Part shown: piece by piece, positions 1 to 64,000 of the stretch
Layout: every line of letters starts with the position of its first letter
How positions within the stretch are numbered: position 1 is the first letter of the stretch
From: Malacoraja senta
Lineage: Eukaryota
Direction of reading: 5' to 3'
Length of the DNA stretch: 64,000 bases
Assembly: GCA_038087875.1 (NCBI GenBank)
Contig: CM075991.1
Span: 10,356,001-10,420,000, forward strand
Notes under the pieces: generated by a model
The model's input: the letters and a program-made list of their open reading frames with translations, nothing else
Databases searched by the model: none
Told to the model about the DNA's origin: nothing
Position numbers and translations under genes: made by a program

Positions 1-90
1 CAGGCTGGTAGGACGAGTGTAGATGGGGCATCTTGGTCAGCCTGGGCAAGTTGAGGCGAAGGGCCTGTTTCCACATTGTATCACTCTATA
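1..90 (+). mobile_element. CR1 LINE 3' UTR end
   Basis: gtgtagatggggcatcttggtcagc...gaagggcctgtttcca...ctctat tail, shared with other CR1 copies in the window. Confidence 0.7.
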
Positions 91-1791
91 ATGGTGCAAT
101 GGTTCTTTATTGTCACAGTGAAATTATTTTTGCATAGCGCACACATGCACAAGTCCACATATTTAGGTGCAATTTACAAAAAGTCCAAAGTCCGGTCTAC
201 GTGCTTGATGTATGAGAGCGGTTCTCAATCCAGGTAAGTCCCGGCCCATTGCAGGTCCTGCTCCGCTCGGCCTGCGAATCGACGTCCCTCTCCTCGCCTG
301 GCTGCTGTTGTGGGGGCACCTCCTGCAGCTGACCCTGAGGTCGCTGGCCCCTCTCCTACCGACCAACTCCTTTGGTCCGTCGTGCCAGCGTCTCTCTCCT
401 CGACTCTCGGGGCTTCGAGGCTGAGCTCAGTGGCCTCCCAGCTTGCCCTCTTGCAGGTAGCTGCCCACCGGGTCAATCTTCCGCAGCAGCCCGCCGGATC
501 CTTCTTCGCGACTCCTCACGGGAGCGTTCTACCACTGCGGAAGCGCGTCCTGGGAGCCTTCTCTAAGTGTTATGTGTAGAAAGAATTTCTTAAGAATGAC
601 ATTGGGGAGCAGGGAAGGGGTGGGAGGACGGGGCCAAGAATAAAACCTTCAAAGATTCTGAGACACTCGGATCTGTGATCACTGGAGGGGCAGTGAGGGA
701 GAGAGGCCAAAATCCTCACTGCCAGGGAGATTCACCAAAACAAAGTCAGTGCTAGGTCAGAGCACTGCAGGTTACAGCAAGACCATGGGTGGGATATGGA
801 TAGAAGATTTTGAAGCCTCTGAGCAATTGAGGAAAGAAAATTAGGTTTGAGGAAAGAAAATAAGCAAGGAACAGTATGATACAACACCAAATACAGGATG
901 CATTCAGTCCAGAGAATTATGCAAAAGTTAAAATCTGACGTGAATGGAGCTTAAAACTGCTTCTGAAAAACTGATTGACAAAGGCATAGGAGAGAGGGAG
1001 ATATGCAGTTGAGTGACACTGCAAAGTAAAAAGCATTTTTGATAATAGATTGGACGTAATATTGATCTGCAAGCTCAAGGTCAGGCAGGAAATTGAGTCT
1101 GTACATCTGAAAATAGGTAACATGAAGCTTTGGTTCAGAAAAATCATTGCCACAACCTCAAAACAATGACAGCTGTAGTGCTATTAAATTGATAGACCTG
1201 ATCATACTGGCTGCAACCAACAAAAATCAGATTTTTTAAATCTTGATTTTTTTTTTGAACTCAACTTAAATCTGCTGCAGCATCAGATTTAAATTGTCAA
1301 TCCCCATGTTTACCAATTTTCCTAATGTCATTTTATACAAAATCTAAAACCTCACAGTTCACCAAAGCGTCAGCTGCGCTTCATTAGCAGCACTGCTGCA
1401 GGTTTAAGACTGTGCATGATAAGTTTCTGATCTCAATCAGGTTGCCACATCAGTTTACAATAGATGACCACGTCATTCTCAATCTTTCCACTTCCGTACT
1501 CATTTCAGGACAACATACTCATCTTTCTGCTTTGTATTTTATCTAGTTTCTCATCTCTCAATTCTGTACACAACTACTTAATATGTCATCGAGCTCCGCG
1601 ATCTACCCGAGTGAACCAAAACAGCCCGATTCAAACTTTAGATTAGTTTTAGGTTATTGTCATATGTACGGAGGTACAGTGAGAAGCTTTTGCTGCGTGC
1701 GATCCAGTCAGCAGATAAAACAATACATGATTACAATCGAGCCATTTACAGTGTATGGATACATAAGGGAATTATGTTTAGTGCAAAGTAA

Positions 1792-1974
1792 AGGGCCCGT
1801 CCCACTTTCACGAGGTGATTCACGAATTCTCCCGAGTTTTCCCCTGATTCAAACTCGCAGAATGTTCGTAACGAGACCGTAGGAGTTCGTAGATATATCG
1901 TAGCGGCTTGTTATGCTAGCCGTAGGTACTCGTGGCATCGGGACGTTTTTTCCAGTGAAAGTGGGACAGGCCCT
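1792..1974. mobile_element. Non-autonomous DNA transposon (MITE) with AGGGCC(T/C)GTCCCACT TIRs, PIF/Harbinger-like, inserted in a Rex1-type 3' tail (approx. 1640-2010, minus)
   Basis: agggcccgtcccacttt ... aaagtgggacaggccct terminal inverted repeats flanked by taa/tta. Confidence 0.75.
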
Positions 1975-2473
1975 TTAAGCCAGCAAAGTCCAATCAAGGA
2001 TCGTCCAAGGTGAACTTGGTGAAGTAACCTGCGTTGCTATTACATGGCACTTCCAATCCTATTCTGTTATTTTTATAAATGGCTTCCTTCTTTCTTCTGT
2101 AAGTACCAACATTTGTTGCCCTTCTGTTTCTCATAGACCAGGAGCTTATCGGCAACATTTTGACATATGTAGGATTGGGTGACCCATTTCTACCAATTGT
2201 ATCAGTTCTTCAACAATTCTCTCAATTCCTCGATTGTCGAATCTAGTCATGAATGGATCTTAACATCCTTCAATGGAGAAAAAAGTCTTGATCAAAGGAC
2301 TTTTTATTCCTTTAAGCATCAATTTTAATCTCAATTTTAAAAAGGGATAAAAAGGTTACAACTTTCAGCATCGAAAAAGGTTATCAAAGTAGGAGCACTA
2401 TTTTGTGTTCTATGATCCTGTGAAACAAGGGCATCTCCATTATAAACTATAATTAATCTCACAGGTTCTCAAG

Positions 2474-2676
2474 AGTAGACACAAAATGCTGGGGTAGCTC
2501 AGTGGGACAGGCAGCGTCTCTGGAGAGGAGGAATGGGTGACGTTTCGGGTCGAGAAGAAGGGTCTCGACCTGAAACGTCACCCATTCCTTCTCGCCAGAG
2601 ATGCTGCCTGTCACGCTGAGTTACTCCAGCATTGTGTCTACCTTCGATTTAAACCAGCATCTGCAGTTCTTTCCTT
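2474..2676. mobile_element. Penelope-derived fold-back (inverted tail) element
   Basis: gtagacacaaaatgctgg...gacgtttcgggtcgaga / tctcgacctgaaacgtc...ccagcattgtgtctac inverted arms. Confidence 0.75.
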
Positions 2677-3324
2677 CAGAGATTCCCAACCTTGGCTTGC
2701 TGCTTCAATCCTGAGTAGATTGGATCAAATGTCCTCTCTTGAAGCTTTTCAGCATCATTCACCTCCATCTCACAACAGCCCCAGTGCCGCTGGTACTGCA
2801 CGTCTTCACAATCTGACTCCAATATTCTTCAGGTCTGTATCCTCCAGCTAAAAACAGATCCAATTCATCCAACACCTGAATATCCAATATCACAAAATGT
2901 CACCCACCTTTTTTCTCTAGAGATGATGCCCGACCCGCTGAGTTACTCCAGCACTTTGTGTCTACCTGCTGCACATTTGCTATTCCTCATCTTTCCCATA
3001 AAGCATCCTCAATTTCTGCACAATTATTCTCCTTTTGCCATGTTAGAAATTTCAAACCTTCATTGTGATTCATGGTAATTCGAATTTCACTGTGCCTAAT
3101 GGTACATGTGACAATAAACGGACCTTGAAACCTAAATATCACGATGTTCTGGCTCCATCACCTCTTGTAAGACTACAATCTAACTGAACACTCCAGTTCT
3201 CTTCCATCAATCACATGCAACACACCTTGCTGTCAATTACTAGGGTCTTCAACTGTCTGGCTGCCACTATCTCCCTCCCCAAACCTCTGTCTTTCACCAC
3301 ATCCTTCAAAATTCTCTTCAATCA

Positions 3325-3895
3325 GCATAGGTTCAAGGTGAAGGGGAAAAGATTTAACAGAAATCTTAAGGGTACATTTTTCACACAAAGGGTGGTGGGT
3401 GTATGGAACAAGCTGCCTGAGGAGGTAGTTGAGGCTGGGACTATCCCAACATTTAAGAAAGTTAGACAGGTACATGGATAGGACAGGTTTGAAGGGGTCT
3501 GGACCAAACGCGGGCAGGTGGGGCTTGTGTAGCTGGGATATGTTGGCTGGTGTGGGCAAGTTGGGCCGAAGGGCCTGTTTCCATATTGTATCAATAGACA
3601 ATAGACAATAGGTGCAGGAGTAGGCCATTTGGCCCTTCGAGCCAGCACCGCCATTCAATGTGATCATGGCTGATCATCCCCAATCAGTACCCCGTTCCTG
3701 CCTTCTCCCCATATCCCCCGACTCTGCTATTTTTAAGAGCCCTATCTAGCTCTCTCTTAAAAGCATCCAGAGAACCTGCCTCCACCGCCCTCTGAGGCAG
3801 AGAATTCCACAGACTCACCACTCTCTGTGAGAAAAAGTGTTTCCTCGTCTCCGGTCTAAATGGCTTACTCCTTATTCTTAAAATTCTATGACTCT
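3325..3895. mobile_element. CR1 LINE 3' fragments: + copy (approx. 3325-3592) interrupted by a younger - copy (approx. 3596-3882)
   Basis: Translates FFTQRVVGVWNKLPEEVVEAGT, the CR1 ORF2 C-terminus. The second copy is the reverse complement of the CR1 3' end. Confidence 0.85.
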
Positions 3896-4609
3896 AGTAC
3901 TTGGCCATTTTTTTCGCTGCTCACACATCTTTCCTTTTCTTGTTTGAGGTCCATTTCATAATTGCTTTTTATAGATTAGTGACATCTTTGAAATATCAAA
4001 AACATAATAAGAATGAAAGTTCTTGTAATTTATTTCCATTGAAGGAAAACAACGGCTTGTGGAATTAAACTATTCAGATGAAGGAAAAGTATGTAATTGG
4101 TCACATGTTTGATTATTCAACTCAAATAAAGATAAAAAAGGCAAGGTGTTGATGAAAAAGCTGATCATTTCATTGCTGGAACATAATTTGCAGAACTGTA
4201 GGTGGATTGAGATAGACAGAAATGATGGGCCACATATTAATCAAAATACAGAAGCCTTATCACTGTCACCACAGACATGTCAAAGGAAATTTAGTCATTT
4301 AACTTTCGATCTGTGATATTTATTGGAGCTACTGAGCAGGGTTATCATAGTATGATTATTATTTTGTGATCTGTGCCCCAGTGAAACATGGGCATCTCCA
4401 TTATATATCCATAATAAATATCACACATTGAATTACAAGCTTGATGACATGATAGAGGCTCACATTGCAACCAGCCAACAACAACACTGCAAGAGTTTAG
4501 AAAATGCATTTACAGCCCAGTAATTGGACTGTGTTACATGTGTGAAATTTTATTACTATGCCAATTACTTGATCGCAGAAGTGTAATTTTTTCCCATATG
4601 AAGACATCG

Positions 4610-4907
4610 CAGCACTGACCGTGGTAGAGCTGCTGCCTTAAAGCGGCAGGGACCTAGGTTTCATCCCGACTATGGGTGCTGTCTGTACGGAGTTTGCACG
4701 TTCTCCCTGTGACTGTTTTGAGTTTTCTCCGGGTGCTCTGGTTTCCTCCCACACTCCAAAGAGATGCAGGTTTGTAGGTTAATTGGCTTCTGTAAAATTG
4801 CCCCTAGTGTGTCGGATAGAACTAGTGTTGGGGTGATCGCTGGTCAGCATGGATACTGTGGGCCGAAGGGCCTGATTCCACGTTGTATCTCTAAACTAAA
4901 ACTAAAC
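4610..4907 (+). mobile_element. HE1-type tRNA-derived V-SINE
   Basis: tRNA-like head, V-domain (ggagtttgcacgttctccc...ttctccgggtgctctggtttcctcccac), CR1-like tail ending (ctaaa)n. Confidence 0.85.
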
Positions 4908-5774
4908 AATCAAGGAAGCATAAATCCATGCCCCATGTGATCTAAAATCCAAAGTGTGAGTGATGCTTTTTGCTCTGGTGACAGGAAAGCCCGAGACTTC
5001 TAAAATGGGCCAAAAGTCCCATGAATCTGCACAAAGTGGCTGTCAGAAACAAAAATCTAGTTGGAGAAACTGAACAGGATATGAAAGAAAGTCGAAGGCA
5101 TAATATATGCTCCACAAGGTTATCATTAACTGAGCTGCAACATCTGCAGACAAGTTCCAGCAGACAAAACCCCTTGGGAAACAAAATGGAAAGTTCTATT
5201 TCTGTTGCAGTTTTTCTATCATTGGCAGATTGTTTTTTTTAAACTTCTCGGAAAATTACGCTGTGAAAAAAAAAATTTATAAAACTTGATTTCTAACATT
5301 CAATTACAGATTGAGGCAAGGTTTGATGTACTTCAGTAATTACAATTACATTGCTGTGATACATTTTGGAATTTGGTCTTTAAGTACAAGGAACCCCTCC
5401 CAAGTTTGTTACAGAAACATAATGTGTTACAATACTGAAGTAATAACAACATTGCATAAATCGGGAGAAAAACATCCGTCGAGTTGACTACATGCCTTTT
5501 GTCTATTTTTGTCTATTCCGTAGGAGCCCAAACAGAATTATAATTTTTTTTACTCTTGGGAGAGAAAGAAATGTGTAAGACTTAAACAGCCACATGGCCT
5601 TTAATTCCAATTAACACGTTGGCTTTTACCCAGTGTATATTATTCATAATTATCAAATCAGAAACCTGCAGTCACAAAAAAGTCAGCCAGTCAGAGTGTG
5701 TGGAAAGTGAAACCATTGAATGATTGAAGGTTCAGCAACATTTCCTCAGAGCTGCGGTATGAGGGGGGTGATTT

Positions 5775-6165
5775 ACTTCAGTTTAGTTAATTGTCACATC
5801 CACCAAGGTACAGTGAAAAGCTGCTTTCTTGCAGTCAGCTAAAGATTCGACATGATCGCAATAAAGCCGTCCACACTGTACAGATATGGGATAAAGGGGA
5901 TAACTTTAGTGGCAAGATATATTCCGATTAAAGATAGTCTGAGGGTCTTCAATCAGATAGATGGTAGGTCAGGACTGTTCTCTGGTTGGTGATAGGATGG
6001 TTCTGTTGTATGATAACAGCTGGGAAGAAACTGTCCCTGAATCTGGAGGTGTGCCTTTCAACACTTCTTGACCTCTTGCCCGATGGGAGAGGAGAGAAAG
6101 GGAGTGACCGGGGTGAAACTCGTTCTTGATTATGTTGCTGGCCTTGCCGAGGCAGCGTGAAATGT
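5775..6165 (-). mobile_element. Rex1/Babar LINE 3' end
   Basis: Reverse complement of cacgctgcctcggcaaggccagcaacataatcaag...ctcccatcgggcaagagg...acctccagattcagggacagtttcttcccagctg; the + copy is at approx. 47955-48335. Confidence 0.7.
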
Positions 6166-6974
6166 GAATGGAAGCGAAGGGTTTACAATTACCAAAGCAC
6201 AGCTAGGGGAAGCAGCGAGGTGTGAGATTTCAATCTCCATTTTTCCATCTCCGTCCTCCAATTTTCCAATTTCAGGTCAGTCATTCCCATGGTTCTTCTC
6301 CCACAGATACCTGTCCATCTTGCCCCACCTGGTTCCATTTCCCCATCATCCCCTCCCCTTTCCCAATCTCCCTCGTACTGATGTCTACTGGCAATCGTTC
6401 CTCTCCATCTCAGTTCTGACGCAGAGTTTTAATCCAAAATGTCATCCTGTACCTCGTGCCTCGACTACCTGACCCGCTGGGTTCTTCCAGCGTCCTGTTT
6501 CTTCTTCCTTAAGGGCCTGTCCCACCTACGCGATTTTTTCAACGACTTGCCGGCACCTGTCATAGTCGCAGCAAGTTGCCGAAAATTTTCAACATGTTGA
6601 AAATCCAGTGGCGACCAGGAAAAGGTGTGACTCTTTGGGCGAATACTCACGACCATACAGGCGTCACAAGAGAAATAAAATTGCAGCAAGGTAGAAGCTG
6701 TGAACTACCAACGTCATTTTCTTATTTAATTTAATTTCCATGAGACATTTGCATTGGCACCAAAGCCTGGCAACTCTTGCATGCCGTCTCAGTGAACTAT
6801 TTCTACACACATTGTACTTATCGAGGATAGTGCTTTGGTATGGCAATACTTTAGTGAACTGTATGCAATAAAATAATTTCACCGTACCTAAACAACAAAA
6901 GCCCCAAATTCAATCCTGAGGTGATGGACTTAGTTCTGACACAATCCAGAAGGCTACGTCATCACAAGAAACTA

Positions 6975-7218
6975 CAGATGCTGGAATCTTGCTTAGAACG
7001 CAAAGTGCTGGAGTAACTCAGGGGATCAGACGGCTTCTCTGCAGAACATGGAGAGGCGACGTTTCAGATGGGGATCAAATAAGACGTTTCCTGAGCCGAA
7101 GCATTGCCTATCTATGTTGAATCAGTCTGAAGAAGGGTCTTGGCCAGAAACATTGCCTCTCCATGTTCTTCAGAGATGCTACCAGAGCCGCTGAGTTACT
7201 CCAGCACTTTGTGTTCTA
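6975..7218. mobile_element. Penelope-derived fold-back element with hammerhead-like core
   Basis: aaagtgctggagtaactca ... tgagttactccagcacttt arms; ctgaagaagggtcttggccagaaac at approx. 7127-7151. Confidence 0.7.
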
Positions 7219-8728
7219 AACCAAAGGGCTACAACAGGGTCGTGCAGAGTCTCCAGTATGATCTCTACAGGATGAGAACACAATTACATGCGATGACTTC
7301 CATCAGTTAATAAGTAGCTGTCGTTCAGTTTCTGGGCTCACGTGCGGCCAAAGGAAGACATATCAACAGATTATTCCCAGGCAATCAGAATCGTCAAAAG
7401 ATTACGCGGATGAGGTAAATTAGCTCAAGAAAATCTCAACTATAAATAACATGCTTGTATTGTGGCTTCACACATGTTTATACTGCTGGAAATGATCAGA
7501 AAAAGCACCATGCCTTCGCTGTCAGCCATGCCCAGCCCTGATCCAATGACTTGGGCTTTTGCAGACAATCAGAAGTGACTCACCTGCTGATTTTCACTTC
7601 CTCCCTGCAGAGAGATGTTTAGCCTCTGCTCCCTACATGTCAAATTAGCAAATGCCATGTGATAAAGTGTGCCCAAAACCACCCTCCTACCTATAACACA
7701 ACAACAGACAGGGGCAACAATGTGCAAAGGCACTTCCCTTGCAGCTCTAAGATAGCAACAATCCATCACTCTGAGAAATGAAGCATTTCCCCTTTTGGAC
7801 AGCATCTGAAGTTTATATTCTTCAATAAGACTCGGAGGGAAACCAGAGTTTCTTTCCCAAATTACTGACATGGCCACAAAAAGGTGGACTCGAGTGTTAT
7901 CTCATCCGCAACACAACATTTTGTTTCTTTTCTTGCATGTTCTTCACTAATATAGATGCAAATCACACGGTTCCTATTTGTTCAGCAGCGTAAATATAAA
8001 TGGAAGAACCCATCAGTATTAATCACCCACATCTCTCAGCATTTCACACTGTGCCTGGATTGTCAATATCATAATTATAGGAAGAAAAATAAATAAAAAC
8101 AAGCTCCATTTCACATTTGAGCTAAAAGTATTGCAACAAGCAGACCTTGTCTTATACTTCGTCCAATATTCAACTCATAATCCCAAGAGCCTTTCATTTT
8201 GAACCTATTTTTTAACAATAGTGATGTGATATTAATGGTTCTCTGGTCTAATATGAATAATATTTTGTGAAACAAAAAAAAATCAAACAATCTTGAGCCA
8301 GAAACATTTTATTAAACATGGCGCCAAACTGCAAATGATCAAAGATCATATCAGCATTAAAAGGAAGTATCACAATCTGCGTATCGTTAAGACATATTAG
8401 AATAGAGAAAGATATACAGTGTCACATCTGCTTCACCCTGGCACAATCTGGCCCTTCTGCTGGTTCTTGCCTCCATCCAGTTGCTCAAGCACAAGACAAG
8501 ACCATTCTTATTTGGAGCATCATTCCCAGTGCAAATAGGCCACATTGTAACCTCAACATGCAGTAGGTGACAACTCGCGTGAGAATCAGTGAAGGAAATT
8601 TGTACTGTGCTTTGAAAAGTAAATTATCCATCAATTGGCAAATGCCTCTTTGAACATTTGTATTCATAGGATCAGTCGCTAAATCTTTTAGGGCAAAGGC
8701 TCTCCATGACTTCAACCCAAGGGGAGGA

Positions 8729-9018
8729 GGGGCACAGTGGCACAGTGTGTAGAGTGCCTTACAGCACCAGAGAACAGTGACCATGGGTGCTGTCTATACG
8801 TAGTTTGTATGTTCTCCCCGTGACCTGCATGGGTTTTCTCTGGGTGCTCCTGTTTCTCCCGTTTTCCAAATACGTACAGGTTTGTAGGTTAATTGGCTTC
8901 AGTAAAATTGTAAATTGTCCCTAGTGAGCGTAGGATAGTGTTAGTGTGCGGGGATCGCTGGTTGGTGTGGACTCGGTGGGTCGAAGAGCCCTTTTCCGCG
9001 CTATATCTCTAAACTAAA
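8729..9018 (+). mobile_element. HE1-type V-SINE
   Basis: Same head, V-domain and tail as the other copies. Confidence 0.85.
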
Positions 9019-9854
9019 CGAATGTTGATAAACAATGATTTACGGATATGTTCGAGGTCATTCCACCCACTGAGTCTATACAGTATTTACGGAAAGCCAG
9101 CTGGTCCTTATCTCAAACCACTCATTCCTGAAAATTCATCACTTTCAGATATAGTGAACTCTCTTGAACTTTCCTCTACTATTACCCCTAGCAGTCCAAT
9201 CATTGTGTGAAATTCTATCAGTTCAGTCCATCTCCTTCATGATATCAAATATATCCATGAGACCCTATTCCTAGGAGACCAACAGCTTCTCCTGCCTATC
9301 CATGCAACTTAAGCCCATTATCCCTAGAATCATTTTAGAAAATCTCTTCTGCATCCTCTCTGTAACCGTTACATCTTTCCTAAAGTGCACCACTGAAAAC
9401 TGGACACAATACTGAGTGTCCAGTGGCCAAACTGATGGTTAGTAAAGGATTGTTACAACTTCCTTGCTCGTTGCTATGTGCCCCAGGATTTGCTTGTTAG
9501 AAAATATACTTTCACACACGTTCAGTGATTTCTCAGCAAATAAGATCTCATGCCAAATCAGATAATCCTGTTCAAATTTCAACTGTTGTTATCGTGCTCC
9601 TTCCATGACTATCAATGCAGCCACGTGCTAGCCAACTTGTAATTACAGAGCAAAATAACTACAAATGATGGATATATCCAAAATTAAAGCTGACAACACT
9701 GGAAGTATTCAGATCAGGCAGCAGCTCCCTAATTTGTCAAGTATCTCCAGCATTTTCAACTTTTACTTAGAATACATAAGTTGATACACGCTGGAGCTAA
9801 AGTGTAACTAGACTTTCCATGTCAATCCACATTCACCAGACCAAAAGGATCTTC

Positions 9855-10045
9855 AAAGGTGGACAAAATTGCTGGAGAAACTCAGCGGGTGCAGCAGCAT
9901 CTATGGAGTGAAGGCAACGTTTCGGGCCGAAACCCTCCTTCAGACGTTGCCTATTTCCTTCGCTCCATAGATGCTGCTGCACCCGCTGAGTTTCTCCAGC
10001 ACTTTTGTCTACCTTCGATTTTCCAGCATCTGCAGTTCCTTCTTG
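9855..10045. mobile_element. Penelope-derived fold-back element with target duplication
   Basis: Inverted arms; aaaaggatcttc repeated on both flanks (approx. 9843 and 10047). Confidence 0.8.
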
Positions 10046-12011
10046 AAAAAGGATCTTCTAGGTGCTTAATGGGCTAATCGGCAGCTAATAATGGTAAAAA
10101 TGTAACAACTGTCTAAGCTCCCAGTTCAAGAGCAGTCCTGACCCCCATCCATTGGAGACCTTTGGACCATCTTCATTCGGACGTTAGCTTGCACTAATCG
10201 TTATACCTTTTATCCTGTATATGTATGTACACTGAGGATTGTATCGTTTATAGTCTTTTCGCTGACTGGATAGCACGCAACCAAAAGCTTTCCGCTGTAC
10301 CTCGGTACGTGGCAATAATAAACTAAACGAAAGATTCCACAGAGGAAAAGTAACTGACAACTCAATCTTTCTAGATAGCCAGCAACCACATCCGCTATTT
10401 GGAACTGATTAATTGGGCAGATAAGCCTGTAAAGTAATAACATTTAGATTGAGTATCATCATCATTCATTGATTAGTGTGAAAGTTCAGATATTGCATCG
10501 CCATTCTCTAGTTTTCAAACTGCTGATCAACATGCAATAATAATAATAATAACAATAATAATAAAACATTACTTTCCTTTATTTCTAGATGCATCTTCAA
10601 ATAAAGCATCATGAATCGCTATCATTGGAAAATCATACCTGTTAATCAGTTCAGCGAGCATTGCAATTGCGGTTACACTCAGTGCTTCCAAAATTCATTT
10701 CAAGAGATTCTTTGAATTTCAAATATTTAACAAGTTAAAATCATACAGCCATCAGCAACTAACTAGAATTGTACTTGAGCTTGGTGGGTTACCTTTATCA
10801 TCTTCCATTGCCCAATCATGTCAAAAAGGCAATGAGTTTCAAGAAGATGCAAATCACTCCATTCAGGCCAAAAAAGGGGAAGTATTTACTGTTATCATAG
10901 AATCAGATTATTGTTATATTTCAAATGTAAACACATAATTAGAATATTCCAGCACTAAATTCTCACCGATTGTTCAGTTTAGGAATTAGAATTTGTTGTC
11001 ATGACAACAAATGACAACACAATAAAGATGGAACATACAGTCTGCCTAAAGCTCTGGAAATATTGTATTGCCCGTCTTGATGTACACAGATATACATGTG
11101 GGTACGTGCAAGCGCGTGCTCTTAGTCACACACACACGCATGCAGAAACACGCACACCCACACGATACAATGCTTTCAATGGAACTTTTGCACAATGGTT
11201 GTACAAAGTTTCAGGAGAGTGAAAGAATCTTGTTACTTTCTTCTGAATTTGAATGACATCATATGATTATTGATCTGCTGCTGGTCATGGCAACAGTTTT
11301 GTTGCATTCGCTCATACGATTCTTTTTTTCTGTTAGGTTTAGATATTTCCGTTCAAATTATCACGCACGGCCACTGTACAACAGCAGCGCAGATTAAAAA
11401 CATGCAAAATAAAATGAGTTTACAAACCTTCAAATTACATAACATATTCAAAACTACAATACATTTACAGCAAGCATAATGTCACCTCCTTCTCAAAATA
11501 AATAGAAATTAAGGTTTTATGATGTGATGTTAACCCAAGACATTGCCTGCACTGTACAATAGGTGGTATTTATCTGCTACCTGACTGGTTTACTTCAAAA
11601 CAATTTCCAGTAATCACAATGCAATCAATCCAATTTTATGGCCATAGTTCACCAAAAACGACATGACACATTTCTCTGCCGTGAAGAAAAAACACAAGTA
11701 GATGCTGCAAATTATTATAATAATCTCAATCTGTGCATCAGACTCTTCCATTCAGTACACAGCAAGATGCTAGAACTGGAATTAATACGGATATTCTGCT
11801 GGAGTTGCAAGTTTGTCAAAGATTGTTCGGGAAACTCAACTTGTAGCAAAAGGTCCATGCAAAAATAACAGTTCCCTGTTCTATTGGCAATATTACATGA
11901 TTATTACATTTTAATTATGTAATAATTAATTTGCTGCTGTCAAATACAAAGCATTCAGTATTTCTTCACTAGTTATAGAATATTCACTTGCTGTGAAATT
12001 TGGACATCTAA

Positions 12012-12318
12012 TGGTGTCGCTGCTGCCTCACAGCACCAGTTCAACACAGGTTCAATCCTGACCCCGGGTGCTGTCTGTGTGGAGTTTACATCTTCTCCCT
12101 GTGACAGCGTGGGTTTTCTGTGGGGGTTCCAGCTTCCTGCCATATTCCAAATATGTGCGGGTTTGCAGGTTAATTAGCTTCTGTAAAACTGCCCCTAGTG
12201 TGTCGAGAGTGGATAAGAAAGTGGGATAACACAGAGCTGGTGTGAACGGGTGACCGATGGTCGGTGTGACTTGTTGGGCTGAAGGTCTTCTTTCCATGCT
12301 GTATCTCTAAACTAAACT
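12012..12318 (+). mobile_element. HE1-type V-SINE
   Basis: B-box ggttcaatcc, V-domain, (ctaaa)n tail. Confidence 0.8.
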
Positions 12319-12390
12319 ATCTGGATTTGAACAGTTGAGTTTTTACTTGTCAAATTAACCAATATTTGTTGGTGCACAAGCTTCAGAGTA

Positions 12391-12591
12391 CAGATGCTCC
12401 CCGATTTACGATGCTTCGACTTTTGATATTTTGACTTTACGATGGTGCAAACACTGGGCAACGGTAGCGAGCCGCACGTCACGTCCAGTCACATGAACGC
12501 ATTGTATTAAAATGTATTTTCAACTTGTGATATTTTCGATTTACGATGGGTTTATCGGAAGGTAACCCCATCGTAGGTCGAGGAGCAGCTG
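12391..12591. mobile_element. Tigger/pogo-family MITE (MER47/Tigger5-like)
   Basis: TA|cagatgctccccgatttacgatg ... catcgtaggtcgaggagcagctg|TA; ~23-bp TIRs, TA duplication, 201 bp. Confidence 0.85.
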
Positions 12592-12909
12592 TATAGATAA
12601 TACTACGTTTTGGCATGTTGGCACTAGACACAATACATAATTAGAGCCACTCTGTTGGAGGAAATGTGGGCCTTGTGGAATATACATTTGATGCAGTGCT
12701 TTTTAATCACAGTAACCTGATGCCGTAAATGATTTGCCACTGCTTTCTGCATCCGAAAAAACAAAACTGCAGATATATCATCTTCCATCAGCTGCAAATT
12801 GCTATATTTATTTCAGTCTAGCGAACTGCCACATCATTTGCCAAGAGCCCCTTGGGGGACATTGCCAAATTGGCACAGGGGAGGGCATATATATCATTAT
12901 TTTCATGAG

Positions 12910-13600
12910 GAAACAAGGAACTGCAGATACTGGTTTACAAAAAAAAAGACACAGAGTGCTGGAGTAACACAGCAGGTCAGGCAGCATCTCTGGAGAACAT
13001 GGATAGGTGATGTTCTGGGTCGGGATCCTTCGTCAGAGTGATTGTAGGGGGAGGGGGCAAGAAAGCTGGAAAAGAGGAAGGGCAGGACAAAGCCTGGCAG
13101 GTAACCGGTGAGTCTACACGTGGAATACTAAGTCTAAACCTCGACTTTAACCAGGGAAGGATATGCTTGTAATAGAGGAATTGCAAGGAATGTTCACCTG
13201 ATACAGGTGAGGGGTGTTTTGATAGACAGGATTGAAGAGCTGCGAATTGTGAAGTTAGGGGAAGGAACGTAGGTGGAAGTGGCAAGGGGAGAAATGGGCG
13301 TGAGTCCAAGTGGAGGATAGAGGAAAAGAAGAGGGGGGGGGGGGGTAGATACCTAAAATTGGAGAATTCAATGCTACCCGAGCGAAAAATGAGTTGGCTC
13401 CAGTGTGTGTGTGGTCTCACTCGAGCAAAAGAGGAGGTCCAGGACAGAAATGTCAGTATGGGAATGGGAAGTGGAGTTAAAATGGTTAGCAACAAAGAGA
13501 TCTAGTAGGCCATGGCGGACCAAACACAAGTGTTCAGAGAAGCAGTCGCCGAGTCCACACTTGGTATCGGCTACGTACAGGAAACCACATTGGGAACATT
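12910..13600 (-). mobile_element. Penelope-like element 3' fragment (decayed GIY-YIG plus tail)
   Basis: Minus-strand remnants resembling HTDLSVLGLL and LIFRSGSIEFSNFR, followed by the PLE tail. Confidence 0.75.
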
Positions 13601-14489
13601 GGTATTTCCTGAAGTCAGAATTGCCAAGTACTGTCCTTCATTCAAGTACCTTGGTCTCATTGGAGAATGAATATGGTAGACTATGTACATGTGTAATCAA
13701 AATCCACGCACAATTTAAAATGACAAAAACCACAATTTACATTATTGTTGTCGACAAAGCACAACATCAGGCACAGTCTTATTTAATGATGGAGAAAGAC
13801 TGAGAGGCATGGTTTATTCTTGCTTCTATTGCTTATGTACTAATTACTTGTGTGAAGCATGAAACCTCAAATTTGACAATGAGATGATTTTAAGCTTCTG
13901 CATTATAGATCCCAATCTTCGGCCAATTTAATTCACTCAACATCGTATCAAGAAACACTTGGAATCATTGGATACTGCAAAGACCATGGGATGGGGCAAT
14001 TTCCAGCAGCAGAACTGAAAATATCCTTTCTAGAGATCAATGTGTCTCAAACCAAGCAGTTCCATTACAATTACAACACTGGAGTCTAACCAGAAATGTG
14101 AAAAATTGCACAGATATGTCCTAGTCATAAAATGTAAGACATATATAATGCCATTAAAATTACCATTCTTTCAGTATACTATCAGTCAGCAAGTGATGGA
14201 TGGTGTTGTGGACAATGCTATCAAGTGCCACTCTCTAATAACAGATTTTTTTTAATGCAAGGGACACAACAAGGTGGATTGGAAGATTGGTAATCTATTT
14301 CTAGGACATGAAAGATCTGTTCATGAGTTTGATGACAGCTGGGAAGAGGCCGTGCTTGAATCTGGTGGTAGTTGCTTTCAAGAGAAAGTCTAACCATTTA
14401 ATCTTCACCATTGATGAATCGCTACCGATCAATATCCTGCCTCTCTGAAACTCTTGCCTAGATAACTCCATGAACATTGAAGAAATTTA

Positions 14490-14910
14490 ACAACATCCAC
14501 GATAATGCAGCCTGCTTGACTAGAAACCAACAACAACCTTCCACAACCATTCACTCCACCTTGGGTGCATCATGTCTGTGGCGTTTACCATCTACAAAAT
14601 ACAGTCATTTCATTGCGTAGGCTTTTCTGACAACCCTTTCTAAACCCATGACTTCTACCATCGAGAAAGACAAGGGCTGAAGTTAGATGGTAACCACATC
14701 CCCTGTGGGTTTTGCTTTCACATACCATTCCGATTTGGAAATATATTGCTGATCTTTCATCACTGGTGCAAAATCATGGCACACCTATCCCAACACCACT
14801 GTGATCTTCGTCAGAGGACTGCACTGGTTCGAGAAGTCAAGTCACCACATCTTATCCCTCACATATAAGTATGGGTAAAGTATATCTTTCTGGTGGCACC
14901 CACATACCAA
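14490..14910 (+). mobile_element. Old elasmobranch CR1/L2-group LINE 3' remnant
   Basis: accatctacaaa...ttggaaatatattgc...caaaatcatgg...cccacat; homologous to approx. 24765-25050. Confidence 0.55.
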
Positions 14911-15774
14911 AAGTAATCAGTTAAGTGTTATTGAAAATCCAGATATGTCCTATTTACAAAATGCAAAATCCCATTACAATTACCATTCTGTTAAAAAATA
15001 ACTATTTGTAATCGCACAATTTCTTCCAAAATGAATAAGTATTAATATTCCAGGTAAGATTTACATTTTGCAGAAACAAAGAACTGCAGGTGCTGGCTTA
15101 TACCAAAGATAGACACAAAGGGCTGGAGTAACTCAGCAGGTCAGGCAGCATCTCGAGAGAGAAAAAAAAAAGGTGACATTTCAGGCTGGGTCCTAACCCC
15201 AAACATCACCAGTCCCTTTTTTCCAGAGATGCTGTCTGACCCACTGAGACACTCCAGCATTTTGTGTCTAAGATTTAAATCTTGTTAATTTATGGCTTTG
15301 CTAGAAATTACTGTCAATAAAACCACGATTAAAATCCTAATAAGTAAAACTAGATTTGTGCCGTTATGACAAATAAAACATGACATGCTCTAAGCACAAT
15401 AAAACAAGCAAAAAATGAACAGAGGGACACATGCTAAATAGCTTTGTGTGTTCAATTCAGAGCCACCAGTTGTGTTTTCCTGTATGACACTCTCAGCTCA
15501 TCAAGCTGCTCAAGGCCAACTCAGCGTGCAAGCTTCACAATCACAACCAGGTGGCAGGTGCACAATCAAACTCTTACAATGCACAGCATGGACTAGAGTT
15601 TTACAAACAGCAACTTGTCAATCTCAGCCAGGCTGGAAGCATCGTTTGAAGCTCAGGCTTCTCCAACGATATCCGAGTGCACTTTAAACAGCCTCTCAGA
15701 TCACTTTGTTAATTCAATTGGCATCAAACCGTGGCTTGGAACCGAGAAAGACGCAAAGTGCTAGAGTAACTCGA

Positions 15775-16082
15775 CGGCATGGTGGTGCAGCAGTAGAGTT
15801 GCTGCCTTACAAGCGCCAGAGACCAAGGTTCAATCCTGACTATGGGGGCAGTCCGTACGGAGTTTGTACGTTTCTCCCCGTGATCGCGTGGGTTTTCTCC
15901 GGGTGCTCCGGTTTCCTCCCACATTCCAAAGACGTACAGGTTTGGAGGTTAATTGGCTTCGGTAAGAATTGTAAATTGTCCCTAGTGTGTAGGATAGTGC
16001 TAGTGTACGGGGATCGCTGGTCGGTGTGGACGTGGTGGGCCGAAGGACCTGTTTCCGTGCTGTATCACTGAACTAAACTAAC
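15775..16082 (+). mobile_element. HE1-type V-SINE inserted into a Penelope tail fragment
   Basis: Full SINE. The PLE tail sequence gagtaactc is split and resumes as aactcagtgg after the SINE. Confidence 0.85.
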
Positions 16083-16654
16083 TCAGTGGATGCGACAGTA
16101 TCTCCGGAGAAAAAGGATGGCTGGCATTTCGGGTCGGGACCCTTCTTTAGACAAGGTCTTGGAACCAAGCCATTTTTCTTCATCCAATTAAAAAATAAGG
16201 AGCAGGGGGAAAAAATTGAGAAACAAAATTAAGTTAAGACAAGCAACTTTATACATATTATTATAAAAACAAAGACATATTTATCATTCAACAGCTTTCA
16301 ATGAGTTCATTTTAATAATTCATTCTTTTATAGCCCAGATATAATGGTCAGCTATAGGGACACACGTCTACAAAAAATGGACACAGGCAAATTTTTTAAA
16401 AATCTCTTCATTAAGCAAAAATGGACAACGGTGATAACGGGACATCAGGCCCATGTTCATATCCTTCAGCTGCCAAGGGCTTTGTTAGCCAGAGGCAATG
16501 AGTCATGGAATATTTTGCAGTTTCACTCTGTGTTCTTCACAAGATATGTTTGGCACAAATTTGACCAACACAATATGAAGGGGCTCCTGGTATACCATGT
16601 ACATTAAAATGTAGACAACAATTCACGCACTTCAAGTTGAATTGTTGTTGACAA

Positions 16655-17308
16655 AAAGACACAAAGTGCCGGGGTTAGTCAGCAGGTCAGACAGCATCTC
16701 TGGAGAACATGGATAGGTGACGTTTAGGGTCGAGACCATTCTTCAGACTGATTGTACGGGGGGGTTGGGGGTGGGAGAAGAAAGCTGGAAAAGGGGAGAG
16801 GCAGGAAACAGGTCGACACAGACGGGGGGGGGGGGGGGGGGGATTCTTTGACAGGTAGATAGTTGGGACAAAGGCCAGATACAAGAACAATAGGTGCAAG
16901 ACAGATTTTGAAGATTTGTGGATTGTGAAACCGGGGGGCAGGTGGAGGTGAAGGATTCCGGCATCCATGAATGGGGGCAAGGGAGGAGATATAGGGAGAG
17001 GTGTTGGATCTCCTGTGGTTGCAGGGGAAAGTATGGTTTGGGTGGGAAGAGATGAGTGAACCAAGGTAGTGCAGAGGGAGCGGTCTCTGCGGAAAGGTGT
17101 GGAGATGGGAAGATGTGACGAGTGATGGAATCACATTGAAGGTGACGAAAATATCGGAGGATGATGTGTTGGATGTGGAGACTAGTGGGGTGAAAGGTGA
17201 GGACCAGGAGTCTGAAGAAGGGTTTCGGCCCGAAACGTTGCCTATTTCCTTCGCTCCATAGATGCTGCTGCACCCGCTGAGTTTCTCCAGCATTTTTGTA
17301 TACCTTCG
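16655..17308 (-). mobile_element. Penelope-like element fragment with inverted second tail
   Basis: Minus-strand IILRYFRHLQCDSITRHIFPSP and TFPCNHRR remnants. Tail at the left end, inverted tail with ctgaagaagggtttcggcccgaaacg at 17212-17237. Confidence 0.8.
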
Positions 17309-17409
17309 TACTTTATTCTTGTTCCGTCTGGGGGGAGGGGAGCATGGGCAGAATTACAGACCACAGAGGTGATGCGGATAAGGGATCTATCCAAGAACCA
17401 GAGGAGATT

Positions 17410-17810
17410 GGGTTAAAGTGAGAGGGGAAAGATTTAATCGGAACCTGATGGGTAACTTTTTTTTTTTAATTTTTTTTACACGCATAGGTTGATAGGTAAA
17501 AGGAAAAAAAAATCACAACTTATGCTGCCTCACCCGCTGAGTTACTCCAGCATTTTGTGTCTACCTTCGATTTAAACCAGCATCGGCAGTTCTTTCTTAC
17601 ACATAGGTTGATAGGTATATGGAATGAGCTACCGGAGGAGGTAGCTGAGGCAGGTACTATCACAACATGGTACATTAAGAAACATGTAGACAGGTACATG
17701 GATGGGATCGATTTGGACGGTAGCAGGCAAGTGGGACTCATGCAGATGGGCCATATTGGTCAGTGTGGGCATTTGAGTCGAAGGGCTTGTTTCCATGCTG
17801 TATGACTCTG
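17410..17810 (+). mobile_element. CR1 3' fragment interrupted by a Penelope tail
   Basis: IGIWNELPEEVAEAGT; cataggttgataggta duplicated around the PLE piece. Confidence 0.7.
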
Positions 17811-18496
17811 TGGCTGTATGAAATGTTCTGAGCATGTTTATAATCAGCACAGTGCTTCTTTAATAAACTGCAGACAAGTGACCAAAGCTACATTACTTAC
17901 ATTCCACAAAAGCTCTTATTTCTAAAGGGCATATATGCATACTGACTCACAAAAGGGTAAATTATTTTTATATTTGTCAGGAAATGTGTCTGAGCTGAGA
18001 GCTCGAATCTAAACTCCAATCGCTTCATCTCAGTCTTTTCAGGTTAAGTGTAATGGCCTTTTTCCAAAAGCCTGCCAAATTTACAAATAAGTAACCTAAT
18101 ATGAAAAGGAGGAGGTCAGTGATTTTGGCTAATAAAACAGCAGGTAACCAGTCCTGTACAAACCACAGCATCAACCTTCCAATTCTAACCCTCTATCCAC
18201 TGGAAATTATGAGTAGATGAAAGGCATGAACAGGGCTGGGGTCAGCAATCATACCCCGTAATAATATAACATGGATCAGATGCATACCAGTCTCAATTGG
18301 GATGGGGTACGATTGGGCTAGCATAAGAACAAATAAATGTATCTTTCAGCCCTCCTGACCCTAATCATATTATTGTGCTTTAGAAAGTTAGAGAAGGCCA
18401 GGTTGAGTTTGCCTGCTGATACTTACATTATGGTTTATACATGAAGAATCACTGTGTGTATATATCTTGGGGGGGGGCAATATGTTTCTTATTGAA

Positions 18497-18641
18497 CCAT
18501 GCCTTGCATGCCCTTGCACTGCACCATTCCAATATGCCTTGCATTTCCCAACACTGAACCACCCCTATATTCCTTGCCTATCCCAGCACTGCATCACTCC
18601 AATATGCCTTGCATGTCCCCACACTGCACCACTCCAATTAT
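18497..18641. repeat. Degenerate minisatellite, about 35 bp x 4
   Basis: Unit approximately atatgccttgcatgtccccacactgcaccactcca. Confidence 0.8.
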
Positions 18642-20194
18642 GGTTCTCTGGGAATGGGTAAAACATTATCAAAAATCAAAATGCTGGAGGAACTCATTGG
18701 GCCAGGCAGCATCGCTGCATGGAAATAAACGAACGATGTTTCAGATCAGGGCCCGACTTCAGACTAATACTTTATGTCAGTCTATAAATTCATTGATTCA
18801 ATGCCAGAATCAAGTGACCATCTTAACTCCAGCATCGATTTGTAGTAAAGCCACTCCCCCGATTCCTGAACAGATGCATTACCTGCATAATTTTTTCCCC
18901 AAACAGTTCAAAGTAACAAGTCTAAAGAAGGGACCCAACCCACAACATTATCTGTCTATTTCCCTCCACAGATGCTGCCCGGCTCGCTGAGTTCCTCCAG
19001 CAGTTTCTTTCTTATTCTCAGCAGGTATGATCGCCATCCCGTGACAGAAGGCATCAAGCCCAAACCAGCGTTGTCTAACTTTCCAATTGGCAACAACTCA
19101 AAGATCCGTAATCTGAGGCTGAAAGACAGATTCATCTTACTGTTTGCATCACTGTCTAATTGTATCCCACCCCTACTGGGATTGGCACACATCAGGAAGT
19201 TCCAAATATCATTCAAGGGACAGCACTCAATGTACATTATCAGGCAAATTATAGGAGATGGATTAAAAGTGCGGGATTGTCACACTCTGAGATTACAGAT
19301 AATTAACTGCAATTTATGTTTCAATTGATTCATAATGCTAATCATTCACACAGTTATAATGCACCGACTTTCAGTAAGGTAGACTCTTTTGAGACAGAGA
19401 ACCATGAGGTTTATTCCAGGCTTAATCAGATGTAGTGTGCATGAACTTGGCAAATAATAATAATAACAATAATATATTTTATTGTCATTGCACATATGTG
19501 CAACGAGATTTGGTATGCAGCTTCCATCCGATGTCATAACTTAAACTAATAAAATTTAGATTGAGATACCCCGAGAAACATGATTTATAAAAATGTGGGT
19601 TCCAGCTTTGATTGAATAATGTTGTGGGGGGGATAGGAAAACAGAGTTCAATGAACATAACTGTGTCCCAGTTAAAGAGTACTCCATCTGAAGTTTAGTT
19701 TGCAGGGCTTCTTTTCTGGAGATCCATTTTCTTGATAAGACACGCATCACAAGAAGCCAGCATAAAGGAATTTCCTGGATGTGCAACGTTAAACAGCAGT
19801 GAAGGTCAAAAGGAAGAATTGTCCAAACAACATTGGTGAACAGTTCAAAATGTCATTGGGGTGCATATAGGTACAAATTTGTACATGTGCGCAAAAATAA
19901 ATATTGAATAATACAGCATAGGTGGAGGCAATTAACCAGTGGAATTGAAGAACGATAGACACAAAATGCTAGAGTAACTCTGCAGGTCAGGCAGCATCTC
20001 TGGAGAAAATGGATAGGTGCCGTTTCGGGTTGGAACCCTTCTTCAGACTATATTTTGTGTCGATCTTTGGTATTAACCAGCATCTTCAGTTCATTTTTAT
20101 TACGAATTGACGGAAGAATGGCAAGGCCATATAAGCAAGTTGAGGACTAATCCAAATAGTTGTCCCATGTTATAAAGTGACTCTGATTATGCAA

Positions 20195-20868
20195 CCAGTC
20201 ACATCTTCCCATACCCACCCCCTTCCATTTTCCAGAGACCATTCCCTCAACATTTCCTTGGTTCACTCATGCCTTCCCAGGTACTTTTCCCTAAAACTGC
20301 AAGAGATGTATCATCTGTCCCTATATCTCCTCCGTCACCTCCATCCAGGGAACCCAGCAGTTTTTCCAGGCGAGAAAGATGTTCACGTGCATCTCCTCTA
20401 ACCTCGTCTATTGCGTCATATGTTCCTGATGTGGCCTCCTGTCCATCAGCAAGACTAAGCTTAGACTCTGCAACCGAACAGTTGCACTCAGTCCGCCAAG
20501 GCCTACTGGATCTCCCGGTTGCGGACCATTTTAATTATTTTTCCCATTCCCACACTGACCTCTCGGCCCTGGACCTCCTCCATTCCCAGACTGAGACCAC
20601 AAACAAACTGGAGGAACAAACACTTTGTACTCAGCTTCAGTAGCTTACAACCCAACGGTATGAACATTGAATTCTCCAATTTTAGGTAAATCCAAAACCT
20701 TCCTTCTCTCCAACCTGCCAGGCTTTGTCTTGCCCATTCTCTCTTCCAGATTTTTCCCTCCTCTCCCTCCCCGCAATCAGTTTGAAGAAGGGTCCCGACT
20801 CGAAACGTCACCGAGTGATGGTCTCCAGGGCTCCGTGATCTGAGGTGCTACTCCATCACTTTGTGCCT
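20195..20868 (+). mobile_element. Penelope-like element fragment (GIY-YIG remnant plus tail)
   Basis: DLPVADHFNYFSHSHTDLSALDLLHSQTETTNKLEEQ; tail ttgaagaagggtcccgactcgaaacgtca. Confidence 0.85.
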
Positions 20869-20921
20869 GTGCTTGTGACATTATTGGGTTTAGGTTTCCA
20901 TCATACGGTCACATCGTGCTA

Positions 20922-21178
20922 CAGGCGGCCCTGTGTTACGGCCATTTGGCTGACAGAAATTTGCCCTCACACCATTCACTAATCACTATCAGAAAATTTA
21001 AGACGTGGAATGAAATTTGCTCACATAGATTTTAAGCAAAAAAAGGAAATTTACAAAAGACATTTACTGTGACTTGTGTTTATTGATGAGTGCATGGATG
21101 ACGCGCCTTCATGTTACAGAATATCACAACACAGAGAATTTTCTAGGAATGTAACCAGCCGTAATGTGGGGTCGCCTG
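20922..21178. mobile_element. Tigger/pogo-like MITE
   Basis: TA|caggcggccctgtgttacgg ... ccgtaatgtggggtcgcctg imperfect 20-bp TIRs. Confidence 0.6.
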
Positions 21179-21459
21179 CAGTCATAACTAGGAATGTTGC
21201 TTGCATTCTTACCTCTCGAACAAATTTGAAATTTCTTCATTTGAATTTCTTCTCACTTCCAAATTGGTCAACACCCCCATTTAGATTTCATTTTCCCCCG
21301 CACTATGAATTATTTAGGCTCTTCCATTCAAAAAATAAAAATAGCACAATGAATAGTGAGTTAAGTGGCACCTGCAAGAACCTGCATTCCTGCCACAAAC
21401 ACACTCTGAGATTGGCGGAGGGAAAATAATTGGAATGGGTAGTGTTATAAGCATAATAG

Positions 21460-21804
21460 TGTACAAAATCAGAATTGGAATAGATCGGGTAAATAAACGC
21501 AGAGTCTCTTGCCCAGACCAGGGGAAATCGAGAACCAGAGGACATAGGTTTAAGGTGAGGGAGGGAAAAGATTTTACGGGAAGGTGAGGGGGTAACCTTT
21601 TCACACAAAGGGTGGTGGGGTGTTGGAACGAGCTGCCAGAGGAGGTAGTTGAGGCAGGTACTATTCGAACGTTTAAAAAGCAGTTAGACGGGTAGGATAG
21701 GTTTAGAGGGATATGGACCAAACGCAGACTCTTGTAGATGGGACAAGGTGTTGGCAAGTTGGGCCGAAGGGCCTGTTTCCATGTTACATGGCTCTATGAC
21801 TCTA
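21460..21804 (+). mobile_element. CR1 LINE 3' fragment
   Basis: FTQRVVGCWNELPEEVVEAGT plus 3' UTR ending ctatgactct. Confidence 0.85.
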
Positions 21805-23497
21805 AAAGCATGGGGAATGTTTCTCCACCACTAATTTGCAAGCATTCCTGGGTTCCATGGATCCAGGATATTAGCTGTGACGGTTTTCCTCAGTCAAGTT
21901 GAGGCGACAGTGAAAAATATATATGCATTTTGCTAATGTTCTATCATTTATACTGCTCATCAAGAGTTTATACATTCTTACAATTATTATAAAGCACAAA
22001 TAACCATGCCAAATTCAGGTGCGTACATAAGGATTACCTTATCTGTGATACTGTACTAGTACAAGTATTTCAAGAACCACTTATATTTTTACCAAGCATT
22101 TAATTTATGCATTGGAAACTCAAAAGATCTTCCAGACCACCCTAGGTCTCAAATATAAATAAGGCATACAGTACATACTTATGATTTGTACTGTCAGCAG
22201 ACCACTTATGTCAACTTAACTTCTCAAGCCTCAAAATACACAACTAGCCTTCTTTCCCGCCCATTGTCAAGTAAATCGACAGCCTACACTGCAGGTGGTC
22301 TCAAATTTCAGGCTAAACCCTTCACTGATACTTAAAATAATAACTGCTTTCAGACATGTATGAAGCAATTTTAAAATCACAAACAGCAATATAATGACTA
22401 CACTGAAAATGCTTGTAACCATTTGACACATAGTAAAAGGGAATGAGTTCAATTGAAGTTTTCTTGCTTAGTTTGATCACGGCATTAATTTCCTGTGATG
22501 TTCCACAAACACATGGATCAGACAATCAAAGAGAACAAATGGGAGATCATGCAGGAGTGGTGTTGTAAACCAGGAGACTTCTATAACAGACGAGGAGGAC
22601 GTTACAAAATGCAAGATTACAGCATTTGATTCCCATTCCCTTCCTTAGCTGCAGGGACCAACATGCCAAGTGATCGTGTAGCAAACAACATCAAAGATTT
22701 GTGAAGAGCGGGTTGAGGCACCAAGATAAAGCAAGGTATTGCCCATAGGGAGAACAAGGTTCGGACAGCTATCTTTCACTCTCCAAGCATTCATTATAGT
22801 GCATGTGGAATGCAAAGAGGCCACCCACTAGCTCCTCAGCAGGGCACAAGAACATTAGCTGAACCAATGCAGCCACAGGAAACAATTAGATACAGAGAGA
22901 CACCACATAACTGGAGTTGCCAACTCCACTCTTCCTCACAGATAACAAACATTAGAACAGCAAAACAACTGAAGGAAAAGTGGGCTATTCACCACTCATG
23001 CCTGCTCTGTTATCTCATAAGATTGTGACTGATTTTCTACCTTAGAATTTATTTCCTGTACCATATCTCTCCGAGTCTCTTCATTTCCAAAACCCTATCA
23101 TTCAGTTTTGGATTTACTTGGCAATTGAGTTCTCACAGCCCTCTTATCCCAAACCCGAGTAGTTGACCTCTTATTTTGAGGCTGCAACCACTGATTCTAT
23201 ACATCCCAGTCATGGGAAAAGTCATTCCTGCACGTGGAAAATTGCCCAAGTATGTCCTGTTCCCAAGGAGCAGGAAAAATCCAACCCATCCACCTCCCGC
23301 ACCATTAGTCTTCTCTCGAACATCAGCAAAGGAAGGATTAATCAATGGCATTATCAAGCGCACTCCGGACTTGATGGAATACTCTCCACTTCCCCGGATG
23401 AGTGCAGCTTCAACTACACTCAAGAAACCCGCGACACCATGCAAGGACATAGCAGCCCGCTTGATAAGCAACCCATCCGTGACCACTTCACCACCTA

Positions 23498-24181
23498 CAG
23501 TGCCCTCCATTATGTTTGGGACAAAGACCCATCATTTATTTATTTGCCTCTGTACACAATTTGAGATTTGTAATAGAAAAAAATCACATGTGGTTAATGT
23601 GCACATTGCCAGATTTTATTAAAGGCCATTTTTATACATTTTGGTTTCACCATGTAGAAATTACAGCTGTGTTTATACATAGTCCCCCCGATTTCAGGTC
23701 ACCATAATGTTTAGGACACATGGCTTCACATGCGTTTGTAATTGCTCAGGTGTGTTTAATTGCCTCCTTAATGCAGGTATAAGGGAGCTCTCAGCACCTA
23801 GTCTTTCCTCCAGTCTTTCCATCACCCTTGGAAACTTTTATTGCTGTTTATCAACATGAGGATCAACGTTGTGCCAATGTAAGTCAAATAAGCCATAATG
23901 AAACTGAGAAACAAGAATAAAACTGTTAGAGACGTCAGCCAAACCTTAGGCTCACCAAAATCAACTGTTTGGAACATTATTAAGAAGAAAGTGAGGTTAC
24001 AAATAGCAAAGGCACTGGCAGGCCAAGGAAGACCTCCACAGCTGATGACAAAAGAATTCTAAATCTGACAATGTGCACTTTAACCACATGTGATTTTTTC
24101 TAATACAAATCTCAAATTATGGAGTACAGAGGCAAATAAATAAATGATGGGTCTTTGTCCCAAACATTATGGAGGGCACTG
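23498..24181 (+). mobile_element. Tc1-family transposon, internally deleted (684 bp)
   Basis: TA|cagtgccctccattatgtttgggacaaagacc ... ggtctttgtcccaaacattatggagggcactg|TA with ~120-bp TIRs. Internal transposase N-terminus with stops (approx. 23856-24060): KTVRDVSQTLGSPKSTVWNIIKK ... GRPRKTSTADDKRI. Confidence 0.92.
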
Positions 24182-24237
24182 TATGCCCAACGTCAGCAGA
24201 TTTGCCCGCTATATATGATGCAATGCAGCAATTCACC

Positions 24238-24765
24238 AAGAATAAGGGGGGGCTCTTTTAAAACTGAGATGAGGAAGAACTTCTTCACCCAGAGGGTGGT
24301 TAATTTATGGAATTCACTGCCCCAGGGAGCAGTGGAAGCAGAAACATTAAATATATTTAAGTCTAAAATAGATGGTTTTTTAGCTGCCAAGGGGATAAGG
24401 GGCTACGGGGAGAGGGCAGGGATATGGACCTAGGTAGGGTTAGTATAGTAAGACCTGAGTGATCTCCTGGACAAGTGTCGATCGCCTGGATTGGGGTCGG
24501 AGAGGAATTTCCCAGATTTTTTTCCCGAATTGGACCTGGGTTTTATCCGTTTTTTTGCCTCCCCCAGGAGATCACTCGGTTCATGGGGTGGAGAGGGGTG
24601 ATAGCGCTATAAAGGGGAGGGTAGTGTCTTGTGTTCTGTGTCTTGTGTCTACTGTTTGTGGGTGGGGGTGTTTGTTTGTTTGGTGTTCAGCCATGAGCGA
24701 ATGGCGGTGCGGGCTCGATGGACCTGGTGGTCTGCTCTCGCACCTACTTTCTATGATTCTATGAC
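24238..24765 (+). mobile_element. CR1 LINE 3' end with long GC-rich 3' UTR
   Basis: RIRGGSFKTEMRKNFFTQRVVNLWNSLPQGAVEAE; tail ttctatgattctatga. Confidence 0.85.
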
Positions 24766-25099
24766 TCCGTAGAGCCCACCTTCCAAATCCATGAACCCAA
24801 CTAAAAGGGCAGAAGGGAGCACCACCACCTGGAAGCTGCGTCCAAGTCATACAGCATCACGGTTTGGAAATATTTTTCCGTTTTTTCACTGTCGCTGGAT
24901 CAAAATCCTGGAACGCCTTCTTAGCAGCATTGTGGGTATTCTCACACCTTGGTGACAGCAGTGCTTCCTGAAGGCGGCTCACACAACGTTCTCAAGGGCA
25001 ACTAGGGATGGTTGATTAAATACTGACTCAGCCAGTGACGCCCACATCACTTACAGTAATAATTTAAAAAATGTTTCTACAACACACAGACTCCCAGAG

Positions 25100-25750
25100 T
25101 TAACTGTACTACACCTCCTCCCACCCTACCTCTTGCAAAGATTCTGTCCCCATTCTCAATTTCTCCATCTCGTCCAAGAGGAGGGTTTCCATTCGAGGAC
25201 ATCCGAGCTGTCCTCAACCTTTAGTGAACGCGGTTTCCCCCATGCTGTTATAGATGGATACCCCATTCGTGTCTCCTGTGTCCTGTAGTTCCGCTCTTGC
25301 TCCCCCTTCCATCAGACGGAAGGATAAAGTTCCCCAGTCCTCATCTTTGATTCCACTAGCCTCCACATTCAACACATCAGTCTCCGACATCTTCCCATCC
25401 CCTCCCTTTCAACCTTCAGCAGAGACCGCTCCCTCCGCAACAGCTTAGTTCACTCCTCACCTAAACCACCCCCTCACCAGGTACTGCAGATGTAACACCT
25501 CAATGATTCAATGGCTTTTTTTGCCACATGTATGGAGGTACAGCGAAATTCTTTTTTTAAATACAGTTCATTACTATACATAAGCTCAAACTTACATAAG
25601 TACAAAGTGTGTAGAAATCAGTCTGAAGAAGGGTCCCGACCCAGAACTTCACCTGCCCATGTTCTCCAGAGATGTTCTCTCCTGACCTGGTGAGTTATTT
25701 CAGCACTTTGTATCTTTTTCTGTAAACCAACATCTGCAGTTCCTTGTCTC
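25100..25750 (+). mobile_element. Penelope-like element fragments with tail
   Basis: tacacctcctcccaccct...cccattctcaatttctcc (PLE RT-thumb region); ctgaagaagggtcccgacccagaac tail. Confidence 0.7.
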
Positions 25751-25769
25751 TACATTAAAAATCCCTACC

Positions 25770-26900
25770 AAACTCAGAAATGTTTCAGGAAACCAACCTC
25801 TCATTCTTCCAAACTCGAGTGTATTGGTCTGCTTATCTCTTCTCATGGGATAAACACACCAACCCAAGAATCAATCAGGTGAACATTCCTTACAATTCCT
25901 CTTTTGCACGCATATCCTTCCCTGGTTCAGGAGTCGAGGCTTAGACTTAGTATTCCACGTGTAGACTCACCAAGGCCCCATAATTCCAGTAAATATCTTT
26001 ACTCCTCTATTCAAGTGCATTTGCCATAATGGCCAACATAGCATTTGGCTTCTTAATTCTTTACTGTTGGTGCATATTAATTTTCAAAGATTAACGCTGA
26101 ACACTACCAAAGCCTTTCAATCTCACATAATTTAAATAGTACTCAATGTTTCTACTTTTTTAAACCAGTGGATGGCTTGCCATTGCTCCACATTATATTC
26201 CATATGCCATGCTTTTGCCTATTCATTTTATTTATATCCTTCTGAAACCTCTTCTGCATCCTCCTCACAACTCACACTGCCATCCAGCTTTGCATTATCA
26301 GTGAACAAATACATATCGCTCTTGGTTCCCCTCATTTAAATCATTGTTATAGATTTAAGAACAGCTGGTGCATCAGCACTAATATCTATGGCATGCCAGT
26401 AATCACATCCTCCCAACTAGAAAATGGCTCGTTCAATGCTACACTATTTTCTGTCTTATCACCAATCCTTCGTCCTTGACGGTATTAGTCTATTCTAACA
26501 AAAAAAAATCTTCTGTGGCACCTTAAAGGCATTCCAAAACTCTAAATACGGCATATTTATTCATTTCCCCTTTAACAAGATCCATCAAACACCACTTTCC
26601 TTTATAAACCTTGTTACCCCTCTCCAATGTTATTATTATTATTTCCTAGATCCACTTCCTTAATAATTAGACTTGAACACTTTTGCCACAACTGCTGTCA
26701 AATTACTTGGTCTCTAGTTTCCCTCCATTCTTAAATAGTGTATTCTAGCAGATCTTTCAATCTGTTGGAACTATTGTAGAATCCATGGAATTTTGGAAGG
26801 TTATAACCAGTTACATCTACTATCTCCATCACCATCACCTTCAAAACTATTGGACGCAGACCATTAGATCTTGGGGATTTATCAGTTTTCAGTCCCACTA
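25770..26900 (-). mobile_element. Highly decayed CR1 ORF2 fragment
   Basis: Minus-strand remnants resembling YRALVRPHLEY and the FADDTK region. Confidence 0.55.
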
Positions 26901-28170
26901 TTTTTTGTAGAAATATTTGTATTACTAGCTATATCCACACTATGCCTTTTTAGTTGAAAAAAGATGTCTAACACTTGTAAATTATCTGTTAATCACTTGT
27001 ATGTTTACATACATAACTAACCTTTATGCTATTTCCCAATCTACTTCACACAACCCAACTTCACACCTTTGCACTTGGTTCTGTTCAGAGTTAAGATACT
27101 AGTTTTAGATTGAACAAATTTACTTTCAAACATTATATAAAGTCCATTCTTCCTCAGAGGCTTCAAGGTTAATTCTCTCATTGCATCTTCTTCTGTTGGT
27201 TCCTCCAATGATGATCTAGCAAACCATCTCCTGCACACCCCAGAAAATCATCAACCAATTATTATTGCTGATGAAGAGTCCCAACCCAAATCGTCCCCTA
27301 TCCATGTTCTCCACAGATGCTGCCTGACCAACTGAGTTACTCCAGCATTTTTTTTTGTAAGCCAGCATCTACAGTTCCGCGTTTCTCCAATTATTACTGT
27401 CTGATTTGCCTCTTGCTTCATGAATTACCCTCATTGTATGTGTCTCAAAAATCTGGATTTATTCTATGCCCCATGTTACCCCGATTATTTGGTGGCTCTT
27501 TAGATAACTCCAAAGAATATCTTTTCTTCCTTAAGTCTAACCACACTGGTTATACTGTTTGAAAATCACAAAATGCAGATCTGGTAATCTGCAATAAAAA
27601 GAAACAATGCTAGAAAACTCAGATTAGGCAACATCTATGGGGGGGGGGGGAAAGAGTTAACGTTTCAAGTCCAAAACCCCTCATCAATACTAGGTGACAA
27701 AACAGGTTAATTTTAAATTACAAGTGAAGTAAGGAAGGATTGGATAGGACAAAGGGAGGATGGGGCCAGGTACTGAGAAGGGTCTCAATCCAAAACATCA
27801 CCTATTCCTTTTCTCCAGAGATGCTGACTCGCTGAGTTACTGCAGCCTTGTGTCTTCTCAGCGAGATGATCCCAACATTTATGGAGCTGTCTAGTGACCT
27901 AATAAATGAGGACAGTTAGACAGAAAGAAAGCAAACAAAGAGACATATTAAAGCTGTGAATTACAGATCTGAGCAACCATTTAAACCAGAAACCAAAAGG
28001 TGAATGCTGGAAATGTCCAACACATCAGGGGTGTCTGTGAATGTAGAAAAGCTGAGTTAATGCAGCCAGATGTGTAACATTCGAGCAGTTATAGTTGGTG
28101 CTGGAGGCCACACACAGACAGGTTAGAGTAGAAATGTGTTGGAGAGTTAAGGCGACAGATAAATAGAAGC

Positions 28171-28397
28171 TAGACAAAAATGCTGGAGAAACTCAGCGGG
28201 TGAGGCAGCATCTATGGAGCAAAGGAATAGGCAACGTTTCGGGTCGAAACCCTTCTTCAGACTGCCATCAGTCTGACGAAGGGTTTCGACCCGAAACGTT
28301 GCCTATTTCCTTCACTCCATAGATGCTGCCTCACCCGCGGAGTTTCTCCAGCATTTTTTGTCTACCTTCGATTTTCCAGCATCTGCAGTTCCTTCTT
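28171..28397. mobile_element. Penelope-derived near-perfect fold-back element with two opposed hammerhead-like cores
   Basis: ~93-bp inverted arms around approx. 28265; flanking direct repeat cagataaatagaagct / cagctaaatagaagct. Confidence 0.85.
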
Positions 28398-29756
28398 AAA
28401 CAGCTAAATAGAAGCTCTGGTTTAACTTGTGGATAAATCAGGGGCGCCAAAAGTTTCTTCCAAGCATAGAACGGCTTCAAGAGGTCTGCGATTCCTGGCA
28501 CCACAGGCACATGTTCTCCTCCCACCCTCCAACGTGTCCTGATGAAGGGGTTACGACCTGAAACATTAACTTTGTCTCTCTTCACACAGATGCTGCCTGA
28601 CTCGCTGCCTGATCTTCCGAGCTATGATCCTTGCTCTCTATCCCATCCGTCATAATCAGGGCTACCCTTCCTCCACTGTGTATGTTTGCTTGCATTATAT
28701 TACTGATAATTTACTGTATATTTGTTTGTTGAGGTTGCATTTAATGTGACTGTAAACCTTCAGCAGGCAGCTTTGGTCAGAGTGTATATAACAATTAAAC
28801 ACTCTTGACTCTCTTCCATTTTTACCAATGTCATCTGAAAGGCAAGTAACCCAGAATATTAATTTCCAACCTTGTTCACATTGCCACCTTGTCATCATAA
28901 TACTCTTAAATCATACCCATTTATTTCCATTTGTGCTAATAATTCATCTACCTTATTACAATGCTGCATTCACTCATATAAAGGGCCTTCGATTTGTCCT
29001 CTTAGCATTTGTCTTTTGCGGTATACTCTTATGCTCTGCCCTGACAGATTCTAGATCGCATTACTCATGACAGTCATAAGGAGAGACTGGGTTTTGTTTT
29101 CCCTGGAGCGGACTAGACGGAGGTGTGACCCCATAGAAGTATATAAAACAAAGGGAATAGATTATCTTTTTCCATGGTGTGGGTATAAATGACAAGAGGG
29201 CATAGATTTAAGATGAAAGTTAGCAGATTTACAAAGGGTCTGGGTAAGATTTTCAGACAGATTGGTTGGAGTCCAGGATGCATGCCTGAAGGATGCAGAT
29301 ATTCTCACATTTAAGAATGTGAGACAAATACGTGAATTCCAAGGCGTAGAAGACTACCGACCTAATGCAGGTAAGTGGCATTTGTATAGCTAAATACAAT
29401 GGGCAACATGGACATGTGCTAAAGGTAAACAAAAATGTTGGAGAAACTCAGCGGGTGAGGCAGCATCTATGAAGCGAAGGAAATAGGCAACGTTTCGGGC
29501 CGAAACCCTTCTTCAGACATCAATGTGTGCTAAAGGGCCTGTTTTTGTGTGGTATAACTCCATCCTTCTAAAACGACCTCACTTCTGGTCAAACATCCCT
29601 GTTGATCTTGACTAATAGAGTAATGGTCATTGATTCATACAGTACAGGAACAAGCCCTTTGGTCCAGCTCATCCATGCCAACCAAGATGGACATTAGTCC
29701 CATATCCCTCAATCCATGTACCTGTCTAAATGTCTTTTAAACATTGGAATTGTACC

Positions 29757-30224
29757 CGCTAAGAGACGTCCTGAGCTCCGACGTACCCGCTACGTACATT
29801 CTACATGCTTACCATGAGGTGTTTTTTAAACTCGGGAGAGCTCTTGAATTACCTCCTACAGTGGGACAGGCCCTTTAAGGGCCTGTCCCACTGTACGAGG
29901 TAATTCAAGAGTTCTCCCGAGTTTTCCCCTGATTCGAACTCAGAGAATGTCCGTAGCCAGTCCGTAGGAGTTTGTGGATGTCTCATCGCGGCTCGTAACG
30001 CTAACGGTAGGTACTCGGGACATCCGGTAAACTCGTGACGTTTTTTCAACACTGTGAAAAATGTCCACGAGTTAAAAAAATACTCGTGATGAAAAAAATT
30101 GTTACTTTTTACTCGTACGAGCCGCTACGAACTCCTACGGACCCGCTACGGACATTCTCCAATTTCGAATCAGGGGAAAACTCGGGAGAACTCTTGAATT
30201 ACCTCGTACAGTGGGACAGGCCCT
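29757..30224. mobile_element. Tandem Harbinger-like MITEs: right part of element A (to 29874), then complete element B (29878-30224)
   Basis: Element B has ~60-bp near-perfect TIRs (agggcctgtcccactgtacgaggtaattcaagagttctcccgagttttcccctgattcgaa). Junction ggccct-tta-agggcc. Confidence 0.85.
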
Positions 30225-30520
30225 TAAGAAGACAAAACAAAATGTTGATGTTGTAATCTGGAATATAAAACAAAATACCAGAAGAAGCAAGAGGGCTTAG
30301 AAGCATAAGATGTAAGCTGACACTTCAGATCGATACCCTACATCTTGACCTGGGATGCAAGATCTTGCAACGGTGTAAGTCACTGAAATGGCGACTTACA
30401 CCTTTGCCTCCACAGTTGCTGCTTGACCACCAAGTTTTTCCATCATTCTCTTTTTTGTACTTGCCCTAATATGTCTGATCTGGGTCATGCAGCGAGGAAT
30501 CCAAGGGGAAAAAGAATAAT

Positions 30521-30883
30521 TAGTTTAGTTTCAGAGATCCAGCATGGAAACAGGCACTTCCACCCACCAAGTCCATACCGACCAACGATCATCAGTTAAC
30601 ATTGGTTCTATGTGAACCCACTTCGCATCGGCTCCCTACACATTAGGTCAATGGGTTCTATATTGACACGTTTACCAGCTACAGTGAAATATTTGTTACC
30701 ATACACCTCAGCAAGACAATCCCAGTACATTAGTAGCAATTTACAGGGGACAATAGGATAAGAGAGGAACCCAGAGGAAACCCATGCAGTCACAGGGAGA
30801 ACGTGTAAACTCCACACAGACAGCACCCAAGGTCAAGATTGAATCTAGGCTGCGGATCTACCAGCTGCGCCACTGTGCTGCCT
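30521..30883 (-). mobile_element. HE1-type V-SINE (diverged)
   Basis: Reverse-complement V-domain (aaacccatgcagtcacagggagaacgtgtaaactccacacagacagcaccc) and tail. Confidence 0.7.
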
Positions 30884-33800
30884 TTGTCATGGCTGATTCC
30901 ACCTGCGTGCAGAGAGCTTTTAGTGAGCACAAAGACACGAACCACAGAAACACAAACATTCCTGTCACACGTAAATTCAATTCAAACCTGATGTCCACAA
31001 CATCTCAAAGGGCTGTTGCCAGCTTTGCCTGCAGAAAGTTACAGGCTTTGATGGGAATCCAGTAGCTTGCTGCATGCTATTAATAGGACACAATTATATT
31101 TTGTCGATTTAAATTACTACTTGCGCCCATGTCCTAATATCAGCAAAACAACTCAAATAACATAAATCCCAATACAATTCTTGGTTTCCAATATTTAGAA
31201 ATGGTTTTAATATCCCTTTCTTTAATCCACAGTCAAACGGCCCTCTCACTTTAATTGGACTCCATCTGTCACAGTTTTGCCCACTTAATCTATCCTTTTG
31301 CAACCTCTTGCAGGCTATTTACTGTGCCAGCCCATCAATGTTGTCAGCAAAACTCAGATAAACGGCTCTCTATTCCTTCATCCAAATATTTATAAATATA
31401 GTGGCCGGGTACAGGATATCAGAGCAACAGCCAAGATCAACACAACCCTCCAGCTGGCAGACTGGGTGGAGAACGCTGATTTTCATTCCCTTTAACCAGG
31501 GGAGATGAGAATAATTTTAGTCTCATTACCACCCTGGCTTAGATCAACAGATTGCGATCCACCTTGTCTGACTGCAGAGTTTGTCTGTGTTTTCACGCTG
31601 ATAAACTTTAGATGGGAGCCACCTGAATTTCATTGAATCCTTATCTTGGTGCGAAAGCTGGTAAAGTCATTAAAATGTTGTATCAATGAACAGCAGGGAT
31701 TTACTGCATACGCAGCAAGGTAGAAGTACACTTGCTATGGCTAGCTGAAGAGATTTTTTTAAATAGCTCCGTCTCAACTCTATCCAGCCACTTGGTCATC
31801 TCCAGGTGCAGAAATAACTTTCCTTTCTTCCCATGTAATTCCCGGGGAGACAGATGGCAACCGAGTGGGAAGACAGTCTCTCGCCCCGGAATACAATTAC
31901 TTTCATCTCCAGTGACAAGATATGAATCAGGAGCAGACAGAGAGAGGAGACTTGCTTCCTGTGGCTTGTAAGGACCCATTCAAATAAGTGTGGCTAGCTT
32001 GACAAGCAGAGAACGTCATTTAACTTTGCTTCAGATGGATTCGTCATTCAGACTGCTTGCACCATTCACAGCAGGGTGTTTTATGAACATACGTATGTCA
32101 TAGATGTGGCTCCTGCGTCATTCAATTTCTCTACCTCAAATCCATTTTCCCATGAGATTCTCGTATACCCTCTATGTCCAAAATGCTCTCCAAATCTGCC
32201 TTCAATAGTCTGGAAACAGAAAAGCTTGGTAATATTGCAGTTAGATAAGGAGAGGGAGGTTTTTTGGGTCAGAAACTTTCCATCAATGAGAAAACTCAGG
32301 ACTAAAACAAGTTTTTAGTTTTGGAGAAAGGGGGGAGGAGACAGAGAGGCCAATTGGGTAGGAATGCAGGAGAGTTGAGTAGGAACATTTGAATCATACA
32401 AGTGGTGGTGGTGGTGGTGTCAGCTGAAAGTCAGTGGTAAAGGCTCGTGAATAATGGAAGGCATGCCTGGTACAAATAGGAGATTAAATTAAAGTAAACT
32501 AGTAGAGGAGAGAGAGTAAAGAAATTAAAATATTGGAACTACATGATACAAGCTGGTATGGCTGGTAATCTACACTTTGGGATAATAAATATAATCTATT
32601 TCCCTGGGTAGCAAGGGAAAGCAAAATGATAAACGGTATGGATATCAGTCTGAAGAAGGGTTTCGGCCTGAAACGTTGCCTATCTCCTTCGCTCCATAGA
32701 TGCTGCTGCACCCGCTGAGTTTCTCTACGACTTTTGTCTACCATGGATATCGGCAAGATGGAAGAGGGGATGAGTCATCCGAGCATCTGCTGGAACCTTG
32801 AACAAAACGCCAAGTGTTGGAGTAACTCAGCAGCCAGAAACCTTCGGTGGAGGGAATGATTTGGGGACATTTGAGATCCCAATCTGAAACATTGCCTCCA
32901 CAGATGCTGCCTGACTGTTGAGTTACTCCAGCTCTGTGTTTTGATTGGGGGTAAATAAATGATTTTATCTCCTCGAGAACATTCAAAAAGTAATACTTGT
33001 TTCTCTGTCAATCTCCTCAAAACTGCCGGCAACATCTACTGAATACAAGACTTGGAAAAGTAAATGAAATGTAAATTAACAAGTTTGAAATGAATGTCCC
33101 TGGTATAGCTTGTATTGTGGTTCTGTGTGGCCATTCAAGGGCGAAGCTAAAAGAGCAGGTATTGTACGTCTTCCAATTGCAGGGGAAGGTGATACTGGAA
33201 TAGGAATGGGTATTAGTGGATATGGGATAGTGCAGAACGATGCAGAGGGGATGTTCTCTTGGTAATACTGAAAAGGGAAGATCGAGTGGTGAATCTGGTC
33301 TCGTGGTATCATCAGTTCGAAGGTATCATCAGGTCAAAAGTTAGAGAGGATGATCAATTGAAAGTGCAGGCAAGGGGGAGGCAAAGATAGGAGAGGTTGC
33401 TTTATCTGGTTAGGCGGAGAGGTTAGACACAAACTGCTGGAGTAACTCAGCAGATCAAGCAGCACCTCTGGAGAAAAAGGATGGGTGACGTTTCGGGTCG
33501 ATGCCCTTCTTCAGACTGAAAATACAGGGGAGGGAACTGGAGGTGCGTGGGGAACAAAGTTCAGTAAATAAAACATTGGGAGGTGGCCCTGTCAACTATG
33601 ACGGAGATAAAACTAGAGTTGAGGGAAATATTCTCATTAATTACTCAACCACGGGCAACCAGGTGGGAATTTCCAAAAATTCACAACCTTCCAAGTTAGA
33701 AAATTCCATCTCAGCCTAAAAATAATAACGTTCTTAAGAATGTTATGATTCCTATGACCTCATTCTTCTGAACTAGAGAAAATGTAGGTCCAGTCTATTA

Positions 33801-34709
33801 AATGGGGAACTTAGAACCACCGGTGATTTACAGTTATAATATGAAAAATTCTGCGTTCATTCATGATGTAATCTAGAAGGAAAAGAAACCCACAACCCCC
33901 CCCCCTTCCTCCCCCCCCACCCACACCCCGCAAAATCAAATCTCTCACAAGTTAACAATGTACAATTTTAATACTTTTAAGCAATTATATTCTGCCACAA
34001 TGATTGACCTTCATGTTTATAACTGCTTAATGAGTATCACCTAATATCAGCTGGTACAGTTGAGAAACTATTCCCTTATCGAGTTCACGTGCTGACTGCA
34101 GCATCTGTGATGCTTCACATTAGCTGCCACATTTCATCAAACACTTCCATTTAGAGCTTGGGCCGAATGACTCATCAGATATAAAAACAATTTGAAAACA
34201 TAATCTGTGGACATAAGGTGATAAAGATATAATTCTCTAGTTTTAAGATAGTATATGATTCTCACTCCAATCTGAACTGCTGCTTCACAAGACAAGAAAA
34301 AAAAATCAAGACAATAGCGTGAATGACAGATTTGTGCTCTTAGATTGTTCTGATTGGGGGGGGGGGGGGTTGTAGGGAGCTCCGTTTTTCAGCACGGCTT
34401 TGAACATTTCTTTCTTGGAAACCTCACTGCACCGAGTTGACAGCTGCACCTCCAACAAGAAAGATACAGCAGTGCAACACAGTACCCTTAGCTACCAGAC
34501 CACATGTTAAACCACTGCTCGTTCAGACAGGATTTGAAGGTGCACCAGATGCTTCAAACAGCCGACTCGTTTTACTGCAAGAAAGGGTCTGTACTGCAAC
34601 GAGGTGAAACAAGAATGCATTTTGTGCAAGCTTTGCTCACTGTACCTTTGGTCTGTGCAGTGTTTTTAACAGTACTGCTCTTGCAAATGTAAAAGAACAC
34701 TGTCCAGCT

Positions 34710-35048
34710 AAAAATCGTGAGAGGAATAGATCGGGTAAACGTACAGAGTCTCTTGCCCAGAGTAGGGGAATCATGAACCAGAAGACATAGGTTTGAGGTG
34801 AGGGGGGAAAGCTTTAATAGGAACTTGAGAGGCAACTTCATTTTTTACACAAAGGGTGGTGGATGTATGGAACGAGCTGCCAGAGGAGGTAGTTGAAACT
34901 GATACTATCGCAACGTTTAAGAAACATTTAGACAGGTACATAGGTAGAATAGGTTTAGAGTGAAATGGGCCAAATGCAGACAGGTTGGACTAGTTGATCA
35001 GTGTGGGAAAGTTGGGCCGATGGACCTGTTCCACACTGTATGATTCTA
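34710..35048 (+). mobile_element. CR1 LINE 3' fragment
   Basis: Homologous to 21460-21804. Confidence 0.8.
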
Positions 35049-36804
35049 ACAGAATATGAGAATGTACACCCAAACCGCAGTCAACTACAGTTCATTACGC
35101 CACTCTGATGACTTACTTGTTGACTCAGTGTCAACGGTTTTATGCAGATTCTTATACAGTAAATATTTCATAAATTGCTAGCACACAAATTAAAGAATGG
35201 GAAGACAGAAAAGGCATATCAGGAGATAAGGTGGACAAAAGCAGCTTGTTACAATTGTCAAGAATATATATTTAGAAAAATCAATAATTAAACAATAATA
35301 GAATATCAATATTTTGGGTCCAGTGGAAAAACCTTTACCTTGATTGCCTTCAACAATAAATTCAACATTCTTGTTCCCATCCCCACAACAAGCTCCATTC
35401 TAGAATCCTCAGATATATATTACTACTCCAATACCGACTTCTTGCACTCCAAATTTCTGTTGGCCTACCAATGACAAAGAAATATAGAAAGGAACAGGAA
35501 TCACCAATTTAGCCTCTTGTGCCTGTCCCACCCTCTAGTACAAGTATCATGCTCTACCTTAATACCATATTCCTGTGTAGGAACTGCAGATGCTGGTTTA
35601 CGCCGAAGATAGACAACAACAAAAATGCTGGACAGGCAGCATCTCTGGATAGAAGGAAAAGGTGACTTTTCGGGTCTCAACCTGAAATGTCACCCATTCC
35701 ACCTATCCAGAGACACTGCCTGTCCCACTGAGTTACTCCAGCATTTTGTGTCTATCTACCTATTCCTGTGTTCTCCCTAAACCCCCAACATGAGAATGCA
35801 ACACCTTGTTCTCAACATCCCAGCTGGACGAAACATCCTCCCTACTTCCAATCTGGCAGAGAGGGGCTAGCAAGAGGAAGGGAAGGGGTTAGGGTTGGGG
35901 GTTTGGAGGGGATGGGAAGAGGGTGAGGGGGCAAATGGGGGAGCTTGCATATAATATTTTGAAGCTTGCTTACAAATGGATTCTAATTATTTAATCTCCT
36001 GCAACAACATTTTACACCCTACCCACACTGTATCCCATCTTTATGCAGCCTTTCATTTGCCAAGAACATGGTCTGAATTCTGGCCATCTTTCTAACAGTC
36101 TTTATCTCATTGGGCCAGTTCACTGCATCTTTCAGTTCGGATGGATTTCAGCGGCTTCTCATTCCTCATCTCACTGCATTCCCCTTTACATGTGCACTCA
36201 CCCCATTCTGATCTTGCATATTTCTAGTGATGTCACTAAGACCTAGAACAAACTATCAAATAATCTAGAAGCGATTTGTCTGAAAAAGGATCTCGCCCCA
36301 AAACGTCACCATTCCTTCTCTCCAGAGATGCTGCCTGTCCCGGCTAAGTTACTCTAGCTTTTTGTGTCTATCTTCGGTTTAAACCAGCATCTGCAGTTCC
36401 TTCCTACACAAATAATCTACCTCGTACTTTTATGTTTGACTATCTTCAATCCATACTCCAGTACAGTAACTCTGAGCCAAAGATATTAGAACCAGATACA
36501 AATCCAACTGCAAGTTCATCCCATGCCATCTCGTGTTCCACATGCCGTTGCCCACACCCGCAACATGCACTTCCACCACCTCATTTAGATTCTTGATACA
36601 TTTTCATCTACATTTAGTAAGCTATTTGTTTACTCATTAACGTATACCAATGACAGTTTAACAAGATAGTAATTTGGGGGGGCGGCACAGTTGCACTGCG
36701 GTAGAGTTGCTGCCTTACAGCGCCAGAGACCGGGTTCAATCCTGACTACGGGTGCTGTCTGTATCTGTGTCTCTAAACTAAACTAAACTGACGTGATCAC
36801 TTGT

Positions 36805-37497
36805 GTTAAAGAAGGAACTGCAGATGCTGGAAAATCGAAGGTACGCAAAAATGCTGGAGAAACTCAGCGGGTGCAGCAGCATCTATGGAGCGAAGGAAAT
36901 AGGCAACGTTTCAGGCCGAAACCCTTCTTCAGACTGATAGGGGTGGGGAGAAGAAAGGGAAAAAGGCGGAGGAGAAGCCCGAGGGCTGGGGAGGGAGGAG
37001 ACAACCAGAGGGCTGATGAAGGGGAGGGGACAGCAAGGGCTAGCAGAATTGGGAGAATTCAATGTTCAAGCCCCCAGGATGTAGACTGCCCAAGCGGAAT
37101 ATGAGGTGCATTTCCTCCAATTTCCGGTGTTGCTCGCTGTGGCCATGGAGGAGACCCAGGACAGAGAGGTCAGATACGGAATGGGAGGGGGAGTTGAAGT
37201 GCTGAGCCACCGGGAGGTCAGGTTGGTTATTGCGGACCGACCGGAGGTGTTTCGGCGAAACGATCGCCAAGCTCCGCTTGGTCTCACCGATGTAGATCAG
37301 CTGGCATCTAGAGCAGCGGATGCAATAGATGAGGTTCGAGGAGATGCAGGTGAACCTCTGTCGCACCTGGGACGACTGCTTGGGTCATTGAATGGAGTCG
37401 AGGGGGGAGGTGAAGGGACAAGTGTTGCATCTCTTGCGGTTGCAAGGGAAAGTACCCCGGGGAGGGGGTGGTACGGGAGGGAAGGGAAGAATTGACA
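36805..37497 (-). mobile_element. Penelope-like retroelement 3' part: Cys-rich motif plus GIY-YIG endonuclease (frameshifted) plus hammerhead-like tail
   Basis: FTCISSNLIYCIRCSRCQLIYIGETKR...LPVAQHFNSPSH...RKLEE..LIFRLGSLHPGGLNIEF (37040-37366) is the GIY-YIG signature. Tail at 36805-36936. Confidence 0.92.
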
Positions 37498-38849
37498 AGG
37501 GATGTGATCACTTTCTGCCTTGAGCTTACACAAGCCACTGCAAGTGTTGGATGCAAAACAGCACATTCTCCTTCCTCTGCTCCAAATTACCATGCGTATA
37601 AGATTCTGTTTAGAAATTCCACAAGACCATCAGCAGATAACCCTTAATTTTACAATTGAGTCACCACGATAGTGCCCAGACAGCTTCTTGCCTGCAGTAA
37701 TTACTCTCTACTTAAAATTATAAGTAGGTTTAATAAGAAAACAAGGAGACAAGGTTTCCTGTGGCAGGCGGGGGGGGGGGGGGTGGGGTGGGGGGGATAG
37801 TAACCACATGTAAAATGATTAGCAAAAGAACAAGATGACTCGGAGATGCAAGGCTTTCATTCATAATTGCATAATTCTGCTTTTTTTTTTTAAACGTTTG
37901 AGAAACATTTAGACAGGTGCATGGGTAGGATAGTTTCAGAGGAATATGGGCCAAACGCAGGCAGGTGGAACCTGTATAGGTCAGCATGGGCTAGTTGGGC
38001 CGGAGGGCCTATTTCCACACTATACGATTCTTAATTATTTGAAATTAGTGGGAAAAGATAAGACGACAATTTCTGGACAACCCACTTTATTGCTGAACAT
38101 TTTACAAGACAGGAAGGAAAAAAAAGAATATATTCGGTGAAAATATCCACAATGGAGCAGCATAGGCGTGGACGTTTTGTTGACATGCCCAACCAAATGT
38201 TTCCATTCAACCTGCATCTGCTTTGAGATCAGAAAGTTAACAAATTTAAGTTGTGAAGAGTTAACTAATGTTACAAATGCACTATGAAACATAAATTGGC
38301 TTGATGTTAGGAAGCAGGGGTGATGGTGTGAGGTCGTTTTTTGGACAGGAGGCCAGTAACTAGCGGTGTGCCAAGGAGATAAGTGCTGGCTCATCATCCA
38401 GCATTTATTTCAACTATTTGAATGAGAACATAAAAGGCATGGTTAGTAAGTTTAATGATGACAATAAAAGAGGCGGTGTCATAGATAGTGAATGCGGTTA
38501 TTAACAAATACAGCAGGACCTTCACCAGCTAGCTCACTGACCGAGGACAGGAATAACAAATGTCGTTCCATTCAGGCAAGTGTGAGGAGTTGAATTTTGA
38601 CAAGTCAAAGGCACGACTTCCAGTCCATGGTAGGGTCCTGGGCACAGTTGTAGAACAGAGGGACCAATAATTGTATGTAAGTGGCGTCATAATACTTCAT
38701 GATGGGGAAAGCAACATTTGAACTGCCGGTCTTCATTAGTCAGTGCATTGAGTGTAAGGGTTAGGACGTTATGTCGTACAAGACACTGGTGGGACGTACA
38801 AGACATTGGTGGGACGTAACTGTGGAGTGCTGTGGGTTATCCTACAATA

Positions 38850-39440
38850 GTTGTACAGGGCCTTGGTGAGACCACACCTGGAGTATTGCGTACAGTTTTG
38901 GTCTCCTAATCTGAGGAAAGACATTCTTGCCATAGAGGGAGTACAGAGAAGGTTCACCAGACTGATTCCTGGGATGGCAGGACTTTCATATGAAGAAAGA
39001 CTGGATAGACTCGGCTTGTACTCGCTAGAATTTAGAAGATTGAGGGGGGATCTTATAGAAACTTACAAAATTCTTAAGGGGTTGGACAGGCTAGATGCAG
39101 GAAGATTATTCCCGATGTTGGGGAACTCCAGAACTAGGGGTCACAGTTTAAGGATAAGAGGGAAGTCTTTTAGGACCGGGATGAGAAAATCATTTTTTAC
39201 ACAGAGAGTGGTGAATCTGTGGAATTCTCTGCCACAGAAGGTAGTTGAGGCCAGTTCATTGGCTATATTTAAGAGGGAGTTAGATGAGGCCCTTGTGGCT
39301 AAAGGGATCAGGGGGTATGGAGAGAAGGCACGGATGGGATACTGAGTTGGATGATCAGCCATGATCATATCGAATGGCGGTGCAGGCTCGAAGGGCCGAA
39401 TGGCCTACTCCTGCACCTAGTTTCTATGTTTCTATGTTTC
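38850..39440 (+). mobile_element. Young CR1 LINE 3' fragment nested in an older CR1 (approx. 38310-40035)
   Basis: Uninterrupted YRALVRPHLEYCVQFWSP...FFTQRVVNLWNSLP ORF (38851-39345), 3' UTR with (tttctatg)n tail. Confidence 0.93.
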
Positions 39441-42176
39441 TAATAGGAAAGACATAATTAAGCTGGAGAGAGCACAAAGAAGATTTTTGAGAATGTTTCC
39501 AGAACTAGAGGGTCTGAGTTATAAGGAGAAGTTACCCAGGCTCGGATTTTGGTCCTTGGAGTGTAGAAGGCTGATGGGAGACCTTACAGAGGTGCACAAA
39601 ATCGTGGCAAGTATAGATAAGAATGCACACAGTCCCAGGGAAGGGGACTCAAGAACTAGAAACATAGAAAATAGGTGCAGGAGTAGGCCATTCGGCCCTT
39701 CAAGCCTGCACCGCCATTCAATATGATCATGGCTGACAATCCAACTAAGGGGCTGAGAGGGGAAAGATTTAAAATGCACCCGAGAGGTCATTTTTTCCAC
39801 ACGGAGGGTGGTACGTATGTGAAACAAGCTGCCGGAAGATAGACACAAAATGCTGGAGTAACTCTGCGAGACAGGCAGAAATGGCAGGTTGAGGCAGGTA
39901 CAATAACAAAATTTAAAATACATTTAGGCAGGTTCATCAATAGGAAAGGTTTAGAGGAATGTGTGCCAAATTAGTGCAAATAAGACCCACGTTAGATGTC
40001 ATCTTGGTCAGCAGGAACAAGTTGGGCTGAAGGGCCTGCTTGCACGTTGTATGACTATGCGTTTAATTTGTGATTGTGAAATTTTTTATAAAGGGATACA
40101 AGGATATGAGCATTAATATCAGGAATCAGTGCTGGAATGCTAAAGAGCAAGTCTGTGCCATGGAGTTTGAGGCCGGTTAAATTTCTGCTAGAGCGTTTTA
40201 TTTCCTGTGGTGGCTGCAACTTGTTTAACTTCCACCTCCTCCATATGAGGAACAAGAGCCTGCCTCTAAAAGAAATGGCATCCCAGACAGGTGGACATTA
40301 CTTTGTTTCCTCATCCAGAGCAATAGCAAGTTAAAAGCTACAATGATCAAAGCGAGTCTGTATTCATGCTAAGGAAACATTACAGCTATTATGAATCTAT
40401 CACATAACAAAGCCCTTTCAAGTCTTACAAGAAACCGGAAAGAGTAACATCACTCTTAATTAAATAGGTGCATCAAACACAATGCTCAGACCAAACACCC
40501 TGTCAGTAATTCAGAGTCTCTTGCAGGTTGTTTGGGTTTGTGGAAGCTTTATTCCCACAAGTGAAATGCAAGTTTGCCTCACAAGTAGAAATTCAGAACA
40601 AACAAAAACATCACAGACCTCCTTGAAGTTGGATGGATGTGGGCTGTGTATAACCCAGGAAAGATCAGTCTCATTAAGTTGTAAAATCTCAAAAGTCATA
40701 CTCAGATGTTTTGAAGCTCCTGACCTCGTAAAGGCAGCATCTGAAAAAATGCCACTGATCCATAGTATTAAAAACAAGACAAAGTAAAATTCCCATAACT
40801 CCCGAGCACTTATAGGCTGGACAGAAAACTGCTGTGACTTTTCTGGCGAGGCAACAATTTATGCGATTTCATGTGTAGGAAGGAGCTGCAGATGCTGCTT
40901 CAAACCGAAGATGGACACAAAACGCTGGAGTAACTCAACGGAACAGGCAGCATCTCTGGAGAGAAGGAATGGGTGATGTTTGGGGTCAAAGGGTCTCAAC
41001 CTGAAATGTCACCCATTCCTTCTCTCCAGAGATACCGCCTGTCATTCATGTTACGCCAGCATTTTGTGTCTATCTTACATGATTTCATACTATGTTCAGC
41101 CACTTGTAAAAGATGCAACCAGAACACCACAGCACAAACATGACTGGCTCTCGAATTTAAAATGTGTTAGCAACGTCCCACAATCAACAACAAAACCCAC
41201 AAACAAATCGTGCCCAATACTGGGATCCACACTTTAAAGAAGGACGTGAAGTTGTGTCTCTATTTTCTGAGAACTTCTGAATTTATCCAAATCTCAATCT
41301 GGAATGATTCGGGTTTTTCTGCATAACATTATTTGATGAGCATTGCTCCTGAGGCATTAAGAACAATCCCAGAGGAATTTCAACCATGTTAAATATTACC
41401 ACAGTTGCAAAATATATTGGTAGAAAACATACTAAGAAGCAACAAACACAAATCACAAAAATAAGTCTGAAGACGGGTCCTGACTTGAAACGTCACCTTT
41501 CCTTTTTCTCAGCCTGACCCGTTGAGTTACTCCAGCACTCTAGTATAAACCAGCATCTGCAGTTGCTTTATTCTACTAAAATATTACATACCTTTATTTT
41601 CGTAACAGATTGAGGTGGTTGCTGGCAACATTTTGTATCCATTCCTAATTCCCCTTGAGGTGATGTGCTAAACTGTCCTCTGGAACTGCTGCAGTCTATG
41701 TGGTAGGATGTTACAATGTGTATAAAACACAAGGTGGAATGGATAAGCAATGTTTTGCGTCCCAACCTGAAACATCGCCTATCCTTTCACACCACAGATG
41801 CTTGCTGACCTGCCTGGTTGCTCCAACACCTTAAGCACAATTCCAGTGTCTGTGTGTTACAATGTGTAGTCAGCTTTCCAGGATTGTGGCTCAACAACAA
41901 GGAAAGAATTTCCAACATGAATGTTGTGTCGATCAGTGTGGGATTTGAAGGTTGTGGTGCTCTCATGCCTCTGCCTTTATGCTTGCAGGTGCTACATAGC
42001 ATGAGTTTGGCTTAATTCTCAAATTGCTACATTAGTGGCCATCAGCTTTTCAAACTAGTATTATATAGTTCATACTGGTCTCTGAAGACCAAGCCAAGTT
42101 TGAAATTTTAAAAACTAATTTTGGACCACTACAAATCAGAAGCATCAGGGCATTTTGCTACAAATACTGTGGTCTG

Positions 42177-42207
<31 letters not shown>
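42177..42207. repeat. (AAGT)n microsatellite (tail of a minus-strand retroelement)
   Basis: aagtaagtaagtaagtaagtaagtaagt followed by tttattg (AATAAA on the minus strand). Confidence 0.9.
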
Positions 42208-42208
<1 letters not shown>

Positions 42209-43661
42209 TAGTTTATTGGCCAAGTATTCACATACAAGGAATTTTCCTTGGTGCTCCGCCCACAAATAACATGACATACAGTGAGAAGGTCAGTGACAGT
42301 GACAGTGAAGAAGGGTCTCGACCCAAAACGTCACCCATTGTTGTGCTCACAAAATATAAACCTAGCATAACACGGTTAAATTAATTACTATCTCTTATCA
42401 ATTACATTATACTGATATGGATTTTTCACTCTTTGGAAGAGGAGGCCAAAATGGTTTATCTTAATTTCTGTTATAGATATGAAAGGACTATCAAAATATA
42501 TGATGCTATCATCAGCCCATTTATCACTTTCCCGGTTCTGCTTTCTTTCTCTCTCTAGAAATATTCATGTACTCTTACATTAGATGGCAAAACCTAAAGT
42601 TTCATTTGTGTCACCCAATTTTCTACTCTTAATTTAAGTGAAAGCTTTCCTTTTTTTGATTCCACCTAAACGTAGATTTTCTGATGAGCAGTTAATCTGG
42701 AATAGTTTACTCATAGCAGATCAATGGGAAATGGAAAATTTCGAGTGAAAGGAAATGGATCCATATACTAACTTAAATCACAACAAAGTGACAGGACAAG
42801 TGTTTAACGTCATTTACAGCCAGACCCATCAGGTGAAGCAATACACTTAAGTGCTGGCGGAACTCAGCGGGTCAGGCAGCATTCGTGGACAGAACAGACA
42901 GGTGAAGTTTCGAGTCAAGACATTTCTTCAGACTGAGTTGTCACCCAAAATGTTGCCCGTCAGTCTGAGGAAGGGCCCAGACCCGGAACGTCATCTGTCC
43001 TTTCTCTCAATGAATGCTGCCCTGCCAATGGGGTCCCTCCAATGCTTTCGATTTTGATCAGGGTTTCAGCCTCTGCTGTTTCTGGTGAAATGAGAAACAA
43101 ACCTAGTTCTCACATTTGGAAAACAGAAATCACCCAAGTTGATTCAACTCTGCTATTTATTTTCGGTATTACTGTAATGATAACAGACAGGATGAGTCAC
43201 CTTCTTACACTGTGCTGCAAGGCAGTGGTTGATACTGCAAATGCATTTAGCTCCTGAGCTTAACGTATCTGTAAAAAACTGTGACTAGAAATGAGTATGT
43301 AGCAACAACGGATGCAGAGTGACGAAGGGACGGTGACTACCATCAAATAGAAATTCAAACGACAGTGCATGGCCATGATTTGCCTCTTCTATTCTGCATA
43401 TGTCCCAAACACTATCAAACCATTCATCGCTTTTTACATTCCCGATGTAATTTCTCTTGAATAAAATTAAACAAATTATTTTCCTTTACTTGTACCTTCT
43501 TAACATAGAATAGTATTGCACAGGAAAGAGCCCTTTGCCCCATAATGAGTGTGTTGAACATGATGCCAATTTACACTAATGCCTTCTGCCTGCACAGGAT
43601 CCATGTCCCTCCATTCCCTTCAATACGTAGCGAGAATAAAACACAAGGTGCTCCTTGAGTA

Positions 43662-43867
43662 AGAAAGAACTGCAGATGCTGGTTTAAATCGAAGGTAGAC
43701 TCAAAATTGTGAAGAAACTCAGCGGGTGAAGCAGCGTCTCTGGAGAGAAGGAATGGGCGACGTTTTGGGTCGAGACCCTAACCCTGAAGGGTCTCGACCC
43801 GAAACGTTGCCCATTCATTCTCTCCAGAGATGCTGCCGCACCCGCTGAGTTACTCCAGCATTTTGTG
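43662..43867. mobile_element. Penelope-derived fold-back element with 14-bp target duplication
   Basis: gtgctccttgagta on both flanks; inverted arms. Confidence 0.85.
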
Positions 43868-44285
43868 TGCTCCTTGAGTAGCTGCGTTCTCTCCATAATG
43901 AATAAATATCCTTAATATAAATCCTGACCAAAGACTATGTGATAATGTTCATTACTTAACACTACCTATAACACAGTCAAGACAAAACTTCTGCTGATCT
44001 CTACCTGCTTCCCTCTCTGTTGATGAATTAGTATTTCACCATGAACTGGAAAAAGCAGCACGGGTGGTAAGCACAAATGTCGGAGAGTTCAACGGCCACC
44101 ATCAAGAGTAATACATCAATATACAAAGCTGGTCATGACCTGAAGTACAGACTGCTATAGAGCCATAAAGTACAGAAACAGGCCCTTCTGCCCACCGCAT
44201 CCGGCCCGACTGCTTTGCCCATCTGTCCATGGCAGTCATCGTAAAAATGACTGTCACACAGTCCTTGTGGAGATGATGTTCCAAA

Positions 44286-44775
44286 TACATAGATACATAG
44301 AAAATAGGTGCAGGAGTAGGCCATTCGGCCCTTCGAGCCTGCACCGCCATTCAATATGATCATGGCTGATCATCCAACTCAGTATCCCGTACCTGCCTTC
44401 TCTCCATACCCTCTGATCCCCTTAGCCACAAGGGCTACATCTAACTCCCTCTTAAATATAGCCAATGAACTGGCCTCAACTACCCTCTGTGGCAGAGAGT
44501 TCCAGAGATTCACCACTCTCTGTGTGAAAAAGTTTTTCCTCATCTCGGTCTTAAAGGATTTCCCCCTTATCCTTAAGCTGTGACCCCTTGTCCTGGACTT
44601 CCCCAACATCGGGAACAATCTTCCTGCATCTAGCCTGTCCAACCCCATAAGAATTTTGTACGTTTCTATAAGATCCCCTCTCAACCTCCTAAATTCTAGC
44701 GAGTATAAGCCAAGTCTATCCAGTCTTTCTTCATATGAAAGTCCTGACATCCCAGGAATCAGTCTGGTGAACATA
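44286..44775 (-). mobile_element. Young CR1 LINE 3' fragment
   Basis: ORF 44379-44774 FTRLIPGMSGLSYEERLDRLGLYSLEFRR...; near-identical to 38950-39440. Confidence 0.93.
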
Positions 44776-45559
44776 CATACAAGGATTCAGGAAACAAGTG
44801 CAACAGCAGGCCATACAGCCCCTTGAGCCTGCTCCGCTACCGAGTATGTTCAAGACTGATCTGATCCTTGTATTAGCTCCACTGTTCTAAGTGAAACCAC
44901 ACATCTGTCTTGGCCTTGATTTCATTTAACTCTGAGGTGGAACATTTTGAAAGATTCAAGACCCGCGGAGAAGAAATTCTTCATAATCTCCATTTTAGAT
45001 GGGTTACCCCTTCATCTGATACCATGTCCGGTGGTTCAGGATTGGCCCAAAAGTAGAAATATCCTCTCAGCATCTACCCCAACAAGTCCCCTCAGGATCA
45101 TAAATCTTCGTAAGATCGTTTATCATCCTTCTGAACTTCAACCTGCGCAACCATTCAGCATAAGACAACTCCTGCACCGCAGATATTAACTTAATGAACC
45201 TGCTCCAATAAATGCCCTGAACAGTTAATATAACAACCTCCTTACTATTCCATTCCTTGTGCAACAAAGGCCAGTCAACATACCAGAGTTGTACATAATC
45301 TGTAACCTCATACCATCACTACGATCAAGTCACTGGATTTTTAGCACTGATGCCTTGAATAAATAACATGCGCATATTTCTGTCTTACAGGTTCAAATTG
45401 CTTGAACGTTTACGGCTCACATTCAAGATGTTCATCGTATATTCAGACTCAGTTTCTCTCCACATCAATTAACTACCCCTCAGATACCGAAGATGGCCTT
45501 GCATTAAGTAAGAAAGTAGAAGAAATTCTGCTTAACAGTCTATAACAATGTTTTTGATT

Positions 45560-45822
45560 GGAAGATACAGCGTGGAAATAGGCCCTTCAGCCCACGCCAA
45601 TCATCGATCACCCATTCACACTAGATCTATGTTATCCCACTTTCTCATCCGCTCCCGATACACTAGGAGCAATTTACAGAGTCCAATTAACCTACAAATC
45701 CACATGTCTTTGCCTCGTGGATGTAAACCAGAGCACCCAGAGAAAACCCACACAGTCAAAGAGAGAACATGCACCCGAGGTCAGGATCGAACCTGGGTTT
45801 CTGGCACCGTGAAACAGCAGCT
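45560..45822 (-). mobile_element. HE1-type V-SINE
   Basis: Reverse-complement head, V-domain and tail. Confidence 0.75.
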
Positions 45823-47390
45823 CACCAAGTTTATTCTGCTTTAAAAAAAAACTCAGTCCACATGAAACATTGATGTCCCAGTTTTACAAATGTCAGTCAA
45901 TCACAGGCATCAGCGAAGCAAACAAATAATTGGCTGCCAATTAAACAGCCCTCCAAACATCCTGCAGGGAGACAACTTAACTGGTGGATGGCATTGGGAA
46001 CCAAAGCCATGCCAAAGGAAAAAATATTAAGTCAGATGGCATGTTACAATAAAAGCTGTCCAGCATTAAAATCAGTCTGAAGAAGGGTTTTGGCCCGAAA
46101 CGTTGCCGATTTCCTTCGCTCCATAGATGCTGCTGCACCCGCTGAGTTTCTCCAGCACTTTTGTCTACCAATATTAAAATAAATTGTTGCATTGCAATTT
46201 TAAAAGGCAAAAATGTGTACTCCATTAGAAACTGTACCATAAAAAGGATCACATACCTATCCTCGCCAGTATACCTGAGCATATAACCCCATAACAAATT
46301 CCAAGCAATGTATAATCAGTTTCATCATTAATTAGATTTTGGTGATATATCATTGATAACGAGTGCATATCGCAAGGAAGCTTCAACAAAACTACGGGTT
46401 CTGTATGAATGGAGTTTGTTCATTATCCCTGTGGTCGTGTGGGTTTTCTCTGGGTGCTCTGGTATCCTCCCACAAACCATACAGGTTTGTTAGTTAATTG
46501 GCTTCGGCAAAGATTGTACAGGGATCGCTGGTCGGTGCAGACTCGGTGGGCCGAAAGACGGTTTCCGCACTGTATCTCTAAAGGCGTAGCTGCATTTTAT
46601 ACAACTTAAATTTAACATTTTGGTAACATTTATTTTTTATACATTCTGTGAACTTTCAGAAAAAATAACTCCGTACATGTGAAACTGTTTCATATTTTAC
46701 TACGTGGAGCAGCTGTTTTCAAACACTACAGGTTGGGGGGGGGGGGGTTTACAATGTAAAGCAACATTGCCATACGGTTCCCATCCTCATTCACATTTTT
46801 CAGTAATTTACTTGCAGTTCTTACTACCATCACCTTCAGGTAGCAATTACAATAGAATGAAAAATGTCTGCTGTTAGAAAACTGCCAAACACATCCAGTC
46901 ACTTGGTCACACTGTGCTGTCCACAGCCAACTTCTGTAAGTCTTCTATTAGAGCTGTTCTACTCGCTCCACTTGACAGAAGCATCAAATGTTGTCTTCCT
47001 GCGGCTTCAGCATTAACTCTTAGACATCAATCTCTCATGACCGCGGTGAACCCTTGCAATTCCTCTTCCACCCTAATGGTCCAATTACTCGCTCTCCTGA
47101 AGAGGAAGCTGACCTTTCCGGTTCATTTCTGCAACCTGGTTCATTTTGGTGAAAAACATGTGCACCTCTCAAACACCTTTAACAAGAATCTGGCACTTCT
47201 AATCATCATAACAAAACTGTTCCTACGACAGCCGATCTTCCCTTTCAATTGCTTCACCTGAGCTGCCTTTGAAGGCTTAACATCCAAATCTGTTGATCCT
47301 CACTACTCCCACATCAAGCTTCTCTTGGATTGTTATTTATTCCTCACACCCTTCAAATGCCTTATTTTGATACATCGATCAAAAACATAT

Positions 47391-47707
47391 GGCGGCCACG
47401 GTAGCGCAGCGGTAGAGTTGCTGCCTTACAGCGCCAGAGACCCAAGTTCGATCCTGACTAGGGATGCTGACTGTACGGAGTTTGTACATTCTCCCTGCGA
47501 TCGTGTGGGTTTTCTCCAGGTGCTCTGGTTTCCTCCCACACTCCAAAGATGTACAGGCTTGTAGGTTAATTGGCTTCAATAAAGATTGTAAATTGCCCCT
47601 AGTGTGTAGGATAGTGCTAGTGTATGGGGTGATCGCTGGTCGGCTGGCATTCGGAAGGCCGAAGGGCCCGTTTCCACGCTGTACCTCTAAACCAAACCAA
47701 ACTAAAC
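47391..47707 (+). mobile_element. HE1-type V-SINE, full length
   Basis: A-box tagcgcagcgg, B-box agttcgatcc, V-domain, CR1-like tail. Confidence 0.9.
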
Positions 47708-47954
47708 ATAGGTAGACAAAAATGCTGGAGAAACTCAGCGGGTACAGCAGCATTTATGGAGCGAAGGAAATAGGCAACGTTTCAGGCCGAAACCCTTCTT
47801 CAGAAAACTAAATGAAACATAGCCACGGTTACAATTCAGTTTCTCGATCTTCACTGTCCTTTATCCATCAAAGTTTTTGTTTAATTTAAGTCTCAACTTC
47901 AAATCCAGTCTTATCATCTACTCTACTGCTTACAATCTTCTGTCTGCTTACTGC

Positions 47955-48335
47955 TACACTTCGCGCTGCCTCGGCAAGGCCACTAGCATAATCAAAAAGA
48001 AGCTCACCCTCTTCTCCCCTCTCCCATCAGGCAAAAGGTACTGAAGTGTGAAAACACACACCTCCAGATTCAGGGACAGCTTCGTCCCAGTTTTTATCAG
48101 GCAACTGAACCATCCTACTACCAACTCGAGAATGTACCAGACCTAACATTTACCTCATTGGAGACCCTCAGATTTTACTGGACTTTACCTTGTACTAAAC
48201 ATTATTCCCTTTATCCTGTATCTGCACACTGTGGACAGCTTGATTGTAATCATGTATAGCCTTTCCACTGACTGCATAGCATGCAACAAAACTTTTCAGT
48301 ACCTCAGTATACGTGACAATAAACTAAAATAAACT
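47955..48335 (+). mobile_element. Rex1/Babar LINE 3' end
   Basis: ctcccatcaggcaaaaggtac...acctccagattcagggacagcttc...gtgacaataaactaaa. Confidence 0.7.
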
Positions 48336-49188
48336 ACGATTCAAAGACATTATACTTTTATTTCATTCAAATTGTTGCCTTCCTCAAAACAACTTTCAAG
48401 TTTATAAAGTCCAAGACTCAAATGCTGCTCTTGCATCTACAGAAAATCTATTTAACCTTCCATCTTGTTTTCTCTATCATTTCTTTCCAAATTTTGAAGA
48501 CATTCTCCTGCAGTCCCGATTATTGTAATTCAAGGGATCCTAGGATTCCGAATCCTAAAATTGAAGAATTTTTTAACTTGCTGAATTTTGCCTTTTTCCT
48601 GCAAATGTCATCTGTAACCAAATCCTTCTGCCACAAAATTATAGGTTCACATTCTCCTTTATTGGGGCCTGCAAGAAGGTTGGTGCCAAAGTATCAACTG
48701 CAAACACGTTATAATTGAAGTGTATTTTATAATAATCTAAAACAGTCTCCACAGACGTTCAAAGTGTTCTGCAATCAAAGCCAGTACGTTTGACAATGCC
48801 AAGAGACGTTTTATGTTGTTTTGTCCACAGGTGGGCACAAACAATGTTCAAACCTTCACTTCAAACTCCACTGCATCAATGTAGCACAATGATACCCAGG
48901 ACAGTTGTAAGCCCCTTGCCAAGAAAACAATTCCCTCCTTCCAGATCCTAACTTGCAAGAGCTGGAATTCAAATTACTGGCTATTTTAAGATCATTGAAC
49001 TCTTATTGCAAGTTTATAAGCCTGTTCTCGTGCCAATTTTGTGACTTCCCTACTGAGAACAAGAGGAATAAAATAACAGAAACATAATCTTCTCTGAGTT
49101 GCTCTTCTCTCCATCCACAGCCAGACGTTGTGATGAAATCCTCATCCAGAGTCATCCCTTCATTCTCTATGTGGGAATACATAGCACA

Positions 49189-49372
49189 GGTAGACAAAAG
49201 TGCTGGAGAAACTCAGCGGGTGCGGCAGCATCTATGGAGCGAAGGAAATAGGCAACGTTTCGGCCCGAAACGTTGCCTATTTCCTTCGCTCCATAGATGC
49301 TGCCGCCACCTGCTGAGTTTCTCCAGCACTTTTGTCTGCCTTCGATTTTCCAGCACCTGCAGTTCCTTCTTG
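49189..49372. mobile_element. Penelope-derived collapsed palindrome
   Basis: ~150-bp near-perfect palindrome centred on 49264 (gtttcgg c ccgaaac). Confidence 0.85.
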
Positions 49373-50361
49373 AACTAAACAAAAGCGCAGCGGTACTCCA
49401 TCAGAGCACCGAATTACAGACAGTAACTGTGCCCTTTCCGGCCACACCAGCACTATTATGAAATGCCACGAATTATCTTTGGAACCAGCAAAGAAGATTC
49501 TTCCCAATTTCAACCAGTAAAGGAAAACCAAGAATAAAGCATCATCCTTGTACTTTTTTCTTAAAAAGGAAACTGTCACAAAAGTAAACCTGTCAGCACG
49601 GTAGACAACTACTACGTATTCTTATGCAAAATGACACAGCTGGAGTTGGTTTATTTTCCACACAACTTTATCTGCAGATCTCGATTCCAAATGCTACAAG
49701 GATTGAGGGAACATTCAATACCAGAGTTTAACATAAAAATTCAGACCAGACCTACAGACCTAAATATAACATTCCAGCTGAACTTAAAGGGAAAGTGCAA
49801 TGTATAATTGGGAACCTGTGCTTTGATTACAAAATGCATTTCCCTGTTGATTTGTGTAATGTGCATTTTTATAAGTTTGTTTACTTGAAGCTGCAATCAC
49901 TCTCTTGCTTTCTTTTAACATGTCACAGGTAGCATCTCTGCTCCAGGCGAGAAGGTTGCAAGGTCCATGCCCTGTCTTGGACCCACACATACAGGTTGCC
50001 AGTCCAGCGGCATTCTGTGAACTGCACACTTGGATGTGTTTGCTCTTGAATGATGCAAGGTCCAGTCTATGTTCCAGTGGAATGAATAAATCCTAAAGTG
50101 GTGCGGTGGTAAGAGAGAAAGAAATTTGTATGATGCAGCCAAGAGTCTGTAGAAGGGTCTCGACCCAGAAAATCTCCTATTCCTTTTCTCCAGAAATGCT
50201 GTCTAACCCGCTGAGTTACGCCAGCTTTTTGAGTCTATCATGCTTTAACCATCATGACCAAATCATCAGATATAATTTACTAGCGTCTCCACAAGGCGCT
50301 AGGAAGGCTACAGTTGCACGACTGTGTTTAGTTTTGGTCACGCTGCTTTCCGAAACATGTT

Positions 50362-50829
50362 GTTAAGCTGGAAAGGGTGCAGAGATTTGGGAGGATGTTA
50401 CCAGGACTTGAGGGCCTGAGCTACAGGGAGAAGTTGGGCAGGCTGGGGCTTTATTCCTTGGAGCGAAGGTGGATGAGAGGTGATCTTGGAGAGGTGTATA
50501 AGACCACGAGAGGAATTGACAGGAGAGATGGCTTTTACCCAGAGCAGGAGACTCAAGAACAGGGGACACAGATTTAAGGTGAGAGGAAAAAGGTGTAATA
50601 GGAATCTGAGGGGCAGCTTTTTCACATGAAAGTGAGTATATGGAATGAGCTGCCAGAGGAGATTGTGTGGCATAAACCATAACATTTAAAGGACATTTAG
50701 ACAGAGACGGATATGAAAGGTTTAGAGGGATACGAGCCAAACACGGGCAGGTGGGACTAGTGTAGATGGGGCACCTTGGTCATGCTGGCCTGAAGTGCCT
50801 GGTTCCATACTGCATGACTCTATGACTCT
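50362..50829 (+). mobile_element. CR1 LINE 3' fragment
   Basis: QRFGRMLPGLEGLSYREKLGRLGLYSLERR; (ctatgact) tail. Confidence 0.85.
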
Positions 50830-52107
50830 CTGTCATCAATCTTATGGACCACAAGAATTGGAGGCCCTTCCCACACGCAAATTCACTGCCACTATACAAT
50901 AGTCATTTGTTGGGTATGAAAAGCTATGGGATGTCCTGAGATAACGCAAGGCATTTAATAAATGGAAATTCTTCACAAATCCAAAGAATGAAATATTTTC
51001 ATTCGTACTTGATCACACTGGAAGTCACAAATTTAATTATCGTACTTTTAAGAACTCAAAAGTTATATAGGTAAATGCAGGCTGATGGTTCTTTGTTACG
51101 AATTTTAATACCAGATTAACAAATTTAATCTATTGGATACCTTCATTTTACATCTCCACAGGTACAAACTCTAACATAACACATTGTCACCTCAAGACTA
51201 AAAGACCAACCCACTCTTTAAAGTTGCACAAACACGTGAAGATGAGCTATCCAATTTGCTCTGCCAGTTCCAACTCATGGTTACACCAAAGCGAACCCTG
51301 AATGGGTGCATCCAGTAACTTTCTGGGGACCAAAATGAGCAAATCTTGACAAGGTCACAATATCAAACATGTAAAACAACACTTGTAACTTGGTTTTGAC
51401 TGCAAGACAGAACAGAGCTCAACCAAATCTTGTGATCTATACTTTCTAAAATTGACAAGCGCAAGGAAAACGCGAGCCAGCGATCTAAGAGGCAAGGAAA
51501 CTCCAATCAATGTCTCACACATGTAGTGACGATGTGTGCATTGCATTAACACACTGATGCCATCCAAAAAGCAGCAGTAGACAATCTTGTGGAAGTATAT
51601 TCATGGAGCGAAAATGCTTTTAGAAATCAAACCGGCGTACCTTCAAGTAAATAGTCTTGGAAACTGAACAAGAACTTCAGGTGTCGAACATCTTTAGACT
51701 AGTTGTATCTGCAACTTCAGACATTAATTTCCCTTGTATTGGAAAAAAGTATTTATCAAACTTACGAGCAATAATCAATTGCCCATGCTCACAAACCACT
51801 TAACCAACAAATTTAACTGCTGATTATTATGTCCATCATGGCCATTGGTCGCGATATATTTCTCAAATGCAATGTCTTTACTACATTAATGTATCTGAAA
51901 ATGCTCTGTCTCTTCCCAACCCACCTCGTAAGAACCAAGACTCATGAGACACGGCAGACGTCCAGGCAAGAAACTAGAATGGGATGCGTGATTAGGCAAT
52001 TGGTCAAAAACCACCATCAATCCTGGAATTACTGTGAAAACCTTCTCCTTGTCAACGTTTATACAACTGAGCCTTTTGATCTTGCAGCATCAAATTGTGA
52101 CACCTAC

Positions 52108-52707
52108 CTTATCCTTTTCGTGAATCAGCATGCTAACCGGTGGAAGGCAGGAGATCGACTCGTGGGCCTGCTTGCCATCACCGGCTGTTTTGCCACGCAC
52201 GAGCCGGTACAGGGGCCCATCCTTGATGATTCTGCCGTGGCTGATGGCGCGTTTCAGGAAAAGTCTCAGCTGCTGGTGGAGGGCGGTGGAGCTACCAGCA
52301 CCAAAAACCGCTATCACATCCTTCTGAGCCCGCAGAAACCGTTCTATGTTCTTCAACGATGAACCGTTAGGCTCCGACAAGCCCTCGATTGCCCTTTTGA
52401 GCAGTTTATTCCAATCGACACTGTGTTTAACATCTGACTTGGACTGATTCCGAGGTTTCGGGAGCACAATCCGTCCTGGATTGTCTGGATCCTTGTAGGA
52501 ATTAAGTCCCTTATTTGTAACCTTTAAGATTGTCCCATCTTTGACGCTGAGTTCCAGTTGTTCCAGGACAATTTTTCTGTCTAATCCGTGGGATGAGGCG
52601 ACAGCATGGCAAATCCTTTCCTCCGAGGGTCTCTGTTTCTGCTTTTTCACTTTTTGGATCGCCTCCAGAATCCACTCGGTGTACAACGGATTTGCCAGTT
52701 TTACCAT
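52108..52707 (-). CDS. KAT6A: KAT6A (MOZ/MYST3) histone acetyltransferase, first coding exon (N-terminal winged-helix/NEMM-H15 region, aa 1-200)
   Basis: [36 protein letters not shown]...[13 protein letters not shown] is the KAT6A/B N-terminus. The linker [11 protein letters not shown] and the segments KDGPLYRL and ESISCLPP match KAT6A better than KAT6B. Strong Kozak (gccATGG). Donor AAG|gtaggt after exactly 600 coding nt (phase 0). Confidence 0.93.
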
Positions 52708-53065
52708 GGCTGATGACTCCCAATATCCACAGAGTGTTAGCCCTTATCTCTGAGTTGAATCAGTTCTACACATAACAAAAAAAGATTTCTCGGAATAAAG
52801 AAACAGTTCACCATAGCATTGACGTTCTCCAAATCGAAGCCAATCCCCCCCCCTCTCTCTCTGAACTAGGACTATTTCTGCTGTCAGAAAGAGGATGAGG
52901 AGGTAAAAAATTCTGCAAGTATGCCGGTTAGCTGTCCAATTTATAAAATCCCAATCTTCTGTAAAGTCCCAAAACTTCGAACGATCAGAAAGCCTCCATT
53001 CAGTTGCCTACTCAGGCATTCACACCGAATGTAACACAAGATAAACACTAGGCAGAATTATGCAC
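52708..53065 (-). other. KAT6A: 5' UTR portion of the KAT6A first coding exon
   Basis: Polypyrimidine tract and acceptor ttcttgtgttttctcctccag|G, with the exon starting at 53065, 358 nt upstream of the ATG. Unique, non-repetitive sequence containing five upstream ATGs. Confidence 0.75.
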
Positions 53066-53088
53066 CTGGAGGAGAAAACACAAGAATA

Positions 53089-53288
53089 NNNNNNNNNNNN
53101 NNNNNNNNNNNNNNNNNNNNNNNNNNNNNNNNNNNNNNNNNNNNNNNNNNNNNNNNNNNNNNNNNNNNNNNNNNNNNNNNNNNNNNNNNNNNNNNNNNNN
53201 NNNNNNNNNNNNNNNNNNNNNNNNNNNNNNNNNNNNNNNNNNNNNNNNNNNNNNNNNNNNNNNNNNNNNNNNNNNNNNNNNNNNNNNN
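53089..53288. other. Assembly gap (200 N)
   Basis: Run of N. Confidence 0.99.
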
Positions 53289-54190
53289 GGGGGAGAATGA
53301 GGGGAGGGGAGGGGGTGAGAGTGAGGGGGAGAGAGTGAGGGGACACAGGGGGGGGGAGGGAGTGGAAGTGTGGGGGGAGAGAGAGAGTGAGGGGGGAGAG
53401 AGGAGTGAGGTGGGGGAGAGTGTGGGGGGGGCAGAGGGGGGGAGAGAGTGAGTGAGGGAGAGAGAGGGAGGGGGAGAGTGAGGGGGAGAGAGAGGGGGAG
53501 AAAGGGGAGAAGGGGAGGAGGTTGAGAATGGGAAAGGAGGAGAGGGAGAGGAGAGGGGGAGGGAGGGTTGGAAGGGTAATGGGAAGGAGGGAATGAAAGG
53601 GGTAGGAAGGGTGAAAGAAGGGGAGGGGTGGATGAGGGAGGGAAGGATAGGAGAAGTGTGAGAGGGGGGAGGGGGAGAAGGGGAGGGAGGGAGGAGGTGG
53701 ATGAGGGAAGGAGTGAGAGGGGGAGGCAGGAGGAAGAGAAAATTGGAGCATGGGAGGAAAAGGGGTGGAAGGGGAGGAGAGGAAGAGAGATGGCAGGATG
53801 GAGAGGGAGGGAGAGGAGAAGATGGAAGGAGGAGGAGGGGAGAAGGATGAGTGAGTGACAGGAGAGGAGGGGAGAGAGAGAGATGTGGGAGGAGGTGAGA
53901 GGCGTAGGGAGAGAGAGGAGGGGAAGGAGACAGGTGGAGGAATGTCGGGAGTGGAAGAGAGCGATGACAAATGTGAGGGAAATGGTATGAAAGATATGGT
54001 GAAGGGTGTTGAGGAAATAGGATTATGAGTAGAGAGAGGTTGATGGAGGATGGTGAGGGAGTCAGGGATGTCTTTGGGAAGGGGCAGATGATGGGAAAAA
54101 GTGGAGAAAAATTGGACTTTTTAAAGATATGGTGAAGGGGCATCTGGATGAGGGGAGGGGTGATGTGTTGGGGGAGGAGAAGGACAGATA
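53289..54190 (+). repeat. G/A-rich low-complexity polypurine tract
   Basis: Almost exclusively G and A on the + strand (gggagag/ggagg units), decaying rightwards. Confidence 0.95.
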
Positions 54191-54424
54191 ACAAGAGGCT
54201 CTTCTTCTTTCGTGCTCATCTTCCATGTTTCAAATGTTGACATCGCTGTCATCATCTGTCCTGAAAAGGACACAAGCTTCCGGCGACAATCAGTGGAAGC
54301 CATTACTTGTTGCAATAGATGATGGTGGTAGCAGAATTGGCTCAGGATACTTCCAGCCCCGCGAGGTGGACGCTTCTGCTATGGGGCCATAAAAGAGGCA
54401 GAGACAGAGACAGAAGAGAGGACA

Positions 54425-55860
54425 TCCACCTTAATGAAGTGCTTCACGAGCGGTGTTATGGCTCAAATCAACTCCTGCCTCAGAAATTACCTGGACCTGC
54501 GTCACTTTGCCTATCGCCACAACATGTCAAGAGCAGATGCCAGCTCACTGTGCTCTGGGCCATCTAGTTAACAGGAACACAGACGTCAGATCTTTTCATT
54601 GACTGCAGCTCGGCATTCAACACCATCATCCCCCTCAACTCATCACCAAGCCTCTGCACCTCCCTTTGCAAGCTGGGCCCTTGACGTCTTCATCAGAGGA
54701 CCTCAATCAGTGCAGGTAACAGCATCTCCTTCTCATTGACAAAAAGGCTGGCAATATCATCAAGGACCCACACCTGGCCACACACTCATCTCCCTGCAAC
54801 CTTCAGTAGAAGGTACAGGAGCTGAAGACTGCAACGACCAGGTTCAGGAATAGCTACTTCCCCACAGCCATCAGGCTATTAAACTTGGCTCGGACAAACT
54901 CTGAACATTAATAGCCCATTATCTGTTATTTTGCACTTTATCAGTTTATTTATTCATGTGTGTATTTACGTATATAATGTATATGGACACACTGATCTGT
55001 TTTTGTAGTCAATGCCTACTATGTTCTGTTGTGCTGAAGCAAAGCAAGAATTTCATTGTCCTGTCAGGGACACATGACAATAAACTCACTTGACTTGACT
55101 CTTGACCATCGACCCAAATGCATCTCAAGGCTGCATGCTTCAGCCACCTGCCCTACTCTCTTTACACCCATGACTGTGTGGCTTAGAACAGTTCCAATGC
55201 CATCGATGATTTTGCCCACGACACCATTGTGGATGGCCAAATCTCCAGTGGTGGCGAATCAACATACAGGACGTAGATGGAACACCTGGTTGAGTGATGT
55301 CGCAACAACAACTTCTCACTTAACGTCAACGAGACCAAATAACTGTTTGTTGACTTCAGAAAGGGGAAGTCAGGAGACCAGATGCCAGGCTTTATTGGTG
55401 GTAAGACGTCAAATTCCTTGGCATTGACATCTTGGATGACCCAGCATGCAGATGCAATCACGGACAAAGGCTTGTTCGTGCCTCTACTTTCTTAACAGTT
55501 TAAAGAGATTCTATATATCCCAAACTACTCCAACAAACTTCCACGTTTCTTCTCGCTGTTGCCAGACACTGAATATCCTCTCACAAACTAGAAAGTGGTC
55601 CTGACCTCCCATCTACATCATTGGAGACCTCAAACTAATTTTAATTGACTTTACTGGACATTATCTATTCACTGTGACTTGTCACATGTGACAATAAAGT
55701 ATTCAATTCAATTCCATTTTAAACGTTATCTACCTTTTACCTGTATCTGTACATTGCGGATGGCTTGGATGGAACCTGTACGGTCTTTTCCCTGACTGGA
55801 TAACACGCAACAAAAAGGTTTTCACTTTACTTCAGTGCATGTGACAATAATAAATGAACA
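54425..55860 (+). mobile_element. Decayed Rex1/Babar RT region with a nested Rex1 3' end (approx. 54740-55100)
   Basis: Remnants resembling MKCFERLV, FAYRHN, D.SSAFNTIIP and FADDTT, plus Rex1-type 3' UTRs ending gacaataaa. Confidence 0.7.
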
Positions 55861-56164
55861 ACGAAACCAACTTATAAACAACAAGACCAAGCGTGGACCC
55901 ATTGGGTTCCTCCCCCCCCCCCCCCCCCACCCCCCCCCTCCCTCCGCAATATTCTACAACTCATCCATACAAGAGGCCATGTTCGGTCAAATGGCAATCG
56001 CGGCCCGGCAACCCTCCCCCAGCTGCGCAGGCACGACTGCTGCGTTCAAACTTCTGCCGTTAACGGTTAAACCCTCCCCCAGCTGCGCAGGCGCGGCTGA
56101 GAGGTTCCCGTTGTGACGCCAGAGATCGCCGTTGTGACGCAACTGACGGGGCCGGCAAGTGGGA

Positions 56165-56594
56165 GCGCAGAGAATGGAGCGGCTGGGCTTGTACACCCTG
56201 GAGTTTAGAAGGATGAGAGGATATCTCATTGAAACATATAAGATTGTTAAGGGCTTGGATACGCTAGAGGCTGGAAACATGTTCCCGATGTTGGGGAGTC
56301 AGAACCAGGGGCCGCAAGTTTAAGAATAATGGGGTAAGCCATTTAGAACGGAGATGAGGAGACACTTTTTCTCACAGAGAATGGTGAGTCTGTGAATTCT
56401 CTGCCTCAGAGGGCGGTGGAGGCCGGTTCTCTGGATGCTTTCAAGAGAGAGCTAGATAGGGCTCTTAAAAATAGCGAGTCAGGGGATATGGGAGAGGCAG
56501 GAACGGGGTACTGATTGGGGATGATCAGCCATGATCACATTGAATGGCGGTGCTGGCTCGAAGAGCCAACTGGCCAACTCCTGCACCTATTGTC
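56165..56594 (+). mobile_element. CR1 LINE 3' fragment
   Basis: ERMERLGLYTLEFRRMRG...; CR1 3' UTR. Confidence 0.88.
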
Positions 56595-56614
56595 AGTGAA
56601 GAGTCAAGAGTCAA

Positions 56615-56971
56615 GGGACGACAGATGGCGCAATGGGCTAAGTGTTCGGCTGGCAACCGGAAGGTAGCCGGTTCGAATCCCGCTTGGAGTGCATACTGTC
56701 GTTGTGTCCTTGGGCAAGACACTTCACCCACCTTTGCCTGCGTGTGAATGTGTGTGAATGTGTGTGGAGTGATTGGTGGTGGTCGGAGGGGCCGTAGGCG
56801 CAGATTAGCAGCCACGCTTCCGTCAGTCTGCCCCAGGCAGCTGTGGCTACAGAAGTAGCTCACCACCACCGAGTGTGACTGAGGAGTGAATGATAATGCG
56901 ACGTAAAGCGCCTTGAGTATTAGAAAGGCGCTATATAAATCCCATCCATTATTATTATTATTATTATTATT
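56615..56971 (+). mobile_element. tRNA-derived SINE, teleost AFC/CORE-like, with L2-type tail
   Basis: A-box TGGCGCAATGG (56626-56636), B-box GGTTCGAATCC (56670-56680), gtgtccttgggcaagacactt core, tail gtaaagcgcctt...aaggcgctatataaat then (ATT)n. Confidence 0.85.
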
Positions 56972-58172
56972 GTCATATGTCCCTGACGGACAGCGAAATT
57001 CTTACTTGCTGTAGCTAACGGTGTAAAGAAAGTTTGTGACGGGAATTACTTTGGGATTTAGTTTGTGAAATGGAACGAACTTGATGCAACCACACGCAGG
57101 CTAATGGTGAGTAAGTCGGGCCCAACATTGTTGGGCTATCGTGTGCCGTTTTGGCTGTATTTCGGGCAAATATACTTACTAACAAATATACATACAAACG
57201 AATATACTGCATAAAAGATGAGAGTTTTAGTTATATATAATATAGTTATCCTGACCAGTTCCATCAGCGTCTGCTTGGGCAATTCCAATGCACTGGAACA
57301 CAAGAGGCTGCAGAGAGTGGTCCATTGTCGGCACAGCCCTAAATAGAGAAACTAAATATGTTTACGTTGGTTGATGGTATGTCAATAATGCAAACTACTT
57401 TGAACTGAATGGCATCAAGTTTTGACCTCATAATGGGAGGAAGGTCTTTGATGAGGTAATAAGGTCTCGACCTGAAACGTCACCCATTCCGTCTCAACAG
57501 AAATGCTGCCTGTCCCGCTGAGTTACTCCAGCATTTTGTGTCTATCTTTGAGGTAGTTGACCCAGTTGACCTGAGGAACCCTTTCAGTGGTGACCCAGGC
57601 CACTGGGCCAGGAAGGGACTGATCAACAACAATAATAATTTGCTTTTTGCCCAGGTGTGTGTGACTCCAACCATTAGTGTTTCCCCCTTTGATGCCCATT
57701 GATGTTGGTTTTACTCTGTTGCTTTAGTGCCACAATTGGTCAAATCTTGGCTTAATGTCAAGGGCAGTCACCCTTGCCTCAGCTCTTGCAATTCTGCATT
57801 TGGGTCCAAGGCTGTTTGGGCCAAGGCTGTGATGCGATCCGGACCCTGGTGGTCCTAGTGCAAGCAAACTAGGTTTGTAGGTCTGAGTAGATTATTGGGT
57901 GAGGAAGTACCACTTGATAGCATTATCGAAGATAGCTTCTCCCGGCGAAAGAATTGTGAAGTGTTGGCAGTAATTAGCTGGATTAGATTTCTCCTGTGCC
58001 ACACTTGGGCAGCTTTCCTCATTATTAGGTAGACATCAATGTTAGAACTGTCCAGAGTAAAGAGAGTGTACAAAAATGTAGAATGGCAAAAGAAAAGTGA
58101 GGGAAGATGAATGGAGGTAACAGTGACGAAATAGGGTAATACCTTGACTGTAATTCCCTGCATATCTCCCTA

Positions 58173-59360
58173 AAGGGGCTGTCCCACCTGTACAGGTAAT
58201 TCACGAGTTCTCCCGAGTTTCCCCTGATTCGAACTCGGGGAATTACGGTAATAGCCGCTCGTCGGTACTCGGGGCTCTCGTGGACATTTTTCAACATTTT
58301 TCAACGAGTCTTCACGAGCTTACCGTCGTTTCCCGAGTACCTGCCGTTAGCGTTACGAGCCGCTAAGAGACGTCCCGAGCTCCGACGTACCCGCTACGTT
58401 CATTCATTTTTTTTTTTGTGATATAAATTTTTATTAGAAGCAAACATATTACAATGTAGAGTAACATATTATAATAGAAGAAAACACTTTTCATATACAT
58501 CAATCATTCATACATTATTAAATTTGTCAATTGTCAGTTAATTCTGCTTCTAGTGTTTTTTTTATATAGATAGAAAAAGAAAATAGAGAGAAAGAAGAGA
58601 AAGAAAGAATTTCAATATCAAAAAAGAAAAAAAAAAGGTGGATGATAACTTATAATACGTCATAGGAAGATAAGTTCGTAGGTTATGAAATATAATTACA
58701 TCTAATCCTGAGTTCAAGCTTCAGCCGGGCTTTCGCGCTGGGCCACTCTATCCCTTCAAATAGGCAATGAATGGAGCCTATATTTTAACAAAAAGTTCTT
58801 GCTTGTCCATTAAGACGAGTCTAATTCTTTCTAGATGTAGGGTCTCCGACATTTCCACAATCCACATTTTAATTGTGGGGGTTGTAGGCCTTTCCAGAAT
58901 TTTAATATTAATTTTTTCCCCTACTTACATCTACGTGCTTACCACAAGTTGGTTTTTTTTTAAACTCGGGAGAGCTCTTGAATTATTTCGTACAGTGGGA
59001 CAGGCCCTTAAAGGCCTGTCCCCTCTGTACGAGGTAATTCAAGAGTTCTCCTGAGTTTTCCCCTGATTCCAACTTGGAGAATGTCCGTAGCCGGTCCGTA
59101 GTGAGTTCGTGGATGTCCTCGTAGCGGCTCGTAATGCTAACGGTAGGTACTCGGGAAATCCGGTAAACTCGTGACGTTTTTTCAACACTGTGAAAAATGT
59201 CCACGAGTAAAAAAAATACTCGTGATGAAAAAAAATGGTTACTTTTTACTCGTACGAGCCGCTACGAGACATCCACGAACTCCTACGGACTTTCTCCGAG
59301 TTCGAATCGGGGGAAACCTCGGGAGAACTCTTGAATTACCTCGTACAGTGGACAGGCCCT
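58173..59360. mobile_element. Tandem Harbinger-like MITEs A (approx. 58173-59008, interrupted by L1) and B (approx. 59012-59360)
   Basis: Same TIRs and the same A-then-B arrangement as 29757-30224. Confidence 0.85.
58407..58920 (-). mobile_element. 5'-truncated L1-clade LINE insertion
   Basis: Minus strand reads GKKLILKFWK..PTIKMWIVEMSETLHLERIRLVL, then 3' UTR, AATAAA and poly(A) (poly-T at approx. 58407-58417). Confidence 0.85.
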
Positions 59361-60016
59361 TTAGCCTCCACCTATCTTATCAGTCTCAGCTTTAAGTACA
59401 CTCAATCACGGAGCATCTGCAGTTCTCTCAGAGAAAGAATTCCAAACATTCACATCCCACCACTCGAAACACAATCCTATATGTTGACCCCTTTCTGTGA
59501 GTATTTCCTCATACCGCCAACAGTCAGCCTTGGACACCATCTTCTCAGCATCTAGTATGTCATAATCTTTTGGAAATGTTATAGCTTTAATGAAACCACA
59601 TATTATATAGAGATTCGCATCGTTCCAAGGGGTATAAAGGTACACTGATCCATTGCCTGCACTGATAGATGGACATGTGATACCAACACCACCAGAGACC
59701 ACTGATCAACAGAAATGTCTTTAATAGATTAGAATCGTAAAGCTTTTACACTGAGAGAGGTTGAGAAAAAGAGAGTGAGAGAATGAGTGCTCTTACAATG
59801 CAATAAAGCATAACACTGAGAGAAGTGTGCGCACTACAAATGCACTCATAGTAAGTGAGATTGAGCAGCATCAAGAGGCATCCATACACTCGCCACTTTC
59901 AACAGCTGTTGTGGGTAAATAGTGCAGTATCAATCCTGGGAGACGTTCACATAGTTGATTTAGGCTTTGGAGATGCAATCGTGGCAACAGGCCCTTCGGC
60001 CCATCCGAGTCCACAC

Positions 60017-60328
60017 CCGCGGTCTAGGCATAAGCTCAGGGGCGGACGCGCCTTTGCGGTTGCAGCTCCTAGACTGTGGAACAGCATCCCTCTTCCCATC
60101 AGAACTGCCCCCTGCATCGACTCTTTAAGTCGAGACTTGAAACTCATCTTTTACTCTCAAGCCTTTCTTGACGTCCTCTGAGTGAGGGCTATATGTATGT
60201 ATTTATGTATGTACTTAATCTATGAACCACTGTTGTATAACGTTAGTACCTCCACCAATGTAAAGCACTTTGGCCAACGAGAGTTGTTTTTTAAATGTGC
60301 TATAGATATAAAAGTGACTTGACTTGAC
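60017..60328 (+). mobile_element. L2-clade LINE 3' end inserted in a minus-strand HE1 SINE
   Basis: GGRAFAVAAPRLWNSIPLPIRTAP is the L2 ORF2 C-terminus; tail gtaaagcactttg...gtgctata..(gactt)n. Confidence 0.85.
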
Positions 60329-60814
60329 ACCGACCGGTGATCACCCAATACGCTAGTACAATCCTACACATGGGACAATTTACAATTTGCACAAGCCAAT
60401 TAACCCAGAGACCAACATGTCTTTGGAGTGTGTGAGTGCGAGACGATGTCAATTTCTTGCGCCAGCAATTTTCCCACGGTGAAACGCCCAAAGTTTTGAA
60501 GAAAGGTTTCAGACCCGAAACACTGCCTATCCTTGTCCTCCAGAGATGCTGCCTGACCCGCTGAGTTACTCCCACCCTTAGTGTTCTGCACTCAATCCTT
60601 AGGAACCAGGCAACCCAAAATTAATTGGGATTTACTTGATATTTTCCTTTCCCGGGTGCACAGAGAATGCAGACAAGAGACGATTTGAGTTAGTTTGGAG
60701 ATACAGCATGGAAACCGGCCCTTCGGACCCACCGAGCCACCGCAGACCACACGGGGGACATTTTACAGAGCCAATTAACCTACAAACCTGCGTACCTTTG
60801 GGTTGTGTAAGTAA

Positions 60815-61020
60815 GGACGGCACGGTGGCGCAGCGGTAGAGTTGCTGCCTTACAGCACAGAGACCCGGGTTTGATCCTGACTCCGGGTGCTGTCTGTACG
60901 GAGTTTGTACGTTCTCCCCGTAACTGCGTGGGTTTTTTCCGAGATCTTCGGTTCCTCCCACACAGACGTACAGGTTTGCAGGTAAATCGGCTTGGTATAA
61001 ATGTACATTGTCCCTAGTGT
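60815..61020 (+). mobile_element. HE1-type V-SINE (3' truncated)
   Basis: ggcacggtggcgcagcggtagagttgctgcc head plus V-domain. Confidence 0.8.
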
Positions 61021-61035
61021 GGGTTGGATAACATT

Positions 61036-61525
61036 AATAGACATTAGGTGCAGGAGTAGGCCATTCGGCCTTCAAGCCAGCACCGCCATTTAATGTGATC
61101 ATGGCTGATCATCCCCAATCAGTACCCGTTCCTGCCTTTTCCCCATATCCCCTGACTCCGCTATTTTTAAGAGCCCTATCTAGCTCTCTCTTGAAAGCAT
61201 CCAGAGAACCTTCCTCCGCCGCCTTCTGAGGCAGAGAATTCCACAGACTCGCAACTCTCTGTGAGAAAAGTATTTCCTCGTCTTCGTTCTAAACGGCTTA
61301 CTCCTTATTCTTAAACTGTGGCCCCTGGTTCTGGACCCTCGCCCCCCAACATGTTTCCTGCCTCTAGCGTGTCCAAACCCTTAACAATCTTATATGTTTC
61401 AATAAGATCCCCTCTCATCCTTCTGAACTCCAGAGTGTACAAGCCCAGCCGCTCCATTCTCTCAGCATATGACAGTCCCGCCATCCCGGGAATCAACCTT
61501 GTAAACTACGCTGCACTCCCTCAAT
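61036..61525 (-). mobile_element. CR1 LINE 3' fragment
   Basis: IPGMAGLSYAERMERLGLYTLEFRRMRGDLIETYKI. Confidence 0.88.
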
Positions 61526-61929
61526 GTACGTGCGTTGCTGGCTGGTACGAATTCGTTGGGCCGAGGGGCCTGTTTCCGCGCTGTATCTGTAAGCTAAACG
61601 AAATGAGAAACCAGAGCACCCGGAGAAAACCCACATGGTCACAGTGAGAACATACAACTCCGTACAGACAGCACCCGCAGTCAGGATCGAATCTGGGTCT
61701 CTGTGCTGTAAGGCAGCAACTCTACCGCTGCACCTCTGTGCCGCCCTCCGAGTGGTTCCAAGGGGTGCTGAGAAAGTCACAACCCACAGAGAGATATGGT
61801 TTAAATCTAATAGAATCTAATTAGAGCAGGGAAATCAGATCTGAAGGAATCATCCAAGTAGTGGATAAAATAAAATTGTGGGTGGATTAGAAATGGAAAT
61901 AGAGACGTGACACCTTGGCCTGGCGCGGG

Positions 61930-62219
61930 GGGGCGTAGCGGTAGAGTTGCTGCCATACAGCCACAGACCTGGGTTGACCCTGACCGCGGATGCTGTCTGT
62001 ACAGAGCTGGTATGTTCTCACCTGTGACCACGTGGGTTTTCTCCAGGTGCTCCCTTTTCCTCCCGCGCTCCAAAGACGTACAGGTTTGTTGGTTAACTGG
62101 CTTCTGAAAATGGTCCCCAAATGTGTAGGGTAGTGCTAATGTACAGGGTGATCGCTGGACGGCGCGGACTCGGTGGGCAGAAGGGCCTGATTCCGCGCTG
62201 TATCACTAAACTAAAACTA
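61930..62219 (+). mobile_element. HE1-type V-SINE
   Basis: Head, V-domain and (ctaaa)n tail. Confidence 0.8.
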
Positions 62220-62707
62220 GTGTACAAGATGGGGTCCGAACTAAGGTTTCGGCCCGAAACGTTGCCTATTCCTTCGCTCCATAGATGCTGCTGCATCCGC
62301 TGAGTTTCTCCAGCATTTTGTCTACCTAGTGTACAAGATGATCGCTGGTCGGTGGACTCAGTGGGCCGAATGGCTTTGGTCCACACTGTATCTCTAAAGT
62401 CCAAATCCTCCAGCCAGATCCTCCTTACATTCCGACTGTGGCCACAATCAAGGACACTTTAAGATGCCTAGAATGCTCAATGATGTCTTAATCTGTTAGA
62501 AGTGTAACTAAGTGTGGCACATGGAAACGCCACCAAATTCACCGCCAGGTCACGTGGCATCCTCGAGAAATTATCCACCAGTCATTCATCATCATTGGAT
62601 CTACATTCTGATTTTTTTTTAACACAATGGCATTATAGAAACATAGAAAGCAGGTGCAGGAGTAGGCCATTCAGCCCTTCAATATAATCATGGCTGATCA
62701 TCTAAAT

Positions 62708-62850
62708 CAGGGGTTCCCAACCTTTTTCGTCTTGTTTACCCCCTGGCAACGTTTCGAAAATAAATTTACCCCAACCTGTTCAGTATTTAAGTTTACACTT
62801 CTACCATAATAAAGCAACCAACAAAGGGACATTTTAAAATACTGTTTTTA
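62708..62850 (+). mobile_element. hAT (Charlie-like) element left end
   Basis: caggggttcccaaccttttt terminal motif; the right end is not seen in the window. Confidence 0.5.
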
Positions 62851-62864
62851 ACATTATTATTTAA

Positions 62865-64000
62865 AGTGGAGAAAGAGGATTGTTTTCCTTGTAATATAGG
62901 AACGATCCTCTTCTCCCCGAAAAAAACTGAACAACACAATATATAAGAAGAACCTAATTATACACGATACAATAAGAATTTGGAAACAAATAAAATTATC
63001 CTTAAAATTAAGAAATTTATCATTGTTAATGCCAATAGCGAATAATCCTTTATTTAAACCATCTCTTATTGATAAAACATATAATCAATGGGAAAGTTAG
63101 GAATTAAAAGGATCGGGATATGTATGAAATGGGAAATCTATTATCATTCCAACAATTACAATTAAATTTAAATTGAAAAACAACCAATATTTTAAATATC
63201 TTCAGATTTGCGATTTCATGAAGAAATACATACAAGGATATCAAAAAATAACTCCTGACTTATTGGAAGAAGCAATGAATATTAAAGCTGACTCACAAAA
63301 ATTAATATCATATTTATATAATAGTATTTAAATATAGACCTACCATCGACAGAGGTACTTAGAGAAGAGTGGGAACGGGAATTAATGATAAAAATTACGA
63401 AGGTTACATGGGAAAAGTACTTGATATACATTCACAAACGTTCGATTAATGCAAGACATAATCTAATTCAATTTAAAATTTTACATAGATTATATTATTC
63501 AAAAACAAGACTGAATAAATTCTATCCAAATATATTCCCCACTTGCGATAAATGTTTATCCCAAAACGCAACTATAAAGCACTCTTTTGTTTCCTGCATA
63601 AAACTTTATAGATTTGGAGTGATATTTTTGAAATATTTACAAAATTATTTAAGATAAGAATGGAACCTAATACTGAAATGATTATATTTGGAGTAGTGGA
63701 AGATGGGAATAAATTGAACTCATCTCAAAATTTATTTTTTAATTATGGTTTAATAATAGCAAAAAAATTAATACTTAAATTTTGGAAAAATACACCAATA
63801 CCAACGCTTAAAATGTGGATCGCAAGTATGTTGGATACCGCACATCTTGAAGAAATGCGATCCTCCTAATAGATAAATCAGACCAATTCTTAACGAGTTG
63901 GTCTCCATTTGTCGTCTTTTTGGAAGCATATGGTGCAACACAATTGTAGAAGCTAACTGTTCCAGGACTGGGTGGGGGATGGGCAAGATTATAAATAATG
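62865..64000 (+). mobile_element. L1-clade LINE ORF2 C-terminal region (frameshifted)
   Basis: LIQFKILHRLYYSKTRL, CCHC knuckle CDKC...HSFVSC, AKKLILKFWK..PTLKMW; strongly A-rich + strand. Confidence 0.9.

What the first reader, a model, noticed from the sequence alone, without database searches (positions are those of the whole stretch)
28156..28417. Family of short Penelope-derived fold-back insertions that appear to move as their own units
Seen: at least ten 150-250 bp elements made of two inverted copies of the Penelope tail with no ORF (e.g. near 2474, 6975, 9855, 15070, 28171, 35580, 40880, 43662, 49189). Several of these, and some single-tail copies, are bracketed by 8-16 bp direct repeats of unique flank: cagataaatagaagct/cagctaaatagaagct (28156/28401), gtgctccttgagta (43648/43867), aaaaggatcttc (9843/10047), tattcctgtgt (35567/35761), atggatatc (32638/32743), aaataatcta (36258/36410). 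The same tail ends the GIY-YIG-coding copy at 36805-37497. Known: Penelope-like elements produce inverted partial pseudo-LTRs. Inference: this may be a non-autonomous, retrozyme/MITE-like hairpin retroelement mobilised in trans, in at least two subfamilies (gaaacgttgcctatttcc vs gaaacgtcacccattcc).
Basis: partly seen in the sequence, partly recalled or inferred. Interest (0 to 1): 0.7.

Follow-up and report, generated by a model that had tools for sequence, protein, structure and literature searches.

The report
Truncated fold-back Penelope retroelement insertions
These short hairpin-shaped insertions are real, but they look like the stubby leftover ends that Penelope-type jumping genes are known to leave, each made afresh, rather than a new element that copies itself.

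Summary
Observation confirmed. All nine named fold-backs and all six claimed flanking repeats exist. Duplications scoring ≥8 flank 15 of 30 elements against 13 of 394 random intervals.

Ten clear fold-backs have ten different centre junctions, including three in one young clade shared with single arms and a GIY-YIG-coding copy.

The shared outer ends come from the parent. Every fold-back (10 of 10) pairs an arm with a ~35-nt tail and an arm without: the published 'inverted pLTR plus tail' layout of Penelope-like elements (PLEs). It matches the two internal RT starts and two-strand nicking shown in vitro.

Best model: twin-primed, abortive PLE insertions that stop at a minimal hammerhead motif and join by microhomology. 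It is not a retrozyme (no tandems, ends not at the cleavage site) and not a MITE.

One residual oddity: 15-16 of 24 single-tail copies begin within 9 nt of the hammerhead start, echoed in contigs of three relatives. This hints at a fixed RNA 5' end or RT block. The scan noted the same fold-backs before in other shark-type DNA. No genome or RNA was available.

The parts
28156..28171 (.). Left copy of 16-bp target-site duplication (1 mismatch to right copy)
28171..28264 (-). Short (tail-less) arm: PLE pLTR end in antisense, from the short end (about +92) back to -4 (numbering: +1 = C of the CTGA hammerhead core)
28265..28266 (.). Centre junction, 2-nt filler (CC)
28267..28401 (+). Long arm: PLE pLTR end in sense from -6 to the long end
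28271..28302 (+). Minimal type I hammerhead motif (2-bp stem I, CTGANGA, 4-bp stem II, GAAA, palindromic ACGT). Activity untested
   Evidence: definition from PMC4209133; no Rfam hit
28365..28401 (+). Unpaired ~35-nt 'tail', present on this arm only
28401..28416 (.). Right copy of the target-site duplication
2476..2676 (+). Fold-back (short left, long right); arms reach about +12/+3; no clear duplication
6966..7219 (-). Fold-back (long left); complex ~55-nt centre with a third short piece; no clear duplication
9855..10047 (+). Fold-back, young clade; arms -2/+24, 2-nt microhomology; 12-bp duplication
15074..15270 (-). Older fold-back (long left), centre in stem II; 9-bp exact duplication
19954..20100 (+). 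Very lopsided fold-back: short arm to -3, long arm only the last ~50 nt; 7-bp duplication
35579..35760 (-). Fold-back (long left); arms +16/+9 overlapping in a 5-nt stem II microhomology; 11-bp duplication
40873..41080 (-). Fold-back (long left); arms about +16/+7; 8-bp duplication; relatives' contigs run into its arms
43662..43866 (-). Fold-back (long left); arms +8/+6 with 6-nt filler; 14-bp duplication
49188..49378 (+). Fold-back, young clade; both arms to about +11, one copy of stem II/loop forms the centre; no clear duplication
32647..32742 (+). Single short arm (-3 to -6 through short end), 9-bp duplication; type example of single short units (also 17209, 29422, 46071, 47710, 62232, 50143, 57460)
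36278..36409 (+). Single long arm (-2 through tail) with 10-nt 5' filler, 10-11-bp duplication; type example of single long units (also 17522, 25617, 27268, 41464)
36803..37503 (-). 5'-truncated parent-type PLE copy: CX4CX2C linker, broken GIY-YIG with CxxC, 3' UTR pyrimidine tract, hammerhead motif, tail; 13-bp duplication

Best explanation
Each fold-back is an independent, abortive insertion made by the RT/GIY-YIG protein of an endonuclease-positive Penelope-like element (Neptune/Nematis-type linker). SHOWN in the sequence: duplications of 7-16 bp; two fixed 3' ends about 35 nt apart; one of each per fold-back; a different centre at each locus, often a 2-13-nt overlap inside the palindromic hammerhead stem II or a short filler; and single short, single long and longer ORF-bearing copies in the same subfamilies. 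SHOWN by others in a related PLE in vitro: both target strands are cut and extended, and RT starts at two internal sites that bound the tail. INFERRED: the (predicted) dimer nicks both strands 7-16 nt apart. One nick primes cDNA from the tail end, the other from the inner start. Both cDNAs usually stall at or within the hammerhead region after 70-135 nt, and their 3' ends are joined by microhomology, giving a head-to-head palindrome with one tail. If only one cDNA is kept, a single short or long arm results; if RT reads on, a longer truncated PLE. About 0.85 that they are independent PLE products, about 0.6 for twin priming in particular.
For: Asymmetry in 10 of 10 fold-backs (p about 0.001 if arm types paired at random). 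Ten different centres. The starred young clade (99/95) mixes 3 fold-backs with unlike centres, 6 singles and the EN-coding copy. Fold arms end in +6..+24 in 13 of 24 cases vs 3 of 24 single-tail copies (hand tally; Fisher p 0.005). The same stem II overlap occurs at 35579 and in a much older family at 32780-32945, as expected from convergence through microhomology. Lopsided (19954) and three-piece centres (6966, 42845) point to template jumps. Literature: inverted truncated copy, tail on one end, duplications and junction palindromes in PLEs (PMC3846280 passages; PMC8557442 passages); opposite-strand pairs of minimal hammerheads 100-700 bp apart (PMC4209133); two RT starts bounding the tail, both strands cut and extended, predicted dimer (PMC11167929 main text). 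In four runs, 12 of the 15 joints shown anchor at a long end, a short end or the hammerhead start.
Against: Only one window and 10-12 fold-backs; no genome was held. Different centres could also come from later deletion at the tip of one original palindrome. The tree has only 2 starred branches of 35, and fold arms are somewhat clustered (10 changes vs shuffled mean 13.0, 34 of 500 shuffles as low; partner arms inflate this). PMC11167929 found no difference in RT start between the two strands, so strict one-of-each pairing is my inference, and that element is Poseidon clade, not Neptune type. Three of nine named fold-backs have no clear duplication. The model does not by itself explain why so many 5' ends fall at -7..+2. 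The tailed arm is the more truncated at the centre in 7 of 9 untied cases by my tally; one search tested 6 of 8 (p 0.29), and it is not significant either way.
Confidence: 0.72

Rival explanations
1. One reading: a hairpin RNA (short antisense arm, long sense arm, free tail) is transcribed from master fold-back loci and retroposed in trans from its single-stranded tail. Centre differences arise later by deletion at the cruciform tip.
For: The tail stays unpaired in the predicted fold and so is accessible. Outer ends are uniform. pLTR sequence alone suffices for mobilisation in trans (PMC3846280 passage). Central deletion of palindromes is established knowledge (recalled).
Against: Ten of ten centres differ. 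Even fold-backs whose arms reach the -5 region have unlike fillers (2 nt, ~25 nt, ~55 nt), which deletion does not create. Three young fold-backs (arms 92-99% like single arms and the EN-coding copy) share no junction. The short end also ends single arms, so it needs no hairpin RNA. Copying would have to unwind ~95 bp of duplex (-168 kcal/mol).
Confidence: 0.1
2. Self-priming: the nascent cDNA, or an antisense template as proposed by Arkhipova et al. 2013, folds back at the palindromic stem II and copies itself, so one priming event makes both arms.
For: Centres are enriched in the palindromic stem II. Partner arms are each other's nearest or near-nearest match at 2474, 6966, 9855, 28171 and 49189. 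The model is in print (PMC3846280 passage).
Against: Fold-back of a tailed cDNA predicts that the tailed arm reaches furthest into the centre; it does so in only 2 of 9 untied cases (tally, not significant). Single short arms with duplications need an independent start at the short end, which two-start priming supplies. Shared variants are also expected if both RTs read one RNA.
Confidence: 0.13
3. The 100/135-nt unit is a discrete product. The PLE transcript (or a short RNA from dispersed units) has a fixed 5' end at the TCAGT just before the hammerhead, so RT starting internally near that end makes a complete 'strong-stop'-like cDNA, and the units may re-amplify like a SINE. This is compatible with twin priming for the fold-backs; it differs in what limits cDNA length.
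For: 15 of 20 single arms (16 with one ambiguous call) start within -7..+2, and only 4 longer copies run past (about 0.3 expected from the body stop rate). No fold-back arm passes -9. About 1000 contigs in each of three relatives continue from a stem II start into ATCAGTCTGAAG and then into unrelated AT-rich sequence. An Inr-like TCACT is noted in a rotifer pLTR; that TCAGT fits the initiator consensus is recalled.
Against: The same spot is a pyrimidine tract plus CAG, and in D. virilis the intron's 3' end maps to the 5' end of helix I (PMC4209133). A bound splice acceptor, or simple RT stalling at the tract, explains the hotspot without a special RNA. Contigs that read further upstream may have been laid on other copies, which biases. 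No start-site data.
Confidence: 0.25

Closest known systems
Complex insertions of canonical EN+ Penelope-like elements: pLTR, adjacent inverted 5'-truncated copy, 30-40-bp tail on one end, variable TSD (PMC3846280; PMC8557442 fig. 2 legend)
   Same: Head-to-head inverted arms, tail on one arm, 7-16-bp duplication, palindrome or microhomology at the junction, solo pLTR pieces
   Different: Here both arms are usually only 70-135 nt with no ORF, the density is very high (about 40 PLE pieces, 11.6% of the window), and the 5' ends pile up at the hammerhead start
Poseidon of Anolis carolinensis (PAc), PMC11167929
   Same: Two 3' ends bounding a tail, AC-rich long end, hammerhead upstream of the RT starts, copies not ending at the hammerhead cut site
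   Different: The parent here has the CX2-5CxxC linker that Penelope/Poseidon lacks; the hammerhead is about 65-100 nt from the RT starts; no biochemistry here
Dispersed single and opposite-strand dual minimal hammerheads of truncated PLEs (PMC4209133, Schistosoma and vertebrates)
   Same: Minimal type I motif with palindromic positions 15.2-16.2, mostly as single elements, some as opposite-strand pairs about 100-700 bp apart
   Different: In many fold-backs here the motif is cut through at stem II; stems are shorter (2-bp stem I, 4-bp stem II)
Non-LTR retrozymes (PMC7229834; bioRxiv 10.64898/2026.07.22.740005)
   Same: Non-coding, pLTR-related, type I hammerhead, long duplications
   Different: Retrozymes are head-to-tail tandems giving circular RNAs cut at the ribozyme; these are inverted or single and bounded by RT start sites
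L1 twin priming (recalled; not read here)
   Same: Second nick primes a second cDNA, giving a 5' inversion inside one TSD with microhomology at the junction
   Different: L1 inverts upstream, non-overlapping sequence; here both cDNAs copy the same stretch, so a palindrome results

Membership tests
EN+ Penelope-like element insertion | Sequence continuous with an RT/GIY-YIG ORF of PLE type | tested here: met
   The tail follows a broken GIY-YIG frame at 36803-37503; 56% identical to P0003, which has RVT_1 and GIY-YIG
EN+ Penelope-like element insertion | Inverted 5'-truncated copy head-to-head with the sense copy | tested here: met
   10 clear fold-backs
EN+ Penelope-like element insertion | 30-40-bp tail on one end only | tested here: met
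   10 of 10 fold-backs have one tailed arm, about 33-37 nt
EN+ Penelope-like element insertion | Variable-length target-site duplication | tested here: met
   7-16 bp; 15 of 30 vs 13 of 394 at score >=8. Empty sites not seen
Neptune/Nematis clades | CX2-5CxxC linker before GIY-YIG and CxxC between GIY and YIG | tested here: met
   CX4CX2C and CxxC in the frame; definition from PMC8557442 passages
Neptune/Nematis clades | RT phylogeny places it in Neptune rather than Nematis | not tested
   No full RT in the window and no labelled reference set fetched
Minimal type I hammerhead of PLEs | CUGANGA and GAAA cores, stem II with G10.1-C11.1, palindromic 15.2-16.2, short stem I | tested here: met
   Cores nearly invariant in 22 arms; 89% of cells paired vs 10-46% for slid controls
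Minimal type I hammerhead of PLEs | Covariation supporting the fold | tested here: inconclusive
   One double-sided change; 149 of 500 shuffles as high; no Rfam match at gathering score
Minimal type I hammerhead of PLEs | Self-cleavage | not testable with these tools
   Needs in vitro transcription
Non-LTR retrozyme | Head-to-tail tandem units, each with an intact hammerhead | tested here: not met
   No tandem of the unit among 48 arm hits or in the tandem scan of 25000-50000
Non-LTR retrozyme | Unit ends defined by ribozyme cleavage (about +28) | tested here: not met
   5' ends cluster at -7..+24 and 3' ends at about +92 and +128; one longer copy ends at +31
Non-LTR retrozyme | Circular monomer RNA | not testable with these tools
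   No RNA holder listed; contigs only
MITE (non-autonomous DNA transposon) | Terminal inverted repeats reaching both ends | tested here: not met
   One end overhangs by ~35 nt in 10 of 10
MITE (non-autonomous DNA transposon) | Fixed-length TSD and uniform internal sequence within a family | tested here: not met
   TSD 7-16 bp; 10 different centres
Self-propagating non-autonomous retroelement family (SINE-like) | Copies share one structure and form a clade apart from the autonomous partner | tested here: not met
   Not met for fold-backs. Open for the single 100/135-nt units, which share both ends within a few bases
Self-propagating non-autonomous retroelement family (SINE-like) | Own transcript | not testable with these tools
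   No raw RNA reads offered

The most novel reading that the evidence does not exclude
Skate-type PLEs produce mainly a discrete 100- or 135-nt cDNA that runs from one of two internal RT starts to a fixed RNA 5' end at TCAGT, just before the hammerhead: a retrovirus-like 'strong-stop' DNA that is integrated directly. The fold-backs record a dimer using both starts at once, one per nicked strand. The units may carry their own start site and re-amplify in trans, making a PLE-driven SINE-like family that fills about a tenth of this intron. The genome would then hold a huge in vivo read-out of the unresolved PLE integration step.
Probability: 0.22. Interest if true: 0.55.

Novelty: new member of a known kind. 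Interest (0 to 1): 0.27.

Why it matters
As a new hairpin retroelement it would have been surprising, but the evidence points to the known PLE insertion layout in its shortest form. The remaining value is mechanistic. How PLEs make inverted repeats and tails is called unresolved in PMC8557442 and only partly answered in PMC11167929. The strict one-tail-per-fold-back rule, the junctions in the hammerhead stem and the sharp 5' stop are countable at very large numbers in cartilaginous-fish genomes and can discriminate twin priming from self-priming. Such dense intronic palindromes would also be a source of double-stranded RNA in pre-mRNA (inference, untested).

Tried and rejected
No whole genome is held, so no genome-wide copy count. 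Rfam: 0 matches at gathering score, so the hammerhead call rests on motif and pairing only; covariation was not above shuffles.

Sequencing runs: no RNA holder listed, which is no evidence either way. All 24 listed runs were contigs and 4 were laid.

Empty sites: relatives' flank contigs run into the arms at 28171-28401 (X2 both sides; X7 and X9 right side), 40873-41080 (X7, X2), 29422 (X2, X9) and 43662-43866 (X9), so these look shared and no empty site was seen. X2 and X9 contigs leave the stretch at 37501/37503 with 53/57 letters unplaced, and an X2 contig stops at 32630 with 106 unplaced. This suggests empty sites for two young copies but does not show them.

A shared high-copy centre junction: none among the 15 joints shown of 52,226. 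The tool dropped many joints and k-mer contigs collapse palindromes, so this is inconclusive. Contig depth was not used as copy number.

Retrozyme and MITE readings were rejected (see membership). Spliced-template origin of the 5' end: no common upstream exon in the fillers or loose-end consensus; few cases, not excluded.

Literature searches for a described ORF-less fold-back PLE family: 'Penelope palindromic non-autonomous shark' (1 irrelevant paper); 'Penelope twin priming' (3 papers, listings only, none on PLE mechanism by title or abstract start); 'non-autonomous Penelope' (1 preprint that mentions short non-autonomous Penelope elements in butterflies without structure in the 2 passages seen); skate/Chondrichthyes terms (listings only); 'Penelope-like fold-back hairpin solo pLTR'. 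Repbase, Dfam and subscription papers (e.g. Arkhipova 2006) are not in the library, so absence from print is not shown. The supplements of PMC11167929 held as text had no hits; its Fig. S2 and the bioRxiv supplements, not seen, may bear on the 5'-end hotspot. A sequence look-up in earlier scan notes found nothing.
Full report
Setting. No whole genome is held. Top protein hits of the endonuclease fragment are Leucoraja erinacea and Rhincodon records, so the DNA is from a cartilaginous fish, probably a skate. An ORF at 52090-52743 (-) has SAMD1_WH and linker-histone domains; I recall this as the N-terminus of KAT6A/B, so the region is probably intronic (inference).

The element at 28156-28417. 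It is a 16-bp duplication (one mismatch), a 94-nt antisense arm, a 2-nt filler, a 135-nt sense arm and the second duplicate. It folds as one hairpin with z = -22.5, leaving the last ~37 nt unpaired. Numbering from the C of CTGA as +1, each arm is the 3' end of a Penelope-like element (PLE): ATCAGT, then a minimal type I hammerhead motif, then ~65 nt to a 'short end' near +92, then a ~35-nt tail to a 'long end' near +128. The hammerhead cores are nearly invariant in 22 arms. Seven predicted pairs hold in 89% of cells against 10-46% for slid controls, but covariation is no higher than shuffles, and Rfam finds nothing. The same tail ends the 5'-truncated copy at 36803-37503. Its broken frame has a CX4CX2C linker and a GIY-YIG with CxxC and is 56% identical to a whale-shark RT + GIY-YIG protein. 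By the definitions in PMC8557442 (passages) this is Neptune/Nematis type, not Penelope/Poseidon; the RT tree was not tested.

The population. A scan gave 48 arm hits; about 40 PLE pieces cover 11.6% of the window by my boundaries. Duplications scoring >=8 flank 15 of 30 elements against 13 of 394 random intervals. They run 7-16 bp and flank fold-backs, single short arms, single long arms and the EN-coding copy alike. Three of the nine named fold-backs have none that is clear. Nine duplicated words checked occur only at their own two places in the window.

The centres of the ten clear fold-backs are all different: -4/-6 with CC (28171), -2/+24 with a 2-nt overlap (9855), one shared stem II loop (49188), +16/+9 with a 5-nt overlap (35579), about +12/+3 (2476), about +16/+7 (40873), +8/+6 with a 6-nt filler (43662), a decayed stem II join (15074), -3/about +78 (19954) and a three-piece centre (6966). 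In a tree of 38 arms the fold-back label needs 10 changes (shuffled mean 13.0; 34 of 500 as low). The starred young clade (99/95) holds three fold-backs with unlike centres, six singles and the EN-coding copy. Only 2 of 35 branches are starred, so the tree is weak beyond that. The outer ends are shared, but also by singles and longer copies. All 10 fold-backs have one tailed and one tail-less arm (p about 0.001). Fold arms end within +6..+24 in 13 of 24 cases against 3 of 24 single-tail copies (hand tally including the 42845 and 18671 pairs; p 0.005). The caveat is that later deletion at a palindrome tip can also diversify centres, although it does not make fillers or third pieces.

Relatives. 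Twenty-four runs were listed, all contigs, none an RNA holder on record. Four were laid on 27900-44300: X1 nearly identical (possibly the source sample) and X2, X7, X9 about 4-5% different in long pieces. Their flank contigs run into the arms at 28171, 29422, 40873 and 43662, so those insertions look older than the split and no empty site was seen. X2 and X9 contigs leave the stretch at the 5' junction of the EN-coding copy, which suggests but does not show an empty site. Because copies from the whole genome pile on the tails, the tables give a rough wider view. Of the 24 loose-end rows shown (of 29,702), the long end (36410) has 2195-2741 contigs followed by unrelated sequence. At 40989, 965-1049 contigs in each relative continue upstream as ATCAGTCTGAAG and then AT-rich noise rather than into that locus's centre; the mirror image appears at 43779 in X2 and X7. 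Twelve of the 15 joints shown (of 52,226) anchor at a long end, a short end (39835/6) or the hammerhead start (42306), as checked. No shown joint is a high-depth fold-back centre, but the tool dropped many rows, so that is inconclusive.

Mechanism. PMC11167929 (abstract and main text) shows that a lizard Poseidon protein, predicted to be a dimer, cuts and extends both target strands and starts RT at two internal sites that bound the genomic tail; hammerhead cleavage is not needed. I infer twin priming: one nick primes from the long end, the other from the short end, both cDNAs stall around the hammerhead, and their ends are joined through the palindromic stem II or short fillers. Loss of one cDNA gives a single arm; read-through gives a longer truncated PLE. 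That paper saw no strand preference of start site, so the one-of-each rule goes beyond it. The published alternative is self-priming (PMC3846280, passages). Fold-back of a tailed cDNA predicts that the tailed arm reaches furthest inward, which holds in 2 of 9 untied cases by my tally. This is not significant (one search tested 6 of 8, p 0.29).

The residual oddity. Fifteen of 20 single arms (16 with one ambiguous call) begin within -7..+2, four stop earlier, and four longer copies read past. About 0.3 would be expected from the stop rate along the body. No fold-back arm passes -9. Three causes fit. (i) A transcription start at TCAGT (initiator consensus recalled; an Inr-like motif is noted in a rotifer pLTR), which would make the unit a complete strong-stop-like cDNA. 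(ii) A block at a splice acceptor: the spot is a pyrimidine tract plus CAG, and the D. virilis intron ends at the 5' end of helix I (PMC4209133, parts 1-2 read; intron and internal promoter in PMC2377424, abstract and passages). (iii) Plain stalling. I could not separate these. Upstream sequence differs between subfamilies, which can shorten alignments, though six of the ten duplication-bounded single-tail copies also start in this zone.

Comparison with what is known. The inverted truncated copy, one-sided tail, duplications, junction palindromes and solo pLTRs are described for PLEs (PMC3846280; PMC8557442). Opposite-strand pairs of minimal hammerheads 100-700 bp apart are reported as truncated PLEs (PMC4209133). 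Non-LTR retrozymes are defined by head-to-tail tandems and circular RNA (PMC7229834, passages; bioRxiv 10.64898/2026.07.22.740005, parts 1-3 read); no tandem is seen here and the ends are not the cut site. MITE features fail (unequal ends, variable duplication). I found no paper on ORF-less fold-backs in cartilaginous fishes or on the 5' hotspot in searches, but repeat databases and subscription papers are outside the library. Earlier notes of this scan reached a like verdict on other genomes. They are unchecked AI notes, were seen after my reading was recorded, and are not counted as support.

Verdict. The feature is real and is the shortest form of a known PLE insertion layout. Self-propagating hairpin family about 0.1. 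Interest 0.27, owed to the mechanistic read-out (strict asymmetry, sharp 5' stop).

Noticed in passing
window 29828-30227 and 58962-59351: Two copies of a ~350-bp element with ~70-100-bp terminal inverted repeats flanked by TTA/TAA (PIF/Harbinger-type MITE, label recalled). At both loci the element is preceded by the same extra ~48-bp inverted piece of its own end, starting at the same base after a T run, although the outer flanks differ. Unlike the PLE fold-backs, this compound structure is repeated, so it may move as a unit.
   Followed up: no
window 20280-20808 and 42306-42339: A longer PLE fragment whose 3' end stops at +31, three bases past the presumptive hammerhead cut site, and a hammerhead-only fragment (+2 to +35). 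Possibly copies of self-cleaved RNA; single cases.
   Followed up: partly
window 17209-17310 inside 16652 to at least 17350: A young short arm sits in opposite orientation inside the ORF remnant of an older PLE, without a duplication. It mimics the classic inverted-pLTR layout but is a later insertion.
   Followed up: partly
window 42170-42373: A 204-bp stretch starting with an (AAGT)n run that contigs of relatives X2 and X9 skip: a lineage-specific insertion; it contains the hammerhead-only fragment.
   Followed up: no
window 29422, 36803, 47710, 62232, 17522: Several young PLE units sit in or at the tails of other repeats (SINE-like tails, label HE1 recalled; one in a LINE-like remnant), which hints at a target preference.
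   Followed up: no
window 61607-62059: Two SINE-like copies in inverted orientation about 200 bp apart (arms I20-I22).
   Followed up: no
window 36939-37000 (-), also 16760-16810, 13040-13100, 33520-33570: A pyrimidine tract followed by (AT)CAG directly before the hammerhead core in longer copies of several subfamilies (CAC in the 13040 copy): splice-acceptor-like and initiator-like at once.
   Followed up: partly
window 52090-52743 (-): Host exon with SAMD1_WH and linker-histone domains, recalled as KAT6A/B. A 200-N gap and a long purine/pyrimidine tract follow at about 53100-54100.
   Followed up: partly
window 38851-39345 and 44379-44786: Two near-identical LINE-type C-terminal ORF remnants (CR1/L2-like, label recalled).
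   Followed up: no
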